This document shows, one piece after another, positions 1 to 64,000 of a stretch of 64,000 nt of DNA. Made by a program: the position numbers and the translations under genes. The notes beneath the pieces were generated by a model. The model saw only the letters and a list, made by a program, of their open reading frames with translations, made no database searches and was not told the origin of the DNA. Each line of letters opens with the position of its first letter. Positions within the stretch are counted from its first letter, which is position 1. Location of the stretch: the NCBI GenBank assembly GCA_964572825.1, contig CAZNGS010000009.1, forward strand, positions 8,413-72,412, given 5' to 3'. The stretch is from an uncultured candidatus Brocadiaceae bacterium. Lineage in GTDB: Bacteria; Planctomycetota; Brocadiia; SM23-32.

Positions 1-819
1 TGGGGGCAGTCCTACTACGAGACGGACGGATTCTACCGCCCCAAGGCCAGGATCATCGACGGCCGGTCGCTCTGGTTCGCCTGGAAGCCCTCCCAGGCGA
101 GCGCCGTGGAGCTGGTGCACGCCGCCGACGAAGGCATAGAGCGCTTCTCGCTCGAAGTGGGACGCGGCGCGAAGGGGGTGGACCTGTGGCCGAAGCTGAG
201 CCTGGTCCGATCCGGCGGGGCGGACCTGCTCGTCTATTACACGGGCTACGCGCGGCACCGGAAGCGGTACATGCCCGAAGACGCCGAGGCCGTCCTCAGC
301 CGGTATCCCTACAAGCACAGGCCCTGGGAGGAGCTGCCCCAGCGCACCCGGAACAGCTTCATCGGGCAGGCCCGGCGGTGCGGCGTCTGGACGGACGAGC
401 TGTTCCCCCCGCGCAGCCCCGCTGCCGTCAGTGTCTTCGACGCTCGACTCGGCAGGGTCCAATGGACCTACAATGTCTCTGAGCACCATCCCAGCCTGCC
501 GGCCAACGGTTTCTGGACCTACATCGACCGCTCCCACATGGTGGTGGCGGGGCGATGGGCCTACGTCGGCTGGGTGGATACCGCGGGACAGGAGGCTGTG
601 CTGCGCCTGGTGGCGCTGGACGTCACCGCCGATGCGCCGGAGCCCGTCGAGCGGACCGTTCCGCTGGGGTTCACGTCCAAGGGCCACGAGCGCAGCACGC
701 TGATGGACCTGGCTGCCGTGGACGGGCGCCTTTACGCCTACGTGCTGCAGGCGCAGAACTTCTGGATTCGCGACCCCCGCTGGAAGGCCCAGCACGTGGT
801 GGCCATCGGCACGCACTGA
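1..819 (+). CDS. hypothetical protein, 3' fragment; the reading frame is open from position 1, so the gene continues upstream of the window
   Basis: Frame 1 is open from nt 1 (WGQSYYETDGFYRPKARIIDG...) to the stop at 817-819. The ORF track shows only the part from an internal GTG at 106. GC-rich third codon positions. No family recognised. Confidence 0.45.
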   Translation, partial: WGQSYYETDGFYRPKARIIDGRSLWFAWKPSQASAVELVHAADEGIERFSLEVGRGAKGVDLWPKLSLVRSGGADLLVYYTGYARHRKRYMPEDAEAVLSRYPYKHRPWEELPQRTRNSFIGQARRCGVWTDELFPPRSPAAVSVFDARLGRVQWTYNVSEHHPSLPANGFWTYIDRSHMVVAGRWAYVGWVDTAGQEAVLRLVALDVTADAPEPVERTVPLGFTSKGHERSTLMDLAAVDGRLYAYVLQAQNFWIRDPRWKAQHVVAIGTH

Positions 820-826
820 GCCCCCG

Positions 827-1804
827 TCAGTCCGCCGCGAAGTAGTCGCGCAGCGCCTCGATGGCCATGCGGCCGCACCGCAGGAACATCCGGTGGGTGG
901 TGCCCGCCACGTGGGGCGTCATCACCACGTTGTCCAGCTCCCGCAGCACGTCGTCCTCGGGCGGCGGTTCGGGCTCATAAACGTCCAGGTAAGCGCGGAA
1001 CCGCGCCTTCTGCATCTCGGCGCGGAAGGCCTCGTTGTCCAGCAGGGCAGCCCGCGCGGAGTTGATCAGCAGCGCGCCGTCCTTTATCAGGGACAGCTCC
1101 CGCGCTCCGATCATGGCCGTGGTTTCCTCGGTCACGGGCGCGTGGAGCGAGACCACGTCCGCCGTGCGCAGCAGCGTGTGGAGGTCGGTAAGCTCTACCC
1201 CCAGCTCAGCCGCCTCGGACTCGTCCAGGTAGGGATCGCAGGCGAGAACGCGCACGTCGAACGCCCGCAGGTAGCGCACGACCCACCGGCCGACCCGGCC
1301 CAGGGCGACCAGCCCCACGGTGGACCCGTTGAGCTGGCCGGCCACGCCGCGCCATCCCGGCCATTTGACGCCCGACTTCATCTTACGATCGAACAGGTCG
1401 AACCTCCGCAGACCGGCGATGGCCGCCCCCAGCGTCCACTCCGCCACGGCTTGGTTGCAGGCGTCCGAGGCGTCTATGACCTCCACCCCTGCCGCGCGCC
1501 ATTCCGGGGCAACGTCATTGTGCTGGCCCCACCAGTGCGAGACTGCGGCCACCTTCACGGTGCCGGCCGCCTGCAGCGCCTCGCGCGAGACCTCCGCCGC
1601 GTGGGAGCCGTTCAAAGAGAGGATGGCGTCCGCGCCGCTGAGGTGTTCGACCATCTCGTCCTGGGACAGCTCCTCCCGCCCGTCTGCGTTGTCCCGTACC
1701 TCGGCGAAGGAGCGCAGCAACTGCTCGTTCTCCTCGTCCACGTAATACTCTCGGGGGCACCACTCAACGCGGTGGATGTAAACAAGAGGCCTCCGTGCGT
1801 TCAT
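827..1804 (-). CDS. D-isomer-specific 2-hydroxyacid dehydrogenase family, NAD-binding
   Basis: Translation MNARRPLVYIHRVEW...GLVALGRVGRWVVRYLRAFDVRVLACD...HAPVTEETTAMI...TPHVAGTT carries the D-2-hydroxyacid dehydrogenase signature. The internal ATG at 1804 gives about 325 aa. The 411 aa ORF-track version adds a non-homologous N-terminal extension. Confidence 0.75.
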   Translation of the reverse strand: MNARRPLVYIHRVEWCPREYYVDEENEQLLRSFAEVRDNADGREELSQDEMVEHLSGADAILSLNGSHAAEVSREALQAAGTVKVAAVSHWWGQHNDVAPEWRAAGVEVIDASDACNQAVAEWTLGAAIAGLRRFDLFDRKMKSGVKWPGWRGVAGQLNGSTVGLVALGRVGRWVVRYLRAFDVRVLACDPYLDESEAAELGVELTDLHTLLRTADVVSLHAPVTEETTAMIGARELSLIKDGALLINSARAALLDNEAFRAEMQKARFRAYLDVYEPEPPPEDDVLRELDNVVMTPHVAGTTHRMFLRCGRMAIEALRDYFAAD

Positions 1805-1913
1805 GTAGGCCCGGCCTCCATTGTCTGAAGGGAAACAGCGCCGCGGACCGGATGTCCAGCGTCGCCGTGGCATTGTGTAGTTTGCAGTGCGCGGGCGCAA
1901 GTCCGCGTGGTCT

Positions 1914-1942
1914 TTGAAAACTTCCGGCATCCGTCCTACAAT
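1914..1942 (+). promoter_or_regulatory. sigma-70-like promoter TTGAAA-N17-TACAAT upstream of the methyltransferase/sulfatase operon
   Basis: TTGAAA at 1914-1919, a 17 nt spacer and TACAAT at 1937-1942, about 35 nt upstream of the ATG at 1977. A GGAGAG RBS sits at 1963-1968. Confidence 0.4.
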
Positions 1943-1976
1943 CCGCCGTTCGGCCCCCCACTGGAGAGCAACTTCA

Positions 1977-3065
1977 ATGGCCTGCGCCTGGAAACAGAAC
2001 TGGCAGGAGACGCGAGAGCACTTCGTCGATTGGTGGAACCAGGAAGGGCTGGTGCTGGGCACCTGGGGGCACGTGCGCGGCGGTGAGCCCCGCGAGGACG
2101 TCGAGAATCCGGGCTGGCTGAAGGACGTGACGGAGCGTTACACCAACGCGGACTGGCGCGTGGCCTGGAACCACTATGACCTGGCCTGCGGCCGATTCCC
2201 CGCCGACACGCTGCCGATCGCCGACGTGGGGCTCGGCCCGGGAACCCTCGCCCCCTACCTGGGCAGCGAGCCGGAGTTCGTGGAGGGCACCGTCTGGTAC
2301 CATCCCCTCGCGGCGGATGACCCGGAGCCCGAGAAGTGGCCGCCGCTTCGCTTCGATCCGGACAACGAATGGTGGCGGCTGACCCGGGGGATGCTCCGAC
2401 GGCAGGTTGAGCTGGCCGATGGGCGGTATCTGGTCGGATGCCCCGACCTGATCGAGAACATCGACACGCTGGCCTCCCTGCGCGGCACGCAGCCGATGCT
2501 GATGGACATGGTGGTCCGCCCGGAATGGGTGGACCGGAAGATGGAAGAGATAACCTCCGTCTGGATCGAGGCTTACGACCGTATCTACGAGATCATAAAG
2601 CTGGAGGACGGCAGCGGCGCGTTCTGGGCTTTCATGATATGGGGCCCCGGGAAAACGGCCAAGCTCCAGTGCGACGCCAGCGCCATGATCTCCCCCGAGA
2701 TGTTCGAGCGCTTCATCGTGCCCGGGCTGACCGAGCAGTGCCGCCACGTGGACTACTCCATGTTCCACCTGGACGGCCACCAGTGCATGCCCCACCTGGA
2801 CCTGCTGCTGGGCATCGAGGAGCTGGACGCCATCGAGTGGACACCCGACCCACAGGTCCCGCCCGGCGGGGATCCGGAGTGGCACGACTTGTACGGCCGC
2901 ATACTCGATGCCGGCAAGTCCGTGCAGGCCATCGTGCCCCGGACGAACCGGATCGTGCCGTTGCTGGACGCCGTGGGGGGGAAGGGGATGTACCTGCTGA
3001 CGCAGTTCGAAAGCGAGTCCGCAGCCGAAAACCTGATGCGCGCCGTCGAACCTTACCGGAAGTAG
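1977..3065 (+). CDS. uroporphyrinogen decarboxylase (URO-D) / MtaA-CmuA-like methyltransferase family protein
   Basis: MACAWKQNWQETREHFVDWWN...FHLDGHQCMPHLD gives a URO-D-fold methyltransferase-like protein. The start is at the ATG 1977, preceded by GGAGAG. The ORF-track ORF begins earlier at 1887. Confidence 0.55.
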   Translation: MACAWKQNWQETREHFVDWWNQEGLVLGTWGHVRGGEPREDVENPGWLKDVTERYTNADWRVAWNHYDLACGRFPADTLPIADVGLGPGTLAPYLGSEPEFVEGTVWYHPLAADDPEPEKWPPLRFDPDNEWWRLTRGMLRRQVELADGRYLVGCPDLIENIDTLASLRGTQPMLMDMVVRPEWVDRKMEEITSVWIEAYDRIYEIIKLEDGSGAFWAFMIWGPGKTAKLQCDASAMISPEMFERFIVPGLTEQCRHVDYSMFHLDGHQCMPHLDLLLGIEELDAIEWTPDPQVPPGGDPEWHDLYGRILDAGKSVQAIVPRTNRIVPLLDAVGGKGMYLLTQFESESAAENLMRAVEPYRK

Positions 3066-3079
3066 AAGGAGAGACCGAC

Positions 3080-4306
3080 ATGCCCGCAGAACAGGCAAGA
3101 AAGCCGAACATCGTGCTGGTGTATATGGACGACATGGGTTACGGCGACATGGGCTGCTTTGGCTCGTCGCTGATCAGGACCCCCGTGATGGACTCGATCG
3201 CCGGGCGGGGGGTGAAGTTCACCCGCATGTACGCCGCCGCCGCCATCTGCTCGCCCTCCCGGGCGGGACTCCTGACCGGCCGATACGCCCAGAGGCTGGA
3301 CGTCGAACGGGTGCTGTTCCCCGGCGACACAAAGGGAATTACGGATCAGGAGAAAACCTTCGGCGCCTACCTGCAGGATGCCGGCTACGCCACCTGCATG
3401 CTGGGCAAGTGGCACCTGGGCTGCCAGCCCCAGCACAATCCCGTGCGGCACGGGTTCGATCACTACTTCGGCCTGCTGTACAGCAACGATATGGACCCGC
3501 TGCACCTCTACCGGAACGAGGAGGCCATCGAGACCGAGGTGGACCAGGCCACGCTCACGCGCCGATATACGGACGAGGCCATCGGCTTCATCGAACAGCA
3601 CGCGGACGAGCCGTTCTGCGTTTACCTGGCCCACACCATGCCACACATCCCGCTGCACGTGGAACCCGATTTCCGGGGTCGCTCGGAGGGCGGCACCTAC
3701 GGCGACACCATCGAGTGCATCGACTACCACCTGGGCCGCCTGCTGGAGAAACTGGAGGAGCTAGGTCTGACCGAGGACACGCTGGTGACCGTCACCAGCG
3801 ACAACGGTCCCTGGTTCGAGGGCAGCACGGGCGGGCTGCGGGGCAGGAAGTTCGACAACTACGAGGGCGGCATCCGCATGCCCTTCGTGGCGCAGTGGCC
3901 GGGCACCATCCCCGCTGAGGCCGTCTGCGACGATCCCGCCAGCCAGATGGACATGCTGCCGACGTTCCTGTATCTGGCCGGCCTCACGCCCGACGGGCCG
4001 CAGCTGGACGGCATCAACATCTGGCCGGCCTTCGTGGGCGAGAGGTATCCTGAACGCGAGGCGCTCTACCACTACTTCAAGTACACGCTGACCGCCGTCA
4101 CCTGCGGCCGGTGGAAGCTGCACTTCTGCGACCGGGGGGGCAGCACCAAAGAGATGCCCCAGCTCTACAACATCGAGCGGGACCCGCAGGAGAATTACAA
4201 CCTGGCGAACCTGCAACCCGAGGTGGTCGAGCGCCTGAGCCGGCTGGCCGCGAAGTTCGACGAGGAGATCCAGGCCGCCCGCCCCGAGCAAGAGGGTGAC
4301 GAGTAG
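3080..4306 (+). CDS. sulfatase (formylglycine-dependent), no signal peptide
   Basis: The N-terminus MPAEQARKPNIVLVYMDDMGYGDMGCFG and the CSPSR active-site motif (AAICSPSRAGLLTGRY) are present. The ATG at 3080 has a GGAGAG RBS. The 622 aa ORF-track version is an upstream extension. Confidence 0.85.
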   Translation: MPAEQARKPNIVLVYMDDMGYGDMGCFGSSLIRTPVMDSIAGRGVKFTRMYAAAAICSPSRAGLLTGRYAQRLDVERVLFPGDTKGITDQEKTFGAYLQDAGYATCMLGKWHLGCQPQHNPVRHGFDHYFGLLYSNDMDPLHLYRNEEAIETEVDQATLTRRYTDEAIGFIEQHADEPFCVYLAHTMPHIPLHVEPDFRGRSEGGTYGDTIECIDYHLGRLLEKLEELGLTEDTLVTVTSDNGPWFEGSTGGLRGRKFDNYEGGIRMPFVAQWPGTIPAEAVCDDPASQMDMLPTFLYLAGLTPDGPQLDGINIWPAFVGERYPEREALYHYFKYTLTAVTCGRWKLHFCDRGGSTKEMPQLYNIERDPQENYNLANLQPEVVERLSRLAAKFDEEIQAARPEQEGDE

Positions 4307-4338
4307 AACGGTCCCCGCATGGCAGAAAGGACACACCG

Positions 4339-5682
4339 ATGGACGGACGCGCCCCTAACATCCTGTACATCCACTCGCACGACACGGGGAGGTACGTGTC
4401 CCCGCACGGCTACCGCGTGGACACGCCGAACATACGCAGACTGGCGGAGGAGGGCATTCTGTTCCGCCGCAACTTCTGCATCAACCCCACCTGCAGCCCC
4501 AGCCGGGCGGCCTTGCTGACCGGGTGCTATCCGCACCAGAACGGCATGATCGGGCTGGCGCACCGGGGATTCTCCCTCCACGATTACGGCATGCATCTTG
4601 TGCGCCCGTTGCAGCAGGCCGGATACCACTGCGCGCTCTCCGGCACGCAGCACGTGTGCGGTTCCGCGCTGGCCGAAGCGCGGGACAGGCAGACATGGGA
4701 GATCATCGGCTACGACCGATGCCTGGCCGGCGAGCCCGAGGCGGAGAAGGGGGCCGTTCGCTTCCTGAACGACGGGCCGCCGCAGCCGTTTTTCCTCTCG
4801 GTGGGTTTCCACGAGACGCACCGCAAGTACCCGACCGGGGACGAACTGACGGTGGACCCGCGCTACTGCCGGCCGCCCGAGCCGGTGCCGGACACGCCGG
4901 CGACGCGGCGGGACATGGCCGGCTTCCTGACCATGGCCGCCACCCTGGACCGGAAGATGGGCGAGGTCTTCACCGCGTTGGAGCGAAACGAACTCGCCGA
5001 CAACGCCCTGGTGATCTGCACCACCGACCACGGCATCGCCTTCCCGCGCATGAAGTGCAACCTCCACGATTCCGGCACCGGCGTCATGCTCGTGGTCCGA
5101 GGCCCCGGAGGATTCGGCGGCGGGAAAGCCGCCGATGCCATGACCACGCACATGGACATCTATCCCACTCTGTGCGCCCTGCTCGGAGTTGAACGGCCGG
5201 AGTGGCTGGAGGGCAAATCGCTGCTGCCCCTGGTCCGGGGCGAGGTAGACGAGCTGCATGAGGCCGTTTTCACGCAGGTGAATTACCACGCCGCCTACGA
5301 GCCGATGCGCGCCGTGCGCACGGAGCGATGGAAGTATATCCGGCGGTTCGACGGCCGGACGCGGCCCGTGCTGCCCAACTGCGACCCCGGGCCGAGCAAA
5401 GACGTGTGGCTCCAGCACGGCTGGGCCGACCGGGAGGTCGAAGAGGAGATGCTCTACGACCTGGTCTTTGATCCCAACGAGACGAGCAATATCGCCGACC
5501 ATCCGGAGTGCCGTGACGTTCTGAGCGAAATGCGCGGACGGCTGGAGCGGTGGATGGAGCAGAAGGATGATCCGCTCCTGGAGGGCTGCGTGCCGGCACC
5601 GGCCGGCGTGCGGGTGACAGACGCCGACGCCGTCTCCAACAGCGGCCCCATCCTGCCCCAGGACCGGCTGCCGGGCCGTTAA
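4339..5682 (+). CDS. sulfatase (formylglycine-dependent), no signal peptide
   Basis: NILYIHSHDTGRY...PTCSPSRAALLTG gives a second CxPxR sulfatase. An AAAGGA RBS precedes the ATG. Confidence 0.85.
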   Translation: MDGRAPNILYIHSHDTGRYVSPHGYRVDTPNIRRLAEEGILFRRNFCINPTCSPSRAALLTGCYPHQNGMIGLAHRGFSLHDYGMHLVRPLQQAGYHCALSGTQHVCGSALAEARDRQTWEIIGYDRCLAGEPEAEKGAVRFLNDGPPQPFFLSVGFHETHRKYPTGDELTVDPRYCRPPEPVPDTPATRRDMAGFLTMAATLDRKMGEVFTALERNELADNALVICTTDHGIAFPRMKCNLHDSGTGVMLVVRGPGGFGGGKAADAMTTHMDIYPTLCALLGVERPEWLEGKSLLPLVRGEVDELHEAVFTQVNYHAAYEPMRAVRTERWKYIRRFDGRTRPVLPNCDPGPSKDVWLQHGWADREVEEEMLYDLVFDPNETSNIADHPECRDVLSEMRGRLERWMEQKDDPLLEGCVPAPAGVRVTDADAVSNSGPILPQDRLPGR

Positions 5683-6692
5683 CGCAGAAGCGCGGCCGTT
5701 TGGCGGCGCCAGGCCAGCGCCGTCTCCGCGCGGGCCAGCGCGATGGGGTTGTGGTCGTCTGTGATGGTGACCGCGCCCGGTCGGTCGGTTTCCAGCCGGC
5801 GCCGCGAGAGTTCGTAGCTGAGCCGATCCACGCCCACCGACGGCTGCCAGCTCTGCCAGAGAGGGAGGAGCTGCATGGGGCGCCGAAAGGCGAACACGAT
5901 GATGACCTGCACCGCCGATGCGTCGTTCGTCGTCCGGTAGGCCCGCACCATGTTCCGCCCGAACACATCCCCGAGGGTCCGGAAAAGCGAATCGGTCACG
6001 AAATCCCCCGTGGGCCGGCCGATATAGTTGATGGCCAGTATGCCGTCCTCGGTGAGCCGCTGTTTTGTCAGTTCGAAAAACTCGCGCGTGATCAGGTGGA
6101 AGGGGATTACGTCCGAGTTGTAGGCGTCCAGCACGACGAAGTCCACCGGCTCTTCATGCCGCCGCAGATACTGCCGGCCATCCTGGATGACCGCCCGGCC
6201 GCGGTAGGGGCCGGGGGGGCGGTGCGCACGCCTTTGCTCCTCGCCCGGCACGCCCACCTCCCGGTTTGGGAAGCGCTCGAGGTCCACCCGATGGAGCGTG
6301 CCGTCGGGGTAGAAGATATCGCCGCGATAGCCGAAATATGCCTTCGCCAGTTCGGCGACCTTGACGTCAATCTCCACGGCGGTCCAATCGATGTCGTAGA
6401 ACTCCATCACCCGGGGGAACATGCCACCCGCCAGCACCACGAGGCTGTAGAGCATCCACGCCCGCGGGAGCCGGTCCGCCAGTCGGCCTCCGACCGCGTA
6501 ACCCGCCGCCAGGCAGGTGAGCGTGACGCTCAGCAGCGCCGCCCACACGTAGAGGCTGCTGCCGTAGCAGGTGCCCACCACGCGCGTGCCCAGGATCTCC
6601 AGCGCCAGCACCGAAGCGCCCGTCACGGTCACCAGGCCGAGCAGGTAGATGCGCCCCGGCTCCCGGCGCTGCTCCCCGGGCCTTTCACTCAT
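5679..6692 (-). CDS. spermidine synthase-like (polyamine aminopropyltransferase family) protein with N-terminal transmembrane helices
   Basis: The N-terminus has hydrophobic helices (LLGLVTVTGASVLALEILG, LYVWAALLSVTLTCLAAGYAVG). A SpeE-like core follows (VEIDVKVAELAKAYFG...DFVVLDAYNSDVIPFHLITREFFE...DGILAINY). The start is taken at the internal ATG 6692 (MSERPGEQ...). Confidence 0.6.
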   Translation of the reverse strand: MSERPGEQRREPGRIYLLGLVTVTGASVLALEILGTRVVGTCYGSSLYVWAALLSVTLTCLAAGYAVGGRLADRLPRAWMLYSLVVLAGGMFPRVMEFYDIDWTAVEIDVKVAELAKAYFGYRGDIFYPDGTLHRVDLERFPNREVGVPGEEQRRAHRPPGPYRGRAVIQDGRQYLRRHEEPVDFVVLDAYNSDVIPFHLITREFFELTKQRLTEDGILAINYIGRPTGDFVTDSLFRTLGDVFGRNMVRAYRTTNDASAVQVIIVFAFRRPMQLLPLWQSWQPSVGVDRLSYELSRRRLETDRPGAVTITDDHNPIALARAETALAWRRQTAALLR

Positions 6693-6835
6693 CCCCGGAT
6701 ACCTCGGCAAGCGGCACGGCGGCCACGCCGGAGTAAGTCCGCAGCCACAGCACTCCGGCATAGGGGTCCTCGCACAGCACCCCTGGCTTGAACACACCTT
6801 TCAGAAACGCCACGCACTTTCCCCCCCGGTAGAGG

Positions 6836-8443
6836 TTACTGCTTTTTTTCCGGCAGGAGAAAGCCGTCTGCGGCGGCGGGGGCATCTGCTCCACCGGCGC
6901 CCAGCAGGTCCGGATGCCCCTCGGCGAGAACTATCCGCTGGCCGTGGGAGTGGGAGATGAGCATGAGGTCCGGCTGTTCGCCCTGCAGGTGCAGCTCGCG
7001 TGTGCGGGCATCGAACCGGGCCTTCCAGCCGCCGTCCTCGCGTCGTGCGAGGCAGCCGAACGAGAAGTAGTAGCCGGCATAGTACCGCCTCGGCATCATC
7101 CGGTAGACGCCCCAGATGCGATCGGGCGACAGACACAGGGCTTCAACGGTCCTGGGCACGATTTCATCCTGGTTCACGGTATCCTTCTGCCCCATCACCC
7201 ACCGTTTTTCGGAGGGGAGCTCATGCGCATCGATCAGGACCCAGCCGTCGGCCGTTCGATGCACGAGCGCCAGGCCAGTCGCGCGCGGCTTCCACCTCTT
7301 GACGTGCGCCATGCCGGGATGCGCCCCGAGCTCCACCGGGCGGTCGTAGGTAAGGCAGGCCGCCCAGACTTCGTCACCGTGCGCCGCAATGGTGCTCAGG
7401 AAGCGAATGTCCACGCCGTCCGCCCGTTCGGTTACCGTCCACCGGTCCTTCTCCAGGTCAAACCGGCTGATGCCGCCGCCAATGAACTCTCCGGACTTCT
7501 CGTCGTAGTCGGGCTCGCTGACCAGGTAGAAGGCGTCGTCCGCCAGCGCCATGTCGATGGGTCTGCCCGCTGCGGGACCTTCCCCCAGCGCGTAGGTGGT
7601 CAGGCTGCCGTCTGCCCCCTCGTAGCGCAGGACGCCCGTCGTCCCCAGCGCCCACACCGTCCCGTGCCGTGCGGCGGCGTGCCAGACATTGGTGCTCAGC
7701 GTCCGCCACTGCCCGGCCTGGAGATCGAAGTGGAGCAGCCGTTTCGAGCAGATGCAGTAGAGGCCGTCGTCCGTGCACAGGGCCGGGGGAATGAGGGTAT
7801 CCAGTTTCCGGCGCCAGAAGGCATGCCACCAGTCCTTCGCCGCGATTCGCTGGAGAGCGTGCTGCGCGGGGAATTCGGACAGCGCCTGCCACCGGTGGGA
7901 CTCCGGGGCAAAGTGCCATGCTCCCGCGTCGCTCACGATCCAGGCATGACCCTCCGCCGCGACGACGCGTCCCAGCGTGAAGCGCACCTCCTCGACCGGT
8001 TCGATACGCCCGACCTCCAGGTTCAGCACGGCCAGGCCCGCGCGTGTGGCCAGCCAGACCCGGTCTCGGTCCGGGGCGATGGACTGCACGGCCGCCTCGG
8101 GCAGGCCCCGGGCGCGGCCGTAGGTGGACACGACGCGGCCGTGCGCGGCGCTGACGGCGTAGAGCATTGCGTCGTCAGCCGCCCAGAGGGTATCTCCGTC
8201 CACCGCGTGGCAGAGGAGCCTGCCCTTGCCCGTGCGGACAGCCGGTTGCAGGACGAGCGCGCTGTCGATGTCCTCCGGCACAGCCGCCTGGCGCTCGGCC
8301 GGTCTATGCACCGAACTGAGAAGACAAAAGCCCCGCCGCCACAGCTCCTTCATGGCGGCCCTGGTCCGCTCCGAGGGCTCCTCCGCAGGCACCGCGGCGG
8401 CCGAGGCAACGGTCAACGTCAGCACCAGAAGCAGGCGCTTCAT
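6836..8443 (-). CDS. secreted hypothetical protein with a signal peptide, probably beta-propeller-like
   Basis: MKRLLLVLTLTVASAAAVPA is a signal peptide. The protein is Trp/Gly-rich and repetitive. No confident family assignment. Confidence 0.55.
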   Translation of the reverse strand: MKRLLLVLTLTVASAAAVPAEEPSERTRAAMKELWRRGFCLLSSVHRPAERQAAVPEDIDSALVLQPAVRTGKGRLLCHAVDGDTLWAADDAMLYAVSAAHGRVVSTYGRARGLPEAAVQSIAPDRDRVWLATRAGLAVLNLEVGRIEPVEEVRFTLGRVVAAEGHAWIVSDAGAWHFAPESHRWQALSEFPAQHALQRIAAKDWWHAFWRRKLDTLIPPALCTDDGLYCICSKRLLHFDLQAGQWRTLSTNVWHAAARHGTVWALGTTGVLRYEGADGSLTTYALGEGPAAGRPIDMALADDAFYLVSEPDYDEKSGEFIGGGISRFDLEKDRWTVTERADGVDIRFLSTIAAHGDEVWAACLTYDRPVELGAHPGMAHVKRWKPRATGLALVHRTADGWVLIDAHELPSEKRWVMGQKDTVNQDEIVPRTVEALCLSPDRIWGVYRMMPRRYYAGYYFSFGCLARREDGGWKARFDARTRELHLQGEQPDLMLISHSHGQRIVLAEGHPDLLGAGGADAPAAADGFLLPEKKQ

Positions 8444-8500
8444 CCGCGCTCTACTCTCCGTTCCGGCATAGTCTGCTCAGCCGGCAATAGGCAGAGCGCG

Positions 8501-9667
8501 TCAGTCCACGGGCAGCTCCCTGGGATCCACCGGCCGGTCGGTTTTGGCCGAGAGTTGTGCCGCCAGGCACATGCGCAGGGACTCGATGGCGCCGTCCATA
8601 TGGTTGTCCGGCGGGCAGTTACGCTCGACCCCGCGCATGAGCGAGCCCATCGTCCCCATCATCCCGGCCACGGGCCCGGAGATGTCGTACCAGGGCCCTT
8701 CAAGGGGGTCGAACGGGTTGATGTCGGACCACAGGGGCTCGTACACGTGATCGGGCAGCTCCAGGAGGACCGGCCGTCCGCCGCGCTCGGTGAAGACCTC
8801 GACGAACTCCCGCTCGCCCGGGGCCGGGAAGTGCCAGTTCCAGTTGTGCTGCGCCCGGATGGAGCCGCCCTCGGCCATCACGCGGATGTTGGTCCGGTGC
8901 GCTTCCATGCCGGAGTGGTTCTCGATGTGGTAGGCGACGCAGCCGCCCTCGAACTCGTAGATGGCCATGGTGGTCTTCATGCCCGCCCACGCCTTGACCG
9001 CGATGCAGGGCCTGTCCACCCACCATCGCACGAGGTCCGCGTGATGGATCACGTGGCCCAGGTAGGCGGGCGTGGGGTCCTCCAGGTCGATCGGCCCGCC
9101 CTGCCAGTAGTTCTGTAGCTCGATCACCCCGGGCCGGCCCATGCGCTCGGGCGTGAGCAACTGCTTGACCGAGTAGCAGGCGGGGTTGTAGCGGCAGTTC
9201 TGGTTGACGGCCAGCCAGATGCCGGCCTCCTGCGCCGCGCGCGCCATCTTCCGGGCCGATTCAACGGTGGTGGCCACCGGCTTATGGATCATCAGGTGCT
9301 TTCCTGCCTCGCCCGCCGCCTCGATGACCTCCATGCGGAGGGCCTCTTTCTTCTCGCCGGCGCCGAAGCAGCAGTCCACCACGTCCACCTGGTCGTTTTC
9401 GATTACCTCGTGCCAGTCGTCCGTGATGGTGCCCACGTCGAAGCCCTTGCGCCTGGTTTCCTCGATCCGGTCCTCGTTGATCTCCGCGGCGGTCACCACG
9501 TTGAACCGGGCCGCCTGGTAGGCGGGAAGGTGCATCGTCAGCACCACCCAGTGCAGCCCTATGCTGCCGATGCCGTAGTCCGTCTTCTGGTTCTCGAAGT
9601 CGATCCGGTAGGGCGGAACGCTGAACCCCAGTGCCTGCTCCATGCGGCTGACATCCTGTTCGGCCAT
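8501..9667 (-). CDS. Gfo/Idh/MocA-family NAD(P)-dependent oxidoreductase
   Basis: An IGSIGLHWVV...NVVTAAEINEDRIEETRR...DVVDCCFGAGEKKEALRMEVIEAAGEAGKHLMIHKP Rossmann-like N-terminus and the family's C-terminal domain are present. The start is at the internal ATG 9667, with AGGAG upstream. Confidence 0.7.
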   Translation of the reverse strand: MAEQDVSRMEQALGFSVPPYRIDFENQKTDYGIGSIGLHWVVLTMHLPAYQAARFNVVTAAEINEDRIEETRRKGFDVGTITDDWHEVIENDQVDVVDCCFGAGEKKEALRMEVIEAAGEAGKHLMIHKPVATTVESARKMARAAQEAGIWLAVNQNCRYNPACYSVKQLLTPERMGRPGVIELQNYWQGGPIDLEDPTPAYLGHVIHHADLVRWWVDRPCIAVKAWAGMKTTMAIYEFEGGCVAYHIENHSGMEAHRTNIRVMAEGGSIRAQHNWNWHFPAPGEREFVEVFTERGGRPVLLELPDHVYEPLWSDINPFDPLEGPWYDISGPVAGMMGTMGSLMRGVERNCPPDNHMDGAIESLRMCLAAQLSAKTDRPVDPRELPVD

Positions 9668-9797
9668 GGTCTGACTCCTGCAGTTCCAATGAAGGTCGGT
9701 ACTTCCCACATGCCCAACTCCGGGACAGTCTAAGCGAACCTTCCCCGGCCCACAATGGAAAACGGACGGGCACCGAGAGACGGCTACCCACTTGCCC

Positions 9798-11399
9798 TCA
9801 GTGGCCGTTGTCTGCCGGCTGTTCACGCAGAAACACCACCGACGGCGACTTGCCCGTATGGAGGACGGCGGGTTCCCGGCGGTGGACCTGAAACTGACGG
9901 CTCTGGCGCATGAATTCGGACGTTACCGGCCCCGCGCCATGTCTCACTGCTCTGAGGAAAACGGTCCTGACGGCTTCCTCATCGAGTGGGCCGAGCCTGG
10001 GGTGGACCAGCAGCCGGCAAACGGTTATGCCGGGTTCCGTCTCCGACAGGACCAACTGATAATCGCCCACGTCGCCTCCGAAGCTGCGCGGCAGAACTTC
10101 TTCCAGGACGCGGGCGGCATCCCGCCCGGAGAGCGTCAGTCCCTCCGTCGTCAGCCTGGCAAAACTCCACAGACCGCGAAGGTGGGTATGGAAACCCATA
10201 CGGTCCCAAGGGCATTCGCAACGCCTGCGCTCCACCACGCCCGCGTCACCCGTCTCCGCGTTGATCATAATCTTTGGGCTGGCCGGGGAAAGGGCTGTGA
10301 ACAGCAGGGGGCGCACGAACTTCTCTGTCCCGACTGCCCTGGAATGCGAGATCACGGCGAAACGGTGTTCGTAGACGTGCATGTCGTCGCTGCCCCTTGG
10401 CGCCAGACAGGCTTCGGCGGCTTCCCCCATCTCGGTGGCCCCAAACAGCGGCAGGCAGGCTCCTCCCGCGGCCTCGATGGTGCGTCGTTTCGCCTCGGTG
10501 ATCGGCTCGCCCGCCACCAGCAGAACGCAACCGTCCAGGTCAAGCCCTTGCCGAACGGCCCACGTGGCCAGCCGCGCGGCCGTCGAGGGATAAGTCACCA
10601 TCAGGGCCCCCGGACCCCGGCCGGCCACGCGGGCAAGCCATGCGGCCGGTCGCGAAGGACGTAGAGGCGAGGCGAATTCCGGTCGCGGCAGCGCCAGGCC
10701 GCCCCCCCGAGCCAGCAGCACCAGGCCCCACGCCCTGGCCATCGCCCCGCGCGCCGGTCCCGTTGGAGAGACGGGTACCTGACAGAACCACCTGCGGGGC
10801 ACTGCACCCACCCGGACAAGCCGCAGCAACCGGGACAGCGCCCACTCGGTGGGCGGGAGGTAGAGGGCAAATTCGGCGCCGACCAGGCCGTTTATCTCCA
10901 GGGACCGCCGGGCATGGTGACACTGCTCCCGGTAGTGGCTCGGACCGACTGCCACGCGCGTGGGAGCCCCCGTGCTGCCGCTGCTGACGTGCGGAAAACC
11001 CGGCCACTGGCACGGATTGTCAAACTGCTTCGGCTGGAACTGGAACAGGGCCGCACCGCGGCGGGCTGGTTCCCGGCCCTTCATCTCGTCGAGAGTTACG
11101 TAGAGCCCATCTCCGGCGAGTCGTTGCAGCGCGCCCTCGAGGCCCCGACTGCGCACGAGCACACGCAGGTCCTCATACGTGCAGCCCAGATGTCGGAACA
11201 GCGCCAGATAAGGACTGTCCGGATTGGCGAACACGGCTCGGGCGACCACCCGAAGGAAGCGTCTTCCACGCCGTTCGTTCAGGCGATGGATGGCTTCTCG
11301 GGCACGGCCCCCCTTGTATGGTTCCCGCGCGAACCGCAGAAGGCGCCGGCCGCCCCGGAGCAGAGACAGGCCGCGCCGCAGACAGGCTGAAGCGACCAT
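9798..11399 (-). CDS. PaaK / coenzyme F390 synthetase-like adenylate-forming enzyme (ANL superfamily)
   Basis: HVSSGSTGAPTRVAVGPSHY is a P-loop-like SSGTTG motif. LLVAGEPITEAKRR and ATEMGEA are also present. The length of about 530 aa fits the phenylacetate-CoA ligase family. Confidence 0.6.
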   Translation of the reverse strand: MVASACLRRGLSLLRGGRRLLRFAREPYKGGRAREAIHRLNERRGRRFLRVVARAVFANPDSPYLALFRHLGCTYEDLRVLVRSRGLEGALQRLAGDGLYVTLDEMKGREPARRGAALFQFQPKQFDNPCQWPGFPHVSSGSTGAPTRVAVGPSHYREQCHHARRSLEINGLVGAEFALYLPPTEWALSRLLRLVRVGAVPRRWFCQVPVSPTGPARGAMARAWGLVLLARGGGLALPRPEFASPLRPSRPAAWLARVAGRGPGALMVTYPSTAARLATWAVRQGLDLDGCVLLVAGEPITEAKRRTIEAAGGACLPLFGATEMGEAAEACLAPRGSDDMHVYEHRFAVISHSRAVGTEKFVRPLLFTALSPASPKIMINAETGDAGVVERRRCECPWDRMGFHTHLRGLWSFARLTTEGLTLSGRDAARVLEEVLPRSFGGDVGDYQLVLSETEPGITVCRLLVHPRLGPLDEEAVRTVFLRAVRHGAGPVTSEFMRQSRQFQVHRREPAVLHTGKSPSVVFLREQPADNGH

Positions 11400-11736
11400 C
11401 GACCCCCCGTCGCCGAATGGAAAAGCGCCGCCAGAACCGCCGGACTCCGAACAGGCGCGTTGCGAGCTTACCGTGCACTCACGGCACTGTCAATACGGTC
11501 GGCGCCGGCATCAGGGATGTCCCGGGGTGATGCTGACCGGCCCGGGCCGGATATCCCCGGGTTGCGGCGGATCGGGTGGATCAGCTGTCGGGTCTGGAAG
11601 GAGGGACGTGCTCAGGTCAGCATCATCATGTAGGAGTTTCGCTACCAGTTTGCTGCGGCGGGCACAGCCGATGCACGGGCGGACCTCCAGGCAAGCGATC
11701 CGCCCGGAGGGTTAAGTGAATTGAGGTAAATGCCTT

Positions 11737-11808
11737 CCGGCTGCCAAACAGCCGGCGCGGCGGGGACGCCGCGCCTACCCCTTGGGGTAGGTCCGGCGTC
11801 TCGCCGGA
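11737..11808. repeat. array of four contiguous perfect palindromic hairpins; structured RNA or a REP-like element
   Basis: CCGGCTG-ccaaa-CAGCCGG (11737-11755). CGCGGCG-ggga-CGCCGCG (11756-11773). CCTACCCC-tt-GGGGTAGG (11774-11791). TCCGGCG-tct-CGCCGGA (11792-11808). The four are directly abutting. Confidence 0.5.
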
Positions 11809-12092
11809 CCGGAGTTCGTACGATCTGGGGAGCCGGGCCTTGCCTTCTGTCCAGGTAGTTGAGCCAGCGTGCCCTCAGCGCGTCGGGTTTCGCAAACCGG
11901 AAAAGATTTATCTCGTATCGCTTAACAACTCCCCTTGAGGAATGTAACTCAACCGCTGCCGGGTGAGGATCGCCTTTTTTCGTTGCCACCCGGAGATCAT
12001 ATGTTCTTCAGAAGAGTGTCGGGCGCGCCACCTCGAGTGAACGGCCATCCGGGGGGCGCCGCGGAAAGCCGGTGCATGCATGGCCGGGGCGG

Positions 12093-13283
12093 TCAGGTGG
12101 TCGGCCGGGCAATCGGAGCGGCTATCTGGTCGAAGAAGGGCGTGGTGCGGCGTTCCACGCATTGGGCCGCGTAAAGGTACACGGCCGCCGACCAGGTCTG
12201 CCAGTCCTGCCCCTGCGGGGTGCCGTCCTGGGCCCGAAACCATTCGTTGAAACCGAACTCGACATCGGCGCTTCTGGAGGGACGAACCAGTTCGGTCAGG
12301 GCGGCGAGATTGCGCTCCGCCACGCGGTAACGCCGGGCACTCACGCAGGCCGCGACATAAAAACCGCATATGTAGGGCCATACCCCGCCGTTGTGGTACT
12401 CGCCCGGCCTGCCGTACTGCTCATAGCGCGGGCGCCAGTCCGGGTGCTCGGGCCGGATGTAGGGGAACAGGGCCGGTGGAAGCTCGAGGGCCAGGTCCCC
12501 GTTGCTTCGCAGCGCGGCGCATTCGTGTTCGACCCACGAGACGATGGATTGGGCCCGGGAGCGCGAGGCGATGCCCGAGAGAATGGCCAGGCTGTTGCCC
12601 AGCAGGTCGAATCGCTCGCTGCGGTAGAGCTTGTAGGACCACAGTGCGTAGTACGGCTTGTGCGCCAGCACGAGACCCTCATGGACGTGGGGATGCCTGC
12701 TCTCCGCTTCGACTGAGAAACGGTTCATGAGCTCCCGCAGCGTCCGGGCGCGCTCGTCGTGCCCATAGAGGCGCAGATACATGTGGACCAGGGCGTTCAC
12801 GTACAGGCCGTAGCCCAGCACCCATTGCTCGTCCCGCCAGTCACTGGTGGGCAGTTGAGCGACGATGACGCGGTCCTCGGGGCTCTGGTATTCCATCCAG
12901 GTCAGCGCGGCCCGGGCGGCCTCTTCCAGGAAGCTTTCCTCCCCGGTGGCGTTTCTGAACAGGGCCAGCCCCAGGAGGAAAAGCGGCGTAGTATCGCTGG
13001 CCCCTCTATTCTCCGGATCGTGGACGAGGGAAGGAATGTGTCCCCGCTGGCTCTGGTTGTTAGCCAGCGCCTGGAGGACCCGCCTCACCGTGTAGATGAG
13101 CCGCTCCTCCCCCGAGAGCAAGATGCCCGGCGTGGATATCATGATGTCGCGCGTATAGGGCTCGGGGTAGCCCCAGCCCGCGGTGCGAAAGAGGGAACGG
13201 TAAGGGCCCCGACGGTTGTGCTTCAGAACCTCCAGGGCCGCCTCCTTTGTCTCCGCCACGGCGCAGGCAAGTTTCCTGTCCAT
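12093..13283 (-). CDS. (alpha/alpha)6-barrel glycoside hydrolase (GH63 / GH100 / glycogen-debranching C-terminal-like)
   Basis: About 396 aa, with WGYPEPYTRD, SDTTPLFL, DWRDEQWVLGYGLYVNAL and GEYHNGGVWPY. These motifs are typical of six-hairpin glycosidases such as neutral invertase, mannosylglycerate hydrolase or GDE-C. Confidence 0.55.
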   Translation of the reverse strand: MDRKLACAVAETKEAALEVLKHNRRGPYRSLFRTAGWGYPEPYTRDIMISTPGILLSGEERLIYTVRRVLQALANNQSQRGHIPSLVHDPENRGASDTTPLFLLGLALFRNATGEESFLEEAARAALTWMEYQSPEDRVIVAQLPTSDWRDEQWVLGYGLYVNALVHMYLRLYGHDERARTLRELMNRFSVEAESRHPHVHEGLVLAHKPYYALWSYKLYRSERFDLLGNSLAILSGIASRSRAQSIVSWVEHECAALRSNGDLALELPPALFPYIRPEHPDWRPRYEQYGRPGEYHNGGVWPYICGFYVAACVSARRYRVAERNLAALTELVRPSRSADVEFGFNEWFRAQDGTPQGQDWQTWSAAVYLYAAQCVERRTTPFFDQIAAPIARPTT

Positions 13284-13284
13284 G

Positions 13285-14427
13285 TCAGCCTATCCCCAGT
13301 TTGTTGGAGAGGATTTCCACCAGGGCCCCGGCCACCACCCGGTAGTCGAACAGCTCCACGGCCCTCTTCCTGCCCGCTTCGCCCATCCTGCGCCGAAGGT
13401 CGGGATCGGTCATCAGGTCCATCAGGTAGTTGGCGATGTCGTGCACGCTGGCCCGATAGTCGGCGGTGCGAGGCTGGTCGAAGACGATGCGGTGCTCCGG
13501 CTCGTATCCCTCGTCTTCGCCGAGGAACGTCTCCCCGACGCGGATCTCTTGCCCGATGCCTGCCAGAAAACCGGTTTCCCCGTGCACGATAGTATCCAGC
13601 ATCCCCATGGCCTTCATGCCGAGCACCGGCTTGCCACACGCCTGGGCCTCCACCTGGATCATTCCAAAACCCTCCAGCCGAGACGGCGCCGCGTAGATGT
13701 CACAGGCGGCCATCAGGTACGGCATGAAATTCCTGGAAACCACGCTGGTGGTGTAACTGACGCTCTTCTCGATGCCAAGGCGCGTAGCCAGTTGCAGATC
13801 GTAGAGGTTTTGTTGCTCCGTCCTGGGCTGCGGCCATACCTTGCAGACGTATTTCCAGTCGGGGGCCTTCGTGTCGATAATGGCGAGTGCCTGCATCACC
13901 TCCTGGGCGCCCTTCGAGGCGGCGTCCCCACCGACAGTCAGGATCATGATCTGGTCGGGCGCGACTCCCAATGCCTCGCGCACGGCCTTTACTTTCGGCT
14001 CCTCCCTGTCCCGGGGAATGAACGCATCGGTATCGCACCCTACAGGTAAGACCTCCAATTTCTCTTCCTCAACGCCGTCTCTGATGTATATCTCTTTCAC
14101 CCAATTGGAGGTGACCAGAATCAGCGGCAGTGCGTTCAGCACCTCCATATAATTCGCAATGTAGCCGTCGGCCACGAACCACGGCACAGGCTGCAACCCA
14201 TACCGTTGTGGGTGCAGGATTAAGTGCGGGATATGCCCCCAGTACCCTATGCCGACCGCGACATCCGGTTCAAACCAGCGGTAGTACCATTCTTTCTCCT
14301 GCGCCGATTCGAAATGCACCGCGTGCGCATCCACGCCTATCTCCAGGAGGCCCCGGAACAAGAGGTCCCCCTGCGTGGCCAGCCCTCCCGGCGATGGCGG
14401 GTAGTCGTAAAGCACCAGGACTTTCAT
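13285..14427 (-). CDS. family 4 (GT-B) glycosyltransferase
   Basis: MKVLVLYDYPPSPGGLATQ at the N-terminus and a C-terminal EGFGMIQVEAQACGKPV (the E-x7-E region) are typical of GT4. The start ATG at 14427 overlaps the upstream stop as ATGA. Confidence 0.8.
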   Translation of the reverse strand: MKVLVLYDYPPSPGGLATQGDLLFRGLLEIGVDAHAVHFESAQEKEWYYRWFEPDVAVGIGYWGHIPHLILHPQRYGLQPVPWFVADGYIANYMEVLNALPLILVTSNWVKEIYIRDGVEEEKLEVLPVGCDTDAFIPRDREEPKVKAVREALGVAPDQIMILTVGGDAASKGAQEVMQALAIIDTKAPDWKYVCKVWPQPRTEQQNLYDLQLATRLGIEKSVSYTTSVVSRNFMPYLMAACDIYAAPSRLEGFGMIQVEAQACGKPVLGMKAMGMLDTIVHGETGFLAGIGQEIRVGETFLGEDEGYEPEHRIVFDQPRTADYRASVHDIANYLMDLMTDPDLRRRMGEAGRKRAVELFDYRVVAGALVEILSNKLGIG

Positions 14428-15062
14428 GCGTTCACCTCGTGATCCCTCAGCCACTTCGCGTAGCCATCGGGGTCCTCAAAACACCAGAAGCCCTCCGTCC
14501 GGGGGGCCGCCCTCACTTCGAAGCTCCCGGGCCCGAAACCGTAGATGTCGGTGAGTATGGACTTCTTTCGCCGCCACAAGCTTCCGGGCAGTTTTTCCCG
14601 GCGGTGCGCATCCGCCCTGGCGCGGGGCAGGTGCCGCCCGCCTTCGTCACTGTAGGCAAACAGCCACAGTTTGCCGACCGACAGGCGCCCGTCCACCCAG
14701 AGCCTGGTGACCGCGCGGCTGACTTCCTCATGGCGGCGGTGCCGGGTGTATTCCCCCCACGGGCCGTGGGTCAGCGCCACGTCGAAACTCGCCTCCGACA
14801 GCAGCGAGAGCAGGGCGTCTTCTACCACCTCCGGGGGCAGGGGTGTCTGCTCGGGGCCGTCGTCCAGGTCGGCCATGACGGCGCTGCCCCCCAGTTCATG
14901 GACGGCCTGGGCGTACCGGGGAGCCCGGTCCGGATCGCCCTTGCGGCACGCGGCTATGGCAAGGCACTGCCACGTGCGGTGACCCATGATCGTCCCGCCC
15001 GCCCAGAGGGTCTCATCGTCCGGGTGGGCCACCACAATGGCGACGTCCTTGCGGTCGGTCAT
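14424..15062 (-). CDS. PIG-L / LmbE-family N-acetylglucosaminyl deacetylase
   Basis: VAIVVAHPDDETLWAGGTI is the AHPDDE zinc-binding motif of the PIG-L/MshB/BshB family. The ATG at 15062 is preceded by GGAGG. Confidence 0.8.
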   Translation of the reverse strand: MTDRKDVAIVVAHPDDETLWAGGTIMGHRTWQCLAIAACRKGDPDRAPRYAQAVHELGGSAVMADLDDGPEQTPLPPEVVEDALLSLLSEASFDVALTHGPWGEYTRHRRHEEVSRAVTRLWVDGRLSVGKLWLFAYSDEGGRHLPRARADAHRREKLPGSLWRRKKSILTDIYGFGPGSFEVRAAPRTEGFWCFEDPDGYAKWLRDHEVNA

Positions 15063-15104
15063 CCTCCGCTCCCAGGTGGGACAGGGCAATCCAGCAGGCC
15101 GCTC

Positions 15105-16538
15105 TCAGGTTTTGTAATCTTCTTTGCAAAGGTCGTGCCGTTTCATCTTGTCGTAGAGGGCCCTGGGGCTCAGGCCGGCCCGCTTCGCCGTCTGTCCTAC
15201 GCGCCCCCCGGTGGCCGCCAGCAGCCCCTCGATGTAGCCCTTTTCCAGGTCGGCCAGGAACCGCTCTCGGACGCGGCGCCACGGCATGCGGAGCCATTCC
15301 TCGGGCAGGTCACCGACGATCGGACCGCCGGGTGCAGAGCCTGGCTCGTCCCCCACTGGGCCAGCTCCACCCCGCACGGTTTCCGGCAGATCGGCCGGGC
15401 CGATCATGCCGCCGTCGCAGAGCAAGAGCGCCCGTTCGATGACGTTAATCAGTTCGCGCACGTTTCCCGGCCAGGAGTATTGTATCAGGGCATCGAGGGC
15501 CTGGTCCGTGATCCCTTCCGCCGCACAGCCCACGCGTGGCTGCAGGTAGTCCATGTAGCTCTCGACGAGCACGGGTATGTCCTCCCGGCGCTCCCGGAGG
15601 GGCGGAATGGTGAGCGTGACGACGCTGAGGCGATAGTAGAGGTCCCGTCTGAAGCGCCCTTCGCTGACCTCACTCTCCAGGTCGCGATTGCTGGCGGCCA
15701 TCAGTCGCACGTCCACCGGTATGGTTCTTTCGCCGCCTACGGGCTGGACTTGACGGTCCTGAAGCACGCGCAGCAGTTTGACCTGGACGTGGTAGGGCAA
15801 CTCGCCGATTTCGTCCAGGAACACCGTGCCCCGGTGAGCCAACTCAAACCAGCCCCGGCGAGTCCTGGCCGCCCCCGTAAAGGCTCCTCTCTCGTGGCCG
15901 AAAAGCTCGCTCTCCAGCAGCGACTCGGGCAGGGCTGCGCAGTTGATGGCGACGAACGGGCCCTCGGATCGCGGCCCCTCGCCATGAATGGCCCTGGCGA
16001 GCCGTTCCTTGCCCACGCCGGTCTCGCCCAGGATGAGCAGCGAGACATCGCTGCGCACCACTCGCCGTGCGAGCCCCATGAACACCTGCATGCAGGGGCT
16101 CTCCGAGACGAAGTCGGACAGGCGCGGCGTGGACATATCCCCATCGGCCAGCAGTGTGCTGCGGGCGGCCGCCGCCCGCCGCGCCAGCAGGGCCTGCAGA
16201 ACCTCGCCGAAGACCTCGGCCGACAGCCCTTCGTGGAGGACCGCCAGGCAGCCGGACGCCGTCAGGCAGGCCCGGTTGACCGGGTCGTCACTGGCCGAGA
16301 TGACGATCACGCCCGGGGGGTCCGGCAACTCTCCAAGGGCAGCGATCTTCTGCGCCAGTGGTCCGCGCACGGCGCCCTCGCTGATCACAAGCATGTCCGC
16401 CGTCTTGCGAACGACCCGGTCCCACAGGCCGCTCCCGGTGGCCTCGATTTCCAGCAGGATGTCCGGCTTGTTCAGCAGCCCGCGCAACTGCCGCCGGAGG
16501 GGTGCGGAACTGACGGCCAGAACTACCCGCGTCAGCAT
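15105..16538 (-). CDS. sigma-54-dependent transcriptional activator (NtrC family) with a degenerate N-terminal receiver-like domain
   Basis: AAA+ sigma-54 interaction motifs [14 protein letters not shown] and ESELFGHE are present. A C-terminal Fis-type HTH follows. The N-terminal domain lacks the acidic Asp-Asp pair and reads VVLAVSS. Confidence 0.8.
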
Positions 16539-16707
16539 TCGAGCATGCTCCCCCCAAGAGTCCCGATAAGTACTTTTACTGCCGATTTGACCGGAAGTCA
16601 AGATTCTGATTCCCTATCGACCAACGTTCCGGCGTCTCCGGGTTTTGTTCTTCGCAAAGCTTTCGTACAAAATCACTTGCACAGAATCAGCCCCTGGAAT
16701 GCGGCAA

Positions 16708-16723
16708 TGGCACACCATCTGCT
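16708..16723 (+). promoter_or_regulatory. sigma-54 (-24/-12) promoter TGGCAC-N7-GC
   Basis: TGGCACaccatctGCt has GG at 16709-10 and GC at 16721-22, an exact 12 nt offset. This matches the TGGCAC-N5-TTGC consensus except for T to C at -14. It lies about 78 nt upstream of the small ORF ATG. Confidence 0.45.
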
Positions 16724-16800
16724 TTTCACCTGACGGGAGATAGAAGCGGGATGGTCTCGCTCCCCTGGCGGATTCCGTAGCAGAATGGGAGGCAGGAAAG

Positions 16801-16896
16801 ATGGCAAAGGCAAAGGGCAAAGCAGCCAAGCCGGCCAAGAAGGCCCAGGGCAAGGCAAGAGAGAAGAGCAAGGGCCGAAAGAGCCCCAAGCGTTAG
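16801..16896 (+). CDS. small ORF encoding a 31-aa Lys/Ala-rich basic peptide (MAKAKGKAAKPAKKAQGKAREKSKGRKSPKR)
   Basis: The ATG sits 6 nt after a GGGAGGCAGGAAAG Shine-Dalgarno. G/C dominates third codon positions. A clean TAG stop is followed immediately by a strong hairpin. It is too short (below about 60 aa) to appear in the ORF track. Confidence 0.35.
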   Translation: MAKAKGKAAKPAKKAQGKAREKSKGRKSPKR

Positions 16897-16909
16897 CGGG
16901 GCGCCCGTT

Positions 16910-16937
16910 GGGCGGACGTGTCTTGCCGCGTCCGCCC
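16910..16937. terminator. strong GC hairpin between convergent genes, possibly a bidirectional terminator
   Basis: GGGCGGACG-tgtcttgccg-CGTCCGCCC is a 9 bp perfect stem. It lies right after the sORF stop and just downstream of the stop of the minus-strand EBP gene (16941). No U-run follows. Confidence 0.4.
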
Positions 16938-16940
16938 CTC

Positions 16941-18347
16941 CTATTCCTCGGCCAGCTTGCGCACTATGTCGTCGCGCTCCACGTCGCACTTGCGCATCAG
17001 GCGGTGGAAGCTCTCCCGTTCGATGCCGGCGTGTTCGGCCGCGCGGGTGACGTTGCCCCCGTACTGCTTGAGCACGTCGATCAGATACTGCCTCTGGCAG
17101 CTCAGGCTGGCCTTGTCCATGGCCTTGCGGTAGGGAAGATTCACCAGGGCGGCCATGTCGGCGGGGGGGCGCTGCTCGTCCGATTCCAGAAACGGGAACA
17201 GGGAGGGGGTGATGAGGTAGTCGTCGCACAGCACCACGGCCCGCTCGATGGCGTTTTGGAGCTCGCGGACGTTGCCGGGCCAGTGGTAGTTCATCAGCTT
17301 CTCCATGGCGGCCGTGGACAGCTCGTAACGATCGGCCTCCTCGCCCGCGAACAGGCGCAGGAAGTGGTCCACCAACAGGGGGATGTCCCGGGGTCGCTCC
17401 CGCAGCGGGGGCAGGCGGATGGGGAATACGTTCAACCGATAGTAGAGGTCCTCGCGGAATCTGTCCTCCTCCATGGCCTTCTGCAGGTCCCGGTTGGTGG
17501 AGGCGATGATGCGCACGTCCACGGGGATGTCCTCGGTGTCGCCCACGCGTCGGATCTCGCGCTCCTGAATGGCGCGATTGATCTTGACCTGCAGGTCCGC
17601 CTCCAGCTCGGTAATCTCGTCGAGGAAAAGCGACCCCCCGTCGGCCTCCATGAACAGGCCCCGTTTGTCCTTGGAGGCGCCGCTGAAAGCGCCCCGCACG
17701 TGGCCGAACAGCTCGCTCTCGATCAGCTCTTTGGGCATGGCCCCGCAGTTGATGGCCACGAAGCGGCGCCGCGCCCGATCGCTGGCGGAGTGGATGGCCC
17801 GGGCGAACAGCTCCTTGCCGGTGCCGCTCTCCCCGGTCAGCAGGACAGTTGTGTCGGCCTCGGCCGCCTTGCGGGCCAGCTCGAAGGCATCCTTGATGGC
17901 CTCGCTCTCGCCGATGATATTGGGGAATCCGTATTTCTCCTGCACCTGTTCCTTGAGTATCTGGGTTTCCTCGCGGAGCTGCTTGCGTTCGAGCGCTTTT
18001 TCCAGGGCTATTTTCAGCTCGTCCGGCTCGAACGGCTTGGTCAGGTAGTTGTAGGCGCCGGCCTTGACCGCTTCCACGGCCTGGCTGACGGTGGCGAAAG
18101 CCGTCATGAGGATCACCTCGGTCTGGGGCGCCCTGGCCTTCACCTGCCGCAGCAACTCCATCCCGTCCATCCCCGGCATGCGGATGTCGCTGAGCATCAC
18201 GTCCACCGGCTGCCGGTCGAGCTGATCCAGGGCCCGGTCTGCCGAGCTGAACGTGCTTACCTCGTAGTCTCGTGAGAGCAACTGGGAGAGCATCTTCAGC
18301 ATGCTCTCCTTGTCGTCCACCACGAATATGCGCGCTTTCGCACCCAT
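16941..18347 (-). CDS. sigma-54-dependent two-component response regulator (NtrC/AtoC family)
   Basis: A canonical receiver (IFVVDDKESM...DVMLSDIRMPGMDG) is followed by the AAA+ sigma-54 domain (GESGTGKE, GAFSGA). A C-terminal HTH is present. Confidence 0.85.
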   Translation of the reverse strand: MGAKARIFVVDDKESMLKMLSQLLSRDYEVSTFSSADRALDQLDRQPVDVMLSDIRMPGMDGMELLRQVKARAPQTEVILMTAFATVSQAVEAVKAGAYNYLTKPFEPDELKIALEKALERKQLREETQILKEQVQEKYGFPNIIGESEAIKDAFELARKAAEADTTVLLTGESGTGKELFARAIHSASDRARRRFVAINCGAMPKELIESELFGHVRGAFSGASKDKRGLFMEADGGSLFLDEITELEADLQVKINRAIQEREIRRVGDTEDIPVDVRIIASTNRDLQKAMEEDRFREDLYYRLNVFPIRLPPLRERPRDIPLLVDHFLRLFAGEEADRYELSTAAMEKLMNYHWPGNVRELQNAIERAVVLCDDYLITPSLFPFLESDEQRPPADMAALVNLPYRKAMDKASLSCQRQYLIDVLKQYGGNVTRAAEHAGIERESFHRLMRKCDVERDDIVRKLAEE

Positions 18348-18393
18348 GATGCCAGTTCAACCCCTGCATGCGGGCCCGCTGGGGCCAGCCGTC

Positions 18394-18423
18394 TTGAATC
18401 GGCGTTCCCGCCGAACCTATAAT
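18394..18423 (+). promoter_or_regulatory. sigma-70-like promoter TTGAAT-N18-TATAAT
   Basis: TTGAAT at 18394-99 and TATAAT at 18418-23 lie about 18 nt upstream of the ATG at 18442. Confidence 0.4.
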
Positions 18424-18441
18424 CAGGGGACATTGTAAAAC

Positions 18442-19386
18442 ATGCGCCCCAGCGCGCAAGGAGAGAGCCGCTTGCTGGACCCGAGTAAAGTCAAGACCTA
18501 TCCCATCGCCGAGCGCCACAACCTGGTGACGCTGGACGATTTTCTCGACCCCGAGCGCACCCGTGCCGAGTGGGGCGACGAGGATTTCGAGCGCCTGTGC
18601 GGGCACGTGCACCGGGCCGCCGCGAGGGGCGGGACGGTGCTGATGCAGTTCGGCGCGCACGTGATTAAGTGCGGTCTGGGGCTGGTGGTGCGGGACCTGA
18701 TGCGGCGGGGCTTCATCCGCCACGTGGCCATGAACGGGGCGTGTGCGGTGCACGACTTCGAGATCGCCCTGATCGGAGAGACCAGCGAGGACGTGGCGCA
18801 GGGCATCGAGGACGGCTCCTTCGGGATGGCCGAGGAGACCGGACGCTTCATCAACGAAACGGTCAACGCCACCTCCGAAGGCTTCGGCGCCGCGCTGGGA
18901 CGCCGCATCAGCGAAGATAACCTGCCGCACCGCGACCACAGTGTCCTGTGCGGCGCCTTCCAGATGGGCGTCCGCGCCACGCTGCACGTGGCGATCGGCA
19001 CGGACATCGTCCACCAGCATCCAACCTTCGACGGGGCCAGCACGGGCGCCGCCGCGCACCGGGATTTCAGGCTCTACTGCGACACCGTCTCGGGCATGAG
19101 CGGGGGGGTGCTGCTGAACTTCGGCTCCGCCGTGATCATGCCGGAGGTATTCCTGAAGGCGCTGAGCATCAGCCGCAACCTGGGCCACCCGGTGGCGCCG
19201 CTCTACACCGCCTCTTTCGACATCCGCCGGGACATCGAGGACTACTATTTCCGGCCCTGCAAGAACGTGGTGCGGCGGCCCACTTCCAGGGGCGGGGAGG
19301 GATTCAACTTCCGCGCGGACCACCGCCAGAGCATACCGGCGCTGCACCGCCGGCTGATCCAGCTTTCGGAAGGGGAGAGCCGGTGA
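18442..19386 (+). CDS. deoxyhypusine synthase-like family protein (tentative)
   Basis: Segments [27 protein letters not shown] and [14 protein letters not shown] resemble the DHS-fold motifs TTAGGVEEDLIK, SPALTDGSLGDMIFF and GMIILGGGVVKHH. Confidence 0.4.
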
Positions 19387-19832
19387 GGGCGGTCGTACAG
19401 CGCGTCTCGGAGGCGTCAGTCCGCGTGGACGGCCGGCTGCTGGCACGCATCGGCGCCGGGCTGGTGGTGCTGCTGGGCATGGGCGAAGAAGACCACGAAG
19501 AGCACGCCGCCTACATGGCCGGCAAGATAGCCGGCCTGCGGGTCTTCGAAGACGACGAGGGCCGGATGAACCTGTCCGTCGGCGAGGTGGGCGGCGCGTT
19601 GCTGATCGTGCCGCAGTTCACCCTCTACGGCGACTGCCGCAAGGGACGGCGTCCGTCGTTCAGCCACGCCGCGCCGCCGGACCGCGCGGAGCGGCTTTAC
19701 GAGCTTGTGGTCGAGCGCCTGCGCGGGCGGGGCCTGGAGGTCCAGACGGGCAGTTTCGGGGCGGAGATGGCCGTCTCCCTGGTCAACGAAGGGCCGGTGA
19801 CGCTTTTGCTGGACAGCGCGCGGCAGTTCTGA
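19383..19832 (+). CDS. dtd: D-aminoacyl-tRNA deacylase
   Basis: [40 protein letters not shown]...NEGPVT is a Dtd signature. The GTG start overlaps the upstream stop as GTGA. The product is about 149 aa. Confidence 0.85.
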
Positions 19833-19858
19833 GCAATCCTCCGTCGGGAGCAGCGAAA

Positions 19859-20533
19859 ATGAGAGCGGTTGTGGCAGCGGTCTTGACCGGATTGATCCTC
19901 AGCCTGGCGGGGTGTGCCGTCGGCGGTGAGTTGCATCGCGATCCCGCCGCAGCCGCTGACCAGGAGCCGGCGGGGCACTGGCACCTCACCGATATCGGCG
20001 GAGCGCCTCCCGCCCTGAGCGCCTCCGCGCCAGCGGCGCCGCATCGGCCGCGCCTGCGCCCTCCGCGAGTTCAAGGGCGCCTGGACGTGCCGCTGAAGCG
20101 GCGGTGGGATTACATCATTCTGCATCACAGCGCGGACGAGGTGGGCAGCGCGGAGGCCTTCGATCAGTATCACCGCAGGCACAACGGCTGGCTGGGGGTG
20201 GGCTACGATTTCGTGATCGGCAACGGACACGGCGCCCCCGACGGCCTGGTGCAGGTGACCTTCCGGTGGGAGAAGCAGATCCAGGGCGCCCACGCCGGCC
20301 ACGATCTGTACAATCAGCACGGCGTCGGCATCTGCCTGGTGGGGGACTTCGAGCACGGCTACCCCACCCGGAAACAGATGGAGGCGCTGGTGGGGCTGGT
20401 CAACTACCTGCAGGAGCGATGCCACATCCCCACCGACCACATCCTGGGACACTGCCACGTGCGCCCGGGCGGAACGAAGTGCCCCGGCAGGAACTTCCGC
20501 TGGTACGAGCTGTTCGCCCGCCTGCAGCACTGA
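19859..20533 (+). CDS. N-acetylmuramoyl-L-alanine amidase (Amidase_2 / PGRP / AmpD-like) lipoprotein
   Basis: A signal peptide with a LAGC lipobox is present. The amidase_2 zinc-ligand region reads WDYIILHHSAD...HAGH...GHCHVRPGGTKCPG. Confidence 0.75.
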   Translation: MRAVVAAVLTGLILSLAGCAVGGELHRDPAAAADQEPAGHWHLTDIGGAPPALSASAPAAPHRPRLRPPRVQGRLDVPLKRRWDYIILHHSADEVGSAEAFDQYHRRHNGWLGVGYDFVIGNGHGAPDGLVQVTFRWEKQIQGAHAGHDLYNQHGVGICLVGDFEHGYPTRKQMEALVGLVNYLQERCHIPTDHILGHCHVRPGGTKCPGRNFRWYELFARLQH

Positions 20534-20574
20534 CGCATCCCTTTGGGCAGGTGATCTTCCCCGCCGGCACGCCC

Positions 20575-21780
20575 TCAGGGCGCGTACCGCTGCAGCGCGG
20601 CGGCGAACTCCCGCGCAGTGGCAAACCGGTCCCGCGGCGCTTTTTCGGTGGCCCTGCGGATCACGTCCGCCACGGGGTCCGGGATGAGGGGAGAGGGCTC
20701 GCGGGGGTCCAGCAGCGGCTCGTAGAGATGCTGATACATCAGCGCCAGGTGGGTTCGGTCCCCGTAGGGCAGCCTGCCCAGCAGGGCGTAGTAGAGCACC
20801 AGCCCCATGGCGTAGAGATCGGTGGCGGGGCTGAGCGCTTCGCCTCGCCACTGCTCCGGAGCCATAAAATGGGGCGAACCCATGAGCCTGCCGGTGGTGG
20901 TCAGGCTGGTGGTCTCCTCCAGGAGGCGCGAGACGCCGAAGTCGGTCAACCGCGCTGCCCCGTCCTCGTGGATCAGGATATTGCCCGGCTTCACGTCGCC
21001 GTGCACGATCTTCCGTCCGTGTACCTCCTGCAAGGCGTCGAGCGTCTCCGCGCACAATCGACAGGCCTCCCCGGCGCGCAGGGGACCCCGCCGGCGGACC
21101 GTCTCGTGAAGGGAGACCCCCGGCACCAGCTCCATCTCGATGTAGGGAATGCCCTCGGCCACCCCCATGTCGAAGACGCGCACGATGTTGGGATGGGTGA
21201 TCGAGGTGGCCACGGCCGCCTCGCGGCGCAGCCGTTGGAAGGACCTGGCGGCGGGCTCCAGGGGCTGGAAATCGAGGAGTTTGAGCGCAATCACGCGGGC
21301 GCTGCGCACGTTCCGCGCCCTGTAGACCTTCCCCGCTCCCCCTTTGCCCAGCAGCTCCAGCAATTCGAAATGGGCGAATCGCCGCCCCGGCGGCGCCAGC
21401 TCGAAGGCCGCCACCGATTCCGCGGCGCGCGGCCGGTCCGCCCACCGGTGACCCAGCAGGAAGGCGCTCCGGCCCTTTATTATGGCTTCGCCACACAGGG
21501 GACAGTAGGCGTCGGGATGGATGCGTTCCGAGCGCACGCGGAATCTCCCCCCGCAACCGGGACAGTGGACGGGCAGGTAGTCCGGCCCCAGGGCCAGCAG
21601 CGCCGCCTGCCCGGCCACCCGCGGATGGGCGGCCAGCACCTTTTCCTCCAGGGCCACCAGGTCATCCGGTGCCTCGCCGCAGGCGATGGCGCGCAGATGC
21701 CCGGCCAGCTCACCAGAGGTGAGAATCTCCTCATCCAGCAATCGCAGCCCGAACAGGAGGGCATCCGCCGAGACGCTCAT
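20575..21780 (-). CDS. Hanks-type Ser/Thr protein kinase with an N-terminal zinc-ribbon
   Basis: LGKGGAGKVYRA, HGDVKPGNIL, DFG and APE kinase motifs are present. The N-terminus has CPGCGG...CPLCGE. Confidence 0.8.
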   Translation of the reverse strand: MSVSADALLFGLRLLDEEILTSGELAGHLRAIACGEAPDDLVALEEKVLAAHPRVAGQAALLALGPDYLPVHCPGCGGRFRVRSERIHPDAYCPLCGEAIIKGRSAFLLGHRWADRPRAAESVAAFELAPPGRRFAHFELLELLGKGGAGKVYRARNVRSARVIALKLLDFQPLEPAARSFQRLRREAAVATSITHPNIVRVFDMGVAEGIPYIEMELVPGVSLHETVRRRGPLRAGEACRLCAETLDALQEVHGRKIVHGDVKPGNILIHEDGAARLTDFGVSRLLEETTSLTTTGRLMGSPHFMAPEQWRGEALSPATDLYAMGLVLYYALLGRLPYGDRTHLALMYQHLYEPLLDPREPSPLIPDPVADVIRRATEKAPRDRFATAREFAAALQRYAP

Positions 21781-21810
21781 CGCAGGCTCCGCAGTGGCAG
21801 CACGGGGGAT

Positions 21811-23877
<2,067 letters not shown>

Positions 23878-24591
23878 TCAGTCCGCTTCGCCGGCCACCT
23901 CGTCGAAAAACCGGCGCAGGTCCACCGTGCAGGGCTCGCAGAATGGACCGTGCCGGATGCGGTCTTCGGTGAGCCGGTCCCAGTCTTCCGGCGCCTCATG
24001 GGCGGGCCTCAGTATGCACGTGTTCGAGCAGTAGCGCTCGTCGCCTTCCAGCGTCACGTCGTCCCGGCGCATGTCCGGCAGGCCGAACATGAAACACAAC
24101 TGGCGCATCACCTCGGTCTTCAGGTAGCTGTAGGGCAGGCCCCAGATGTGATCGATCCGGTGGGTGCTGACCACGGCGGCCGTCAGTTGCTGGGCCCGCC
24201 CGACCAGGTACTGCTCTCCGCCCTCCTCGCCGTTGTTGCCGCCGGGCCGGAACATGTCCTCTTCCATGATGAACAGGTCGTAGTGGTCCCCCAGGAGGTC
24301 TTCGTTTCGCCAGGGCTCACTGGCAAAGGACTGAAGGATGCGATCGCAGTCAACCTGGAGCCTTTTCTCGTCCAGCGCGTCGTAGACGTACCAGTCGATG
24401 CTGCGGAAGGGGACCAGTTCGTCGTCCTCGTCGCGCCATTTGCGGTCCCGGTAGTGGCGGTAGTCGTGGATGGGCGGGGGCGTGCGGCACTTGCCGATGC
24501 TCAGCACCTCCTTGATGCCGTCGAAGATGGCCACCTTCTCGGGCCAGAAGCCCTTGTTATTGAACAGGTTGAGGGGTTTGTACTTCTTCAT
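23878..24591 (-). CDS. hypothetical protein with an HxxxH...CxxxC...CxxC metal-binding-like motif
   Basis: The real start is the ATG at 24591 (MKKYKPLNLFNNKGFWPEK...). The 414 aa ORF-track version is a Pro/Gly/Arg-rich extension overlapping the nitroreductase gene. THRIDHIWGL...CSNTC...CEPC is present. Confidence 0.5.
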   Translation of the reverse strand: MKKYKPLNLFNNKGFWPEKVAIFDGIKEVLSIGKCRTPPPIHDYRHYRDRKWRDEDDELVPFRSIDWYVYDALDEKRLQVDCDRILQSFASEPWRNEDLLGDHYDLFIMEEDMFRPGGNNGEEGGEQYLVGRAQQLTAAVVSTHRIDHIWGLPYSYLKTEVMRQLCFMFGLPDMRRDDVTLEGDERYCSNTCILRPAHEAPEDWDRLTEDRIRHGPFCEPCTVDLRRFFDEVAGEAD

Positions 24592-25091
24592 CGGTACTGC
24601 ACAATCTCCTCCAGAGGCTTGCGCGGCGTGGGCGCAGGCTCCTCGGCGGGATAGCCCAGCGGCGTCATGGCCACCGGCTCCAGCTCCGGGGGGATATCCA
24701 GGATCTCTCGCGTCTTTTCCGGCTTGAATGCGCCTATCCAGCAGGTCCCCAGCCCCTCGGCGGTGGCGGCCAGCACCAGGTGCTCCACGGCGATGGCCAG
24801 GTCCACGTCGGCGTAGCTCTTCCCGTCCCGGCGGTGCCACGCCTCCCTGGGCCGGTGGCAGGCGCACACGATGACGGGCGCCGCCGCGAACCAGTCCTGC
24901 GAATACGCCTCCAGCAGGCGCCGCCGGGTCGGTGCATCGCGGATGACGTAGAAGTAAACCGGCTGGCGGTTGGCGGCGCTGGGGGCCATTCGAGCGGCCT
25001 GCAGCACCCGCTGGAGTTTCTCCTTTTCCACCGGCTTCTCTCGGTAGGCCCGCACGCTGCGGCGTTGCGTCACGACATCGTAGAAATCCAT
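24588..25091 (-). CDS. nitroreductase family protein
   Basis: MDFYDVVTQRRSVRAYREKPV...APSAANRQP is a nitroreductase signature. The stop overlaps the downstream start as ATGA. Confidence 0.75.
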   Translation of the reverse strand: MDFYDVVTQRRSVRAYREKPVEKEKLQRVLQAARMAPSAANRQPVYFYVIRDAPTRRRLLEAYSQDWFAAAPVIVCACHRPREAWHRRDGKSYADVDLAIAVEHLVLAATAEGLGTCWIGAFKPEKTREILDIPPELEPVAMTPLGYPAEEPAPTPRKPLEEIVQYR

Positions 25092-25331
25092 GACCGTCCT
25101 CCCCGCTGATAGTCACGTACATTATTCACCACCTTCTGCCCGTTTGCAAGCAGGTGGCGGCTGTGCCGCATGCTTGCTCGGTAGCAGAATGCACCCATGC
25201 CCGGGGGACCGCCGGGGCTTGCGAATGCCTCCGGCCCCGCCCCGGTGTGCTGGCTTTGCGGGTTGCCGCTGCACTATAATGCGCACGGACGTCGCGGGCA
25301 GGGATCGTCTCCGGACGGGGGGCAACAGGCG

Positions 25332-26906
25332 ATGGAGGAGTCAGCCAGGCAGGCCGGTCGCGTCGGGCGGGGCCGGGGAGAGCAGTTCTCCCCCCGGGCC
25401 TACGGGGCGATACTGGAGCATCTCACGGAGGCGACGGGGGTCGAGCTGACCTTCCAGGAGCAACCGGAGGCAGATGAAAGGCCCGGCGTCTGCGCCCCGG
25501 TCTACAGCCGGGGGCGGGACACCGGCTGGGTGGTCACCGCGCCGAACGGTTCGAGCGAGGGGACCGGCGCGGTGGTGCGCGCCGCGGCCCAACTGGTCGG
25601 CCGCATCCTGCGCGCTGACCAGGACAGGGCCGACCTGGAGGCGGAACTGGCCGACCGGGCACGGGAGACGGATTTCCTCTACGAAATGGGCCACCAGGTC
25701 AGCGCGCTCAACGACGAGGACGAGATATGCCGATTCGTGGCCCGGGAGGCATCCCGTCGGCTGCAGTGTGACCGGGCCTCGGTCATGGTGGTGGGCCCCC
25801 GGTCCGGAGAGCTGACCATCCGGGCCGCGCTGGGTCTGCGGGAGGAGATATCCGAGAGCGTGTCGGTGCGGCCCGGCGAGGGCATAAGCGGCCGCGTGTT
25901 CGAGAGCGGCCGGCCGGTGATCGTGAACGAGGGGGACCCCATGCCGTCGGACTCCATAGGCACGCGGGAGCTGCGGGACTCCAACTGCTTCCTGTCCGTT
26001 CCCCTGAAGGCCGCCCTCGGACCGGGGGGCGAGGAGGAGGTGCTGGGCGTGATCAACCTCACCCGCAAGCGGGGCGGCGAAGCGTTCACCCCCGGCGACC
26101 TGAAGCTGGTCAGCACGGTGGCGGTGACGACCGCCGCCAAGATCCACAACTGCCGACTGCTGGTGGCCGAGCAGCAGCGCCAGCGTCTGGAACACGAGAT
26201 GGAGCTGGCGGCCCGCATCCAGACGCGGCTTCTTCCCGAGGCGCCCCTGGCCGTGGGGCGCGTGCGCGCGGCGGGCTGCTCCCGGCCCGCCAAGCACGTC
26301 GGCGGGGACCTGTTCGACTACTGGACCTGCGGCAGCCGGGCCTGCTTCGTGGTGGCAGACGTTTCGGGCCACGACCTGGGAGCTTCCCTGATGGCCGCCT
26401 CCATGCGGAGCGTCGTGCGCAGCGAAGCAGCCCGCGCGGCCTCGGTCCAGCAGTTGATGGCGCAGGTCAACCGGGTCCTTTACAACGACCTGGCGCGGGC
26501 GGAGCTGTTCGTCACCGCGTTTTACGGCGAGATCGATCTGGAGGGCGAACAGTTCACCTTCTGCCGGGCCGGCCATCCGCTGCCGCTCTACGTGGGCTCC
26601 GCCGGGAGGCAGTGGCTGGACACCGAGGGGATGCTGTTCGGGCTGACCACGCAGGGGGGCTACGAGGAGAAGTCCGTCCGCTTGAGCCCGGGCGACACCG
26701 TGGTGCTGTATACGGACGGTTTGATGGAAGCCACCGACCCGGGGGGGCGTCAGTTCGGAAGGGAAGGACTCAAGGATGCCGTGGTAACCGCCCTCGACGC
26801 GCCGCCGGCCGAACTGGCCGGGGAAGTGGTGGACGCCGCCACCCGACATCTGGGGGAGCGCCCGGTCACCGACGACATGACCACGCTGGTGGTGCGCTAC
26901 GGGTAG
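25332..26906 (+). CDS. GAF-domain PP2C-family (RsbU/SpoIIE-like) serine phosphatase
   Basis: A GAF-like region sits upstream of a PP2C domain (KHVGGDLFDY, ADVSGHD, VLYTDGL). The start is at the ATG 25332 (MEESARQAG). Confidence 0.75.
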   Translation: MEESARQAGRVGRGRGEQFSPRAYGAILEHLTEATGVELTFQEQPEADERPGVCAPVYSRGRDTGWVVTAPNGSSEGTGAVVRAAAQLVGRILRADQDRADLEAELADRARETDFLYEMGHQVSALNDEDEICRFVAREASRRLQCDRASVMVVGPRSGELTIRAALGLREEISESVSVRPGEGISGRVFESGRPVIVNEGDPMPSDSIGTRELRDSNCFLSVPLKAALGPGGEEEVLGVINLTRKRGGEAFTPGDLKLVSTVAVTTAAKIHNCRLLVAEQQRQRLEHEMELAARIQTRLLPEAPLAVGRVRAAGCSRPAKHVGGDLFDYWTCGSRACFVVADVSGHDLGASLMAASMRSVVRSEAARAASVQQLMAQVNRVLYNDLARAELFVTAFYGEIDLEGEQFTFCRAGHPLPLYVGSAGRQWLDTEGMLFGLTTQGGYEEKSVRLSPGDTVVLYTDGLMEATDPGGRQFGREGLKDAVVTALDAPPAELAGEVVDAATRHLGERPVTDDMTTLVVRYG

Positions 26907-27007
26907 GAGGCTGTCCTAAAACCCCGCACGCGTGTCCCAATGCCAGGTTGCGGACGCTTTGCGCCGACAGGACCGCCACCGGATTGCGAGACAGTCTCTA
27001 CTGGGCA

Positions 27008-30000
27008 TCAGCCCGCTTTCGGGCGGCGCTCCGGTTCCTCGGCCAGAGCCTCATCCACGTCCTCGAAGCGCACCGACATCTTCTGGGTCACTCCGTCGGC
27101 CATGGTCACCCCGTAGAGGACCTGCGCCACACCCATGGTCAGCTTGTTGTGGGTGACGATGATGAACTGCGTGTCCCGGCGGAACTCCTCCAGCAGCCTC
27201 AGGAAGCGCTCCACGTTGCTGTCGTCCAGAGGCGCGTCCACCTCGTCCAGCACGCAGAAGGGGCTGGGCTTGGTCTGGAAAATGGCGAACAGCAGGGCGA
27301 TGGTGGTGAGCGCCTTTTCGCCGCCGCTCAGCAGCGTGATGGAGTTCATCTCTTTGCCCGGGGGGCGCGCCACGATGTCGATGCCCGCCTCCAGGATGTC
27401 CTCCGCCTCCTCGTCCAGCCGCAGGTCGGCCGTGCCGCCGCCGAACAGCTTGCGGAACAGGGCCTGGAAGTTATCGCGAACCGCCTGGAACGTCTCCGCG
27501 AAACGCTCCCGGCTCTTCTTGTTCAATTCACGTATGATCTCTCGTTCGTGGCGGCGGGCCTTCTCCAGGTCTTCCTTCTGGTCAGTGAGGAACTGAAGAC
27601 GCACCTCCAGCTCCTCCTGCTGGCGGATGGCCGCCACGTTCACGTTGCCGATGCGGTCCACCTTGGCCTTCAGCGTGGCGATCCGCTTCTTGACTTCCTC
27701 CCAATCCGTGGACTCCTCGTCGGCCAGTTCCAGGACCGCGTTGCGCAGTTCGACCGCCTCATCGAGACCGATCAGCTCGACCTCGTCGTTTTGCCCGGGA
27801 CTCTCCTCGTCAGCCTCTCGGTACCAGTCGGCAACCTGTTCGGTCGGCGGCGGGTCGTCGGCCCACTCCCGGATCTGCCGGGTCAGGAACGGAGGGGATT
27901 CCCTCCACTGCTCCGGCTCCAGCGCCAGGCGCTGCAGGCGCACCCCGTAGTCCTCGGCGGCTCGTTCCAGCAGGTCTTCCATCTTGACCTTCAGCTCGTT
28001 CTGCTTCACGCGCAGCCGCTGGATGTTCTCCTCTGCCTCTTCGCGACGGGCCGCCAGGGACTCTGACCGGGCCGTCAGGTCGGATATCCGCTGCTGCAAT
28101 TCACGGATGGCACCGGCCATGTCCTCCAGGGCCTGGTTTAGCCGTGCCTTCTCCTCGCGGCGCTGTTCGATCTCCTGCCGGGCGGCGGCCTCGGCATCCT
28201 CAGCTTTGCTGCGGCGCCGGGCGACCACGGCGTCCTCCTCGTCCAGTCCCTCCAGGCGCCGGCGCGCGGCCCGAAGGTCCCTCTCCAGCCGGTCCAGCAG
28301 GTCCTTCAGGCCGTGGTGGTGCTCCCGGGTCCGGGCCACCTCGCTGTTGAGGGAGCTGACCTGCTGCCCGGTCTCCTGTTCGCGCTCCCTGAGGTCGGCC
28401 AGGGACTGCTGCTCCTCGCGGACGCTCTGTTCCGCGGCGGCGCGTTCGCGGCCGGCCGCCTCCGATTCCTTCTCCAGGACGGCCGTCTGCCGGTCCAGCT
28501 CTTCGATATCTTCCCGGCAGCCCGTCTCCTCGGCGTCGGCGATCTGAAGCTCTTCTTCAAGCTGTTCCACCCGGCGCTCGGCGACGGCCAGGTGGCTGCG
28601 GGCGTCGCCGGCGCTGTCGTGCACGACCTGGATGCGAGACGCCAGGTCCTCCTTCTGGCCGTTCAGCTCCCGTAATTGTCGCGCCTGCTCCTCCTTCTGG
28701 CGCCGCAGTTCGGCCAGGGACTGCTCCAGCTCCCGGATGGAGGATTCGAGCCGGGCCAGTTCGCTGCGCCGGCTCACCAGTCCGGTCTTTTCGGCGGCGC
28801 CGCCGGTCCAGAGGCCGTCGCCGCCGTAGCACTGGCCGCACTCTGTGACCAGGCGCACGCGGTCGGGCAGCCCCTCCCCCAGCATATCCCGGGCCGAGGC
28901 GGGCTCGTCCACCAGGAAGGTGTCACCCAGCAGCCGCTCCACGGCGGGGCGGGCGGCCGCGTCGCACTCGATCAGCTCGCTCAGTCTGCCAAGGCACGGC
29001 GCGGAGCGGGGAGGCTCGGACGGGGTTGCCGGGGGCAGGCAATCGAGAACGATCAGTTCGGCGCGGCCTTTCTGCTCCTCCCCCAGCCGTCGCAGCGCAG
29101 CGTGCGCGCTCTCGGAATCGCGGAACACCAGGGCCTGTGCGTGCTGGCCCAGCGCCGCCTCCACGGCCGGCGCCATCTCCAGGGGCACATCCACAAGGCG
29201 GGCCAGCAGTCCGACCAGGCCGGGCGGCCGGGCTTGCAGCAGGTACTTCACGCCGGATCGCAGCCCCTCGGCACGCTGCTCCAGGTCCAGCAGCACTTCT
29301 CGCCTGGCGTTCTTGCCGCTCAGTTCGCCGCGGACCTGGTTGACCTTATCGCACAGTTGCTCGTGCCGGTGCGCGGCGTCACTCACGCGCTGCCGGAGCT
29401 CGGACATCTGCCGCGCCAGTTCCTCCTGCTCCGACCGCAGGGCCTCCCGGCGGGCGGCGGCTTCCTCACGCTCCTCCCGGGCCGATTTCAGGCCCTTCCG
29501 GAGCTCGCCGCGGCGGTTCTCGATGCGTTCCAGCCGACTGAGCAGGGTCCTCTTCTCGGCGGCGGCGACTTCAAGCTGGTTGCCGAGCCGGGATTCGCGC
29601 TCGAACAGATCGAAGGTTTTGGCCTTCCGGGTTTCCACCTTCTCTTCCACGCGCCGGATTTCCTGCCGCGTGCTCTGCGCCTCGGCGCGTTTCGCCTCCA
29701 GGCGCTCGGAGATGTCGGCGAGCTCCGCCGCGCTCTGGTCCACCTGTCCGCGGACGTCCTCGATCTCCTGGTCCAGCCCTGCGGCGCGCTCCCGGAGCTG
29801 GCGCCGCCGCGCCTGCAGATCCTCGCTCTGCTCTTCCAGTTCGCGGTGTCTCTGCTGGCTGAGCTGTATCTCGCGTTCCAGGCTCTCCAGGCGGGCGTCA
29901 ACGCGGGTGAGGCGCTGTCGGCGCTCGCTCAGTTCGTCACGGGCCGTCTGCAGTTCGTCGCGGGCCGATTCCAGCGCCTCCGCGGCGCAGCGGGCCGCGT

Positions 30001-30778
30001 CGTCCCGACGGGATTTCTCCGCCAGCGCTCCTCGAAGGCTGTCGGCCACGTCCTCCTGCCGGGACAGCAGCTCCCGGTGAACGTGGAGGCTGAGGGCCAG
30101 GCGCAGTTTCTGGAGCTGCTCGGTCTGGCGCTTGAACGTGCGGGCGCGGCCGGCCTGGTACTTGACGCTGCGAAGCTGGCGTTCGACCTCCTCGATGATA
30201 TCGCTGACGCGGGCCAGGTTGTTGGTGACCCTCTCGAGCTTGCGCTCGGCCTCGCGTTTCTGGTCGAGGAAGCGGTTGATGCCGGCGGCCTCCTCGAAGA
30301 CGGCGCGCCGCTCGGCGGGGTTGGCGCGAAGGAGTTCGTCGATCTGGCCCTGCTCGATAAAGCTATAGGAGGATGTCCCGATCCCGGTGTCGAGCAGGAT
30401 GGTCCGGATGTCCTTGAGGCGGCATTGCTGGCCGTTCAGGTAATACGTGCTCTGGCCGGAGCGGTCCACCCGGCGGCGGATGGCGACCTCGTCGTAGTCC
30501 ACGTCCAGCCATCCGTCCGAGTTGTCGATGGTGAGCGTGACTTCGGCGTAGTTGAGAGGTTTGCGCGACTCGCTGCCCCCGAAGATGATGTTGGCCATCT
30601 CGGAGCCGCGCAGCTTGCGGGCGCTGCGCTCACCCAGCACCCACTTGAGGGCATCGGCCACGTTGCTCTTGCCGGAACCGTTGGGGCCGACCAGTGCGGA
30701 AAGGCTGTCCTCGAACTCGAAGACCGTACGCTCGGCGAAAGACTTGAAACCGTACAGTTCGAGTTTCTTCAGGTTCAA
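27008..30778 (-). CDS. smc: chromosome segregation protein SMC
   Basis: MNLKKLELYGFKSFAERTVFEF...GPNGSGKSN is a Walker A. Long coiled coils, a hinge and a C-terminal LSGGEKALT...DEVDAPLD signature are present. The product is 1256 aa. Confidence 0.9.
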   Translation of the reverse strand: MNLKKLELYGFKSFAERTVFEFEDSLSALVGPNGSGKSNVADALKWVLGERSARKLRGSEMANIIFGGSESRKPLNYAEVTLTIDNSDGWLDVDYDEVAIRRRVDRSGQSTYYLNGQQCRLKDIRTILLDTGIGTSSYSFIEQGQIDELLRANPAERRAVFEEAAGINRFLDQKREAERKLERVTNNLARVSDIIEEVERQLRSVKYQAGRARTFKRQTEQLQKLRLALSLHVHRELLSRQEDVADSLRGALAEKSRRDDAARCAAEALESARDELQTARDELSERRQRLTRVDARLESLEREIQLSQQRHRELEEQSEDLQARRRQLRERAAGLDQEIEDVRGQVDQSAAELADISERLEAKRAEAQSTRQEIRRVEEKVETRKAKTFDLFERESRLGNQLEVAAAEKRTLLSRLERIENRRGELRKGLKSAREEREEAAARREALRSEQEELARQMSELRQRVSDAAHRHEQLCDKVNQVRGELSGKNARREVLLDLEQRAEGLRSGVKYLLQARPPGLVGLLARLVDVPLEMAPAVEAALGQHAQALVFRDSESAHAALRRLGEEQKGRAELIVLDCLPPATPSEPPRSAPCLGRLSELIECDAAARPAVERLLGDTFLVDEPASARDMLGEGLPDRVRLVTECGQCYGGDGLWTGGAAEKTGLVSRRSELARLESSIRELEQSLAELRRQKEEQARQLRELNGQKEDLASRIQVVHDSAGDARSHLAVAERRVEQLEEELQIADAEETGCREDIEELDRQTAVLEKESEAAGRERAAAEQSVREEQQSLADLREREQETGQQVSSLNSEVARTREHHHGLKDLLDRLERDLRAARRRLEGLDEEDAVVARRRSKAEDAEAAARQEIEQRREEKARLNQALEDMAGAIRELQQRISDLTARSESLAARREEAEENIQRLRVKQNELKVKMEDLLERAAEDYGVRLQRLALEPEQWRESPPFLTRQIREWADDPPPTEQVADWYREADEESPGQNDEVELIGLDEAVELRNAVLELADEESTDWEEVKKRIATLKAKVDRIGNVNVAAIRQQEELEVRLQFLTDQKEDLEKARRHEREIIRELNKKSRERFAETFQAVRDNFQALFRKLFGGGTADLRLDEEAEDILEAGIDIVARPPGKEMNSITLLSGGEKALTTIALLFAIFQTKPSPFCVLDEVDAPLDDSNVERFLRLLEEFRRDTQFIIVTHNKLTMGVAQVLYGVTMADGVTQKMSVRFEDVDEALAEEPERRPKAG

Positions 30779-31184
30779 TGCGTCCCTCTCCGGCGTCCGG
30801 GGCGATGATCGGGAGCGCTCTGCGACCGGCGGGGGGCGCGCCGTTCCGCGGGCGCCCCCCGCTGGCCTCCGAGATTCCCCTTTTGGGGAAGCATGAGAAC
30901 AGAGATTCTAAGCAATGCGAGCAGGGAAAATCACGCCGGGCGCCCCATCCGGGCAGCCGTCGGACGGCAGCGACGTGCAGCGGGACAGGCGGCGGCGGAC
31001 CGCCTGGCCGTAGGGCACGTTCTGACAAAGACTTACGCCCAGGAATGCAGCGCTACAGGAGGATGGATGAATCGGCCGCGCCGCGATAAAGGGCCCCGGG
31101 ATGCGCCAGAAAAGCGCGGCAAAATGCCCCCGACGGCCCCCCGAATCGGCCGCAGGATGGGGGGGCGTGCGCGCGCGGCGGGGC

Positions 31185-31943
31185 TCAGGTGGTGAGAGCG
31201 TGCTCCCTGCCGCGCACGATGCAGCGCTCGCCCGTCCCCCGCGCCATCTGCCCGAAGGCATCCATTTGTTCCGGCCGGAACGGCATCACTTCGTGAAGCT
31301 CCGGGCTCAGGCAATCGTCGGGACGAAAGTTCTGCAACGCCACGGCCCGGGCCCCCTCCAGCTCCGGCAGGATGCCGCGCAGTTCGTCCTCCCCCACCAG
31401 GCCGGGGACGAGGGTGATGCGGAACTCGTGGGGCAGTCCGCTGTCGCGGATGAGGTTGATGGACCGCCGCACCGCGCCGATGTCCACTTCCGCGTCCGTC
31501 ACCCGCCGGTAGTCCGTCGGGTTCAGCGGCGCTTTGACGTCCATGGACATGACGTCCACGCAGTTTTCTTCGATCAGCTCTTCCACCACGTCCGGGCGGG
31601 TGCCGTTGGTTTCCACCATCACGTCCACGGAGAACTCGTGGAGCCTCTCCGTCAGGTCCACCAGTTCCCGGCCGTGCAGGGCCGGCTCGCCGCCCGTGAC
31701 GGCCACGGCGTCCACCCAGCCCCGCTGAGCGCGCAGATAGGCGGCGACCCGCTCGAACGGGACCGTCTCCATCTGCTCCGGGGCCAGCACCAGGTCCCCG
31801 GCGTGGCAGTAACGACAGCGCAGGTTGCAGTGCGGCAGGAAAAGGACCGAAGAGACCTTACCCTCCCATTCCAGCAGGCTGCTCTCGATGAATCCTTTGA
31901 TTTGCATTTTTCGTGCGCAGACCTGGCAGGCTCCCTCTTTCAT
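31185..31943 (-). CDS. nrdG: anaerobic ribonucleoside-triphosphate reductase activating protein (radical SAM); an alternative start is the ATG at 31907
   Basis: MQIKGFIESSLLEWEGKVSSVLFLPHCNLRCRYCH carries a CxxxCxxC radical-SAM motif. The ATG at 31943 overlaps the upstream stop as ATGA. The ATG at 31907 fits NrdG N-terminal alignments better. Confidence 0.7.
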   Translation of the reverse strand: MKEGACQVCARKMQIKGFIESSLLEWEGKVSSVLFLPHCNLRCRYCHAGDLVLAPEQMETVPFERVAAYLRAQRGWVDAVAVTGGEPALHGRELVDLTERLHEFSVDVMVETNGTRPDVVEELIEENCVDVMSMDVKAPLNPTDYRRVTDAEVDIGAVRRSINLIRDSGLPHEFRITLVPGLVGEDELRGILPELEGARAVALQNFRPDDCLSPELHEVMPFRPEQMDAFGQMARGTGERCIVRGREHALTT

Positions 31944-34900
31944 TCGACGCGGCCGGCAGGCGGGCCGTCACCGGCGGGACACAGCACGATGCTGGTCTGC
32001 ATCGGATAGCCGCAGATGCACCCTACGCTGCCCTCCGGCATCATCAGCAGGCCCCCGGCCGGCAGCATGGTGATCCAGCAGCCGGGCCGCGAGACCATGG
32101 TCAGGGCCACCTTGCGGTCGGCCACCGTATCGTATCCCTTGCAGACTTCTTCGCGGAAGAACAGGCAGCGCTCCGAGGCGCTGAAGGGCATGCAGCGCCG
32201 ACTGCCGCCGAAGTTGCGGTCGCTGACGTCCCTGCCGGTGGCGATCTCGCAAATGGGCACGTTCTCCGTGATCCAGGGGTTGTAATACAGCTTGCCGCCG
32301 ACGACCGCGGGATGCTGGATGCTGCCGTTGTGGTCCGTGGTGTTGGGGAGCACCTTCGCCTGGCTGTTCATGACCGTGTGCCACTTTTGCTGCCCGTTGG
32401 CCGGGTCCCAGGCGGATACGTCGTAAATGGCGATGTAGGGCTTCTCCGATTCATCCTCCAGGTACGTCGTGGTGCACAGGAGCGTCTCGTCGGCGTAGGT
32501 CAGGTAGAGGATGAACCGGGCCTTCTGCTCCAGCGGTTTCCGCCATTCCTCGCGGCCGCTCTCCAGAGCCACGGCCACCAGGTAGGCCTCCTTCTCGATA
32601 AAGTCCACCATGTCCACCCGGCCGTTTTCGGCATTCATGGCGGCGTCGCTGCGGCTCTCGACGAAGAAGACCTGCCGCCGGCCGACCGTGATGGATGGGT
32701 TCAGGATGGCGCCGCCCTCATATTCCCACAGACGCCGGAAGTCGGACTTGTCGATCGCGAAGAGGTTGTCACTGACGATGGGGCGGCTGCGCCCGCAGCG
32801 GGGTCCGTAGAGAAGGGGCTTTTTATTGGGAGCGTCGACGGTGTTGAAGGAGGCGCGGGGGTGCTGGTTGGTGCCGATCAGGTAGTCCCCCTGGGTGGCA
32901 ACGAGCCCCCAGTCGCGGTCAGAGCGCGGTCCCTTCAGCTTCCGTACGGTCCGTCCGTCGGCCAAGTCGAGAACCCGGCACTGGCTGCCCGAGGCCACAT
33001 AGAGGTGCCGGTCATCGACGCACATGGGGTTCGCATCGTGGCTGGCGATCAGCCGGGAGGAATCCGGCACTTCCTTCGTCCACAGGTAGGTGCCGTTGTA
33101 GGCATCCACGACGGTCAGGTAGTTCCGGCCCAGCACGAACAGCCGGCCGTCCCTGTAGAGGGGGGCGGCCGGGATGTGGTGGCGGTCCTGGTAGCGCTCC
33201 GGTCCCGGCGGGCCGAACCACTGGGTCATGAACTGGGTGCCGACCCGCGTGTCGCGGCTGTTGGATGTCTGCTGGGCGTCCGCGTACATGTGGGTCCACG
33301 ACCCCGCCCCGTCCAGCGGGCCGCGCGTCAGCGTGCCCCGGGCGCCGTCCCCCTCGGTGACGATCCGGAGCCCGGGCAGCCTCTCTCCCGCCCACTGCCG
33401 CAGGCGTCGCCCTCCGGACTCATCCGCCAGCACCAGCATGCCCCCGCAGGGCCTCAGCACCCGGAAAACCTGATGGGCCTCGTATGCATCCCAGCCTCCG
33501 GCGGACACGATCAGGTTCGCGGAGTAGCTGGGATACGGCAGCGGCCGGGATATCCGATGCACCACGACTCGTTTTCCGTAGAGTCCGGCGGCGTGGAGTC
33601 GCTCCCGGGCCCGCCGCGCCTCCGCGTCGTCCGGGACGGGGATAACCACCCGGAACTCCGAGTTCGCCGCCACCTCTGCCGCCAGTGAGGGGGCGTCCTG
33701 CCCCAGCACCATGCAGAATCCCTTGCGCATTCGGGTCTCCGCCAGGGCCCGGGCGGCCACCGAGTGCACGGGCGAGCGGAGCCGAACCGTTGCGGACCTC
33801 GAGGAGCCGGCCGACGGCGGCCCGTGGCCGAAGCAGTAGATCAGCCCCTTCGTGGTGCTCACGTAAAGCGAGCCCTCGGCGAAAGCCAGTTCGTGGGCCT
33901 CCCCCTCCACCTGCGTGCGCCACGTCTCCCGCCCCGTGTCGGCGTTGTATGCGGCCACGCAACCCTCCCCACCGGCGAAGAGGGTGGCGCCCGCGAGCAA
34001 AAGCGCCGAGGCGGGGGCCTTATCCACGCGCCACTTCTCGCCGTCCGCCAGGGCCCTGCCCACCGCCGGATGCTCCCGGATGCGGAGGCCGTCGGCCGTC
34101 TTTCCCAGGTAGTATTTCCGTTTGCTCTGGAGGGTCCTTTCCACGCGGGCAGACATGGTTTTTTCGAAGACCTGCCGCGGTACCGCGCAGAGATGGTATT
34201 GGAACCTTTCCCGCATGTATCGACCCCGCCCGTCCGTGATGCGCACCAGGTAGTAAGCATCCTTATCGGCCACCAGATGGCGACATGCTATCCCCACGGC
34301 GTCCGGCGCCGGCTCTCTGGTGAATCTGGGCTGTTTCTCGGGCTTCTCAACTTCGAGCCCGCGCACGCGCACGGTGGAGATTCCGTATTCACTGGGCCCG
34401 TAGACGACCATGTCGTGCATCGCTCTGGGATAGCCGCCGCCACCGGCGCGCTTGTAGGCCACATTCTTGCGCTCCAGGGCCTCTCCATCCGACCGGCGAA
34501 AGACCGCCGGAGCCGTGCGGCCGGTGGGCACCCAGAGGCATCTCTCGGTGGCCAGCACGTAGGATTCGGCCGGATAGGGGCTCTCCCTCTTCCAGTGGAG
34601 CCGACCCGTAGCGGCGTCAACGGCGAACAGATACACGCCCTGCACGGGGAACAGACCGGCGGCGAAATACACGGTGCCGTCATAGACGGTCACGCCGGTC
34701 CGCACGGGCCATTGCGACATCAGGCGCCCGTGGCCGATCACCAGTCGTCGGTCGGGAGCCGCGCTGAATTGCCAGAGCAGTTCACCGTCGCCGGCGTCCA
34801 GGCAATAGACCATGCCGTCGTCGGCACCGAAGTACACGTGCCCATCACCGACCGTGGGCGCCAGCCGGACCGCTCCATTGGCGTAGAAACGCCACCGCTC

Positions 34901-35248
34901 CGCTCCGGAGGCCGCGTCCAGGCAGATCAGGGCTTCCTCCGTGGAGGAGGCGTAATACAGGCGCCCGTCCGCCACGACGCAGGCATAGGCGAAGTCGTAG
35001 CTGACCGGCGGGAGGTAGCCCGGTCGCACGTGGGTGCCGTACCGGGCGGGTCGGGGTGCATGCGGCGCCCGATGCACCCAGAGCTGCCGCAGGGGGGGTT
35101 CCGGGCTTTCAGCGGTAGTGTGGTTCCGCGTCGGGCCGCCCCCGAAAGCGGGCCAGTCGCCAGCATCCGCAACGGAAGCAAGACACAACACTCCAGCGAA
35201 GAGAACTGTGATCGACAGTCTGGACGCTGAGTTTGCGCACTGCATCAT
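31940..35248 (-). CDS. large secreted PQQ-like beta-propeller repeat protein
   Basis: A signal peptide (MMQCANSASRLSITVLFAGVLCLASVADA) is followed by many G.VY.G..DG.LY.LD..TG...W repeats. GGAGAG sits 5 nt before the ATG at 35248. The product is about 1100 aa. Confidence 0.7.
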   Translation of the reverse strand: MMQCANSASRLSITVLFAGVLCLASVADAGDWPAFGGGPTRNHTTAESPEPPLRQLWVHRAPHAPRPARYGTHVRPGYLPPVSYDFAYACVVADGRLYYASSTEEALICLDAASGAERWRFYANGAVRLAPTVGDGHVYFGADDGMVYCLDAGDGELLWQFSAAPDRRLVIGHGRLMSQWPVRTGVTVYDGTVYFAAGLFPVQGVYLFAVDAATGRLHWKRESPYPAESYVLATERCLWVPTGRTAPAVFRRSDGEALERKNVAYKRAGGGGYPRAMHDMVVYGPSEYGISTVRVRGLEVEKPEKQPRFTREPAPDAVGIACRHLVADKDAYYLVRITDGRGRYMRERFQYHLCAVPRQVFEKTMSARVERTLQSKRKYYLGKTADGLRIREHPAVGRALADGEKWRVDKAPASALLLAGATLFAGGEGCVAAYNADTGRETWRTQVEGEAHELAFAEGSLYVSTTKGLIYCFGHGPPSAGSSRSATVRLRSPVHSVAARALAETRMRKGFCMVLGQDAPSLAAEVAANSEFRVVIPVPDDAEARRARERLHAAGLYGKRVVVHRISRPLPYPSYSANLIVSAGGWDAYEAHQVFRVLRPCGGMLVLADESGGRRLRQWAGERLPGLRIVTEGDGARGTLTRGPLDGAGSWTHMYADAQQTSNSRDTRVGTQFMTQWFGPPGPERYQDRHHIPAAPLYRDGRLFVLGRNYLTVVDAYNGTYLWTKEVPDSSRLIASHDANPMCVDDRHLYVASGSQCRVLDLADGRTVRKLKGPRSDRDWGLVATQGDYLIGTNQHPRASFNTVDAPNKKPLLYGPRCGRSRPIVSDNLFAIDKSDFRRLWEYEGGAILNPSITVGRRQVFFVESRSDAAMNAENGRVDMVDFIEKEAYLVAVALESGREEWRKPLEQKARFILYLTYADETLLCTTTYLEDESEKPYIAIYDVSAWDPANGQQKWHTVMNSQAKVLPNTTDHNGSIQHPAVVGGKLYYNPWITENVPICEIATGRDVSDRNFGGSRRCMPFSASERCLFFREEVCKGYDTVADRKVALTMVSRPGCWITMLPAGGLLMMPEGSVGCICGYPMQTSIVLCPAGDGPPAGRVE

Positions 35249-35465
35249 GCACTCTCCAATTCCTTTCAGGCACCCGCGCCGGCCGGACATTCAACTTCGA
35301 TCCGTCCAGTGTACCCGTTGCTGCGCGGCGGGCAACTGCCGGCCGCGGCGGCCCGAACGCGTCCCGAACACGCTGGCCGGCCAGTTCCTTGAGATTACTG
35401 CGTCGTCGACCCACGAGTCCGTCGCCGGCCACCAGAACATTACGTTCCGCAATTGTCCGTCCCTG

Positions 35466-35500
35466 TACTGTTTTGGGGACACTCAAAAAGGGCACCGGGA
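35466..35500 (-). terminator. candidate intrinsic terminator (hairpin plus T5) downstream of the nrdH-like gene
   Basis: The minus strand reads CCGGG-tcaccgt-CCCGG-tgccc-TTTTT, about 60 nt after the nrdH-like stop. Confidence 0.3.
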
Positions 35501-35562
35501 CGGTGACCCGGCAGATCACCGCCCCGGTTGACACGGTGGGGTTGATACCTGCCAACCCCGGC

Positions 35563-35835
35563 CTACGCCGTCAATCTCTGGCGAAGTTCGCTGCTGGGGG
35601 GGGCGTGGCCGTCCCAGCGGGCGACCACATGGTCGGTGTCCTTTTTGAGAAGAACGGAGGGGATATCGAACACGTCGAAGAAGTCCCCCTCGGCGGCCCC
35701 GTGCTCGGTCTCCATGTCCTGGAAGACCACGTCCACCCGGTCCTCCACCTCCCACTTGCTGAGGAAGTGGGAGAGCTTTCGCTTGGCGCTCTGGCAGAGT
35801 TTGCACTCCTGCTTGCCGTAGACTTCGATGATCAT
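35563..35835 (-). CDS. glutaredoxin-like / NrdH-like redoxin
   Basis: The 90 aa product has MIIEVYGKQECKLCQSAK, a CxxC redox motif. It lies immediately downstream of nrdD. Confidence 0.6.
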   Translation of the reverse strand: MIIEVYGKQECKLCQSAKRKLSHFLSKWEVEDRVDVVFQDMETEHGAAEGDFFDVFDIPSVLLKKDTDHVVARWDGHAPPSSELRQRLTA

Positions 35836-35872
35836 TTCTGCTACCTCGCGCTGACTGTGTTCCGTGTGTCGC

Positions 35873-38323
35873 TCACACCAGTGCGACGCTGTAGTTGCCC
35901 CGGTGGCGATCCTTCAGCTCGCCTATCTTGGACTTGTTCCAGTTGGGGATGCGGCTGAAGTAGCCCACCACGCGCGTCATGCCGTAGACGTCCGGGCTGT
36001 GGCAGTGCCCGCAGGCCGGCTTGAGTCCGGGCGTGGAGCGATGGCATTGCCGGCAGATGGTGAACTCGGGGCTGATGGTGAGTTGGGCCGCCTGGGTGTT
36101 GCGATAGGTCTTCTCCACCAGGTTGTGGATGCTGGCGGCGGGCGGCCTTTCCTCGCCCACGAAGGCGTGAATGATGGCGCCGCTCTCGATGGCCCTGTGG
36201 AATTTGCTCTGCAGGCGGATTCGGGTCAGCAGGTCCACCGGCGCATCGGCGCGCAGGTGGATGCTGTTGGTGTAGTAGGCGTCGTCGTCGTCGGTGTCGC
36301 CGCAGACCACCTTCTCCGCCTCGGGGAAACGCTGCAGGTCCACCTTGGCCAGGCGGCGCGCGGCGCTCTCTGCCGGGGATTCCTCCAGCGCCACCCGCAT
36401 TCCCTGCTCTTCCCCCAGGGCTTTTGCCCGGAACTGCATGTGCCGCACCAGGTGGAGCCCTTCGCGCACGAGCTGCTCGTCCTCGTGCAGCTCCCGGCCG
36501 GTCAGGTAGAGCAGGGCCTCGTTCAGACCGATCAGCCCCACGATGTAGGTGGCCTTGTCCAGGTCCACGTAGGGCCGCCCGTCCGCCCCATCTTTGCCGA
36601 TCTCCCACAGGGGTTGGCTGGGGCCGGTCATCAGGGAGCCGATGAACCGGCGCTTCTGCCGATGGGCCCGGATGACCAGGTCGATCATCCGGTCCACCTC
36701 CCGGCGAAATGCCTCCATGTTGCCGGGCCCGGCCCGGTAGGCGGCCTGGGGCAGGTTGATGGTGACGTTCTGGAACCCGCAGAACCGCATGCTCTCCGGG
36801 TGCTGGATCATGTAGTCGTCGCGGATGGTGGTGCGCAGCCGGCAGCAGGCGCTCAGGGTCACCTCATCGCGGTCGAAGATGAAGTAGGGCACGCCGTTCT
36901 CGCTGGCTATCTGGCAGGCGTATTCGAGTATCTCCCGCTGGGCGGGGTCGCTCAGGGTAGCATCGCTGATGTGCAGGTCGCACTTGGGGAACGCGAACAC
37001 GTTGCCGTACTGGTCGCCGGCCCTCCAGACATCCAGCATGGCCTTGCAGAAGCGCTGGGCGGTCTTCTCGTAGTCACCGTAGGTGCGCCCGTCGTACTCG
37101 CCGCCCGGCCCGATGGCGGGAACGTCCTTGAGGTACTCGGGCACGCCGGTGTGGACGTTGAAGTCCAGGAACAGGGTCTGCCCGCCGCGGCTGAAGGCGT
37201 TCTGGGAGGAGCTGAATATCAGGTGCTGCGCCTCCTGCTCCATCTCCCCGTAGGACATACCCTCCACGTAGGGGGCGTAGAAGATGTTGATGTAGCCCAC
37301 GCCCAGGGCTCCGGCGTAGTATGCCTGCATGGAGGCCAGAAAGGTGTTCAGGTGCCCCGTCAGCGTGCGCGCGTGGCGGGCCGGCGCGCTGGAGGTGTCC
37401 AGGTTCTGCAGGTTCAGGCCGTATTTCTTCAGGTATTCCAGGCTATGGCTGGAGCAGTAAACCCGCGTGGGATAGCCCAGGTCGTGCAGATGTATCTCGC
37501 CCAGCATGTGGGCCTCGGCCACCTCGTCGGAGAAGACCTCCTGCAGGGCGTACTGCTTGAGCGTGTGCTCGGCCACCGACAGGTTGATGGCCTCCGGGTT
37601 GTTCTGGGCGATGTTGGCGTTTTCCTTGCTCTTGCTGCGCAGGAGCTGGTCCAGGTCGAACTTGGGCATTCCGACGACGGCCTGCTTTTTCAGCCGGGCG
37701 GTCAGGCCGCGTTCGAACAGCTCGTTGTCCACCAGTTCCCGGATCAGGCCGGTGGAGATGCGGGTGAGGCCGCTTTTCATCACGCGGCGCTCAACGGCGG
37801 AGGCGATCTCGCGGGCCACCCGCGGGGCCAGGTCGGCCTCGGTCTCCAGGGCCTGCGCGATCTTCCCCTTGTCCCACTCGGTCAGCCTGTCCTGGGTCTC
37901 GGTGTTGACCAGCAGCGCTATGTCGGTCGAGTTGCCGTTGCTGCGCACCGGCTTGCGCACCTGCAGGGACTGGCGGACGCGTGCCCGGCGGTCTCGATAC
38001 AGAATATACGCCTTGGCCGTCCTGGCGTGGCCGGTCTCGATCAGCACTTTTTCCACGACGTCCTGGATCTCCTCGATGGTCGGCGGGACGCCGTCGTAGT
38101 CCTTTTCCAGCAGGACGGTTACCATCGAGGCCAGCTCCTCGGCCAGGGCCCGGTCCTTCCCGCCGACGGCCTGCGCGGCCTTGAAGATGGCGTTGGCTAT
38201 CTTGGATTCATCGAAGGGCACGAGTCGGCCGTCCCGCTTTCTCACCTCTTTAATCCCGCGGGACGCGTCCCCCGTGTTTGCCAGATGTCCTTCCTCCTGT
38301 GCGGCGTCCGTCTCAACGGCCAT
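35873..38323 (-). CDS. nrdD: anaerobic ribonucleoside-triphosphate reductase (class III) with an N-terminal ATP-cone
   Basis: The ATP-cone reads VRKRDGRLVPFDESKIANAI. The C-terminus has a four-Cys zinc site (CRQCH...CGHCH) and a glycyl-radical motif (TRVVGYFSR). The ATG at 38323 has a GGGAGGG RBS. Confidence 0.9.
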   Translation of the reverse strand: MAVETDAAQEEGHLANTGDASRGIKEVRKRDGRLVPFDESKIANAIFKAAQAVGGKDRALAEELASMVTVLLEKDYDGVPPTIEEIQDVVEKVLIETGHARTAKAYILYRDRRARVRQSLQVRKPVRSNGNSTDIALLVNTETQDRLTEWDKGKIAQALETEADLAPRVAREIASAVERRVMKSGLTRISTGLIRELVDNELFERGLTARLKKQAVVGMPKFDLDQLLRSKSKENANIAQNNPEAINLSVAEHTLKQYALQEVFSDEVAEAHMLGEIHLHDLGYPTRVYCSSHSLEYLKKYGLNLQNLDTSSAPARHARTLTGHLNTFLASMQAYYAGALGVGYINIFYAPYVEGMSYGEMEQEAQHLIFSSSQNAFSRGGQTLFLDFNVHTGVPEYLKDVPAIGPGGEYDGRTYGDYEKTAQRFCKAMLDVWRAGDQYGNVFAFPKCDLHISDATLSDPAQREILEYACQIASENGVPYFIFDRDEVTLSACCRLRTTIRDDYMIQHPESMRFCGFQNVTINLPQAAYRAGPGNMEAFRREVDRMIDLVIRAHRQKRRFIGSLMTGPSQPLWEIGKDGADGRPYVDLDKATYIVGLIGLNEALLYLTGRELHEDEQLVREGLHLVRHMQFRAKALGEEQGMRVALEESPAESAARRLAKVDLQRFPEAEKVVCGDTDDDDAYYTNSIHLRADAPVDLLTRIRLQSKFHRAIESGAIIHAFVGEERPPAASIHNLVEKTYRNTQAAQLTISPEFTICRQCHRSTPGLKPACGHCHSPDVYGMTRVVGYFSRIPNWNKSKIGELKDRHRGNYSVALV

Positions 38324-38351
38324 TTTGGCCCTCCCGGTGGTCTCAGACGCG

Positions 38352-38855
38352 TCAATCCCTGTGGCGTGAACTGGTTTCTTCCGGCGCGGTCCCGTCATCG
38401 GCGGCGTCCCGCAACACCGTGCCCGCCTCTTCCACGAAGTCGCTGACGTCCTTGAATTCCTGATAGACGGAGGCGAAGCGGATGTACGCCACCTGGTCGA
38501 GCTCGCGCAGCCTGGTCATCACGAGCTGCCCGATCTTCCGGCTTGGCACTTCGCCCTCGTAGTGGCGGTGCAACTCCCGCTCGACGTCCTCGGCCAGCGC
38601 CCTGATGCGCTCGGCGGGGATGGGACGCTTGTAACATGCCTTGTTCAGGCCGGAGATGATTTTCTTCAGGCTGAAGTCCTCGCGGCCCCCGTCTTTCTTG
38701 ATCACCCGCAGGACGCTCTCTTCGATGCGCTCGTAAGTGGTGTAGCGGCGGCCGCAGGCGTTGCATTCCCGGCGGCGCTTCACGTAGGTCCCGTCGGCAC
38801 TGGGGCGGGAGTTGACGACCCGATCATCGTCCTTCTTGCAGTACGGGCACTGCAC
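38352..38855 (-). CDS. nrdR: transcriptional repressor NrdR
   Basis: MQCPYCKKDDDRVVNSRPS...CNACGRRYTTYERIEES is the NrdR zinc ribbon. An ATP-cone follows. The start is GTG with a GAGG RBS. Confidence 0.85.
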   Translation of the reverse strand: MQCPYCKKDDDRVVNSRPSADGTYVKRRRECNACGRRYTTYERIEESVLRVIKKDGGREDFSLKKIISGLNKACYKRPIPAERIRALAEDVERELHRHYEGEVPSRKIGQLVMTRLRELDQVAYIRFASVYQEFKDVSDFVEEAGTVLRDAADDGTAPEETSSRHRD

Positions 38856-38953
38856 CTGTCAAACCCCTCTCAACGGCCCGAAATGCGGCCCTCAGGCCGC
38901 ACGGAGAGTATCGAGCGAAAGAACCAGGCATGCCATATCTTGAACACCGGGAT

Positions 38954-38982
38954 ATCTTACACTCCAAGATGTGGTAAGTCAA
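38954..38982 (-). promoter_or_regulatory. sigma-70-like promoter for nrdR (TTGACT-N17-TAAGAT) with overlapping direct repeats
   Basis: The minus strand reads TTGACT (38982-38977), a 17 nt spacer and TAAGAT (38959-38954). An AT-rich upstream tract is present. Two GTGTnAAGATAT direct repeats overlap and follow the -10. Confidence 0.4.
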
Positions 38983-39280
38983 GCCCTATTTTTGCTTTTC
39001 CGAAGATTTTTGTTTGGACGGCGTTAGAGCGGCTTCCCGTGCGGCCAACGGGCCTGGCCTAAACGGTTGCGAAGGACTCCGTTATGCCCCGGCCCGGGGG
39101 GCGCCGATCGTCCGGGCGCGCGAACGATTTTCAGTCCGCCCGGGGCCGGTTCTCGACCGAGAAAAAGGAATCAGCCCCCCGCCGAACGCACCGACGACGG
39201 TTGCAGCCGGGGCTCGCCCCGGCGACAATAGTGGCAGAGGCGCCCCCGGGGCGGTCAGGCACGGGAAAGGAGACCGATTC

Positions 39281-40252
39281 ATGGAACAGCATGGCAGCCG
39301 GGGCCCGAGGACCGGGCCGGGGGGAGACTTCGACCCGTTCTTCCCCTGCAAGGACAACCTGCCCGGCGTGGTGGACCGGTTGCTTCAGCAGCTCGACGAA
39401 CGGGAGACCGTGCAGCACGTCTGCCGCTATCCCCTGCCGAGTGAGAAGACCGTCATCCGCATCCTCAATCTTCTGGCCGAGGCGCTGTTCCCGGGCTACT
39501 TCAGCCAGAAGGGGCTGAGCCGGGCGAACCTCGCCTTCCACATCGGGGAGACCATCGGCAACGCTTACGACCTGCTGGCCAACGAGATCACCCGCTGCAC
39601 CCTGCACGCCCGGCACGACTCGGCTCGGTCCGAGCATGTCGAGTGCCAGCGGGAGGGGGAACGGCAGGCCTTCGCGCTCCTTGAGAAACTCCCCGACCTG
39701 CTCGACATCCTGGACGACGACGTGCGTGCCGCCTACGAGGGCGACCCCGCCGCCACGGGCTACGACGAGGCCATCTTCTGCTACCCTGGTTTCCGCGCGG
39801 TCATGATCTACCGCATCGCGCACGAGCTGCACGCACGGGGCGTGCAGTGGCTCCCCCGCATCATGACCGAATACGCCCACCGCCTCACGGGCATCGACAT
39901 CCATCCCGGCGCGGCGATCGGCCGCCGCTTCTTCATCGACCACGGCACCGGGGTGGTCATCGGGGAGACCAGCGAGATCGGCGACAACGTGCGCATGTAC
40001 CAGGGCGTGACGCTTGGGGGTTACCGCTTCAAGACCGACGAGGAGGGCAACCTGCTGCGCGGCTACAAGCGGCATCCCACCATCGAGGACGACGTGATCA
40101 TCTACGCCAACGCCAGCATCCTGGGCCCCATCACGGTGGGCGCCGGCTCGGTCATCGGGGCCAATGTCTTCCTCACGCACTCGGTGGACGCGGGCACCCG
40201 GGTGAGCATCGAGAAGCCCGCGCACCGCATCCGCCGGCGCGAGAGCGAGTAA
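39281..40252 (+). CDS. cysE: serine O-acetyltransferase
   Basis: An N-terminal SATase helical domain and a hexapeptide-repeat C-terminus (GIDIHPGAAIGRRFFIDHGTGVVIGETSEIGDNV) are present. AAAGGAG precedes the ATG at 39281. Confidence 0.85.
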   Translation: MEQHGSRGPRTGPGGDFDPFFPCKDNLPGVVDRLLQQLDERETVQHVCRYPLPSEKTVIRILNLLAEALFPGYFSQKGLSRANLAFHIGETIGNAYDLLANEITRCTLHARHDSARSEHVECQREGERQAFALLEKLPDLLDILDDDVRAAYEGDPAATGYDEAIFCYPGFRAVMIYRIAHELHARGVQWLPRIMTEYAHRLTGIDIHPGAAIGRRFFIDHGTGVVIGETSEIGDNVRMYQGVTLGGYRFKTDEEGNLLRGYKRHPTIEDDVIIYANASILGPITVGAGSVIGANVFLTHSVDAGTRVSIEKPAHRIRRRESE

Positions 40253-40377
40253 GCCGTCAGCCCGGGGGCCATTCGACTGTCGGGTTTTCGTTGTCGTTCT
40301 CGGGTTGCGGCTGCGCAGGCGCGGTTTCGGCCCGGATGGTTCGAGCGCGGGCGCGCGGAGCGAAGGGACGGGGGTGC

Positions 40378-41703
40378 TCAGGACCCCTCCTGGTCTCTGC
40401 GGATGCGTTCGCCCCAGAGCTGCTCCCGCCGGGAGAGGTCCGCCGGTTCGCCTCCCCGCCGGAAGGTGGCCGTGTGACCGGCGGCGATGTGCCTGGTGAC
40501 GTCGCCCGTTTTGGCCGAGACTTCTCCCTCGAAAACGGACACGGTCACCACGTCCGGCGTGGAGGCGATGAGCTCCGCCCGGGCCGAGCGAACGATGACG
40601 GTCACCGGCGTGGTGTTCACCTGGATGGACTTCTTGCCCCCGGGGTTCACCACCAGGGCCTCACCCTCATGCAGGCTGACCATCTCCGGGCCGTGCGCGG
40701 TCATGCGCCCGCCGCCCGCAAGGTACACCATCCGTCCGGCGCCGCCGGCCAGCTTCAGGCGGGCCACCGCGCCCTCCGGGACGCGGCAGACGACGTCCTG
40801 CCGCAGCTTCGTCGAATTCCCCCGCTCCACAAGCGCCGTCCCGGAGTTGACCTGGCCCTGCAGGGCCGTCACGGTGGCCACGGGGCGCAGGTTGGACCAG
40901 GTCACCATGGCCACGATGACCACCGCCACGGCACCGGAGAAACGCAGAAACGAAAACAGAGTCTCCCGCCCGGGGGCCGCCAGCAGGACGCCCAGGTCAT
41001 AGAGCACGATGAGGGTGACGGCCATCATGACCTGGGTCAGGGGGTCGGGGGGGGTCAGGAAGGCCCCCACCACGAAGGCCCCCAGGATGACGCCCTTGCG
41101 GATGGTGCGCAGGCTCTTGATGCTGACAATCTTCCACTTCAGCAAATGGTAAATGACCACGGGGGTCTGGAAGGCCAGGCCCATGGCGAAGACCATCAGG
41201 AAGAGCAGGGACAGGTAGGGACCGATCATCAGCACCGGCTCCAGCCCGGCGCCGGAGAGCCGGAGCAGGTAGCGGAAGGCGAAGGGGACGAAGAAGAAAT
41301 ACGCGAACGATACCCCCGCCAGGAAGCACGCGGCACAGGCCATGCCCAGCACGAGCATCTTCCGCCGCTCCCCCGGGAACAGGCCCGGCGAGACGAACGC
41401 CCACACCTGGTAGATGATGAACGGGGCGCAGACAATCAGCGCAACAACCGCGCAGGCGATCAACTGCGCCCAGAGGGGCTCGAAGTACTTGCTGAACTTC
41501 AGGGTGGTGTCCAGCTCCAGCGCCCTGGTCGCCTGGACGTGGGGGTACTTGAGGACCTCGATAACCTCCTGCCGCACGATCAGCAACGCCACGGCCACGA
41601 CCGCGAAGGCGACGATGCACAGGATGATGCGTCGGCGCAGCTCCTCAAGGTGCTCCCCCAGGCTCATGACGGCGCCGAACTGCTCCTGCTGGTCCGTGGC
41701 CAC
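40378..41703 (-). CDS. tatC: twin-arginine translocase subunit TatC fused to a C-terminal FecR-like domain
   Basis: The N-terminal 270 aa are TatC (MSLGEHLEELRRRIILCIVAF..., six TM helices). An extra hydrophobic helix follows. After it, about 140 aa match the FecR fold pattern (RLKLAGGAGRMVYLAGGGRMTAHG...VTVIVRSARAELIASTPDVVTVSVFEGEVSA). The start is GTG. Confidence 0.75.
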   Translation of the reverse strand: MATDQQEQFGAVMSLGEHLEELRRRIILCIVAFAVVAVALLIVRQEVIEVLKYPHVQATRALELDTTLKFSKYFEPLWAQLIACAVVALIVCAPFIIYQVWAFVSPGLFPGERRKMLVLGMACAACFLAGVSFAYFFFVPFAFRYLLRLSGAGLEPVLMIGPYLSLLFLMVFAMGLAFQTPVVIYHLLKWKIVSIKSLRTIRKGVILGAFVVGAFLTPPDPLTQVMMAVTLIVLYDLGVLLAAPGRETLFSFLRFSGAVAVVIVAMVTWSNLRPVATVTALQGQVNSGTALVERGNSTKLRQDVVCRVPEGAVARLKLAGGAGRMVYLAGGGRMTAHGPEMVSLHEGEALVVNPGGKKSIQVNTTPVTVIVRSARAELIASTPDVVTVSVFEGEVSAKTGDVTRHIAAGHTATFRRGGEPADLSRREQLWGERIRRDQEGS

Positions 41704-41755
41704 GCTTCAGGCTCCGAAGTGGTCGTCGAAAAGGAGAAAACCGGGTGAAGGATGC

Positions 41756-41785
41756 ATTATACAGGCCCCGCGCGAAGGGCCAAAG
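41756..41785 (-). promoter_or_regulatory. candidate extended -10 promoter (TGtATAAT) for tatC
   Basis: The minus strand reads TGTATAAT (41763-41756) with a weak -35 about 15-16 nt upstream. It lies about 55 nt upstream of the GTG start. Confidence 0.3.
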
Positions 41786-41816
41786 GAGATGACGCTACGG
41801 GGCCGGGGCCGGCGGA

Positions 41817-43274
41817 TCAATACTCTTTGCGCTGGCGCGAGGACGGTATCTCCAGGATCTTGCGATACTTGGAGACGGTCCGCCGTGCGATGTCGATGCC
41901 CTGCTTGCCGAGTTCGGCGGCGAGTTGCTCGTCGGACAGGGGGTCGCTCTTATCCTCGTTCTCGATAACGTGCAGGAGTTTCTGCCGGACGACCTCCCAG
42001 GACTCCATCTCCCCGTCGTCCTTCTCCAAACCGCCGGTGAAGAAATGCTTCAGCGCGAAGATGCCCTGAGGGGTCTGAACGTATTTGTCCGCGATGGCCC
42101 GGCTGACCGTGGAGATGTGGACGCCGACCTTGTCGGCGATCTCCTGCATCTTCAGCGGCTTCAGGTGCATGGGGCCCTTTTCGAAGAACTCCCGCTGTTC
42201 GTCGACGATGGCGCTGGCGATGTTGTAGATGGTGCTGCGTCGCTGCTGGATGGCGTCCAGAAGCCACTTGGCGCTCTGGAGTTTCTCCTTCAGGTATTCC
42301 CGGGTTTTCTCGTCCAGGTCTTCCTGCTGGAGGCGGCGGGCATAGTAGCCACAGATGCGCAGGGGAGGCAGGGCTTCCTCCTCCAGCACGACCCGGAACT
42401 CTCCCTCCACCAGCTCCACGCGCAGATCGGGCATGACGTGAGGGGCGGCTTCCTCGGCGAACAGGGCGCCAGGGATGGGGTTGAGCCTGGCGATCTTCTC
42501 GACCGCCTCCTTGAGCTGTTCGATGGAGCAGTTCATCGCCTTCGCCACGCGGGGATAGCGGTTCTTGGCAATGTCCTCGAAATGCCGCTCCACGAGTCGT
42601 GTCAGGAACTGGTAATCGGGGGCACGGTCATCGAGCTGGATGACCAGGCATTCCTGGATGTCGCGGGCGCCGACGCCGGGCGGCTCCAGCCTCTGCACGA
42701 CGCGCAGCGCCTCCTCGGCCTGCTCTACGCTGTAGTCCCCTTCGGCGGACTGGACGATCTCCTCCAGGGAGCCGTCCAGGTATCCCCGCCAGTCCAGATT
42801 GGCGACGATATGCTCGCACAGGGCGCGCAGCGCGTCGTCCAGCTCCACGTAGGCCAGTTGCCGGAGCAGGTGTTCCTCCAGCGATATTCCGGGGGCGGGG
42901 GAGTTTTCCAGGGCCGCCAGCTTGGGATCTTTCTCGCCGTCGGAGGAGGAAGACCTGCGCGGCCCGTAGGTGTCGTATTCCCCCGGCTGGATCAGGTCTT
43001 CCAGCGCGTCGTAATCCTCGTTCTCCAGCGGTTCTTCTTCGGGTTCCTCTTCGGCCGTTTCAGCGGCAGGCTCTTCTGCCGCCGCTTCCGGACCCTCCTG
43101 GGTCTGCTCCTGTTCGGTGCTGATTTCCAGCAGCGGATTCTCCAGCAGTTCCTGGTCGATGCGCCCCCTCAACTCCATCAGCGGGAGCTGGAGTATCTCG
43201 ATGGATTGGATAATCTGAGGCGCCAGCTTGAGGCGCATCTCCTGGCGCGCTTGCAGGCTGGCTTCCAGTCTCAT
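41817..43274 (-). CDS. rpoN: RNA polymerase sigma-54 factor
   Basis: Region I reads MRLEASLQARQEMRLKLAPQIIQSIEILQLPLMEL. The C-terminal RpoN box reads ARRTVSKYRKILEIPSSRQRK. The ATG at 43274 is preferred. An in-frame GTG at 43313 with AGGAG is an alternative start. Confidence 0.9.
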   Translation of the reverse strand: MRLEASLQARQEMRLKLAPQIIQSIEILQLPLMELRGRIDQELLENPLLEISTEQEQTQEGPEAAAEEPAAETAEEEPEEEPLENEDYDALEDLIQPGEYDTYGPRRSSSSDGEKDPKLAALENSPAPGISLEEHLLRQLAYVELDDALRALCEHIVANLDWRGYLDGSLEEIVQSAEGDYSVEQAEEALRVVQRLEPPGVGARDIQECLVIQLDDRAPDYQFLTRLVERHFEDIAKNRYPRVAKAMNCSIEQLKEAVEKIARLNPIPGALFAEEAAPHVMPDLRVELVEGEFRVVLEEEALPPLRICGYYARRLQQEDLDEKTREYLKEKLQSAKWLLDAIQQRRSTIYNIASAIVDEQREFFEKGPMHLKPLKMQEIADKVGVHISTVSRAIADKYVQTPQGIFALKHFFTGGLEKDDGEMESWEVVRQKLLHVIENEDKSDPLSDEQLAAELGKQGIDIARRTVSKYRKILEIPSSRQRKEY

Positions 43275-43287
43275 GTAACTCACCCGC

Positions 43288-43911
43288 TCACTTCTGAAGT
43301 TCGCTCGATTCACCCATCTCCTGCCGCCCCGCCAGGGCCTCGCCCAGCACGGCGGAGTTGGCGTAGTCGAGCTGGCTGCCCGCCGGGATGCCCCTGGCCA
43401 GGCGGGTCACCTTCACCGGCAGGTCGGCCAGCGCCTCGCGCACGTACAGCACGGTGGCTTCGCCCTCCATGTCGGCGTTGCATGCCAGGATTAGCTCTTC
43501 CACGCCTCCGGCGGCCACGCGCTCCACCAGGCTGTCCACGGTCAGGTCGTCGGGCTCCATGCCCTCCAGGGGGGCCAGGCGACCGCAGAGCACGTGGTAG
43601 AGGCCGCGGTAATCGGTCTGCTCCATCGCCACCACGTCCTTCGATTCCTCCACCACGCAGATCGTGGACCGGTCTCGCCGGGGGTCGCCGCAGATGGCGC
43701 AGGGATCGCTCTCGGAGAAGTGGTGGCAGGTCGAACACTGCGTGACCCTGTCCTTGACCTCGCGGATGGCGTCGGCCAGCGCCAGCGCCTCGTCGCGGGG
43801 CAGACGCAACACGTGATAGGCCAGCCGCTCGGCGGTCTTCTCCCCGACGCCGGGCATGTGCCCGAGCAACTCCATGAGTCGCTCCAGCGATTCGGTGTAA
43901 CCTCTGGCCAC
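43288..43911 (-). CDS. recR: recombination protein RecR
   Basis: The HhH reads ELLGHMPGVGEKTAERLAYHVL. The C4 zinc finger is CSTCHHFSESDPCAIC. A Toprim follows. The GTG start at 43911 has GGGAGG...AAAGGA upstream. Confidence 0.9.
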   Translation of the reverse strand: MARGYTESLERLMELLGHMPGVGEKTAERLAYHVLRLPRDEALALADAIREVKDRVTQCSTCHHFSESDPCAICGDPRRDRSTICVVEESKDVVAMEQTDYRGLYHVLCGRLAPLEGMEPDDLTVDSLVERVAAGGVEELILACNADMEGEATVLYVREALADLPVKVTRLARGIPAGSQLDYANSAVLGEALAGRQEMGESSELQK

Positions 43912-43978
43912 CGTCCTTTGCCTCCCACGACGAACCGGTGTCGATATACTATCCGATGTGCCACCCGTTCGCAATACG

Positions 43979-44329
43979 TCAGAGCAGATTGCCCAGCCCC
44001 GGGATGTTGAGCCCGCCGGTCACTTTGGCGCGCTCGGATTCTTCCAGCTCCCTGGACTTTTTCAGGCCCTGGCGGATGGCCGCCAGGATCATCTCCTGCA
44101 GGAACTCCGGACCCTCCTCCTCCAGGACGACCGGGTCGATGCGCACGTCCAGCGGCTCCTGCAGACCGTTGAACAGCACCTTCACCATGCCTCCGCCGGC
44201 GCTGCCCTCGACGGCGCGTTCCCGCAGGTCCTCCTCGACCTCGCTCATGCGTCTCTGGATGTCCTTGATCTGTTTCTGGGCCTGTTTCATGAGGCCGCCG
44301 AAGTCCTTCATGCCTCCAAAACCTCTCAT
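43979..44329 (-). CDS. ybaB: YbaB/EbfC nucleoid-associated protein
   Basis: MKDFGGLMKQAQKQIKDIQRRMSEVEEDL gives a YbaB family protein of about 110 aa, between dnaX and recR. Confidence 0.85.
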   Translation of the reverse strand: MRGFGGMKDFGGLMKQAQKQIKDIQRRMSEVEEDLRERAVEGSAGGGMVKVLFNGLQEPLDVRIDPVVLEEEGPEFLQEMILAAIRQGLKKSRELEESERAKVTGGLNIPGLGNLL

Positions 44330-44333
44330 AATC

Positions 44334-45842
44334 TCACTCCTGTTGGGGCCGAAGCCCGTCCTCTCCCAGTGATTCGTCGTCCTCTGACTCTTCCGTTTCG
44401 GGGCTGAGCTTCTCCAGCCGCTGCGGATTGAGCCCCAGCGTTTCCTCGGCCTTCAGGAACGCCTGCATCAGCGGCTTGTCCTCCAGGGCCTCCTTCACTT
44501 CTTCCGGGTCATCCGCTACGGCCAGGAGCTGCCGATACTTGACCTCGTCCATACCCTCCGGCAGGTCGTGCCGGGGAGCCGGGGCCGCTTCGGCGTTGCC
44601 CTTATTGTTCGACAGCTTCTCCCGCATCCTTCGCAGGGCGCCGGTTGTCGCCCCGCTGCCGGACGGGGAGGAAGCTTGCTGCTCCCGCGCGGGGCCCGAT
44701 GGGGACGGAGTGCCGGTGCCCTCCCGCACCGCGCCCAACGCCTCCGCCAGGGGAACCAGGTCGGCCATCCGGCACATGCGTATCACGGCCAGCTCCAGCG
44801 CGATGCGGCCCGTGCTCTCCCGCCGGGCCCGGAGGGCCGCTTCTCGCAGGAGCTGGATCATGTAGGTAAGCTGATCCTCCGAAAACGCGCCGCTCTGGCG
44901 GGTGAGCGTCTCGGCGCCCGCCGCCGAACCGGCCAGCAGCGGCGCGTCGGCCCCCGCGCAGGAGGCCACCAGCAGGTCGCGCACGTATTCGGCCGTCTGC
45001 CGGGTAAAATCTTCAATGGAGGTCCCCCCGCTCAACGCCTCGTCCAGCACCTCCAGCGCGGCGGCGGGGTCCTCCTCCGCCACGGCATCGATCAGCCGCG
45101 TCAGCACGCGCGTATCCACCGCCCCCAGCACGGCCAGCACGTCGGGCATGCGTACGTGGTCGCCGAACGCCGCCAGCTGGTCCAGCGCGCCCAGGGCGTC
45201 CCGCATGCTCCCCCGCGCGGCGCGGGCAATGGCGGGCAGACCGCCCTGCTCGACCTGCAGCCCTTCGTTCTCGCACACGCCCCGCAGGGCATTCACCAGC
45301 TCCGCGTCCGAGATGCGGCGGAAGTCGAACCGCTGACAGCGGCTCCTGACGGTTTCGGGAACGCGCTGCGGATCGGTGGTGGAGAAGATGAACTTCACGT
45401 GCGGGGGCGGTTCTTCCAGGGTCTTCAGCAGTGCGTTGAAGGCCTCCGTGGTCAGCATGTGGACCTCGTCGATGTAATAGACCTTGAAGCGGCTTCGGGC
45501 CGGGGACAGGCCCGCGTTCTGCCGCAGCTCCCGCACGTTGTCGATGCCCCGGTTGGAGGCCCCGTCGATCTCCAGCACGTCGATGTCGTTTCCGGCCGCG
45601 ATGCGCCGGCACGCGTCGCACTCGCAGCAGGGCTTGGGCGTGGGGCCCTGCTCGCAGTTGAGGGCCTTCGCCAGGATGCGGGCCACGGTCGTCTTGCCGA
45701 TGCCGCGGGAGCCGCAGAACAGGTAGGCGTGGGCGACGCGGTCCGTGCGCACGGCGTTCTGGAGCGTCCGCGTGACGTGCTGCTGCCCGATCACGTCCTC
45801 GAAGCGCTGAGGGCGGTATTTGCGGGCGAAGACGACGTACAT
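44334..45842 (-). CDS. dnaX: DNA polymerase III subunit gamma/tau
   Basis: MYVVFARKYRPQRFEDVIGQQHV...GSRGIGKTTVARILAKALNCE..CCECDACRRI..DEVHMLT is the DnaX signature. The start is the ATG at about 45842. The ORF-track TTG-extended version runs into the SRP RNA. My line-label counting placed these codons 1 nt higher, so coordinates carry about 1 nt of uncertainty. Confidence 0.9.
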   Translation of the reverse strand: MYVVFARKYRPQRFEDVIGQQHVTRTLQNAVRTDRVAHAYLFCGSRGIGKTTVARILAKALNCEQGPTPKPCCECDACRRIAAGNDIDVLEIDGASNRGIDNVRELRQNAGLSPARSRFKVYYIDEVHMLTTEAFNALLKTLEEPPPHVKFIFSTTDPQRVPETVRSRCQRFDFRRISDAELVNALRGVCENEGLQVEQGGLPAIARAARGSMRDALGALDQLAAFGDHVRMPDVLAVLGAVDTRVLTRLIDAVAEEDPAAALEVLDEALSGGTSIEDFTRQTAEYVRDLLVASCAGADAPLLAGSAAGAETLTRQSGAFSEDQLTYMIQLLREAALRARRESTGRIALELAVIRMCRMADLVPLAEALGAVREGTGTPSPSGPAREQQASSPSGSGATTGALRRMREKLSNNKGNAEAAPAPRHDLPEGMDEVKYRQLLAVADDPEEVKEALEDKPLMQAFLKAEETLGLNPQRLEKLSPETEESEDDESLGEDGLRPQQE

Positions 45843-45924
45843 CGGCGCTCTCTCGGTCAGGGAAGTTGGGCCGTGCGCTCCGATCGGCCCTGCCTTCCCG
45901 GGCAGCAACCCCCGAGCGACTCGG

Positions 45925-46025
45925 GGCAAGCAACCCCACGGCAGTCCGGGGTACTGCTTATGGCTGCTGGCTTCCGCCCCTGACCAGGTTCACAGCCGCC
46001 CGGCTCCATGGGACCCACCCGTCAA
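45925..46025 (-). ncRNA. ffs: signal recognition particle RNA (small bacterial 4.5S type), ends approximate
   Basis: The minus strand reads ...CCCAUGGAGCCGGGCGGCUGUGAACCUGGUCAGGGGCGGAAGCCAGCAGCCAUAAGCAGUACCCCGGACUGCCGUGGG... It contains the domain IV signature GUCAGG-GGC-GGAA-GCC-AGCAGC with a GGAA tetraloop. Flanking complementary arms pair CCCAUGG/CCGUGGG and CCGGG/CCCGG. It sits immediately upstream of dnaX, the conserved genomic position. Confidence 0.6.
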
Positions 46026-46311
46026 TGACGCCCGGGCAGTCCTGTACCACGGGGAGGCAAACAAGCCTCACGAAGTGGTCAGCCCTGCTGGAGCGGTTTG
46101 CAGGTTACAGGGCACCGCTAGCGCCCCGCTTAGCACGGCCCGCGTCTCGTCGGAATCTTACATCCGTCCGGTGCACGGTGGGCCATCCGGTAAGCTATCA
46201 CAGCCGCCCTCCACGCGCAACCGAAACCGCCCCCGGCCACCTTCCATTTGACCCGGCCGCCCGAGATGCGTATGCTGTTCGACCATCCGATTTTGTGGCG
46301 GGGAATATAGC

Positions 46312-47106
46312 ATGCTCATCATCGGCGAAAGAATCAACGCCACCCGCGGGCCCATCGCCCGCGCACTCAAAGAACGCAACGCGGAGAAGATCGCACACGA
46401 GGCCCGCGTCCAGGCCGAAGCCGGGGCCGACTTTATCGACGTGAACGGCGCCAGCGACCCCTCGCACGAGGCCGAGAACCTGCGGTGGGCCCTGGAGGTG
46501 GTGCAGGAGGCCGTGAACCTGCCGGTCTGCGTGGACTCCGCCAATCCGGACATCCTGCGGGAGGCCGTCGAGCTGGTCGAGTCCGAGCGAATGATGCTCA
46601 ACTCCGCTACGGCCGAGGACGGCAAGCTGCAGACGGTCATGGACATCGCCGCCGGCACGGGCGCTCTCGTGGTGGCCCTCGCCATGGACGACAGCGGAGC
46701 GCCGGACACTGCTGAGCGGCGCGTGTCCGTCGCCGCCCGCCTGATTGAGGCCGCCGAGGAAGCCGGCGTCCCCCGGGAACGGGTTTACGTGGACCCCTGC
46801 GTGCAGCCCATCGGCACGGACGCCACCCAGGGCATGGAGGTCATCTCGGCGGTGTTCCGCATCATGCAGAACTTCCCCGGGGTGCACACCACGTGCGGAT
46901 TGTCCAACATCAGTTTCGGCCTCCCCAACCGCAGCCTCATCAACCGCACCTACCTGTCCTGCCTGATCGTGGCCGGCCTGGACTCCGCCATCCTCGATCC
47001 CACGGAAGAAGGCATGAAGGAGGCGATATGCGTCGGGAAGGTTCTCGCCGGGCGCGACGAATTCTGCATGGACTACATCCGCGCCATGCGGGACAGGGAA
47101 CCGTAG
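46312..47106 (+). CDS. pterin-binding methyltransferase (methyltetrahydrofolate:corrinoid methyltransferase, AcsE/MtrH/MetH-domain family)
   Basis: MLIIGERINATRG...FIDVNGAS...GLSNISFGLP is the pterin-binding (DHPS-like) methyl-H4folate methyltransferase signature. Confidence 0.75.
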   Translation: MLIIGERINATRGPIARALKERNAEKIAHEARVQAEAGADFIDVNGASDPSHEAENLRWALEVVQEAVNLPVCVDSANPDILREAVELVESERMMLNSATAEDGKLQTVMDIAAGTGALVVALAMDDSGAPDTAERRVSVAARLIEAAEEAGVPRERVYVDPCVQPIGTDATQGMEVISAVFRIMQNFPGVHTTCGLSNISFGLPNRSLINRTYLSCLIVAGLDSAILDPTEEGMKEAICVGKVLAGRDEFCMDYIRAMRDREP

Positions 47107-47128
47107 CCCGCCGAAACGGCGGGGGGGA

Positions 47129-49435
47129 TCAGGACTCGGAGGAAGCCGCCTTTTCCCTGCCCGAGAGGTACCGGTCAATCGACGCGGCCGCGCGTTTGCC
47201 GGCGCCCATTGCCTGGATGACGGTGGCCGCGCCGGTGACGATGTCGCCCCCGGCGTAGACCCCCGGCAGGCTGGTCTGCCCCGTCACAACGTCCGCGTCG
47301 ACGGTGCCCCAATCGGTCACTTTCAGACCCGGCGTGGTCTGCGGGACGAGCGGGTGGGGCCGGTTGCCGTAAGCGACGATCACCATGTCCACCGAGAACT
47401 CCATCTCCGAGCCCTGGATGGGGATGGGTCGCCGGCGCCCGTCCTCGCCCGGCTCACCCAGCTCCATGCGGACACAGCGCAGCCCGCGAACCCATCCCTT
47501 CTCGTCCCCGAGCACCTCGACGGCGTTGTGCAGCCACATGAAGCGGATGCCTTCCTCTCTGCCGTGCTCCAGTTCCGCGTCCCGTGCCGGCGATTCTTCC
47601 ACGCTGCGGCGGTAGACGATGTGCACCTCTTTTGCTCCCAGCCGCAGCGCCGTCCTCGCGGAATCCATGGCCACGTTGCCGCCGCCCAGCACGGCTACCC
47701 GGTCCCTGACCATCACCGGCGTGGCATAGTCGGGCCGGTAGCCGCGCATCAGGTTGACCCGCGTGAGGTACTCGTTGGCGCTCAGGACGCCGTTGAGGTT
47801 TTCCCCCGGTATGTCGCCGAAGATGGGCGTGCCCGCGCCGGAACCGATGAAGACGGCCTCGAAGCCCTCCTCGAACAGGTCCTCGACCGCGGCCGTCTTG
47901 CCCACCACGAAGTTGCAGACGATCTCAACGCCCATCGAGCCCACATACTCCACTTCCTGGGCCACCACTTCCTTGGGAAGCCTGAAGGCCGGTATGCCGT
48001 AGAGCAGCACCCCGCCGGGCTCGTGGAGGGCCTCGAAAACGGTGGGCGCGTATCCCTTCCTGCCCAGTTCGCCGGCGGCCGTCAGTCCCGCCGGGCCGGA
48101 GCCGACCACGGCGACCCGACCCTTCGCGTCCGCCGCGACCGAGGGCGGCTGGACCAATCCCTCCTCCCGCTCGTAATCGGCGGCAAATCGCTCCAGGTTG
48201 CCGATCGCAACCGATTCTCCCCGGCGGCCCAGCACGCACAGCCCCTCGCACTGGTCCTCCTGGGGACAGACGCGGCCGCATATGGCGGGCAGGGAGTTGT
48301 CCTCCTTCAGCACCCGGGCCGCGCCCGGGAAGTCCTCCTCCGCGATGCGTTGGATGAAGCCCGGGATGTCGATGCCCACCGGGCAGCCCTCGACGCACTG
48401 GGGGTCCCTGCATTGCAGGCAGCGCCGGGCCTCCACGACGGCCTGCTCGGGACGCAGGCCCAGGGGAACCTCCCCGAAATTGCGCACCCGCACCGCGACG
48501 GGCTGCTCGGGCATGGGCTGGCGCGGTATCTGGACGGGCTTCTCTGCGGAACGGCCGGCCTCCAGCAGGGCCTCCTGGAGCCGCGTGTGCTCCAGGTCGC
48601 AGCCGTGCGCGGGCTGGTATTGGGGCAGGTTCCGCTTGCGGAAATCGTCATCGTACTGGCTCAGACGGCGTGCCAGCTCCTGGAAGTCCACCCGGTGTCC
48701 GTCGAACTCCGGCCCGTCCACGCAGGCAAATTTGGTCTCCCCGCCCACTGTCACCCGGCAGCCGCCGCACATACCCGTGCCATCCACCATGATGGGGTTG
48801 AGGCTCACGATCGTCCTCACGCCGAACGGGCGCGTTACCCCGCTGATGGCGGCCATCATGGGGACGGGCCCCACGGCATAAACGGCGTCGATCTGCTCCT
48901 CGGATTCCAGCATCCCCTGCAGGAGGTCCGTGGGGAACCCGTGGTAACCGGCCGAGCCGTCGTCGGTGGCGATTTCCAGTTCGTCGCAGGTTCGGTCCAT
49001 CTCATCGCGCAGGATGAGCAGCTCCTCGGTGCGGGCGCTGATGATCCCGCTCAGACGATCGGCCCGGCGGGCCAGGGCGCTCGCGATCGGCCAGATGAGG
49101 GCGATTCCCACTCCGCCGCCCACCGCCACGGCGTGCGTGGCGGGCAGTATCTCCGTGGGCTGCCCCAGCGGGCCCGCCACGTCCGGGACCAGGTCTCCGG
49201 GCTCCATGGCGGCAAGCTGGCGGGTGCTGGCGCCGACGGCCTGGAAGATGATGGTGATGGAGAGCGCACGCGGGTCGGCCTGGGCCACGGTCAGAGGCAC
49301 CCGCTCGCCCCGTTCGGTGGGCCGCACGACCACGAACTGCCCCACCTGCCGGGCAACCGCGATGCGGGGGGCGTGGATCGTCATCCGGTAAATATCGGGA
49401 GCCAGCTCTTCTTTGCTGAGTATCTCGAATCTCAT
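47129..49435 (-). CDS. fused ferredoxin-NADP+ reductase-like domain (NfnA/SudB/PyrK type, FAD + 2Fe-2S) and glutamate-synthase-small-chain-like domain (NfnB/SudA/GltD type)
   Basis: An N-terminal PyrK-like domain (MRFEILSKEEL...GTGMCGGCRV...FACVDGPEF) is fused in frame to a GltD-like domain. That domain has two 4Fe-4S motifs (CLQCRDPQCVEGCP, CGRVCPQEDQCEGLC) and two dinucleotide folds (VAVVGSGPAGLTAAGEL, VAVLGGGNVAMD). The start ATG at 49435 overlaps the galU stop as ATGA. Confidence 0.75.
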   Translation of the reverse strand: MRFEILSKEELAPDIYRMTIHAPRIAVARQVGQFVVVRPTERGERVPLTVAQADPRALSITIIFQAVGASTRQLAAMEPGDLVPDVAGPLGQPTEILPATHAVAVGGGVGIALIWPIASALARRADRLSGIISARTEELLILRDEMDRTCDELEIATDDGSAGYHGFPTDLLQGMLESEEQIDAVYAVGPVPMMAAISGVTRPFGVRTIVSLNPIMVDGTGMCGGCRVTVGGETKFACVDGPEFDGHRVDFQELARRLSQYDDDFRKRNLPQYQPAHGCDLEHTRLQEALLEAGRSAEKPVQIPRQPMPEQPVAVRVRNFGEVPLGLRPEQAVVEARRCLQCRDPQCVEGCPVGIDIPGFIQRIAEEDFPGAARVLKEDNSLPAICGRVCPQEDQCEGLCVLGRRGESVAIGNLERFAADYEREEGLVQPPSVAADAKGRVAVVGSGPAGLTAAGELGRKGYAPTVFEALHEPGGVLLYGIPAFRLPKEVVAQEVEYVGSMGVEIVCNFVVGKTAAVEDLFEEGFEAVFIGSGAGTPIFGDIPGENLNGVLSANEYLTRVNLMRGYRPDYATPVMVRDRVAVLGGGNVAMDSARTALRLGAKEVHIVYRRSVEESPARDAELEHGREEGIRFMWLHNAVEVLGDEKGWVRGLRCVRMELGEPGEDGRRRPIPIQGSEMEFSVDMVIVAYGNRPHPLVPQTTPGLKVTDWGTVDADVVTGQTSLPGVYAGGDIVTGAATVIQAMGAGKRAAASIDRYLSGREKAASSES

Positions 49436-50376
49436 GGGCTGCCGAACATGTTGGAGAGCTCGGACCACCATTGCTGTGCCTGCGACCGCAGAGCGCCGGC
49501 CAGGGTCAGCGCCAACTGCGCCTCCAGCATCCCCGCCGGAGTCCCCACGTCGAACCTGGCCCCATCCACCACCAGGCCCCGGTAGGGTTCGGCCTCCGCC
49601 AACAGGTCCTGGGCCATGGTGAGCTGGAACTCGCCCCGCTGCCGTCGTCCCTCCCGGATCATGCGTTCCAGGATGTCGAAAATGCCCGGCGTGAACACGT
49701 GCATGCCGAAGTGGGTCAGGTAGCGCCCGTCCCCCAGCCCGGGGACCCGGCACCGTTCCCTGGCCACCTGGACGCTGGGTTTCTCGATGAACCCCTCCAC
49801 CTCTATCAAACTCGGAATGGCGTCCGCCGGACGGCCCCGTGCGACCCCGAAACGGCCCACCGCTCCCTCGGGCGAGGGCGTCAATGCGGTGAGACTGGCC
49901 CCTTCGAAAACGGTCACAAGCTGTCCAGCGCAGGGCCGCTCCGTACGGCTGATGTAGACGTGGTCGCCCAGCAACGCCAGGAAGGGCTCGTCCCCCACCC
50001 AGTCGCGTGCGCACCAGATGGCGTGTCCCAGCCCTTGCTGTTCCTCCTGGGGGACGAAACTCAGACGCTCGCCCATCTCCTGCAGCCTGTCCGACCACTG
50101 GAAGGCCCATTTCTTGCCTTCGTAGTGGGGGCGCGCGTGCTCGGGCATCGCTCTAAAGTAGCGGCGGAACTCCTCGCGCGCGCCGGGCTGGCACACAATG
50201 CAGACCTCCTCCACCCCGGCCGCCAGCGCCTCCTCCACGCCCATTTGCACCACGGGCTTGGTATACCCGTCGCGGTCCACCAGCGGAAAAAGCTCTTTGC
50301 GCACGCAGGAACTGGCCGGGTACTGGCGCGTGCCCATGCCGGCGGCCGGGATTACGGCCTTCTGCACCATTGTCAT
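49432..50376 (-). CDS. galU: UTP--glucose-1-phosphate uridylyltransferase
   Basis: MTMVQKAVIPAAGMGTRQYPAS...KELFPLVD is the GalU nucleotidyltransferase signature. The start is at the ATG 50376. Confidence 0.85.
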   Translation of the reverse strand: MTMVQKAVIPAAGMGTRQYPASSCVRKELFPLVDRDGYTKPVVQMGVEEALAAGVEEVCIVCQPGAREEFRRYFRAMPEHARPHYEGKKWAFQWSDRLQEMGERLSFVPQEEQQGLGHAIWCARDWVGDEPFLALLGDHVYISRTERPCAGQLVTVFEGASLTALTPSPEGAVGRFGVARGRPADAIPSLIEVEGFIEKPSVQVARERCRVPGLGDGRYLTHFGMHVFTPGIFDILERMIREGRRQRGEFQLTMAQDLLAEAEPYRGLVVDGARFDVGTPAGMLEAQLALTLAGALRSQAQQWWSELSNMFGSP

Positions 50377-50616
50377 ATCGGAGCCCCTTGATGGCAGAGC
50401 TTGTTCTACAGTCCGGCCTGCGCCGGAAAGGGATGCGGCGCCGCGAGGCGGCAAGGCGCAAGCCCTTCATTCTAACGCGACACCGTGGGACTGCAAAATG
50501 CCGGCGCGGACGGTTGTCTTTCGACCGGTGCTCTGATATGAAAGAGGATCGCCAGATGAAGGCATGCAGGGCAGAGACCGCTGGCTCAACGGCACTGCCC
50601 GACAGGAGCGAACGTC

Positions 50617-51942
50617 ATGATGACCTTTCCGGAGGGTTTCGTCTGGGGTGCTGCCACGTCCGCCTTCCAGGTCGAAGGGGCAGCGCGCGAAGACGGCAAA
50701 GCCCCCTCCATATGGGACACCCACGTGCACAAGCCGGGCACGGTCCGAGACGGCTCAAACGCCGACATCGCCGCCGACAGCTACCACCGCTGGCGGGAGG
50801 ACATCGAGTGCCTGAACGAGCTGGGCGCCGATGCCTACCGGTTCTCCATCTCCTGGCCCCGGGTCATTCCGGACGGACGCGGCCCCGGGAACCAGAAGGG
50901 CTTCGACTATTACAACCGCCTGATCGACGCCCTGCTGGAGAACGGCATCACTCCCTACGTCACCCTCTACCACTGGGACCTGCCGCAGGCCCTGGAGGAC
51001 CAGGTGGGCTGGGAAAGCCGGGAGATGGCGGGCATTTTCGCGGACTACGCCGGCCGCATGGTCGCCGCCTTCGGCGACCGCGTCACCCACTGGCTGACGT
51101 TCAACGAAATGCACGCCCTCGTCGATCAGGGCTACGGTACGGGAACCAAGGCGCCCGGGAAGAAACTGCCCGAAAAAGAGGTCACGCAGGTCTATCACCA
51201 CGTTCTGCTCGCCCACGGGAAGGCCGTCCGCCGCATGCGCGCCGAGCGGGATGGCCTGCAGATCGGCACGGCAGAGAATCCTCGCGCCTGCGTGCCCGTC
51301 GTCGCCACGGAGGAGAACATCCGGGCTGCACGCATCGCGTGGGACCGCCAGATCGGGTTCCTCTTCGAGCCCATGTACAACGGGCGCTACCCGGACGGGC
51401 TCGGCGTGTGTCCAGATGTGCGTGAGGGGGATATGGAGACCATCCGGGCAGACCTCGACCTGGTGGGGCTCAACTTCTACTTTGGCACCTACGTGGAGGC
51501 CAGCGACGAGCCGCCGTACTACCGCCGGTTCCCCTGGCCGGAATACCACCCTGCCGCGCCATCCGAGGGATGGATCCGGATGATTCCGGAGGTCGTCTAC
51601 TGGGGGGTGCGCTTCGCCGCCGAGAGATACGACGTCCCGGCCATCTACGTCTTCGAGAACGGTTTCCCCCTGCCCGGGGACGAGGACCCGGAACAGAACC
51701 TGAACGACGTGTCGCGCATCATGTTCGTGCGCAGCTACCTGACCGCCCTCCACCGGGCCGTTCGGGAGGGCTACCCGGTCAAAGGATACTTCTACTGGAC
51801 GCTGATGGATTCCTTCGAATGGGCCAGCGGCTTCGGGAGCCGTTTTGGCCTCTACCGGACCGATTTCGAAACCCTGGAGAGGACGCCCCGGCTGAGCGCC
51901 CGCTGGTACGGCGAGGTGGCGGCGCGTAACGCCATTGTCTGA
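50617..51942 (+). CDS. GH1 beta-glucosidase
   Basis: FPEGFVWGAATSAFQVEGA, the TLYHWDLPQ region with the TFNE acid/base glutamate, and the nucleophile region YVFENG are present. AGGAG sits upstream. Confidence 0.9.
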   Translation: MMTFPEGFVWGAATSAFQVEGAAREDGKAPSIWDTHVHKPGTVRDGSNADIAADSYHRWREDIECLNELGADAYRFSISWPRVIPDGRGPGNQKGFDYYNRLIDALLENGITPYVTLYHWDLPQALEDQVGWESREMAGIFADYAGRMVAAFGDRVTHWLTFNEMHALVDQGYGTGTKAPGKKLPEKEVTQVYHHVLLAHGKAVRRMRAERDGLQIGTAENPRACVPVVATEENIRAARIAWDRQIGFLFEPMYNGRYPDGLGVCPDVREGDMETIRADLDLVGLNFYFGTYVEASDEPPYYRRFPWPEYHPAAPSEGWIRMIPEVVYWGVRFAAERYDVPAIYVFENGFPLPGDEDPEQNLNDVSRIMFVRSYLTALHRAVREGYPVKGYFYWTLMDSFEWASGFGSRFGLYRTDFETLERTPRLSARWYGEVAARNAIV

Positions 51943-52104
51943 CGCCGCGGGCCCGGACCATTGCAGCGAGCGTCTCCTGCGGCCCTATCAGTAAACCAGC
52001 ACAAAACCCGGGTCTACCGCGGGCGGCCGCGACCGGTCGCAATACAGTATGCGCAAAGACCGCGTTTCCACCCGAGGTTCGCCTTCCGCCTGGAGGGACG
52101 TGAA

Positions 52105-55100
52105 ATGAAGCGAGTGGCCCTGTTGACGGTGACGATCCTGGCAGTCTGTTCATCTGGCCCGTGGGGAGTGGACGCAGGGGCGGCCGAGTATTCCTGGCAG
52201 CGGCCGCACGCCCGGGTCCTTCCGAGGGGTGACCTGGAATGGGCGCCGCAGCCTTTCGAGTTCCAGGCCGGCGACGTGGTCCGCTGCATCGACTACGAGG
52301 GCGGCGACGACGCCAATCCCGGCACGAAGGCCCGGCCCTGGAAGCATCACCCCTGGGACCCCGCCGCCACCGGCCGGGCGGCCCGGGCCTCCGGCCCGAT
52401 CACCTACCTCTTCAAACGCGGTGTCATCTACCGGGGCAGGCTCCTCGCCGACGAATCCGGCGAGCCGGGCAACCCCGTCCGCCTGACCAGCGATCCCGAC
52501 TGGGGCGAGGGCGAGGCCGCGTTCTATGGCTCCAGGCGCATCGAGGACGGCTGGAGGCGCTGCACGTCCTCGGACGTCCCCGAGCACATGCCGGAGCCGG
52601 CGAAGGTGTGGTACAAAGACATCGGCACCGAGTGGCGCCCGTGGGCCCTGTGGGAGCTGCGGGACGGGCAGGTCACGCGCATCCCGATCGCCAGGGAGCC
52701 GAACTGGCAGATCAGCAATCCGGACGATCCCCAGAGCGAGTGGCACGAATGGACCGGCCGCATCAAGGGCGAGGGCTCCATCGACACGGTGCACCTGACC
52801 CAGAAGGACCCCCACTTTTTCGACGGCGGCTTCGTCTGGACCGAATGGAGCGGCAACATGGGCACCATCCACCTCGCCGCCATCCGGGGATACGATCCGG
52901 ACCGCCACCTGCTGAAGGCCGGCAACGGCAGCAAGGGCAACCGCTACTACATCGAGAACGTGCCGGGTTTTCTGGACTCCCCCGGCGAGTATTACCACGC
53001 CATGGACGGCCCCCACGCGGGCCGGCTCTACCTGCGCCTGCCGGACGACCGCAACCCCAATGGCGCCATTCTGGAGGGCAGCGCCGTCAAGGTGCCCATC
53101 ACCATCATCGACCGGGCAAACATCGAGATCAGCGGGCTGCGGTTCAGCTTCAACGACGTGGGAGACCCGGGCACGGGCTGGCCGCCCGCCACGCAGGCGC
53201 CGGCCGCCATTCGGGTGGCCGGCAACTGCCGCAACATCCGCGTCTCCCACTGCCGGTTCCTCCATGTGATGAGCGTGCTGACCGCCTACCCCCGCATGAA
53301 CGAGAAGTACACTCAAATCTACCTGCGCGACCTGCTGCCCTGGCGAGAGGACCTGGTGGAGAACATATCCATCACGGACTGCGACATCGCTTACGTTGAC
53401 CGCCCGGCGATACAGTTCCGCACCGGGCGCATGCTGGGGCGCATCGAATGGCCGCCCGTGGGCAAGCTGGGAAACGTCGCCGTGCTGCGCAACCGGCTCC
53501 ACCACGTAAGCAACCGACCGGGCGACAACATGTACAGCGCCATCCCCGCCATTTCGGTGCTCTTCCCCCGGGAGGCGGAGATCGCCGGCAACATCGTGGA
53601 CCGCTGCTGGGGCAGCGGCATCTTCGTTTTCGGCGGCAAGGCCAGCGGGGCCATCGGAGAGGCGCCCCTGACCCGCATCCTGATCCACCACAACAAGGCC
53701 ACCGATACCATGCTCGCCTGCAACGACTACGGGGGCATCGAATACTGGCAGGGCGGCCCCATCTACGCCTTCTGCAACATCTCCGGCAACTCCATCGGCT
53801 ACAAGAATTACATCGATATCAAGAACCACTGGAAGACCGTGGCCTACAACATGTACCTGGACGGGACCTTCAAGAGTTACACCTTTAACAACATCATCTG
53901 GGGCAAGAGCAACGATCTGGACTACCCTTACCGCAACCGCGGGGCCTACTTCGTGGTCCTGGGCTTCATGGACCACTTCTTCAACAATACCGCCTGCAGG
54001 TTTATGCACGGCATCGTGGGCTCGTCCGGCAACCGATCCAGCTTCCTGGGCAACGTGCTGGACGACATCAGCGTCTCCTTCATCCAGCAGAACCGGCCCG
54101 GCGACACCAGCCTGCGGGGAGGTGGAGACACCGGCGCGATGGGCCAGCGCGGCATGCCCACCAATGCCTACGGCTACAACATCTTCGTGGGCGACAGTGA
54201 ACGCGGCGTGGGCTCCGCGCGGGACGTGGGCGGCCCCACCGTCCAGGACTGGCGGGCCGACCTGGAAGAGCTTGGCGCCTTCTGCGCTCAGACCGGCTGG
54301 CGGACCGACCGAAGTCCGCTGCGCGACGGAGAGAACCACGATTTCGGCCTCGTGCCCGATTCCGCCGCGCAGGACCGCGGCGTGAAGTTCTTCGTGCCCT
54401 GGGCCCTTTACGGCATGGCCGGAGAGTGGAATTTCTACCTCCACCCCGCCGACCCCGCAGTGGTGCTCGGGGAAGGTTTCTACATGACCGAGGAATACGT
54501 CGAGAGGCACATGTACAGCAACATCCCCCGTATGAACCTGGAAGTGCCCGGCGCCACCGAGCAGGATTACGTCCGGGGCCCCCTGGAGGACTGGGTCAAG
54601 GGGGCCCTGCGCTTCAACGGCACCGACCGCTACGCCGTCCTCACCCACGAGGCCATCACGCAGGACCGCACCTACGGCCACGGTGTCCCCGAGGGCGAAG
54701 ACCGCATGAGCAGAGGCGAATTCCCCTTCGAGGGCGAGGAGCGCAAAAGCCTGGACATGGAGACCAATGACTTCCTGGTGGAGACCTGCTTCAGGACCGA
54801 ACCGGGCCACACCGGGGGGACGCTGGTCTCGAAAATGGGAGACGCCGGCTACCGGGTCTGCGTCAACGAGCGGGGCGGCACCACGCTGCTGATCCGGCAC
54901 GGGGAGGCCGTTGACCGGGCCGAGTGCGGCACGGCGGTCAACGACGGCCGGTGGCACCACGTGCTCGCCGAAGCCGACCGCGAAAACGCAGAGCTGAACA
55001 TCTACGTGGACGGCCGGCGCACGCGGCGGGCCCGGACCCACAACGTACCCCGCGGCGCATCGCTCGCCAACACGGCCGACTTCCTGGTGGGCAAAAGCCC

Positions 55101-55284
55101 GGAGGGCGACTACTTCGCCGGCGCGATGGACTTCCTGCGGGTCAGCCGCGGCACGCTGGCCGATGCCAACACCACGATCGAGGAGATCTACGCCTGGCAG
55201 TTCGACGGCCCGTTCCTGCGCGACTTCCGCGGCAACGAACCGCTCGGGAAACGCGATGCCGGGGCCATTGAGGGTGTGCAGTAG
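52105..55284 (+). CDS. secreted right-handed parallel beta-helix (pectate-lyase-fold) protein with a C-terminal LamG/concanavalin-A-like domain
   Basis: A signal peptide (MKRVALLTVTILAVCSSG) is followed by PbH1-type beta-helix repeats (NxxxxHH, NIxxNxI patterns). The C-terminal about 180 aa are jelly-roll like (GTAVNDGRWHHVLAE...LNIYVDG...ADFLVGK). GGAGGG precedes the ATG at 52105. Confidence 0.7.
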   Translation: MKRVALLTVTILAVCSSGPWGVDAGAAEYSWQRPHARVLPRGDLEWAPQPFEFQAGDVVRCIDYEGGDDANPGTKARPWKHHPWDPAATGRAARASGPITYLFKRGVIYRGRLLADESGEPGNPVRLTSDPDWGEGEAAFYGSRRIEDGWRRCTSSDVPEHMPEPAKVWYKDIGTEWRPWALWELRDGQVTRIPIAREPNWQISNPDDPQSEWHEWTGRIKGEGSIDTVHLTQKDPHFFDGGFVWTEWSGNMGTIHLAAIRGYDPDRHLLKAGNGSKGNRYYIENVPGFLDSPGEYYHAMDGPHAGRLYLRLPDDRNPNGAILEGSAVKVPITIIDRANIEISGLRFSFNDVGDPGTGWPPATQAPAAIRVAGNCRNIRVSHCRFLHVMSVLTAYPRMNEKYTQIYLRDLLPWREDLVENISITDCDIAYVDRPAIQFRTGRMLGRIEWPPVGKLGNVAVLRNRLHHVSNRPGDNMYSAIPAISVLFPREAEIAGNIVDRCWGSGIFVFGGKASGAIGEAPLTRILIHHNKATDTMLACNDYGGIEYWQGGPIYAFCNISGNSIGYKNYIDIKNHWKTVAYNMYLDGTFKSYTFNNIIWGKSNDLDYPYRNRGAYFVVLGFMDHFFNNTACRFMHGIVGSSGNRSSFLGNVLDDISVSFIQQNRPGDTSLRGGGDTGAMGQRGMPTNAYGYNIFVGDSERGVGSARDVGGPTVQDWRADLEELGAFCAQTGWRTDRSPLRDGENHDFGLVPDSAAQDRGVKFFVPWALYGMAGEWNFYLHPADPAVVLGEGFYMTEEYVERHMYSNIPRMNLEVPGATEQDYVRGPLEDWVKGALRFNGTDRYAVLTHEAITQDRTYGHGVPEGEDRMSRGEFPFEGEERKSLDMETNDFLVETCFRTEPGHTGGTLVSKMGDAGYRVCVNERGGTTLLIRHGEAVDRAECGTAVNDGRWHHVLAEADRENAELNIYVDGRRTRRARTHNVPRGASLANTADFLVGKSPEGDYFAGAMDFLRVSRGTLADANTTIEEIYAWQFDGPFLRDFRGNEPLGKRDAGAIEGVQ

Positions 55285-55334
55285 TCACCCCGTGGCACGA
55301 CGGTCGGTCACGGCGGCAACTGGCTGATCGGGTG

Positions 55335-55363
55335 GGGGCGGGACGTTCTGCACGGTCCGCCCC
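55335..55363. terminator. GC-rich hairpin between convergent genes
   Basis: GGGGCGGGAC-gttctgcacg-GTCCGCCCC forms about 9 bp with one bulge. It lies between the stop of the beta-helix gene (55284) and the stop of the AraC gene (55381). No U-tract follows. Confidence 0.35.
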
Positions 55364-55380
55364 TCCGCGAGGCGCCATTG

Positions 55381-56178
55381 TCACGTCCCGTGGCTGCCGC
55401 GGTATGCCGTGGGGCTCTGGCCGGCGTATTGCTTGAAGGCGGTGGCAAAATACCGCTGGTTGGGAAACCCTACGCGGCGGGCTACGTTTTGTACTGGCAT
55501 GTAGGGTAAGTCCAGCAGCAGCCGCTGGGCTTCCCGCATCCGCAGATTCAGAACGTACTGCCAGGGCGGGGTGTCGAACGCACGAGCCCACCATCGCCGG
55601 AAGGTGGAGGGGCTGAACGCGAAGCGCTCGGCCACGTCCGCCACGGTGAACTGCTCTGCCAGGTGTGCCTGTAACCACTGCTCGGCGGCGTAGATGCGTC
55701 GTAGCGGCTCCCGTTCAACCCGTCGGCCGGAGCCAAATCTGCTGGTCAGCAGCATCAGCCGCACCAGCGCATCCAACTGGTCGGCTACGCCCGGGGCGGC
55801 CGCGTTTTCCATCAGTTGCACCGCGCGGGTGCGGAAGGCGTTCATCGTGGGCGGGTCCTTCATCGGCCAGGGGTGCTCCGGCCAGACGTCCAGCCGCAGG
55901 GTCGTGCCGCTGTCCGCCAAAACGGCGTGGAACTCGTCCCACGTCACGTCCGGACCGTATCGGTAACGTTGCCCGGGCCGGGCGAGGAATACGGCGGGGG
56001 CGGTGATCTCATGGCGGGCGCCACGGTGGATCAGGCGCCCGGTGCCCCGGAAGATAAACATCGCCGCAGGCCGTACGAATATATGGTCCACCGCGTGGTC
56101 CAACCCGGTGCGCCAGCCGACAACGTGCAGCCACGGCTCACCGGTTTTGCGCGAGTAGTCGTGGAGCCCGGTGATCAT
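55381..56178 (-). CDS. AraC-family transcriptional regulator
   Basis: A C-terminal double HTH carries the AraC signature (FSPSTFRRWWARAFDTPPWQYVLNLRMREAQRLL...VGFPNQRYFATAFKQYAGQSP). The N-terminus is cupin-like. Confidence 0.85.
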   Translation of the reverse strand: MITGLHDYSRKTGEPWLHVVGWRTGLDHAVDHIFVRPAAMFIFRGTGRLIHRGARHEITAPAVFLARPGQRYRYGPDVTWDEFHAVLADSGTTLRLDVWPEHPWPMKDPPTMNAFRTRAVQLMENAAAPGVADQLDALVRLMLLTSRFGSGRRVEREPLRRIYAAEQWLQAHLAEQFTVADVAERFAFSPSTFRRWWARAFDTPPWQYVLNLRMREAQRLLLDLPYMPVQNVARRVGFPNQRYFATAFKQYAGQSPTAYRGSHGT

Positions 56179-56402
56179 ATATCAAACATATCCGACGGCA
56201 AAACGGACACGAAAACGCTTTCTAGTGCCGCTTGAGCAACCTATAATATACACTCGCATTGCAGGAATCTCAAACATGCGCGCGGGACCCCGCGTAGACC
56301 TGCGGCGGAGCAAGGTCCCGGCGCAGCGTCCGGACCGACTCCCCGGAGGAAGGGTTTACGCTGGGCGCTCAGATCAGATTACCCCCGGACGGAGGCAGGC
56401 AG

Positions 56403-57638
56403 ATGGCGCAAGCAGTGTACAAAGACGTGCGGGTTCTGGATTTCACGCAGTACCAGCAGGGCCCGGTCGCCACTCAGATGCTGGGCGACTTTGGGGCCGA
56501 AGTCATCAAGATCGAACGTCCCGGGAGCGGTGACGGTTTCCGCGGCAGCAGCGCAACCGGCAGCCTCAACGCCGACCTGGAGGGCGGCTACAGCAAGGCG
56601 TTCATCGCCTGCAATCGGAACAAGAAGAGCATCACGGTCAACCTGAAGAGCGAAAAGGGCACGCAGATTGTCCACGAGTTGGTGAAACTCTCCGACGTGG
56701 TGGTTTCGAATTTCCGCCCCGGTGTGATGGAGCGCCTGGGGCTGGGATACGACGAACTGAGCCAGATCAACCCCGGGATCATCTGCGCCTACGGCACGGG
56801 CTACGGCCTGACCGGCCCCGACCGCGACACGCTGGGGCAGGACATGATGGCCCAGTGCCGCGGAGGTCTGGTCAGGGGCGATCCTCCCCGCAAGGTCGGG
56901 TTCAACGTCTGCGACCAGATGGGGGGCTTCCTGCTGGCGATGGGCGTCATGCTGGCGCTGGCTGCGCGTGAGAAGACGGGAAAGGGGCAGATAGTGGATT
57001 CAAATCTGCTCAACACCGCGGTTGTGGCCGACAGTCTGGCGGCCACCGTTTACCTCAACTCGGAGAATTATCCGCCCGAACCTGAAGAGAAGCAAGGGTC
57101 CGAACAGGACCATGAGCCGAACATGCCCAATCCGACCTACGCCCTCTACCAGGCGGCTGACGGCAGATGGGTGCACATCATTGACGCCTTCCGCGACGAG
57201 CCGCTCCGGCGCCAGTGCCGGGCGCTGGACATCCCCGAGGAGGTGGCCGACGATCCCCGTTTCCAGGATGTCCATAACCTCAGCCCGGAAGCCTACGAGG
57301 AACTGAAGGGCATCCTGGCCGAAGCAGTGGCGAAGTTCACGGCCGAACAGGTGGTCAAGCGGTTCGAAAAACAGGATATGATGGCGGTGCCGGTCAACAG
57401 CTACCGCGAAACCTTCCAGGACCCCCAGGTGCTGCACAACAACATGGTCATCGAGGCACAGCATCCGCGGGCCGGCAAGATGAACCTGGTCGGTTTCCCC
57501 ATCAAGCTTTCCGATACACCGGCCGAACTGCGTGACCCGCCACCCCTGCTGGGCGAGCACAACGAAGAGGTGCTCGGCGACCTGCTGGGAATGAGCGACG
57601 AGGAGATCGAGACACTCAGGGACGAAGGCGTCATCTGA
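56403..57638 (+). CDS. family III CoA-transferase (CaiB/BaiF/Frc family)
   Basis: VRVLDFTQYQQGPVATQMLGDFGAEVIKIERP and a GYGLTGP region are present. The product is about 411 aa. GGAGG precedes the ATG. Confidence 0.85.
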   Translation: MAQAVYKDVRVLDFTQYQQGPVATQMLGDFGAEVIKIERPGSGDGFRGSSATGSLNADLEGGYSKAFIACNRNKKSITVNLKSEKGTQIVHELVKLSDVVVSNFRPGVMERLGLGYDELSQINPGIICAYGTGYGLTGPDRDTLGQDMMAQCRGGLVRGDPPRKVGFNVCDQMGGFLLAMGVMLALAAREKTGKGQIVDSNLLNTAVVADSLAATVYLNSENYPPEPEEKQGSEQDHEPNMPNPTYALYQAADGRWVHIIDAFRDEPLRRQCRALDIPEEVADDPRFQDVHNLSPEAYEELKGILAEAVAKFTAEQVVKRFEKQDMMAVPVNSYRETFQDPQVLHNNMVIEAQHPRAGKMNLVGFPIKLSDTPAELRDPPPLLGEHNEEVLGDLLGMSDEEIETLRDEGVI

Positions 57639-57668
57639 AAAGGACCTTCATAGAGGGGAGAGATAGCG

Positions 57669-58193
57669 GTGAGCGACGAGGAAAGGCAGATCATTACCGA
57701 CGAGGCGCTGGAGAAGCTCCGCGTGGGCGAACTGATCGACACCTATCAGTTTACGGTGACGGACAAGTGGGTGAAGAAATACGCCATGACCATTGAGGAT
57801 CCCAATCCCCTGTGGTTCGAGGACGAGTACGCCGAGCGAGAGGGCCGGTTTGGCCGCCGGGTCGCTCCCGCCGCGTTCTGCGTGGCCATGAACCCCATGG
57901 AAGCCAAAGGCTGCTGTCCGGCCAGCGCTTTCTGGGCCGAGCTGTACGGGGTCCCCGACCACGGGCATCACTGGGGCGGGCTGGCCGCCTACAACGAGTT
58001 CGAGTACGAGAAGCCGATCTACGTCGGCGACACGATAACCTGCGAGGTGCGCAACCGGCGTGCCTACGAGAAGCAGGGCTCGGAGGCCGTGCTGGTCATC
58101 GCCGAGACCGAGTATAAGATGATAAACCAGGACGACGAGACCGTCGGGATCGGCGTCTACGGCAACCTGGTCCAGTTCGGCAACGAGGACTGA
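57669..58193 (+). CDS. MaoC-like (hotdog-fold) dehydratase, N-terminal-half type subunit
   Basis: At 174 aa it resembles the N-terminal non-catalytic hotdog half of split MaoC / mesaconyl-CoA-type hydratases. GTG start with GGGGAG. Confidence 0.55.
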   Translation: MSDEERQIITDEALEKLRVGELIDTYQFTVTDKWVKKYAMTIEDPNPLWFEDEYAEREGRFGRRVAPAAFCVAMNPMEAKGCCPASAFWAELYGVPDHGHHWGGLAAYNEFEYEKPIYVGDTITCEVRNRRAYEKQGSEAVLVIAETEYKMINQDDETVGIGVYGNLVQFGNED

Positions 58194-58247
58194 GCACCGG
58201 CCGAGCCAGGGGATGCTCCTCCAGATCACCGCGAGGGAGAATACACG

Positions 58248-58733
58248 ATGTCTACTGCGCAGCTTTACTACGAAGACGTGAGCGTCGGCGACAACGTCCG
58301 TCCGCTCTACTTCTACATGGACCAGATGCAGCTCATCAAATGGGGCGAGGTCACCGGCAACAGCGACGCGGGCCACTGGCACATCTGGCACAACCGGCAC
58401 AAGGAGGTCTCCACCACCGAAACCGAGCGCAGCGGCCACGACCCCTCCGTGACCGGCCAGTTCAAAACGGCCCTGATGGAAAAGATGCTGATGGACTGGG
58501 CCGGCTCGCGCGCCTGGGTCAAGAAGATGTCCGTCCAGTACCGCGTCTGGGACCACTTCTTCGAACTGAAGACCTTTACCGGCACCGTCACCGGCAAGCG
58601 GCAGCAGGACGGCGAGAACCTGGTCGACCTGGAGGTCCAGATGGCCCGCGAGGACGGCCGCAGGACCACCAGGGGCACCGCGACGATCGCCCTGCCGTCC
58701 GCCTCGAAAAAGGAACCGGAGAGCAGCGAATGA
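58248..58733 (+). CDS. MaoC-like (hotdog-fold) enoyl-CoA hydratase/dehydratase subunit
   Basis: At 161 aa it is a hotdog fold. It pairs with the preceding gene. Its stop overlaps the next ATG as ATGA. Confidence 0.55.
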   Translation: MSTAQLYYEDVSVGDNVRPLYFYMDQMQLIKWGEVTGNSDAGHWHIWHNRHKEVSTTETERSGHDPSVTGQFKTALMEKMLMDWAGSRAWVKKMSVQYRVWDHFFELKTFTGTVTGKRQQDGENLVDLEVQMAREDGRRTTRGTATIALPSASKKEPESSE

Positions 58734-60868
58734 AAAGGCTCCTGGCGGCCGCCGCGCTGGTCATCCTGGTGAGTTCCTGCGCAAGCGTCGGTCCGGCTCC
58801 GCCGGGCTGCCACATGGCCGCTTCACACACCGTTGTCGCCGGCCAACCCGCCGAACTCGGAATCCGCGGAAAGGCCGCGCATCTGGAGATCGAGCAGACG
58901 CTCGAGCCCGGCGGACCGGTCGAGCAATGGAAGGCGGACAACCAGAAGGCGCGGGAAAACGGCGAGCGTTTCCCGGACAAGCTGACCGTGGCCAGGCTGG
59001 CCGTGAGCTATGCCGACGGCCGGGGTGTGGAAGCCGATATCCGCTACAACGAAAGCGTCGGCGCGCTCCGGCGGGAGTGGTGGAACCCCGTCGACGGTTT
59101 CATCCATCACCTCGCCTTCGCGCAGGTGGCCTGGACGCGCCCGATCGGGGAGAGCGGCCTCCGGCACAACGTGGTCTACCGGATGAGATGGGCCAATCCG
59201 CGCCCCGAGGTGGCCATCAGGTCGATTGAGGTGAAGCCGGCAGAGGGTCTGGGCGAGGGGAGACTCCTGATCTTCGATGCAGCCACCGGGTCCACGCCGT
59301 CCGCGGGCGCAACTTACTTCGTGGCGCCCGACGGCGACGATTCCGCCCCCGGCACTTTCGATCGACCGTGGACAACCCTCCACAAGGCCGCCGAAACCAT
59401 CCAGTCGGGCGATACGGTGTACGTCCGCGGGGGTACCTACCGGCCGACCGAGCGGATACTCTTCAAGTACATCGACGCGCCTGAGGGGCAGCGCACCCGC
59501 ATCATCGGCTACCCCGGCGAGACCGCGACCTTCGACTTCATGGACGCTCACTGGGACACCAGCCCGGAACGCCGGCAGTACGGCTTCGAGCCGTATCCCC
59601 ACGATCAATCCATGATCATGGCCTATGACTGCGACCGTTTTACGTTCAAGAACCTGCATCTGACCCGCTCGCGGGCGCGCGGGTTCGGCATGGAGACCGG
59701 CTGGTGGAAGTGGGCTCACCGGGACAACCTGATCGACGGCGGCAGGCCGGAGGTGGTCAATAACACCCCGTTCCAGGATTCCGAAATCTGCTACTGTTCG
59801 ACGTACATGACCTACAACGCGGGGATCCGGTTCCGCGGCGCCCGTAAGGGCAGACTGATAGGCAACGTCCTCATGCGCCCCGAGACGATCGCCATGGGCC
59901 CCGCGGATCCGAAGAATCCCGGCTCCGGCCCCGTGGCGGGGCTGGACGCCACCACGTTCTACTCGCGGAGCGGCAACAAGAAGCGCAACCCCCCCATGGA
60001 GGGAATCGACGGGGGAGGCTTCCACGACGTGGAGGTCGCCTACAACGAGATATGCTGGGGCGACAAGGAGTGCTTTCTTATCGACGGGGACGTGGACGGC
60101 CTGCGCGTGCACCACAATTACGTGCACGATGCCTGGAACCTGCCCTGGGTCGGCGGCATCTCCCCCAACGGCTACGGCCGGCAGGAGGACATCAAGATCG
60201 ACCACAACATCGCCCACCACGTGGGCACAGGCTTCGGCATAGGCACGGAAGGCGGCGGCTGGGGCAAACGGGTCCGCATTCACCACAACCTCGCCTATGA
60301 CTGCCACTGGTCCGGCGTGGGGGTCAGCGGCGCGTGGAAGAGTAACGCAAGCCTTTATGACATCTCGGTCTACAACAACACGCTGTTTCACAACGGCCAC
60401 TACACCCGCAATCCCCGTATCCGGTGGCGCGAGAACAGGGGGCCGGCTGGGGGCATCTCGGTCAGCTTCCCTGCCGAAGACCTGGAGGGGGTTGTGGAGG
60501 ACGTCGTGGTCGCCAACAACCTGATTCTGCGACCCCGGGACTACGCCCTGACCCTCAACGGGGAGGGCGATCCGGAGGAAAGCAACATCGTCTTCACCCA
60601 CAACGTGACCGACCTGGAGGCCGAAAGCGACATCTTCGACCTCGAGCGCAACAGTGGCTGGCACCCGGTTCGAGACGACGGCCTCCTGGTGGTCGAAAGG
60701 CCGCTCCTCCGGGACCCGCGGGACCGGGACTTCCGCCTCGTGCCCTCCACCCCGGCCACAGACGCCGGCATCGCCATCAATCCCCGGGGCAAACCCGACC
60801 CGGAGGGCGGGAAGACCTGCGTCGGCGCCTTCGGGCCGGACTCGAAATGGGTGGAGCTGGACCCGTGA
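58730..60868 (+). CDS. beta-helix (pectate-lyase-fold) lipoprotein with an N-terminal uncharacterised domain
   Basis: A signal peptide with a lipobox (LVILVSSC) is present. An N-terminal domain ends in RWANPRPEVAIRSIEV. Then come FVAPDGDDSAPGTFDRPWTTLHKAAETIQSGDTVYVRGGTY and multiple HHN/NN beta-helix rungs. GGAGAG RBS. Confidence 0.7.
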   Translation: MKRLLAAAALVILVSSCASVGPAPPGCHMAASHTVVAGQPAELGIRGKAAHLEIEQTLEPGGPVEQWKADNQKARENGERFPDKLTVARLAVSYADGRGVEADIRYNESVGALRREWWNPVDGFIHHLAFAQVAWTRPIGESGLRHNVVYRMRWANPRPEVAIRSIEVKPAEGLGEGRLLIFDAATGSTPSAGATYFVAPDGDDSAPGTFDRPWTTLHKAAETIQSGDTVYVRGGTYRPTERILFKYIDAPEGQRTRIIGYPGETATFDFMDAHWDTSPERRQYGFEPYPHDQSMIMAYDCDRFTFKNLHLTRSRARGFGMETGWWKWAHRDNLIDGGRPEVVNNTPFQDSEICYCSTYMTYNAGIRFRGARKGRLIGNVLMRPETIAMGPADPKNPGSGPVAGLDATTFYSRSGNKKRNPPMEGIDGGGFHDVEVAYNEICWGDKECFLIDGDVDGLRVHHNYVHDAWNLPWVGGISPNGYGRQEDIKIDHNIAHHVGTGFGIGTEGGGWGKRVRIHHNLAYDCHWSGVGVSGAWKSNASLYDISVYNNTLFHNGHYTRNPRIRWRENRGPAGGISVSFPAEDLEGVVEDVVVANNLILRPRDYALTLNGEGDPEESNIVFTHNVTDLEAESDIFDLERNSGWHPVRDDGLLVVERPLLRDPRDRDFRLVPSTPATDAGIAINPRGKPDPEGGKTCVGAFGPDSKWVELDP

Positions 60869-61086
60869 CAGCCTTGGCGCAGGGGGTGAAGACCGCCGGA
60901 AGAACGCATCCGGTGAAACTACTGGCCGTCTGGGGGCACTGAGGGCCTCCCGGCCCCTTTGCCGTTCCTCGCCACAAGCGTTACGCGCTGACGGTTGGAC
61001 ACGCCTGTCCGCAGTTGACATAAGGCGAGTCTGGGATTACACCCGCGTATGAACCTTGCTACGCTTTCCGGGATGTGCGAGCAATC

Positions 61087-63909
61087 ATGCCACAAGTCTC
61101 GACGGTAACGCTGTGCGCGCTGGTCGGAATCCTCTGGCTCTTGCTGATGCCGTGCAGTGCCCGCGCCGCGACAGGCGGGAGCCCGATCTCCGTTCCGGGA
61201 GTACACTTGAACGCCACACGGCGGGCGGAGGACGGTCCCGTATGGTTCCGGCGCGAGGGAGTAGATTATAACCTGTCCGATTTCCCCCCAGGGGACGTTG
61301 AACTCGACGGCTTAGAATGGCATGTTTCCGAACGCGGCGTGCTGATGCTCGCGGGGGCAGGCTCCCCGGTCCACCAATCCGATGTCAAAGGCATACCGGT
61401 GGGGCGGAAGGCCGACTCGCTGCATTTCCTGCACACCTTCAACCCCGGCCCCGCGCTGGAGTGGTGGAAAATCAGACTGGCGGTCGAGAAGGAGAAGTTG
61501 AGCAAACCGCCCGCTCCGCCCGTCCTGTTCCGCTACGTGGTGCACTACGAGGACGGGCAGAGCGTCCCGGCGAAGGTCCGCTGGAACGAGGGCATCGGCG
61601 ACTGGTTGCGGGTCGGCCCCATCCCGGAGATGGGCTGGGCGCGTCCGGCCTGGACGAAGAAAGTCGAGGAGCCCCGCGGCGGGCGGCTGGCGGTCTACGC
61701 CATGCACTGGCCCAACCCCCGGCCGGAGGAGACGATCGCCTCGATCGACGTGGTGACCAGCAATGACGTTTACCGGGACTACGGTGCCCCCGCCGTGCTG
61801 GGGATAACCGCCGAGACCGGTTCCCTGCGGGGCCGGCGCCGCTACGTCTCCAGGGACGGGCGGGATTCCAACCCCGGAACGTTCCAGAAGCCCTGGCGGA
61901 CGCTCCATAAGGCGACCGAGGCCCTGGAGCCGGGCGACAGCGCCTACGTCCGCGGCGGCTACTACGGACCCACCGAGCAGATTCTGGTGACCCGGTCCGG
62001 CGAGGAAGACGCCTGGATCACCTACTCCGGCTATCCGGGCGAGACCGCCGTGCTGGACGCCTGCCACCACCTGCCGCCGGCCGACTACGAGGGGCCGCCC
62101 AACTGGAGCGACTGGGGCTTCTTTCAACTCAAGAAGGTGCACCACGTGCGGGTGCAGAACCTCACCATCCAGCGCTCCCGCCGGCAGGGGCTGAACATCT
62201 TCGAATCCAACCACGTCGAGGTGCTCTACAACACTTTCTACAAAACCGCCGAGTGCGGCATGCGCACCTACGCCCACTGGTGGCGGGCTCGCGGCCTGGA
62301 ATGGTCGCATCACGTGCGCATCTACGGCAACAACCTGGCCCGCGTGCACGATAAGACCATGCATCGGAACGAACACGATGCGGTCGTTCCCCGGCCGACC
62401 ACCGGCCACGAGGGCATCACCATCGCATGGACCGACGGATTCGAGATCGGCTTCAACGAGATCTACGGCTGCGGCAAGGAGGCGATCGACTGCAAGAACG
62501 CCAACCGCAACGGCCGCATTCACCACAACTACCTGCACGACGGCACCGCCACGGGCATCTACCTGGATGGATGGGGCCAGGACATCGAGAACATGGAGAT
62601 ATTCGAGAACACCCTCCACAATCTCGGCGGCATCTCCATCAGCAGCGAGCAGTCGGGCGGCACGCTGAGCACTATCCACGTGCACCACAACCTCCTGTGG
62701 GACATCCTCGTGAGCGGCATCTCCGTCAACAGCCACTACGCCAGGGAGAAGAGCCCCAAGCGCGAAGTGCTGGTCGAGCACAACACCGTGCACCGGGCCG
62801 GCTATCCCTCCGCCCGGTGGGGGTGGTGGGGCGCCGGCATCAGCCTGACGGGCGGCGCGCTGGAGGACGTCACCGTCCGGGACAACACCGTCACGGACAA
62901 CGTGGGCGCCCAGATAGCTCTGGACCCCGACGCCCGCGAGTCCGGAGGGGTGCAGGTGGTCAACAATCTGTCCCACCCCATGGTCGGTGAGCGCCCCGGC
63001 CAGCGCGACAGGCGTCGCGGTGTGGCCGGTGAAGACCCCGTGCTGAAACCGCCCCGCTACGTCGACCCGGAAGACGGTGACTTCCGACTGCGGCCGGGCT
63101 CCCCCGCGCGGGGCGCCGCCACGGACGGCACTGACCTGGGCGCACTGCACGAGGATTCCGGCGTCCTCCACTGGCAGAGCCTGGCGCGGGTGGACCAGGA
63201 CTTCGGCGATCCCGCCCTGGCAACAGCGACCGGTCAGCAGCCGGTCGACATACCCGGCCGGCTGCTGAACACCCGGGTTCATCGGCTCGGGTGGCAGAAC
63301 GCCCTCTACAACTTCAGCCTGCACTACAACTACGACTTGCTGCCCCTGCCGGTGGGCGAAACTGCGCTGAGCGGGGTCCGGTGGTTCCTGCCCGACCACG
63401 CCGACACCGGCGCCCCCACCCTGATCACCCTGAAGGGCTTCGGCTCGCAGGCGGAGGAGACCGCGGTTCGGGGCATCCCCGTGGGGCAGCGGGCGGACGC
63501 ATTGTTTTTCCTGCATGCCTTCAACCGCGGACCGGCCGCGCGAGAGTGGGAGCGAAAGGACGAGGGAGCCGCCTCGGCGCCCACGGTGTTCCACTACATC
63601 GTTCATTACGGGGACGGAGCGTCTGCGAAGATTCCGGTGAAATACAGGGTCAACATCGACCAGTGGCTGCGCAAACGCCCGGAGGACGGCCTGCTGCCGG
63701 GTCTGCCGGGGGCGCAGGTGGCGTGGGACCGGCAGGTCTGGCATCGCTGGGGCCACCGCGGGCATGAGTCCATCCGCATTTACCGGATGAGCTGGGAGAA
63801 CCCTCACCCGGAGAAAACGATCGAATCCCTGGACGTTGTGAGCGCCAACGACGAGGAACACGACTGGGGCTCGCCAGCCGTGCTGGGTATCACCACCGGC
63901 AGACAGTGA
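61087..63909 (+). CDS. secreted beta-helix protein, paralog of 58730..60868, with the uncharacterised domain duplicated at its N- and C-termini
   Basis: A signal peptide (MPQVSTVTLCALVGILWLLLMPCSARAA) is present. GIPVGRKADSLHFLHTFNPGPA...HWPNPRPEETIASIDVV lies at the N-terminus. The same module (GIPVGQRADALFFLHAFNRGPA...WENPHPEKTIESLDVV) repeats at the C-terminus. The central region (YVSRDGRDSNPGTFQKPWRTLHKATEALEPGDSAYVRGGYY plus beta-helix rungs) is homologous to 58730..60868. Confidence 0.7.
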   Translation: MPQVSTVTLCALVGILWLLLMPCSARAATGGSPISVPGVHLNATRRAEDGPVWFRREGVDYNLSDFPPGDVELDGLEWHVSERGVLMLAGAGSPVHQSDVKGIPVGRKADSLHFLHTFNPGPALEWWKIRLAVEKEKLSKPPAPPVLFRYVVHYEDGQSVPAKVRWNEGIGDWLRVGPIPEMGWARPAWTKKVEEPRGGRLAVYAMHWPNPRPEETIASIDVVTSNDVYRDYGAPAVLGITAETGSLRGRRRYVSRDGRDSNPGTFQKPWRTLHKATEALEPGDSAYVRGGYYGPTEQILVTRSGEEDAWITYSGYPGETAVLDACHHLPPADYEGPPNWSDWGFFQLKKVHHVRVQNLTIQRSRRQGLNIFESNHVEVLYNTFYKTAECGMRTYAHWWRARGLEWSHHVRIYGNNLARVHDKTMHRNEHDAVVPRPTTGHEGITIAWTDGFEIGFNEIYGCGKEAIDCKNANRNGRIHHNYLHDGTATGIYLDGWGQDIENMEIFENTLHNLGGISISSEQSGGTLSTIHVHHNLLWDILVSGISVNSHYAREKSPKREVLVEHNTVHRAGYPSARWGWWGAGISLTGGALEDVTVRDNTVTDNVGAQIALDPDARESGGVQVVNNLSHPMVGERPGQRDRRRGVAGEDPVLKPPRYVDPEDGDFRLRPGSPARGAATDGTDLGALHEDSGVLHWQSLARVDQDFGDPALATATGQQPVDIPGRLLNTRVHRLGWQNALYNFSLHYNYDLLPLPVGETALSGVRWFLPDHADTGAPTLITLKGFGSQAEETAVRGIPVGQRADALFFLHAFNRGPAAREWERKDEGAASAPTVFHYIVHYGDGASAKIPVKYRVNIDQWLRKRPEDGLLPGLPGAQVAWDRQVWHRWGHRGHESIRIYRMSWENPHPEKTIESLDVVSANDEEHDWGSPAVLGITTGRQ

Positions 63910-64000
63910 GGCGAGGACTCGATCACAACATGAGCACACAAAGGGACGCCCGTGTCAGGTAGAATCAGTTCACCCATCGTCTTTTTGGCCGTCTCCGTTT

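Follow-up and report, generated by a model that had tools for sequence, protein, structure and literature searches.

REP sequences are defined as palindromes of 20-50 nt that follow a GTAG tag, and they are often paired as a REP and an inverted REP (iREP) (PMC8266576; PMC3733652). Di Nocera et al. name pairs whose GTAG ends face inward TT dimers, and in the GTAG-19 TT dimers of Opitutus terrae the two partners lie 1-2 bp apart (PMC3733652). REPs between same-strand genes are usually located close to the stop codon of the upstream gene (PMC3733652). A RAYT gene placed between its cognate REPs forms a REPtron, by which REP/RAYT systems are defined (PMC8266576). GTAG REPs have already been described in the PVC superphylum (PMC3733652), where REP systems have been noted and little studied.

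The locus described here lies in a 64-kb stretch of DNA, which in its whole length is referred to as the window. We estimate a probability of roughly 85% that the segment 11754-11811 represents a single GTAG-type REP dimer, i.e. a REP and an iREP arranged as a TT heterodimer, or a minimal BIME/REPIN-like doublet. The coordinates of the features discussed are collected in Table 1.

Table 1. Features in and around the island that holds the putative REP dimer (coordinates of the window; H1-H4, the four abutting hairpins).
Feature	Position	Strand	Form and remarks
Downstream gene	9798..11399	minus	533-aa protein, no Pfam family
Non-coding island	11400..12092 (693 bp)		between two minus-strand genes
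Promoter-like motif (putative)	11465..11493	minus	TTGACA-17 nt-TAAGCT; upstream of the 533-aa gene; read by eye
14-bp palindrome	11537-11550		CCGGCCCGGGCCGG; nested in CCCGGGG...CCCCGGG, 11521..11561
Inverted repeat (30 nt, imperfect), left arm	11711..11740		AT-rich
H1	11737-11755		CCGGCTG-CCAAA-CAGCCGG; loop 5 nt; adjoins unit A
Putative REP unit A (H2)	11754..11778	minus	GTAGG-CGCGGCG-TCCC-CGCCGCG-CC; inverted-REP half
H2	11756-11773		CGCGGCG/CGCCGCG; loop 4 nt; extends to 9-bp arms at 11754-11775
H3	11774-11791		CCTACCCC/GGGGTAGG; loop 2 nt
Putative REP unit B (H4)	11787..11810	plus	GTAGG-TCCGGCG-TCT-CGCCGGA-CC
H4	11792-11808		TCCGGCG/CGCCGGA; loop 3 nt; extends to 9-bp arms at 11790-11810
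Inverted repeat (30 nt, imperfect), right arm	11897..11926		AT-rich
Stem-loop	11959-11965 / 11987-11993		CCGGGTG/CACCCGG; 21-nt loop
Upstream gene	12093..13283	minus	GH100/GDE_C-type glycoside hydrolase

The hairpins are situated in a gene gap that a first-pass annotation, made from the sequence alone, had called by far the longest non-coding stretch of the window. It is indeed the longest, but the margin had been overstated: in a crude gene model of the window, the 693 bp of the island are followed by gaps of 582 and 506 bp. The ORFs of the island have a GC3 of 0.60-0.71, compared with 0.75-0.89 for the genes of the window, and show no codon bias like theirs. None of the 10 island ORFs was present in a collection of 15 billion proteins, and a 115-aa ORF had no homologue even at E ≤ 10. 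By these measures the island is non-coding. No tRNA or tmRNA was detected by ARAGORN. The AT-rich patch that had been pointed out is present, but it is mild (~58% GC vs. ~65%), and "unusually" AT-rich was too strong a description.

Upstream of the island, the GH100 gene is the last one of a conserved PIG-L - GT4 - GH100 block, which comes after a sigma-54 activator gene. The named homologues of the GH100 protein suggest that the genome is probably one of the Planctomycetota, and sulfatase genes are also found in the window. Among the GH100 relatives, identity does not exceed 79% and another gene lies downstream of GH100; in those with 71-73% identity, rnc (RNase III, ~710 bp) follows directly. 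A decayed RNase III gene was considered as the origin of island sequence and rejected, because tblastn with the proteins of two relatives gave no match in the island. As rnc directly follows GH100 in the relatives and no remnant of it is seen here, the island is located at a synteny break, and no region like it is present in relatives that share the GH100 operon. On the other side, the 533-aa protein bears only a faint resemblance to phenylacetate-CoA ligase, and its closest homologues (46-50% identical) occur in unrelated gene contexts. A promoter-like motif in front of its gene (Table 1) may be a promoter of this gene; the motif falls under the threshold of the scanner, which reported 0 promoter-like sites.

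Four perfect inverted repeats had been described as directly abutting each other, and all of them were recovered where the first-pass annotation had placed them; with the extension of H4, the block spans 11737-11810. Perfect hairpins (stem ≥7, loop 2-8) are not in excess in the window as a whole, where 51 were counted vs. 46 ± 7 in simulated second-order Markov sequences. Four such hairpins within 80 bp were obtained in only 1 of 300 simulations of this kind, which supports the earlier statement that so dense a run exceeds chance. Read on the minus strand, the 78-nt block forms the four hairpins in a very stable fold (-56.9 kcal/mol, z = -5.5). Alternatively, H2, H3 and H4 can pair as a single hairpin with 17-nt arms that are 88% complementary.

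Both REP units share the same form, in which GTAGG is followed by a GC stem of 7 bp with a 3-4-nt loop and by CC. They have opposite orientations, with the GTAG ends pointing inward and 8 nt between the two GTAGG tags, and since they differ in their stems the pair is a heterodimer. The facing GTAG(G) ends of the two units are complementary, and it is for this reason that H3 exists. In an alignment of 11 dimers, the CCTACC and GGTAGG blocks are invariant and the spacer between them varies (CCTT, CAGGT, GGTGT, GATGT), so H3 is weaker in the other copies. H1 lies outside the conserved repeat, as other loci resemble the window only from 11754 to 11811-11814, and no second copy of H1 was found in the window. 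Like the other palindromes of the island, H1 is local sequence that does not belong to the REP repeat. The hairpins had previously been treated as four like units, which has to be revised: only H2 and H4 are REP units, H3 results from the way these two are arranged, and H1 is an unrelated local stem-loop. The extragenic position of the dimer between same-strand genes is a common setting for REPs (PMC3733652). Against the REP reading, the stop codon of the upstream gene is ~280 nt away, farther than is usual for REPs between same-strand genes.

Two of these other palindromes had been singled out before. The 14-bp palindrome exists and is nested as described, but its coordinates were one base off (11536-11549 had been given); at 11521-11561, a 20-nt repeat with 75% complementarity encloses CCGGCCCGGGCCGG. 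This larger palindrome had no match in the other REP-bearing loci and is unrelated to the REP family. The CCGGGTG...CACCCGG stem-loop was also found, at 11959-11993. Its loop contains a weak terminator-like site on the plus strand (11961-11985), in which GGGTGAGGATCGCCT is followed by TTTTTT; with one such site vs. 1.1 expected, this is no evidence of function. Generic sites composed of GTAG and a hairpin numbered 9 in the window, compared with 4.2 ± 1.8 expected, which is a weak signal from sites that lie mostly in coding sequence.

Copies of the repeat were sought in other genomes. The unit pattern can be written as GTAGGNSSGGCG-N3-4-CGCCSSNCC, and JGI metagenome contigs were scanned with GGGTAGGNSSGGCG-N3-4-CGCCSSNCC, which fits units A and B alike. 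This degenerate single-unit pattern was found at no fewer than 120 loci in these contigs. Among the matches listed, 64 of 121 distinct sites were complementary at all three free stem positions, vs. 1 in 16 by chance, and about half of these listed matches are true hairpins. The loop of unit B, TCT, was the commonest one (21/64 among the matches listed). Stems of different sequence, each with its matching partner, were present (TCCGGCG, CGCGGCG, GCGGGCG, ACGGGCG, GGCGGCG and TCCGCCG), and the stem positions co-vary across the copies of the family.

The similarity extends to the complete dimer. The exact 26-mer of unit B, GGGTAGGTCCGGCGTCTCGCCGGACC, was found in contigs L047, L082 (twice), L112 and L133 (four times each) and L114, and an identical or near-identical unit A in L133/L112, L082, L044, L036, L047 and L072. 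Unit A stands directly next to unit B there, inverted as in the window. Taken as a whole, the dimer (57-58 nt) is present with 91-93% identity in L082 (two copies) and in L112/L133 (6-7 copies), and L072 and L117 have variants of it. When the window was compared with those contigs by blastn, the sole similarity was 11754-11811/14 (57-62 nt, 91-93%), and no genes were shared. The 11 aligned dimers have a mean column identity of 85%, and their flanks diverge at once. A covariance model of the dimer, built from this alignment, matched L068, L031, L121, L116, L099, L044, L036 and L064 among the contigs outside its building set. Identical units or dimers are found at unrelated flanks in L047, L082, L112/L133, L114, L044 and L036, and variants in L031, L068, L072, L099, L116, L117 and L121. 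The REP dimer is a dispersed repeat in these other, metagenomic genomes. In L133/L112 it is reiterated in tandem arrays with a spacing of ~66-69 nt, and L082 has a 146-bp duplication that holds the dimer; the window has a single pair without tandem reiteration.

Within the 64-kb window, neither an unfiltered search with the covariance model nor a fuzzy family pattern detected a second dimer or any other unit of the family. Likewise, a search of the window for each hairpin with up to 3 mismatches and a blastn comparison of the island with the window returned one locus only. A single copy per 64 kb counts against the REP reading, as REP-rich genomes would show several. The 18-mer of H3 gave 15 matches in the GTDB representative genomes, a set that, like the JGI contigs, does not contain the source genome; this is about the chance level, and none of the matches had the neighbouring units. 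No match to the island was obtained in plasmids or phages. The unit sequences TCCGGCG-TCT and CGCGGCG-TCCC were not found in the text and supplements of PMC3733652 nor in the other literature searched.

A link to a transposase was provided by contig L133, in which positions 292-768 encode a 158-aa protein; L112, from a second sample, is identical. The protein scored 96.7 bits on NF047646, the NCBIfam equivalog "REP-associated tyrosine transposase" (cut-off 80), and also matched Pfam Y1_Tnp. Its sole relative in the PDB was E. coli TnpA-REP (4ER8), and in the alignment of the two proteins HVH and RYVWENP match the HUH and the catalytic-tyrosine motifs, respectively. Three dimers are situated upstream of this RAYT gene and three to four downstream, and the L133/L112 locus is a REPtron. 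At three other loci with a different stem variant, a weak RAYT-like match was seen ~100 nt from the unit. L034 was examined as a second REPtron and rejected, as the gene between its REP arrays encodes an ABC ATPase and not a RAYT. No RAYT gene was found in the 64-kb window.

According to published biochemistry, a HUH/tyrosine enzyme would recognise, cut and rejoin the single-stranded hairpin with its 5' GTAG. As the enzyme recognises the hairpin together with GTAG, the dimer would be a non-autonomous mobile element, mobilised in trans and copied by a RAYT encoded elsewhere in the genome or in an ancestor. Such a trans-acting RAYT would spread doublets of REP and iREP (PMC8266576; PMC3116915), and the dimer in the island would have been mobilised in this way. 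At the RNA level, minus-strand read-through from the GH100 operon would form a very stable RNA with four hairpins, which might perhaps shield the transcript at its 3' end or impede read-through to the gene that follows, effects known from REPs of other bacteria. The distance of ~280 nt from the stop codon and the missing U-tract speak against such a side-role.

The stability of the minus-strand fold, the location of the block between two same-strand genes, and the alternative pairing of H2-H4, which resembles the alternatives of an attenuator, would also suit a structured RNA that evolved in place, be it a multi-hairpin terminator of the GH100 operon, an attenuator or leader of the 533-aa gene, or an sRNA. 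Such a locus-specific origin is largely refuted by the dispersed copies, given that the same sequence stands beside unrelated genes, and around a transposase gene, in other contigs. Since the dimer is found beside unrelated genes elsewhere, it is not tied to the GH100 operon, and the absence of such a region from the same operon in relatives points the same way. A search of 10800-12800 against Rfam (E ≤ 1), one of the checks proposed earlier, brought no family to its gathering threshold; the best match was ncS025, with 23.9 bits vs. 46 (E = 0.17). On the minus strand the hairpins are not followed by a U-tract, and the sole terminator-like site is on the plus strand and occurs at chance frequency, which leaves no canonical terminator on the strand of the flanking genes. 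A locus-specific RNA is regarded as very improbable. Of the options offered in the first-pass annotation, a REP/BIME-like cluster is the one that is supported, as the dimer recurs and flanks a RAYT gene elsewhere. Even less credit is given to the idea that the palindromes are double-stranded DNA sites for a protein, for instance upstream activating sites of the sigma-54 enhancer-binding protein encoded in the same cluster (15105-16601). A sigma-54-like -24/-12 motif does overlie H1 (TGGCAG-N5-AGGCAT, minus strand, 11746-11731), but its -12 element is without TTGC, and in its relaxed form the motif was counted 4 times in the window vs. 2.9 expected, a chance frequency. Furthermore, the three palindromes differ in sequence and adjoin the putative -24 element, unlike known activator sites, and the dimer is found in unrelated contexts.

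The REP-dimer reading accounts for the core of the block; it explains neither H1, nor the 30-nt inverted repeat around it, nor the contig breaks at 11739 and 11897. The two arms of the inverted repeat are 156 nt apart, with 22 of 30 positions complementary (73%), and between them lie H1, the dimer and a further 86 nt. Complementarity as high as this was reached in 3 of 200 simulated islands, and the arms close a predicted single-stranded DNA fold (z = -4.2). Logan contigs (k = 31) of the source samples end at 11739 in one sample and at exactly 11897 in two. Such breaks, 30 nt inside 11710 and 11926, are expected of k = 31 de Bruijn unitigs if a repeat with those ends is multi-copy. Together with a precedent from Anabaena variabilis and Halothiobacillus neapolitanus, where REP dimers are inserted in long palindromes rich in AT (PMC3733652), these observations raise the possibility, which we entertain tentatively, that the unit is larger than the dimer: a composite of ~217 bp (11710-11926), MITE-like or a dimer in a long palindrome, that is multi-copy in the source genome. 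Several results go against it. Within the window, neither the arms nor 11812-11896 occur a second time, the arm consensus had 0 matches in JGI metagenomes and viral contigs, the island had none in plasmids and phages, and the other dimer copies are without such enclosing arms. By eye, no target-site duplication flanks 11711 and 11926, and the contig breaks could also come from strain polymorphism or poor coverage. The composite is compatible with the REP-dimer reading of the core. It is rather unlikely, though conceivable, that the multiplying unit is a ~217-bp REPIN/MITE hybrid. Such a hybrid would come from a REP/RAYT family (GTAGG-NSSGGCG-TCT-CGCCSSN-CC) that is common among GC-rich environmental bacteria.

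Most of the hairpin run is an ordinary selfish repeat rather than a novel RNA or regulatory device. Since neither a novel RNA nor a regulator is needed to explain the cluster, it should be masked as a repeat in annotation. The locus adds a sequence-defined GTAG-REP dimer and a cognate RAYT locus from uncultured, probably PVC-group, bacteria, and the L133 REPtron provides a concrete enzyme/substrate pair for studying how RAYTs handle short perfect palindromes. The contig breaks that coincide with the enclosing inverted repeat suggest that such elements fragment metagenome assemblies, and if confirmed, this coincidence of breaks and arms would be a sign of REP mobility in composite form.

Among the known systems, MITEs share with the island element the small size, the lack of coding sequence, the high degree of structure and the inverted-repeat boundaries, which are putative in the island. 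They differ in that no target-site duplication, second copy or parent insertion sequence was found here, and it is the REP dimer inside, rather than the arms, that is dispersed and conserved. Closer in architecture are GTAG-15 of Anabaena variabilis and CGTC-1 of Halothiobacillus neapolitanus (PMC3733652), where a dimer likewise lies within a long AT-rich inverted repeat; in the present case, however, the arms are not adjacent to the dimer, being separated from it by gaps of 13 nt (H1) and 86 nt, and they are seen at one locus only. The BIMEs of E. coli (REP y/z) also combine a REP and an iREP of two types, and the pair is repeated in tandem in the L133 arrays. E. coli TnpA-REP (4ER8) is homologous to the L133 RAYT. 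E. coli REPs have a longer, bulged stem that is required by the enzyme, whereas the units described here are short and perfect, and the long linker with host-factor sites of the BIMEs is absent. Pseudomonas REPINs are roughly 100 nt or more. In REPIN-RAYT systems (Bertels & Rainey 2011, PMC3116915), as at this locus, a doublet of inverted REPs can fold as one hairpin; unlike in those systems, the spacer here is 2-6 nt, the doublet measures ~58 nt and the RAYT is found in a different metagenomic organism. Short perfect palindromes like ours are known from the "group 3" REPs of Stenotrophomonas and Marinomonas (PMC8266576), and L133/L112 resembles the REPtrons of Corneloup et al. (2021, PMC8266576), with a single-gene cognate RAYT between the same REPs. 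The closest likeness is to the GTAG REP TT dimers (PMC3733652). The window deviates from these in having one copy in 64 kb, ~280 nt from the end of the upstream gene, and shares with them an unpaired GTAG(G) tag, a perfect stem of 6-9 bp with a short loop, and an inverted heterodimer with GTAG inside, a very short spacer and an extragenic position between same-strand genes.

The island downstream of the GH100-type glycoside hydrolase gene was compared with segments of two GH100 relatives (L022 and L024), in which the gene order is PIG-L - GT4 - GH100 - RNase III - Mla genes. In the window, GH100 is followed by the island and then by a set of unrelated genes. No remnant of rnc was found in the island (11400-12092).

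When the source samples were assembled independently in Logan, the contigs stopped where the two arms of the 30-nt inverted repeat enclosing the hairpin block have their inner ends, and in two samples (contigs L001 and L002) the break falls at the identical base. The 157 nt between the breaks at 11739 and 11897 are absent from the Logan contigs on both sides.

The family of the 533-aa protein encoded on the other side of the island has 166 or more members, all similar in length, and the genomic contexts of its homologues are varied. Its similarity to PaaK is faint, and just one homologue among the matches listed carries a precomputed Pfam domain. About 60 nt upstream of the ATG lies a promoter-like site, the spacer of which holds a CCGTG...CACGG palindrome.

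Two further GTAG-tagged hairpins were observed in the window. One is contained in its second-longest gap (35291-35872). The other is in the 22-bp gap between the convergent ORFs 46312..47106 (+) and 47129..50110 (-), the former of which uses the TAG of this GTAG as its stop codon; this hairpin may represent a lone REP from a different family, or else simply a bidirectional terminator.

Coordinates of the features and loci (window positions unless a contig is named)
Feature	Position	Strand	Remark
Segment of L022 set against the island	L022:7297-8013		
Segment of L024 set against the island	L024:7175-7882		
End of Logan contig L001	11897		
End of Logan contig L002	11897		
Start of Logan contig L003	11739		
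533-aa protein gene	9798-11399	-	
Promoter-like TTGACA-17 nt-TAAGCT	11465-11493	-	scores under the scanner's threshold
GTAGGCC then hairpin GGGGTTGG...CCAACCCC	35538-35570	-	
GTAG + perfect hairpin CCCGCCG-AAA-CGGCGGG	47103-47125	+	
REPtron, Ga0315291_10003105 (L133)	L133:1-1060		
REPtron, Ga0315289_10005267 (L112)			

The 18-mer of hairpin 3, CCTACCCCTTGGGGTAGG, was also located in GTDB genomes (L004:1619, L005:4256, L007:2346, L010:621 and L011:252), all low-GC MAGs: one Zixibacteria genome with two sites, plus Ignavibacteriaceae and Leptospirales. The five sites share a context of roughly GG(T)(G)GCCTACCCCTTGGGGTAGGTTT and look like a repeat family of their own.

REP units were observed in metagenome contigs. 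At L082:6590-6880, the REP dimer is borne on a 146-bp tandem duplication with convergent ORFs on either side. At L034:4640-6690, 12 GTAGG-hairpin units of several stem types form arrays flanking an ABC-transporter ATPase gene, and no RAYT (REP-associated tyrosine transposase) was found between these arrays. Contigs L133 and L112 carry a complete REPtron, identical between two samples, in which a 158-aa RAYT gene has arrays of A/B dimers on both sides, spaced at ~66-69 nt.

Follow-up and report, generated by a model that had tools for sequence, protein, structure and literature searches.

The question raised by this locus is whether the minus-strand string formed by a sigma-54 activator, a deacetylase, a glycosyltransferase and a glycoside hydrolase is a conserved unit and, if so, what it makes. 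Within the window, by which is meant the whole stretch of 64,000 nucleotides that was analysed, the string reads as follows.

15105..16538, minus strand: sigma-54 enhancer-binding protein (EBP), 477 aa; degenerate receiver-like N-terminus, GAFTGA-containing AAA+ domain, Fis-type HTH (Pfam, NCBIfam)
14424..15062, minus strand: PIG-L/LmbE (CE14-type) zinc de-N-acetylase, 212 aa (Pfam, structure match)
13285..14427, minus strand: GT4 (GT-B, retaining) glycosyltransferase, 380 aa, invariably paired with the hydrolase (Pfam, synteny)
12093..13283, minus strand: GH100-like glycoside hydrolase of clan GH-G type with a single (alpha/alpha)6 domain, 396 aa, closing the triad (Pfam, structure match)

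The coordinates given for these genes in the initial annotation hold and agree with independent gene calls; calls on two independent Logan contigs return proteins of 477, 212, 380 and 396 aa, respectively, and a divergent ORF of 31 aa. The GC3 values of 0.78-0.85 for all four genes (genome GC 65-67%) indicate that all four are real. The tight linkage described earlier is borne out by both coordinates and sequence, the PIG-L and GT4 genes sharing 4 nt (gcATGAaag) and a single nucleotide separating the end of the GT4 gene (13285) from the start of the hydrolase gene (13283). Reading of the sequences by eye reveals no signal or membrane segment at the N-terminus of PIG-L, GT4 or hydrolase, and on this basis all three appear to be soluble proteins of the cytoplasm.

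What is conserved is a triad consisting of PIG-L deacetylase, GT4 and GH100-like (alpha/alpha)6 hydrolase, in that order. A scan of species representatives returned a minimum of 587 hydrolase relatives, among which 80 genome loci were fetched as the synteny sample. In every fetched locus with enough flank the GT4 gene lies directly 5' of the hydrolase gene, with a median gap of 2 nt between GT4 stop and hydrolase start, and a PIG-L gene lies 5' of GT4 in 64 of the 67 loci with enough flank; in 3 loci it does not adjoin GT4. Synteny of the GT4/PIG-L pair in related genomes, on which the earlier interpretation had been made to depend, is therefore kept across many phyla, and the recurrence of the three-gene order in nearly all related loci indicates a linkage far beyond chance. 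The loci are from Planctomycetota, Spirochaetota, Chloroflexota, Bacteroidota, Verrucomicrobiota, Acidobacteriota, Desulfobacterota and other phyla, and lie on long contigs, including one closed Spirochaetota chromosome. Pairwise identities of the triad proteins correlate (Spearman 0.56-0.67), consistent with co-evolution. None of the three proteins reaches a curated equivalog cut-off, whether for MshA, BshA, SPS, GgH or any other, and no paper describing the cassette was found; the triad is an uncharacterised cassette whose gene order is shared by hundreds of bacterial species of many phyla.

Two genomic elements previously attached to this cassette do not belong to it. The PaaK-like and Gfo genes, regarded as a linked part, form a separate unit that is not conserved in the loci, has its own promoter-like site and is separated from the triad by ∼700 nt of non-coding DNA. 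The EBP was placed at the head of the cassette, but 78 of the 80 genome loci in the sample lack it; it is a lineage-specific regulator of one Planctomycetota subclade, that of the source genome, and stands outside the conserved cassette. The only recurrent extra neighbours are GH130 (26/80), a second GT4 (23/80), which in some lineages is fused to another (alpha/alpha)6 domain, and MarC (9/80), the MarC/NAAT protein being the sole recurrent membrane protein near the triad. Individual loci carry other genes: in the L076 variant an ATP-grasp ligase, a GNAT and a PLP decarboxylase lie between EBP and triad, in L086 CMD/AhpD-like and OsmC genes lie downstream, and stress-type genes in EBP-linked loci comprise Hsp20 with Cpn60, MscS with a K+ channel, and OsmC, each in one locus only.

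The glycosyltransferase matches PF00534 (81 bits) and PF13692, and its E-x7-E motif (E252..E260) is invariant across phyla, with a mean column identity of 82% and homologs in other phyla 69-80% identical to the window protein. Its closest characterised relatives by PDB and NCBIfam matches are GlgM, MshA, BshA and SPS, each below its cut-off; no informative match was returned for the acceptor domain at the N-terminus. As these are small-molecule enzymes, the earlier expectation that GT4 would not lie closest to LPS or capsule transferases is upheld. The GT4 family is nevertheless broad, including LPS, EPS and lipid glycosyltransferases, and NCBIfam returns weak matches to EpsE and GlcN-PG synthase, so that the triad might instead write, edit and erase a modification on an envelope or macromolecular target (LPS, capsule or other envelope polysaccharide, a GPI- or GlcN-PG-type GlcN-lipid, or protein). 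PIG-A and PIG-L, which act in GPI synthesis, are the prototype of this pairing, and the very high GT4 conservation would fit a conserved macromolecular partner. Such a target is highly improbable, however, given that all three proteins appear soluble and cytoplasmic, that the best-scoring characterised GT4 relatives use soluble acceptors, that no polysaccharide export, polymerase, flippase or lipid-carrier gene recurs near the triad in the 80 loci, and that the organisms carrying the cassette differ greatly in envelope type.

The deacetylase matches PF02585 (37.7 bits, cut-off 28.2) and has no NCBIfam match. Its assignment as LmbE/PIG-L with an AHPDDE motif is corroborated by structure comparison, which reveals the LmbE fold with intact metal-binding motifs; PH0499 is one of the top structural matches, and MshB and BC1534 are among the best. 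PIG-L enzymes function in archaeal chitobiose catabolism. The LmbE fold does not always denote a deacetylase, at least one such protein, GalB, being a hydratase.

The hydrolase matches PF12899 Glyco_hydro_100 (46.7 bits, cut-off 23.6) and also PF06202 GDE_C, and the best structural match of its predicted model is a GH100 sucrose alpha-glucosidase. The third gene product thus has a clan GH-G-like alpha-glucosidase fold, although the active-site loops of the model have pLDDT <50 and its catalytic geometry is tentative. Its motifs align with residues that in clan GH-G serve as catalytic Asp and Glu, as 'fixer' Asp and as Trp platform, with residue roles as in bioRxiv 10.64898/2026.07.01.735942. 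The profile assignments proposed initially (PF02585, PF00534, GH63/GH100) stand with one exception, in that GH100 is the nearest family and membership in the GH63 glucosylglycerate/mannosylglycerate hydrolases is not supported, the GgH score being 18 bits against a cut-off of 550. A distant GH100-like homolog from Deinococcus, 31% identical, lies in an ABC-transporter/ROK catabolic locus without GT4 and PIG-L partners.

That homolog, together with the place of PH0499 among the top structural matches of PIG-L, raises the possibility of cytoplasmic salvage or catabolism of an imported GlcNAc glycoside, in which GT4 would run in reverse as a retaining phosphorylase alongside GH130, deacetylase and hydrolase. 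Fungal trehalose phosphorylases are GT4 enzymes that work in this manner. Retaining phosphorylases do occur within GT4 (PMC8950772), and the GH130 neighbours resemble beta-1,4-mannoside and Man-GlcNAc phosphorylases. We nonetheless consider salvage very unlikely: none of the usual catabolic genes, namely substrate uptake (ABC or PTS), a kinase or a LacI/ROK-type regulator, recurs in the 80 loci, a catabolic accessory enzyme would not usually keep 69-80% identity between phyla as GT4 does, and the low identity and missing partners of the Deinococcus protein weaken the parallel.

Beyond the established gene content, folds, catalytic motifs, synteny, co-evolution and conservation of promoter-like elements, we infer donor, acceptor, reaction order and physiological role as follows. 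The triad is probably one self-contained cytoplasmic module making and recycling a glucosamine-containing compound. In the first step the retaining GT4 would use a nucleotide sugar, most likely UDP-GlcNAc, as donor and transfer GlcNAc onto a small acceptor, giving an alpha-GlcNAc glycoside. The acceptor would probably be a phosphorylated or anionic sugar, polyol or acid, since the nearest characterised relatives GlgM, MshA, SPS and BshA use such acceptors, although a phosphorylated acceptor would call for a phosphatase and the cassette has no conserved one. The zinc-dependent PIG-L would then strip the N-acetyl group to leave an alpha-glucosaminide, and the clan-GH-G-like inverting alpha-glucosidase would cleave an alpha-gluco-configured bond of the product or a precursor, in turnover, trimming or release. 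A single operon that both makes and hydrolyses one product would run a futile cycle unless regulated, so the hydrolase may act on another substrate. The GH130 beta-mannoside phosphorylase/synthase, second GT4 and MarC/NAAT added in some lineages suggest an extendable, possibly transported product. The most plausible role seems to be that of a stress-protective solute or cofactor scaffold. Taken together, an alpha-GlcNAc glycoside made in the cytoplasm, de-N-acetylated and turned over by hydrolysis, possibly linked to stress, as a variant of MshA/MshB and BshA/BshB logic, has about an even chance of being correct, and the interpretation first offered for the locus is supported in part.

Regulation in the source genome involves the following further features.

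15126..15140, minus strand: sigma-54-type promoter-like element CGGCACGACCTTTGC, GG-N10-GC, 9/10 positions (consensus match, conservation)
16573..16601, minus strand: sigma-70-like promoter of the EBP gene, TTGACT, 17 nt, TAAAAG (read from sequence)
16708..16722, plus strand: sigma-54-type promoter-like element TGGCACACCATCTGC, 5' of the small ORF and pointing away from the EBP gene (consensus match)
16801..16896, plus strand: Lys/Ala-rich small ORF of 31 aa, MAKAKGKAAKPAKKAQGKAREKSKGRKSPKR, conserved partner of the EBP family (gene call on L001)
41817..43313, minus strand: rpoN (sigma-54), matching Pfam Sigma54_AID, Sigma54_CBD and Sigma54_DBD

The EBP matches PF00158 (231 bits), AAA_lid_14 and HTH_8. 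What had been described as a receiver lacking the phospho-accepting acidic pocket can be retained only as a degenerate receiver-like region; the N-terminal 147 aa have no Pfam receiver match even at E<=10 and do not align with the true receiver of a neighbouring EBP. Full-length orthologs occur near the triad in L084 (66%), L007 (55%) and L076 (47%), and further orthologs lie upstream of different, non-triad genes. In the sister genome L087 the triad is deleted and a scar is left behind the EBP, indicating that the triad formerly lay behind the EBP there too.

Only five sites in the 64-kb window have at most one sigma-54 mismatch, one being 15126..15140, and the EBP gene is bracketed by two of these five, both correctly oriented. 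The element at 15126..15140 lies within the last EBP codons, 64 nt 5' of the PIG-L ATG, and has counterparts at the corresponding position in L084 (AGGCACGGCCTTTGC) and L087 (CGGCACAACCTTTGC), the conservation extending to the A/T-ending codons CTT, AAA and GAA within GC-rich genes; in the other 64 loci the PIG-L gene has no such site in front of it. In the EBP subclade the triad seems, from its sequence, to have its own sigma-54 promoter in the EBP 3' end rather than simply being co-transcribed with EBP. The sigma-54-like site reported 5' of the small divergent ORF is real, with counterparts in L084 (TGGCACAGAACGTGC) and L087 (TGGCACGCCGTCTGC), and homologous peptides adjoin EBP orthologs in L084, L087 and L088. 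The sigma-70-like block TCTTGAC(T/A)TCCGGT..AATCGG..GTA(A/T)AAG is kept in L084. The EBP would accordingly be expressed from its own sigma-70-like promoter in the source genome and close relatives, and, of the two flanking sigma-54 promoters, one would drive the small basic peptide and the other, facing the opposite way, the triad, so that the triad appears to be switched on by the sigma-54 activator encoded beside it. The rpoN gene within the window encodes the sigma factor needed by the predicted promoters.

Among known systems, the regulator resembles NtrC-family EBPs with a non-phosphorylatable N-terminal domain in its AAA+ domain with GAFTGA, C-terminal Fis-type HTH and adjoining GG-N10-GC promoters, but its N-terminal domain is not called a receiver by Pfam, one promoter-like site lies inside its own 3' coding end, and the genes 3' of EBPs of this type vary by lineage.

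For the enzymes, a first comparison is with the mycobacterial methylmannose polysaccharide cluster, in the synthesis of which the GT4 ManT is paired with MmpH. By analogy GT4 could elongate an intracellular alpha-GlcNAc/GlcN chain, PIG-L de-N-acetylate it and the hydrolase cut primers or the store; the strict GT4-hydrolase pairing suggests a hydrolase needed for synthesis and not for breakdown alone, and the extra GT4 and GH130 genes of many loci could lengthen chains. This oligo- or polysaccharide is unlikely, as the best hydrolase matches in structure and sequence are single-domain, disaccharide-acting GH100 enzymes and the nearest GT4 relatives are non-processive and use small acceptors. 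The triad hydrolase is only 12% identical to MmpH, neither methyltransferases nor other tailoring genes are conserved near the triad in the fetched loci, and the triad has PIG-L and a different sugar. Sucrose metabolism likewise combines a GT4 (SPS) with a GH100 alkaline/neutral invertase, but the triad GT4 scores 21.9 bits against the TIGR02472 cut-off of 576, only the C-terminal 150 aa of the hydrolase align to GH100 at the sequence level (structural identity 20%), there is no SPP phosphatase, and the conserved PIG-L would have no role.

The closest parallel in logic is with mycothiol and bacillithiol, where a retaining GT4 and a PIG-L/LmbE zinc de-N-acetylase are likewise found in one transcription unit; MshA and BshA are among the best matches of GT4, as are MshB and BC1534 for PIG-L. 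The order of deacetylase before transferase is that of bshB1-bshA in B. subtilis. The triad could thus catalyse the opening two steps on the way to a low-molecular-weight thiol or cofactor, with an amino-acid ligase encoded elsewhere and the hydrolase serving salvage or turnover, and the ligase-containing L076 locus and the downstream CMD/AhpD-like and OsmC genes of L086 would fit. This pathway is rather improbable, in that 79 of the 80 genome loci in the sample have no conserved ligase, PIG-L lacks any NCBIfam match, and GT4 falls far short of the cut-offs for MshA (81.5 bits vs 462.5) and BshA (45.1 vs 273.7). To our knowledge no thiol pathway contains a glycosidase. Where mycothiol and bacillithiol synthesis has a Cys ligase, the obligatory and strictly kept third gene of the triad encodes a glycosidase, and the triad has another taxonomic range, over Planctomycetota and many anaerobic phyla.

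The initial annotation proposed a minus-strand string of four genes, and its coordinates are confirmed by the ORFs that pass a GC3 filter, by the gene calls of two independent Logan assemblies, and by Pfam. The filter was used to separate real genes from many shadow ORFs; the GC content of the window is 62–71% in 2-kb windows. Proteins of 477, 212, 380, and 396 aa, together with a divergent 31-aa ORF, are called on both assemblies. The ATGA overlap of the second and third genes and the 1-nt gap between the third and fourth, also part of the original description, agree with coordinates and sequence alike. The four genes, all retained by the GC3 filter, are:

15105..16601, minus strand, real start 16538: enhancer-binding protein (EBP; Pfam Sigma54_activat, AAA_lid_14, HTH_8)
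14424..15089, minus strand, real start 15062: PIG-L deacetylase (Pfam PIG-L)
13285..14454, minus strand, real start 14427: GT4 glycosyltransferase (Pfam Glycos_transf_1)
12093..13283, minus strand: GH100-like hydrolase, GH (Pfam Glyco_hydro_100/GDE_C)

The last three genes, here called the triad, recur together far beyond this contig. More than 6,400 relatives of GH are found in the database, the best 120 all being 66–79% identical, and at least 587 emerge when each species is represented by a single scanned genome, of which the best 80 loci were fetched with their flanks; related loci were searched by tblastn with the proteins of the window. Wherever the flank is long enough, the gene immediately preceding GH is GT4, with a median stop-to-start gap of 2 nt, and GT4 is in turn immediately preceded by PIG-L in 64 of 67 loci (all but L013, L019, and L066), so that the PIG-L/GT4 pairing stands up to a comparison of gene neighborhoods. 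In the fetched loci the three genes always share one strand and one order. Identity to the window proteins is 69–80% for GT4, 62–73% for GH, and 34–56% for PIG-L, and pairwise identity of GT4 averages 75% across loci, a conservation between phyla far above the usual. Across loci, pairwise identities rise and fall together among the three proteins (Spearman 0.56–0.67); the fixed order and the correlated identities therefore indicate that the triad travels and evolves as one unit.

Carriers are labeled as Phycisphaerae, Sedimentisphaerales, Pirellulales, and Brocadiia within Planctomycetota, and elsewhere as Spirochaetota (including a closed 3.5-Mb chromosome), Chloroflexota, Bacteroidota, Verrucomicrobiota, Acidobacteriota, Aminicenantes, Desulfobacterota, and Sumerlaeia. 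Binning error cannot explain this breadth, because many triads lie on contigs of 100–750 kb. Among 50%-identity cluster representatives, only 103 are related to GT4 at E ≤ 1e-30, and identities of full-length relatives drop as 69, 56, 51, 45, and 41%, then 30–38%, the pattern of a compact orthogroup. GT4 domains of about 30% identity also sit within giant metagenome proteins of 2,000–4,400 aa (P0419, P0436, P0440, P0478, and similar).

The assignment of the predicted deacetylase to the PIG-L/LmbE superfamily (CE14-type) is upheld by the PIG-L profile (PF02585, 37.7 bits against a cut-off of 28.2, profile positions 2–127 of 129) and by an LmbE Rossmann-like fold, for the prediction of which an alignment of database homologs was used. 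The AHPDD(E) motif and the downstream H-x-x-H are present, and H13, P14, D15, D16, E17, H108, R110, H111, and E113 are invariant in alignments of 33 and 30 orthologs; the metal ligands among them are presumably those of MshB, by analogy with that enzyme. The LmbE fold also occurs with other chemistry, as in GalB. A search of NCBIfam returns no family for the protein at E ≤ 0.01, and thus no equivalog match of MshB, BshB, or Mca type.

The glycosyltransferase likewise proves to be what was proposed, a retaining GT-B enzyme of family GT4 (PF00534, 81 bits against 26.4) with both glutamates of the E-x7-E motif, E252 and E260, invariant. Its best characterized relatives are GlgM, MshA, BshA, SPS, and HepE, all far below the family cut-offs: 90.7 bits against 302.4 for GlgM (TIGR02149), 81.5 against 462.5 for MshA (TIGR03449), 45.1 against 273.7 for BshA (TIGR03999), and 21.9 against 576 for SPS (TIGR02472). 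GT4 enzymes of the GlgM, MshA, BshA, and SPS types take phosphorylated or anionic small acceptors. The N-terminal domain of the present protein is rich in aromatic residues, and a PDB profile search with the GT4 alignment finds no extension into the acceptor domain. The kinship with MshA and BshA bears on one rival explanation, in which the triad belongs to a thiol or cofactor pathway whose ligase is encoded elsewhere; the distance of the scores from both of those families and the lack of MshB- or BshB-type matches for the deacetylase are to be set beside it.

The hydrolase is a single-domain (alpha/alpha)6 barrel. It matches the GH100 profile PF12899 with 46.7 bits against a cut-off of 23.6, spanning positions 288–433 of 435 only, and its sole PDB sequence matches are GH100 invertases (E 3.7e-9 to ~7e-7), confined to the C-terminal 150 aa. 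The earlier suggestion of a GH63 glucosylglycerate hydrolase is not supported: NF047898 scores 18.2 bits, over 85 residues only, against a cut-off of 550. The AlphaFold2 model has a pTM of 0.79 and a pLDDT of 68, with active-site loops below 50, and the structures closest to this model include GH15 enzymes, the archaeal chain 7vma, and MmpH. Chain 7vma was deposited as a putative glycogen debranching enzyme and has been placed in GH176 by a 2026 preprint (bioRxiv 10.64898/2026.07.01.735942). The same source describes the members of clan GH-G as inverting alpha-glucosidases with common active-site elements: one Asp and one Glu for catalysis, a further "fixer" Asp by which O4 and O6 of the −1 glucoside are held, and a Trp platform (bioRxiv 10.64898/2026.07.01.735942). 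Invariant in the family of GH are D46 (YTRD), D148/D151 (SDWRDEQW), E347 (FNEW), W302 (YHNGGxWP), and W361/W364, and in the alignment to GH100 its FNEW and YHNGGVWP correspond to WPEYY and YHNGGSWP. By sequence alignment these residues are candidate counterparts of the clan GH-G set: D148 or D151 of the catalytic acid, E347 of the base, D46 of the "fixer", and W302 and W361 or W364 of the Trp platform at subsite −1. A second rival explanation is that the triad makes an MMP-like intracellular oligo- or polysaccharide for which the hydrolase generates primers.

Recurrent neighbors were sought by all-against-all clustering of the flanking ORFs of the 80 loci. Only three accessories recur, all on the cassette strand and contiguous with the triad: GH130 (26 of 80 loci), a second GT4 (23 of 80), and a MarC/NAAT-family membrane protein (9 of 80, plus the additional related contigs L084 and L086). 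Examples lie at 2499..3464 and 1875..2465 of locus L005 and at 5891..8161 of locus L080; none of the three is present in the window. In some cases a YPO2471-like (alpha/alpha)6 domain is fused to the second GT4, and the C-terminal domain of a 756-aa representative has no detectable homology to the core GH. In four loci (L009, L044, L055, and L062) GH130 has an unassigned N-terminal extension of ~260 aa. The best PDB matches of GH130 are TM1225, RaMP2, and UhgbMP, which are beta-1,4-mannoside or Man-GlcNAc phosphorylases, and a plasmid search returns only homologs of ~30% identity in a differing, catabolic context; both observations bear on a catabolic route in which GT4 would work as a phosphorylase. 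Export, polymerase, lipid-carrier, ABC or PTS uptake, and sugar-kinase genes show no recurrence among the flanking ORFs of the 80 loci, a result that counts against the catabolic explanation. It also speaks against a last rival, an envelope or macromolecular target of the triad enzymes, as does the finding that none of the three proteins has an N-terminal signal or membrane segment when their sequences are read by eye.

Several genes near the triad in the window do not share its conservation. According to tblastn, almost all related loci lack the EBP, a second EBP, the PaaK-like and Gfo genes, and the genes for a 535-aa protein and a spermidine-synthase-like protein. The PaaK-like and Gfo pair, which the initial annotation had noted further downstream on the same strand, is set apart from the cassette. 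The GH stop is separated from the next gene by an unusually long non-coding stretch of ~700 nt (11400..12092), in which a sigma-70-like TTGACA-17 nt-TAAGCT lies at 11493..11465 on the minus strand; with this spacer and its own promoter-like site, the genes downstream of GH therefore form a separate unit. These two genes and the second EBP (16941..18347) were accordingly rejected as parts of the system, none being conserved alongside the triad. Within the spacer, Rfam at the gathering threshold detects nothing, and folding gives a z of −2.0, which is not compelling. A simple terminator and promoter scan stays at chance level. A terminator-like hairpin with a T-run occurs on the plus strand at 11961..11975, where no plus-strand gene passes the GC3 filter. 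The PaaK-like ORF (9798..11399, minus strand) has no Pfam match and reaches the NCBIfam PaaK and BagE families only at E ~1e-3; its GC3 is lower (0.75) and it overlaps the Gfo gene by 29 nt. Its start and identity are tentative.

The EBP itself is a sigma-54 activator with AAA+ and HTH domains (PF00158, 231 bits; PF02954, 35.9 bits), GAFTGA, and a Walker A sequence GETGVGKE. The initial annotation described a receiver domain without the acidic pocket. No receiver is detectable in the window protein, as the N-terminal 147 aa have no Pfam match at E ≤ 10, nor do they align with the receiver domain in the neighboring EBP; the missing phospho-acceptor does find support among orthologs, since the phospho-Asp position is S or E in four of them (alignment, by eye) and some have a weak precomputed PF00072 match. 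The N-terminus may thus be a degenerate pseudo-receiver without the phospho-acceptor Asp. The adjacent second EBP (minus strand), immediately upstream of the divergent small ORF, has a receiver (PF00072, 109.6 bits); its identity to the first EBP is 38% and confined to the AAA+ and HTH region, and the arrangement is syntenic in the related contig L087.

With at most one mismatch, TGGCAC-N5-TTGC, the context of the sigma-54 signature GG-N10-GC, occurs at only five sites in the 64-kb window, two of which flank the EBP gene in productive orientation. The sites, the sigma-54 gene, and the small ORF with its counterparts on related contigs are:

16708..16722, plus strand: sigma-54-like site, 9/10 positions, upstream of the 31-aa ORF, kept in L084 and L087
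15126..15140, minus strand: sigma-54-like site, 9/10 positions, in the last codons of EBP, 64 nt upstream of the PIG-L start, kept in L084 and L087
41817..43313, minus strand: rpoN (sigma-54), adjoining recR, ybaB, and dnaX
16801..16896, plus strand: small ORF in the window
4146..4229, minus strand: small ORF in L084
7821..7916, minus strand: small ORF in L087
8662..8838, minus strand: small ORF in L088

Both sites qualify as predicted sigma-54-dependent promoters, and the one ahead of the divergent small ORF matches the promoter claimed for it earlier. The argument is made from placement and conservation, because the count of looser matches across the window is not above chance. The embedded site overlaps the codons for R-H-(G/D)-L-C-K-E, in which the A/T-ending CTT, AAA, and GAA are kept though GC3 exceeds 0.8, a pattern that fits selection acting on the DNA as such. 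Upstream of PIG-L, no sigma-54-like site of at least 9/10 is found in the other 64 genome loci; the scan of this region does find conserved sites in L084, L087, and locus L001.

The two close EBP relatives illustrate the history of the arrangement. In L084, a 126-kb JGI contig, a full-length EBP ortholog is 66% identical, the layout of small ORF, EBP, and downstream genes is that of the window, and both sigma-54-like sites are kept along with a sigma-70-like promoter block. The promoter precedes an amino-acid permease (APC) fused to a PtsN-like EIIA domain, followed by the triad, MarC, and convergent MscS-type and K+ channel (TrkA_N) genes; the permease–EIIA (6127..7965) and MscS/TrkA_N (11679..13771) genes have an osmotic or K+ homeostasis flavor. 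L087 (GCA_964448935.1, CAYVBE010000062.1) has an EBP that is 77% identical, is syntenic with the window at 16.9–23.9 kb, and still has both sites along with the EBP and the small ORF, with PIG-L, GT4, and most of GH gone. Directly after the EBP stop, at 9559..9700, lies a remnant of the last 22 residues of GH (AAMYLYAAECVERDDTPFFDQAP*), a deletion scar. The EBP–triad arrangement is thus ancestral to this subclade, and the triad is dispensable; the claim that the EBP heads a conserved cassette is not supported, since this EBP belongs to the subclade and almost all other related loci lack it.

More distant EBP orthologs occur close to the triad in two loci. In locus L007 the ortholog is oriented divergently to ParB-like, Hsp20, Cpn60, and GH130 genes and the triad, and in L076 to GNAT, ATP-grasp, and PLP decarboxylase genes, an unknown gene, and the triad. 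The intervening genes of L076 (3239..7811) encode a GNAT (Acetyltransf_6), an ATP-grasp ligase, a PLP decarboxylase of Orn/DAP/Arg type, and a 347-aa protein, and by analogy with mycothiol logic may belong to a further-elaborated product; the PIG-L of this locus is divergent (34% identity). In L089, an 8.76-Mb genome, a sigma-54-like site (11570) and then Mur_ligase_M/CapB-like and CapC-like genes (12040..13778), of poly-gamma-glutamate type, follow the EBP ortholog. Since this and other EBP orthologs precede unrelated genes, the downstream genes of the family differ between lineages. Divergently upstream of this EBP family a Lys/Ala-rich peptide of 27–31 aa (MAKAKGK...KSPKR) is conserved; in the window, L084, and L087 a sigma-54-like site precedes it, and no site of that quality is found near it in L088. 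Because it is conserved even without the triad, the peptide seems to be the central target of the EBP.

Other genes of the window fit an anaerobic Planctomycetota-like host: NrdD (anaerobic ribonucleotide reductase) is grouped with NrdR, a radical-SAM protein is encoded ~4 kb from them (31185..31943 and 35873..38855, minus strand), and sulfatase, Ser/Thr kinase, and beta-helix genes occur elsewhere. The only Rfam match of the window at the gathering threshold is a large (Bacillus-type) bacterial SRP RNA (RF01854, 140 bits, 45871..46138, minus strand).

The best-supported explanation of the triad is a cytoplasmic three-step module. Its folds, motifs, synteny, and promoter conservation are observed; donor, acceptor, reaction order, and role we infer. 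GT4 would attach GlcNAc in alpha linkage to a small acceptor, probably an anionic or phosphorylated one, PIG-L would de-N-acetylate that product, and the GH-G-like alpha-glucosidase would hydrolyze or trim the result, with accessory genes adding optional mannosylation, further glycosylation, and transport. Hsp20/Cpn60, MscS/K+ channel, and OsmC neighbors, each at a single locus, together with sigma-54 control hint that the metabolite may be protective. Internally, the favored model is troubled mainly by an apparent futile cycle, synthase and hydrolase being co-expressed; the never-broken GT4–GH pair suggests a role for the hydrolase within synthesis or in tight homeostasis. We propose tentatively, and at rather less than even confidence, that in Planctomycetota and no fewer than eight further phyla the triad yields an undescribed cytoplasmic alpha-D-glucosaminide (GlcN-X) of a new small-metabolite class, serving as a stress protectant or a cofactor/thiol scaffold, with GT4 obligatorily coupled to a clan GH-G glycosidase ("make-and-trim").

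Should the inference be right, an unknown glucosamine-containing metabolite would be common to hundreds of species, most of them uncultured and among them abundant anaerobic Planctomycetota of sediment, peat, and digester. The triad occurs widely, is compact and strongly conserved, and lends itself to experiment, and because the cassette is short and self-contained it should be easy to express and its product directly discoverable. GH is compact and a divergent relative of GH100; it may represent a new specificity or subfamily of clan GH-G alpha-glucosidases. The layout, with a promoter in the 3' coding end of the activator, a divergent small-peptide target, and variable downstream genes, may help in reading the sigma-54 regulons of Planctomycetota.

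The triad proteins fall outside every equivalog family tested, and no description of the cassette was found in the searchable literature. Its GT4/PIG-L logic resembles that of the mycothiol, bacillithiol, GPI, and paromamine-type aminoglycoside pairs, and the pairing of a GT4 with a GH100-like enzyme recalls SPS and invertase. Its third, strictly conserved enzyme belongs to none of these pathways, and the proposed "make-and-trim" coupling of GT4 and glycosidase would set the triad apart from the mycothiol, bacillithiol, GPI, and aminoglycoside versions of the GT4/PIG-L pair.

Follow-up and report, generated by a model that had tools for sequence, protein, structure and literature searches.

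A probable sigma-54-controlled module for a lysine-rich micro-protein in Planctomycetota

Divergence of an activator gene from its sigma-54 target is familiar from the pspF/pspA-type modules of E. coli, and NtrC acts at glnAp1/glnAp2. Sigma-54 activators commonly act from at least two sites, and the transcripts that they control include small RNAs such as the sigma-54-dependent GlmY/GlmZ, which are under the activator GlrR. With respect to the gene product, bTHX, bS22, bL37 and E. coli SRA are very small basic ribosome-associated proteins, some of them induced by stress or in stationary phase, and to our knowledge none of them is sigma-54-dependent. SPKK sequences are minor-groove motifs. Chlamydia Hc1/Hc2 (PMC2848022) and Pseudomonas AlgP (PMC9239181) are Lys/Ala/Pro-rich proteins with DNA-binding activity or an association with polyphosphate granules. 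A full-text literature search for a sigma-54-dependent lysine-rich small protein or for studies of Planctomycetes activators found nothing directly relevant.

Here we describe a locus, within the 64,000-nt stretch of DNA that was analysed (the window), that is probably a self-contained two-gene sigma-54 regulatory module making a basic micro-protein; by its nearest relatives the module appears to belong to a Planctomycetota lineage of the class Brocadiia. A 402-bp spacer (16539-16940) separates two minus-strand genes, EBP1 (15105..16538) and EBP2 (16941..18347), both of which are sigma-54 activators by Pfam (Sigma54_activat, E 6e-69 and 7e-70 respectively, plus AAA_lid_14 and HTH_8), with the loops GAFTGA and GAFSGA. 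An earlier interpretation made from the letters of the DNA alone (the sequence-only reading) had proposed a sigma-54 promoter driving a 31-codon ORF, divergent from one activator gene and sandwiched between two. All of the sequence features that it listed are present where it placed them, and its core, the promoter, the small ORF and the divergent activator, is supported by conservation in relatives. Both flanking genes are indeed activators, but the sandwich itself is incidental, as the genes that follow EBP2 orthologues in three other loci (L002-L004, 73-78% identity) are different ones and no small ORF adjoins these orthologues. In one orthologous small-ORF locus (L084), EBP2 lies one gene away. 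Judged from these comparisons, EBP2, a response-regulator sigma-54 activator (Response_reg, E 1e-31) that is convergent with the small ORF, is outside the conserved module, and EBP1 is the sole constant partner of the small ORF. The scan of a genome collection with EBP2 and that of metagenomes with EBP1 were dominated by generic AAA+ patterns and gave only three and two useful loci respectively.

EBP1 joins a receiver-like N-terminal domain to an AAA+ domain (Walker A GETGVGK, GAFTGA at residue 218) and HTH_8. The sigma-54 gene rpoN, which the sequence-only reading had located downstream, was found on the minus strand at 41817..43313 with the Pfam domains Sigma54_AID, Sigma54_CBD and Sigma54_DBD, so the organism has the sigma factor; with rpoN and an activator that carries the GAFTGA loop and Walker A, the requirements of a sigma-54 promoter are encoded. 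The N-terminal domain of EBP1 had no match to Pfam Response_reg at E <=1e-3 and aligned only weakly with the receiver of EBP2 (hhalign, E 3e-4, probability 40%). The phospho-Asp position holds S, E or G in 10 of 10 EBP1 orthologues, with the DD pair missing in most, and EBP1 was therefore not classed as an NtrC-type response-regulator activator, the receiver of which has the acidic pocket and a phospho-acceptor Asp. As no kinase gene was called in the surveyed EBP1 flanks either, EBP1 needs some other input. Against NCBIfam the protein fell under every equivalog cut-off. More than 120 relatives of EBP1 were found at 53-77% identity, and the sample analysed below comprises about ten loci out of these >120 orthologues.

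The predicted sigma-54 promoter (TGGCACaccatCTGCT, 16708..16723, plus strand) is the near-consensus -24/-12 element that had been described earlier (TGGCACACCATCTGCT, GG at 16709-10, GC at 16721-22), has one mismatch to TGGCAC-N5-TTGCW, and would start transcription near 16733-16735. It is followed on the same strand by a Shine-Dalgarno sequence (GGGAGG, 16787..16792, 8 nt before the ATG at 16801) and a small ORF of 31 codons (MAKAKGKAAKPAKKAQGKAREKSKGRKSPKR, 16801..16896) that encodes a peptide of 3.3 kDa with 11 Lys, 3 Arg and a pI of 11.8. The Shine-Dalgarno sequence, the ATG and the basic Lys/Ala-rich ORF all agree with their earlier description, as do the GC-rich third positions (23 of 31 by count), while the claim that ORF callers could not annotate the gene proved wrong, the ORF being already called as a gene in NCBI and Logan assemblies. 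Within the window the sigma-54 motif occurs 21 times at two mismatches or fewer (26 expected) and three times at one or fewer, a frequency not above chance by count alone. All six frames across the ORF region are stop-free in this 66% GC DNA, and openness was accordingly rejected as coding evidence. The significance of promoter and ORF can therefore come from conservation only. Motif frequency at chance and uninformative open frames in GC-rich DNA are also what would favour an accidental ORF following an accidental motif, an attenuator or leader peptide, or a precursor destined for modification or secretion, a set of explanations that we consider very improbable in view of the comparisons that follow.

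EBP1 orthologues occur in ten independent Planctomycetota contigs (52-77% identity), each with the divergent unit upstream, and it is this conservation of the full unit, among loci that are not near-identical copies, that argues against chance. The motif GGCAC-N5-xTGC lies 67-89 nt before the ATG in all ten orthologous loci, a positional band of 23 nt, compared with a background of 1.2e-4 per nt for the loose motif over 2.6 Mb drawn from unrelated activator loci, and a seven-locus alignment shows no variation in the GGCA and TGC columns. Conservation of the -24/-12 element in relatives, which the sequence-only reading had named as a test of its proposal, is thus seen in 10 of 10 loci. The orthologous ORFs have 24-57 codons in the ten loci; orthologous peptides come from L084, L085, L171, L082/83, L166, L167, L168 and L170, with a 57-aa variant in L086. 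All begin with MA (MAK in six), 8 of the 10 are Lys/Ala/Gly-rich, and 9 of the 10 end in ..KR (..PKR in eight), the exception being PKG in L084. GGAGG stands ∼6-9 nt upstream of the ATG in nine loci, with only 'agaag' in L086. The frame of the small ORF, whose interruption in relatives had been the other proposed test, is intact in all eight of the loci sampled that have an EBP1 of at least 59% identity, a count that includes L171, where EBP1 is a 39-aa N-terminal fragment. This locus was found by the peptide-only profile, and the EBP1 N-terminus and the palindrome discussed below are still upstream there, so the linkage of EBP1 and peptide has been tested from both sides. A scan for K-rich small ORFs in ∼165 loci of other activators gave matches only at EBP1-orthologue loci. 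In two more distant relatives of EBP1 (L169 and L172, 54-55% identity) the promoter is kept and drives other genes, which means that the peptide is not a universal target of the EBP1 family.

Substitution patterns within the ORF point the same way. Among relatives the substitutions are mostly synonymous, as had been suggested as a check, with pS of 0.32-0.75 versus pN of 0.05-0.19; the resulting pN/pS of 0.16-0.26, the lowest ratio being that of the ORF frame, comes from 28-31 low-complexity codons, in which constraints on composition could mimic selection. Alternative frames gave values of ∼1 or more in 9 of 10 comparisons, the remaining one being an antisense frame at 0.25. Third positions account for 12 of 24 and 6 of 9 differences, the second-position Ala is written in all four Ala codons, and the terminal Arg appears as CGT, CGC, CGG and AGG. 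Mean column identity in the intergenic DNA is 57%, and the middle of the peptide is variable. Because the EBP1-peptide pair recurs in ten related contigs of uncultured Planctomycetota, the comparative evidence supports the view that the small ORF is a real, unnamed small-protein gene, apparently under purifying selection at the protein level.

The transcript itself also shows conserved structure. A leader stem-loop (AGCGGGA-tgg-TCTCGCT, 7 bp, 16745..16761, plus strand) would occupy roughly +11 to +27 of the transcript and was recovered in the RNAalifold consensus; across eight sequences 96% of its cells are paired, compensatory changes occur in three of the seven pairs, and its covariation score was reached by none of 500 shuffles, while slid controls were 34-59% paired. 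The leaders of L170 and L086 have different hairpins. We infer that the leader hairpin stabilises or regulates the mRNA. With a covarying 5' stem-loop, a terminal hairpin, a length of ∼200 nt and frames that are all open anyway, the sigma-54 transcript might instead be a regulatory small RNA in which the ORF is incidental, or a transcript with both roles. We think this improbable, as nucleotides outside the hairpin and ribosome-binding site diverge while the start, composition and ..PKR end of the peptide are kept, third-position changes dominate, the ORF frame has the lowest pN/pS, and GGAGG and ATG keep their spacing. Nor did the leader or transcript match any known RNA family by Rfam covariance models: nothing in the spacer reached the gathering score, and 16540-16945 gave only chance-level matches (E 0.87 or worse).

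Between the small ORF and EBP2 lies a GC-rich hairpin (GGGCGGACGTG/CGCGTCCGCCC, 16910..16937, 11-bp stem, 6-nt loop), in which the 9-bp perfect hairpin reported after the stop codon can be recognised as nine perfect pairs, or 11 with the extension. It was not called in a consensus terminator scan of the window because no T-run follows the stem. In all the orthologous loci a strong hairpin (-19 to -42 kcal/mol) begins 1-42 nt past the stop codon, and the window hairpin is likely to terminate both convergent genes, the small ORF and EBP2. Flanking genes vary among the orthologous loci and the downstream gene differs in every one, which, with a hairpin after each stop, indicates that the small-ORF unit is monocistronic. 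The same facts count against a leader peptide or attenuator: in the window the downstream gene is convergent, and nothing is available to attenuate. As for a precursor destined for modification or secretion, no conserved modifying enzyme or exporter was found in the neighbourhood of the loci, and no signal peptide or leader/core pattern was seen in the peptide.

Upstream, on the strand of EBP1, a sigma-70-like block (16573..16601, minus strand) consists of a -35 element TTGACT (16596-16601), a 17-nt spacer and a -10-like TAAAAG (16573-16578). It is readable as a conserved alignment block, TTGACW-17-TAWAAG/T, in nine loci, and is taken to be the putative EBP1 promoter; a strict sigma-70 consensus scan of the window did not call it because the non-canonical -10 ends in G. 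Within the spacer of this block sits a palindrome (GCCGAT-ttg-ACCGGA, 16581..16595), a candidate EBP1 binding site that is unique in the window (0.09 expected by chance). The family consensus, TCCGAT-N3-ATCGGA, is kept in nine small-ORF loci and in L172, where the palindrome stays with the activator although the target gene differs. In the nine loci caught by a regular expression, 107-142 bp, mostly 118-123 bp, separate its centre from the -24 GG downstream, and in the window the distance by coordinates is ∼121 bp. A single copy was seen, at a distance within the ∼80-150 bp range of upstream activator sites. The palindrome at 16581-16595 is likely to be the EBP1 binding site and the enhancer of the sigma-54 promoter, and it is probably an auto-operator for EBP1 as well, as far as sequence comparison can indicate. 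The inverted pair GATTCTGATTC/CAGAATCAG, previously put forward as the enhancer, is not conserved across the orthologous loci and was rejected in favour of the palindrome as the better candidate. As read from the alignment, only L166 has a perfect IHF-like site (WATCAANNNNTTR) between enhancer candidate and promoter; neither a second palindrome copy nor a clear IHF site was established in the examined loci.

From these elements a simple mechanism can be proposed. EBP1 would be transcribed from its own sigma-70-like promoter and would bind the palindrome at 16581-16595, which precedes the divergent -24/-12 promoter by ∼120 bp, so that the palindrome would serve as enhancer and probably also as auto-operator. 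We infer that EBP1 is the activator of the small-ORF promoter: when active it would open this promoter to give a short monocistronic mRNA of ∼200 nt, comprising the 5' stem-loop, the strong ribosome-binding site, the 31-codon ORF and the GC hairpin, and translation would then yield the 3.3-kDa, Lys/Ala/Gly-rich peptide of pI 11.8.

The function of the peptide can be approached through its composition, which is the only basis for suggesting, tentatively and at somewhat less than even odds, that it binds a cellular polyanion electrostatically (DNA/nucleoid, rRNA/ribosome or polyphosphate) under a stress or nutrient condition sensed by EBP1. The peptide is expected to be disordered, ending in ..SPKR. 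The sequence-only reading had compared it to histone-H1-like tails, and the composition is indeed alike, but the resemblance is compositional only: no detectable homology to an HMM or repeat array places it in a histone-H1-like, Hc2 or AlgP family, and searches of Pfam, NCBIfam and PDB with the peptides gave nothing at E <=10. A seven-sequence peptide profile gave three matches at E <=10 among 5.8 billion proteins, and a search of 1.84 billion representatives likewise gave three, so the family cannot be enumerated by sequence statistics.

Another possibility is that the peptide feeds back on EBP1, as PspA does on PspF, its basic tail binding the non-phosphorylatable receiver-like domain or competing for DNA and so setting the output of the activator, instead of acting as a general polyanion binder. 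Activator and peptide are the only conserved pair amid variable surroundings, and EBP1 has neither a phospho-acceptor nor a kinase gene in the surveyed flanks; a low-complexity peptide with a variable middle would, however, be unusual for a specific protein interface, and the distant relatives L169 and L172 have the same receiver-like domain without the peptide gene, which leaves the feedback reading with a small share of the probability. A bolder version of the polyanion-binding reading, which we regard as unlikely though worth stating, is that the peptide is an inducible stand-alone polycation of 24-31 aa that condenses the nucleoid, ribosome or polyphosphate, induced in one lineage of Planctomycetota by a private sigma-54 activator, EBP1, sensing its signal without phosphorylation. 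Planctomycetota have long been noted for condensed nucleoids. If true, no smaller factor dedicated to condensation would be known from bacteria, and the peptide would amount to a stress response of the protamine or H1 kind shrunk to one micro-protein.

Whatever the peptide does, the locus is a well-supported addition to the poorly charted bacterial micro-proteins, with a defined on-switch (EBP1 and rpoN) that makes it genetically testable, and it offers an initial entry point to the study of sigma-54 regulation in this phylum. It also indicates that locus comparison can validate ORFs much shorter than customary length cut-offs allow, GC-rich DNA included. What is unusual here is an activator clade whose sole conserved target is a polycationic peptide of 24-31 aa without family assignment.

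Set beside known systems, the regulatory layout is classic and the product represents a micro-protein family that has no name. As in pspF/pspA and NtrC systems, EBP1 is divergent from its target with a candidate site ∼120 bp upstream of the -24 element, and, again as in pspF/NtrC systems, this site overlaps the sigma-70-type promoter of EBP1 itself, an overlap that suggests auto-repression combined with activation. The target, unlike that of pspF/pspA, is a single ORF of 24-31 codons and not an operon of folded proteins, and EBP1, with its receiver-like domain lacking a phospho-acceptor, differs both from PspF, which has no receiver domain, and from NtrC, which is phosphorylatable. GlmY/GlmZ and GlrR offer the parallel of a short, terminator-bounded transcript with a sigma-54 promoter and a dedicated activator, from which our locus differs in its conserved ORF, strong ribosome-binding site and coding pattern of substitution. 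The peptide shares its extreme charge and a size of 24-45 aa with bTHX, bS22, bL37 and SRA, but these are Arg/Lys-rich with specific conserved residues, and the peptide matches no ribosome chain in the PDB. In composition it is similar to Hc1/Hc2, AlgP and actinobacterial HU tails, its S/T-P-K-R end resembles the SPKK motifs, and the peptide of L082 has KKPAAKKPAAKK, like the KPAA repeats of AlgP (PMC9239181). Whereas Hc1/Hc2 and AlgP, at 125 to >300 aa, contain folded domains or extended arrays of repeats, the peptide described here is free-standing at 24-31 aa.

Two minus-strand genes, EBP1 (15105-16538) and EBP2 (16941-18347), are separated by a 402-bp spacer and both encode sigma-54 activators with Sigma54_activat, AAA_lid_14 and HTH_8 domains (Pfam), the loop motif being GAFTGA in EBP1 and GAFSGA in EBP2. 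All features listed by the sequence-only reading are present: a plus-strand sigma-54 -24/-12 element, TGGCACACCATCTGCT (16708-16723), a Shine-Dalgarno sequence, GGGAGG (16787-16792, plus strand), the ATG (16801, plus strand) of a 31-codon small ORF that ends in TAG (16801-16896, plus strand), a GC hairpin after it (16910-16937; 11 bp in our count), the activator genes and rpoN (41817-43313). The window has a GC content of 66%, the sigma-54 promoter pattern with up to two mismatches occurs in it 21 times versus 26 expected, and six of six reading frames lack a stop across the small ORF span; from the window alone, the promoter pattern and open frame do not exceed chance.

The central reading, in which a sigma-54 promoter drives a small basic ORF divergent from its activator, was supported by the conservation tests that had been suggested along with it. 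More than 120 full-length relatives of EBP1 were found, at 53-77% identity and, where the source is named, mostly labelled Planctomycetota; we compared the genomic contexts of a subset, adding two loci recovered by a metagenome scan. Upstream of the EBP1 orthologue, and divergent from it, there is a small basic ORF in contigs L084 (EBP1 identity 77%, peptide MAKAKGKGGKSAAKSQSKGKKKSKGQKSPKG), L082/L083 (66%, MAKAKAKPKKPAAKKPAAKKAKGKAKR), L085 (64%, MAKAKGKARKAQQKKAAEKGKGQKSPKR), L166 (62%, MAGKGKKKTGAKAASKPKAPKKPKR), L168 (61%, MAGKGKKAARSKGKAAARKPKGQETPKR), L167 (60%, MAKAKGKGKSKAAAKPKGKQAPKR), L170 (59%, MARNKTMQKPKTKNTRRRVACKAGVQGLPKR) and L086 (52%, a 57-aa ORF rich in P, G, Q, S and K and likewise ending ..PPKR). 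A profile built from the peptides alone led to one further 31-aa protein, P0124, whose 2.3-kb contig (L171) carries upstream the N-terminus of an EBP1 orthologue, a palindrome (see below) and the promoter, so that the linkage holds from both directions. As a control, about 165 mostly unrelated activator loci were searched for ORFs of 15-70 codons rich in Lys, and all hits fell in EBP1-orthologue loci. Flanking genes vary by locus, and the conserved unit is therefore EBP1 plus the small ORF, nothing more.

The small ORF had also been described as sandwiched between two activators, of which EBP2 proved incidental. Its receiver domain is normal (Response_reg, E 1e-31, Pfam) and its nearest relatives (73-78% identity) occur in MAGs labelled Candidatus Brocadiia or Brocadiaceae (Planctomycetota); at all three of these loci the small ORF is absent and the gene after EBP2 differs, so EBP2 is not a conserved partner.

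Upstream of the small ORF, the element GGCA(C/T)-N5-N(T/C)GC is found in 10 of 10 loci, with the -12 GC 67-89 nt before the ATG. GGCA and TGC do not vary in a seven-locus alignment in which the DNA around them can hardly be aligned (57% identity as column mean). Across 2.6 Mb of unrelated loci the loose motif has a background of 1.2e-4 per nt and strand; because only about 0.003 are expected per 23-nt band, occurrence at every locus cannot be chance, and the proposed -24/-12 element is conserved in relatives.

That the small ORF is a real coding gene is supported by every indicator, though from tiny samples of low-complexity sequence. In nine of the ten loci a GGAGG stands just ahead of the ATG, at a distance of roughly 6-9 nt. 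Codon 2 is Ala in every locus by way of GCA, GCG, GCC or GCT, the terminal Arg is written CGT, CGC, CGG or AGG, and the penultimate Lys AAG or AAA. Nei-Gojobori counts, made on these tiny, low-complexity samples, gave pS 0.62 and pN 0.16 for the window versus L084, 0.32 and 0.05 for L085 versus L171, and 0.75 and 0.19 for the window versus L085. In a six-frame recount of two pairs, the pN/pS minimum falls in the ORF frame (0.26 and 0.16), with alternative frames at about 0.9 or more in nine of ten comparisons and one antisense frame, with very few changes, at 0.25; the first, second and third codon positions differ 6, 6 and 12 times in one pair and 2, 1 and 6 times in the other. The small ORF had been supposed to escape ORF callers with a 60-aa cut-off; gene callers do see it, and it was previously called as a gene in NCBI and Logan assemblies.

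Some loci show further variation. The closest EBP1 orthologue, that of L084 (about 6200-6400; 435 aa as called), carries a frameshift ahead of the HTH, whose sequence (23 residues) is readable in another frame past the called stop. Either this gene is decaying or the assembly is in error here; beside it the small ORF is intact, with the C-terminus PKG instead of PKR. About 95 nt after its first small ORF, L170 has a second Lys-rich mini-ORF, MGKKKACEKNAPKEKSKKCCKK (3474-3542, minus strand), with its own AAGGAGG and located within a called 46-aa gene.

Conservation within the spacer is highest in a block 30-70 nt from the EBP1 start codon; on the EBP1 strand this block reads TTGACW, 17 nt, TAWAAG/T, a putative sigma-70-like promoter (-35 at 16596-16601, -10 at 16573-16578) that a strict sigma-70 scan of the window missed because its -10 ends in G. 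Within this promoter's spacer sits the palindrome TCCGAT-N3-ATCGGA (GCCGAT-ttg-ACCGGA in the window, 16581-16595), which is unique in the window (0.09 expected by chance) and evident in one copy only. Its centre is 107-142 bp, mostly 118-123 bp, upstream of the -24 GG in the nine loci caught by regular expression, and by coordinates about 121 bp in the window. We infer that the palindrome is a candidate EBP1 operator, which would act as enhancer for the sigma-54 promoter and as auto-operator for EBP1's own promoter. The sites of Escherichia coli PspF and NtrC play both of these roles. The inverted pair GATTCTGATTC/CAGAATCAG, suggested earlier as one enhancer candidate, is not conserved and gives way to this different candidate. 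Between palindrome and sigma-54 promoter we observed a small hairpin that leads into a T-run, TCCGGCGTCTCCGGG TTTTGTTCTT (16628-16652, plus strand), the sole terminator-like call in the region (1.2 expected by chance), with no obvious conservation in other loci.

The small ORF unit is predicted to give a monocistronic mRNA about 200 nt long, because a hairpin follows the stop and the next gene in the window is convergent; a strong GC hairpin begins 1-42 nt past the stop in each locus. A 7-bp stem-loop (16745-16761; RNAalifold consensus), at about nt 11-27 of the predicted transcript, is 96% paired over eight sequences, with compensatory changes in three pairs and a covariation score above all 500 shuffles, versus 34-59% pairing in slid controls. 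Other hairpins occupy a similar position in L170 and L086, and the unit matched no Rfam family.

The N-terminal 140 residues of EBP1 have no Pfam match and align with the EBP2 receiver (hhalign E 3e-4, probability 40%). EBP1 is probably not under phosphorylation control, since the phospho-acceptor position is S, E or G in ten orthologues and the DD pair is missing from most; the surveyed flanks contain no called kinase gene, and EBP1 reached no NCBIfam equivalog cut-off.

EBP1 relatives at 52-55% identity (54-55% for L169 and L172) keep a divergent sigma-54 promoter and drive other genes. The targets are formylglutamate amidohydrolase (FGase) and split RimK-like genes in L169 (2899-3830), an operon of B12-radical-SAM, Usp and phosphoglucomutase genes in L172 (1-3830), where the palindrome is retained despite the different target, and the Pro/Gly/Gln-rich ORF in L086 (2550-2830); L087 (47%) has an unrelated layout. 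It follows that the activator targets the peptide gene in one subclade and not across the whole EBP1 family.

A second sigma-54-like element, CGGCACGACCTTTGCA (15125-15140, minus strand), lies inside EBP1's last codons (..KRHDLCKE..), 36 nt upstream of a PIG-L deacetylase/GT4 glycosyltransferase/GH100-MGH1-like hydrolase operon starting at 15089. The motif recurs in L082 (6400-6413), again with this operon downstream. In EBP1 orthologues that lack the PIG-L/GT4 operon, the Cys is replaced by Arg, His or Ser and the -12 is poorer. The element may be an internal promoter placing this sugar or compatible-solute-like operon in the same regulon. Elsewhere in the window are a one-mismatch sigma-54 consensus match, TGGCACTCGACATGCT (39633-39648, minus strand), within or near an unassigned ORF without Pfam match (39131-40225, minus strand), and a full-length large-type bacterial SRP RNA (45871-46138, minus strand; Rfam RF01854, 140 bits).

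An activator divergent from its sigma-54 target is a known kind of architecture; here the product belongs to an unnamed family of micro-proteins served by a private activator, and the EBP1-peptide module is readily testable. The 3.3-kDa peptide (pI 11.8) has 11 Lys and 3 Arg versus 1 Glu and, by inspection, neither a hydrophobic segment nor Cys; what is conserved is its net charge, together with MA(K) at the start and PKR at the C-terminus. Its composition points to electrostatic polyanion binding, with a role as feedback factor on EBP1 a live alternative. The description 'histone-H1-like' holds as a likeness and not as family membership, the peptide matching nothing in Pfam, NCBIfam or PDB. 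Its nearest analogies, by resemblance, are tiny basic ribosomal proteins and the H1-like Lys/Ala/Pro proteins, among the H1-like being Hc2, which binds DNA (PMC2848022), and AlgP, which organises polyphosphate granules (PMC9239181).
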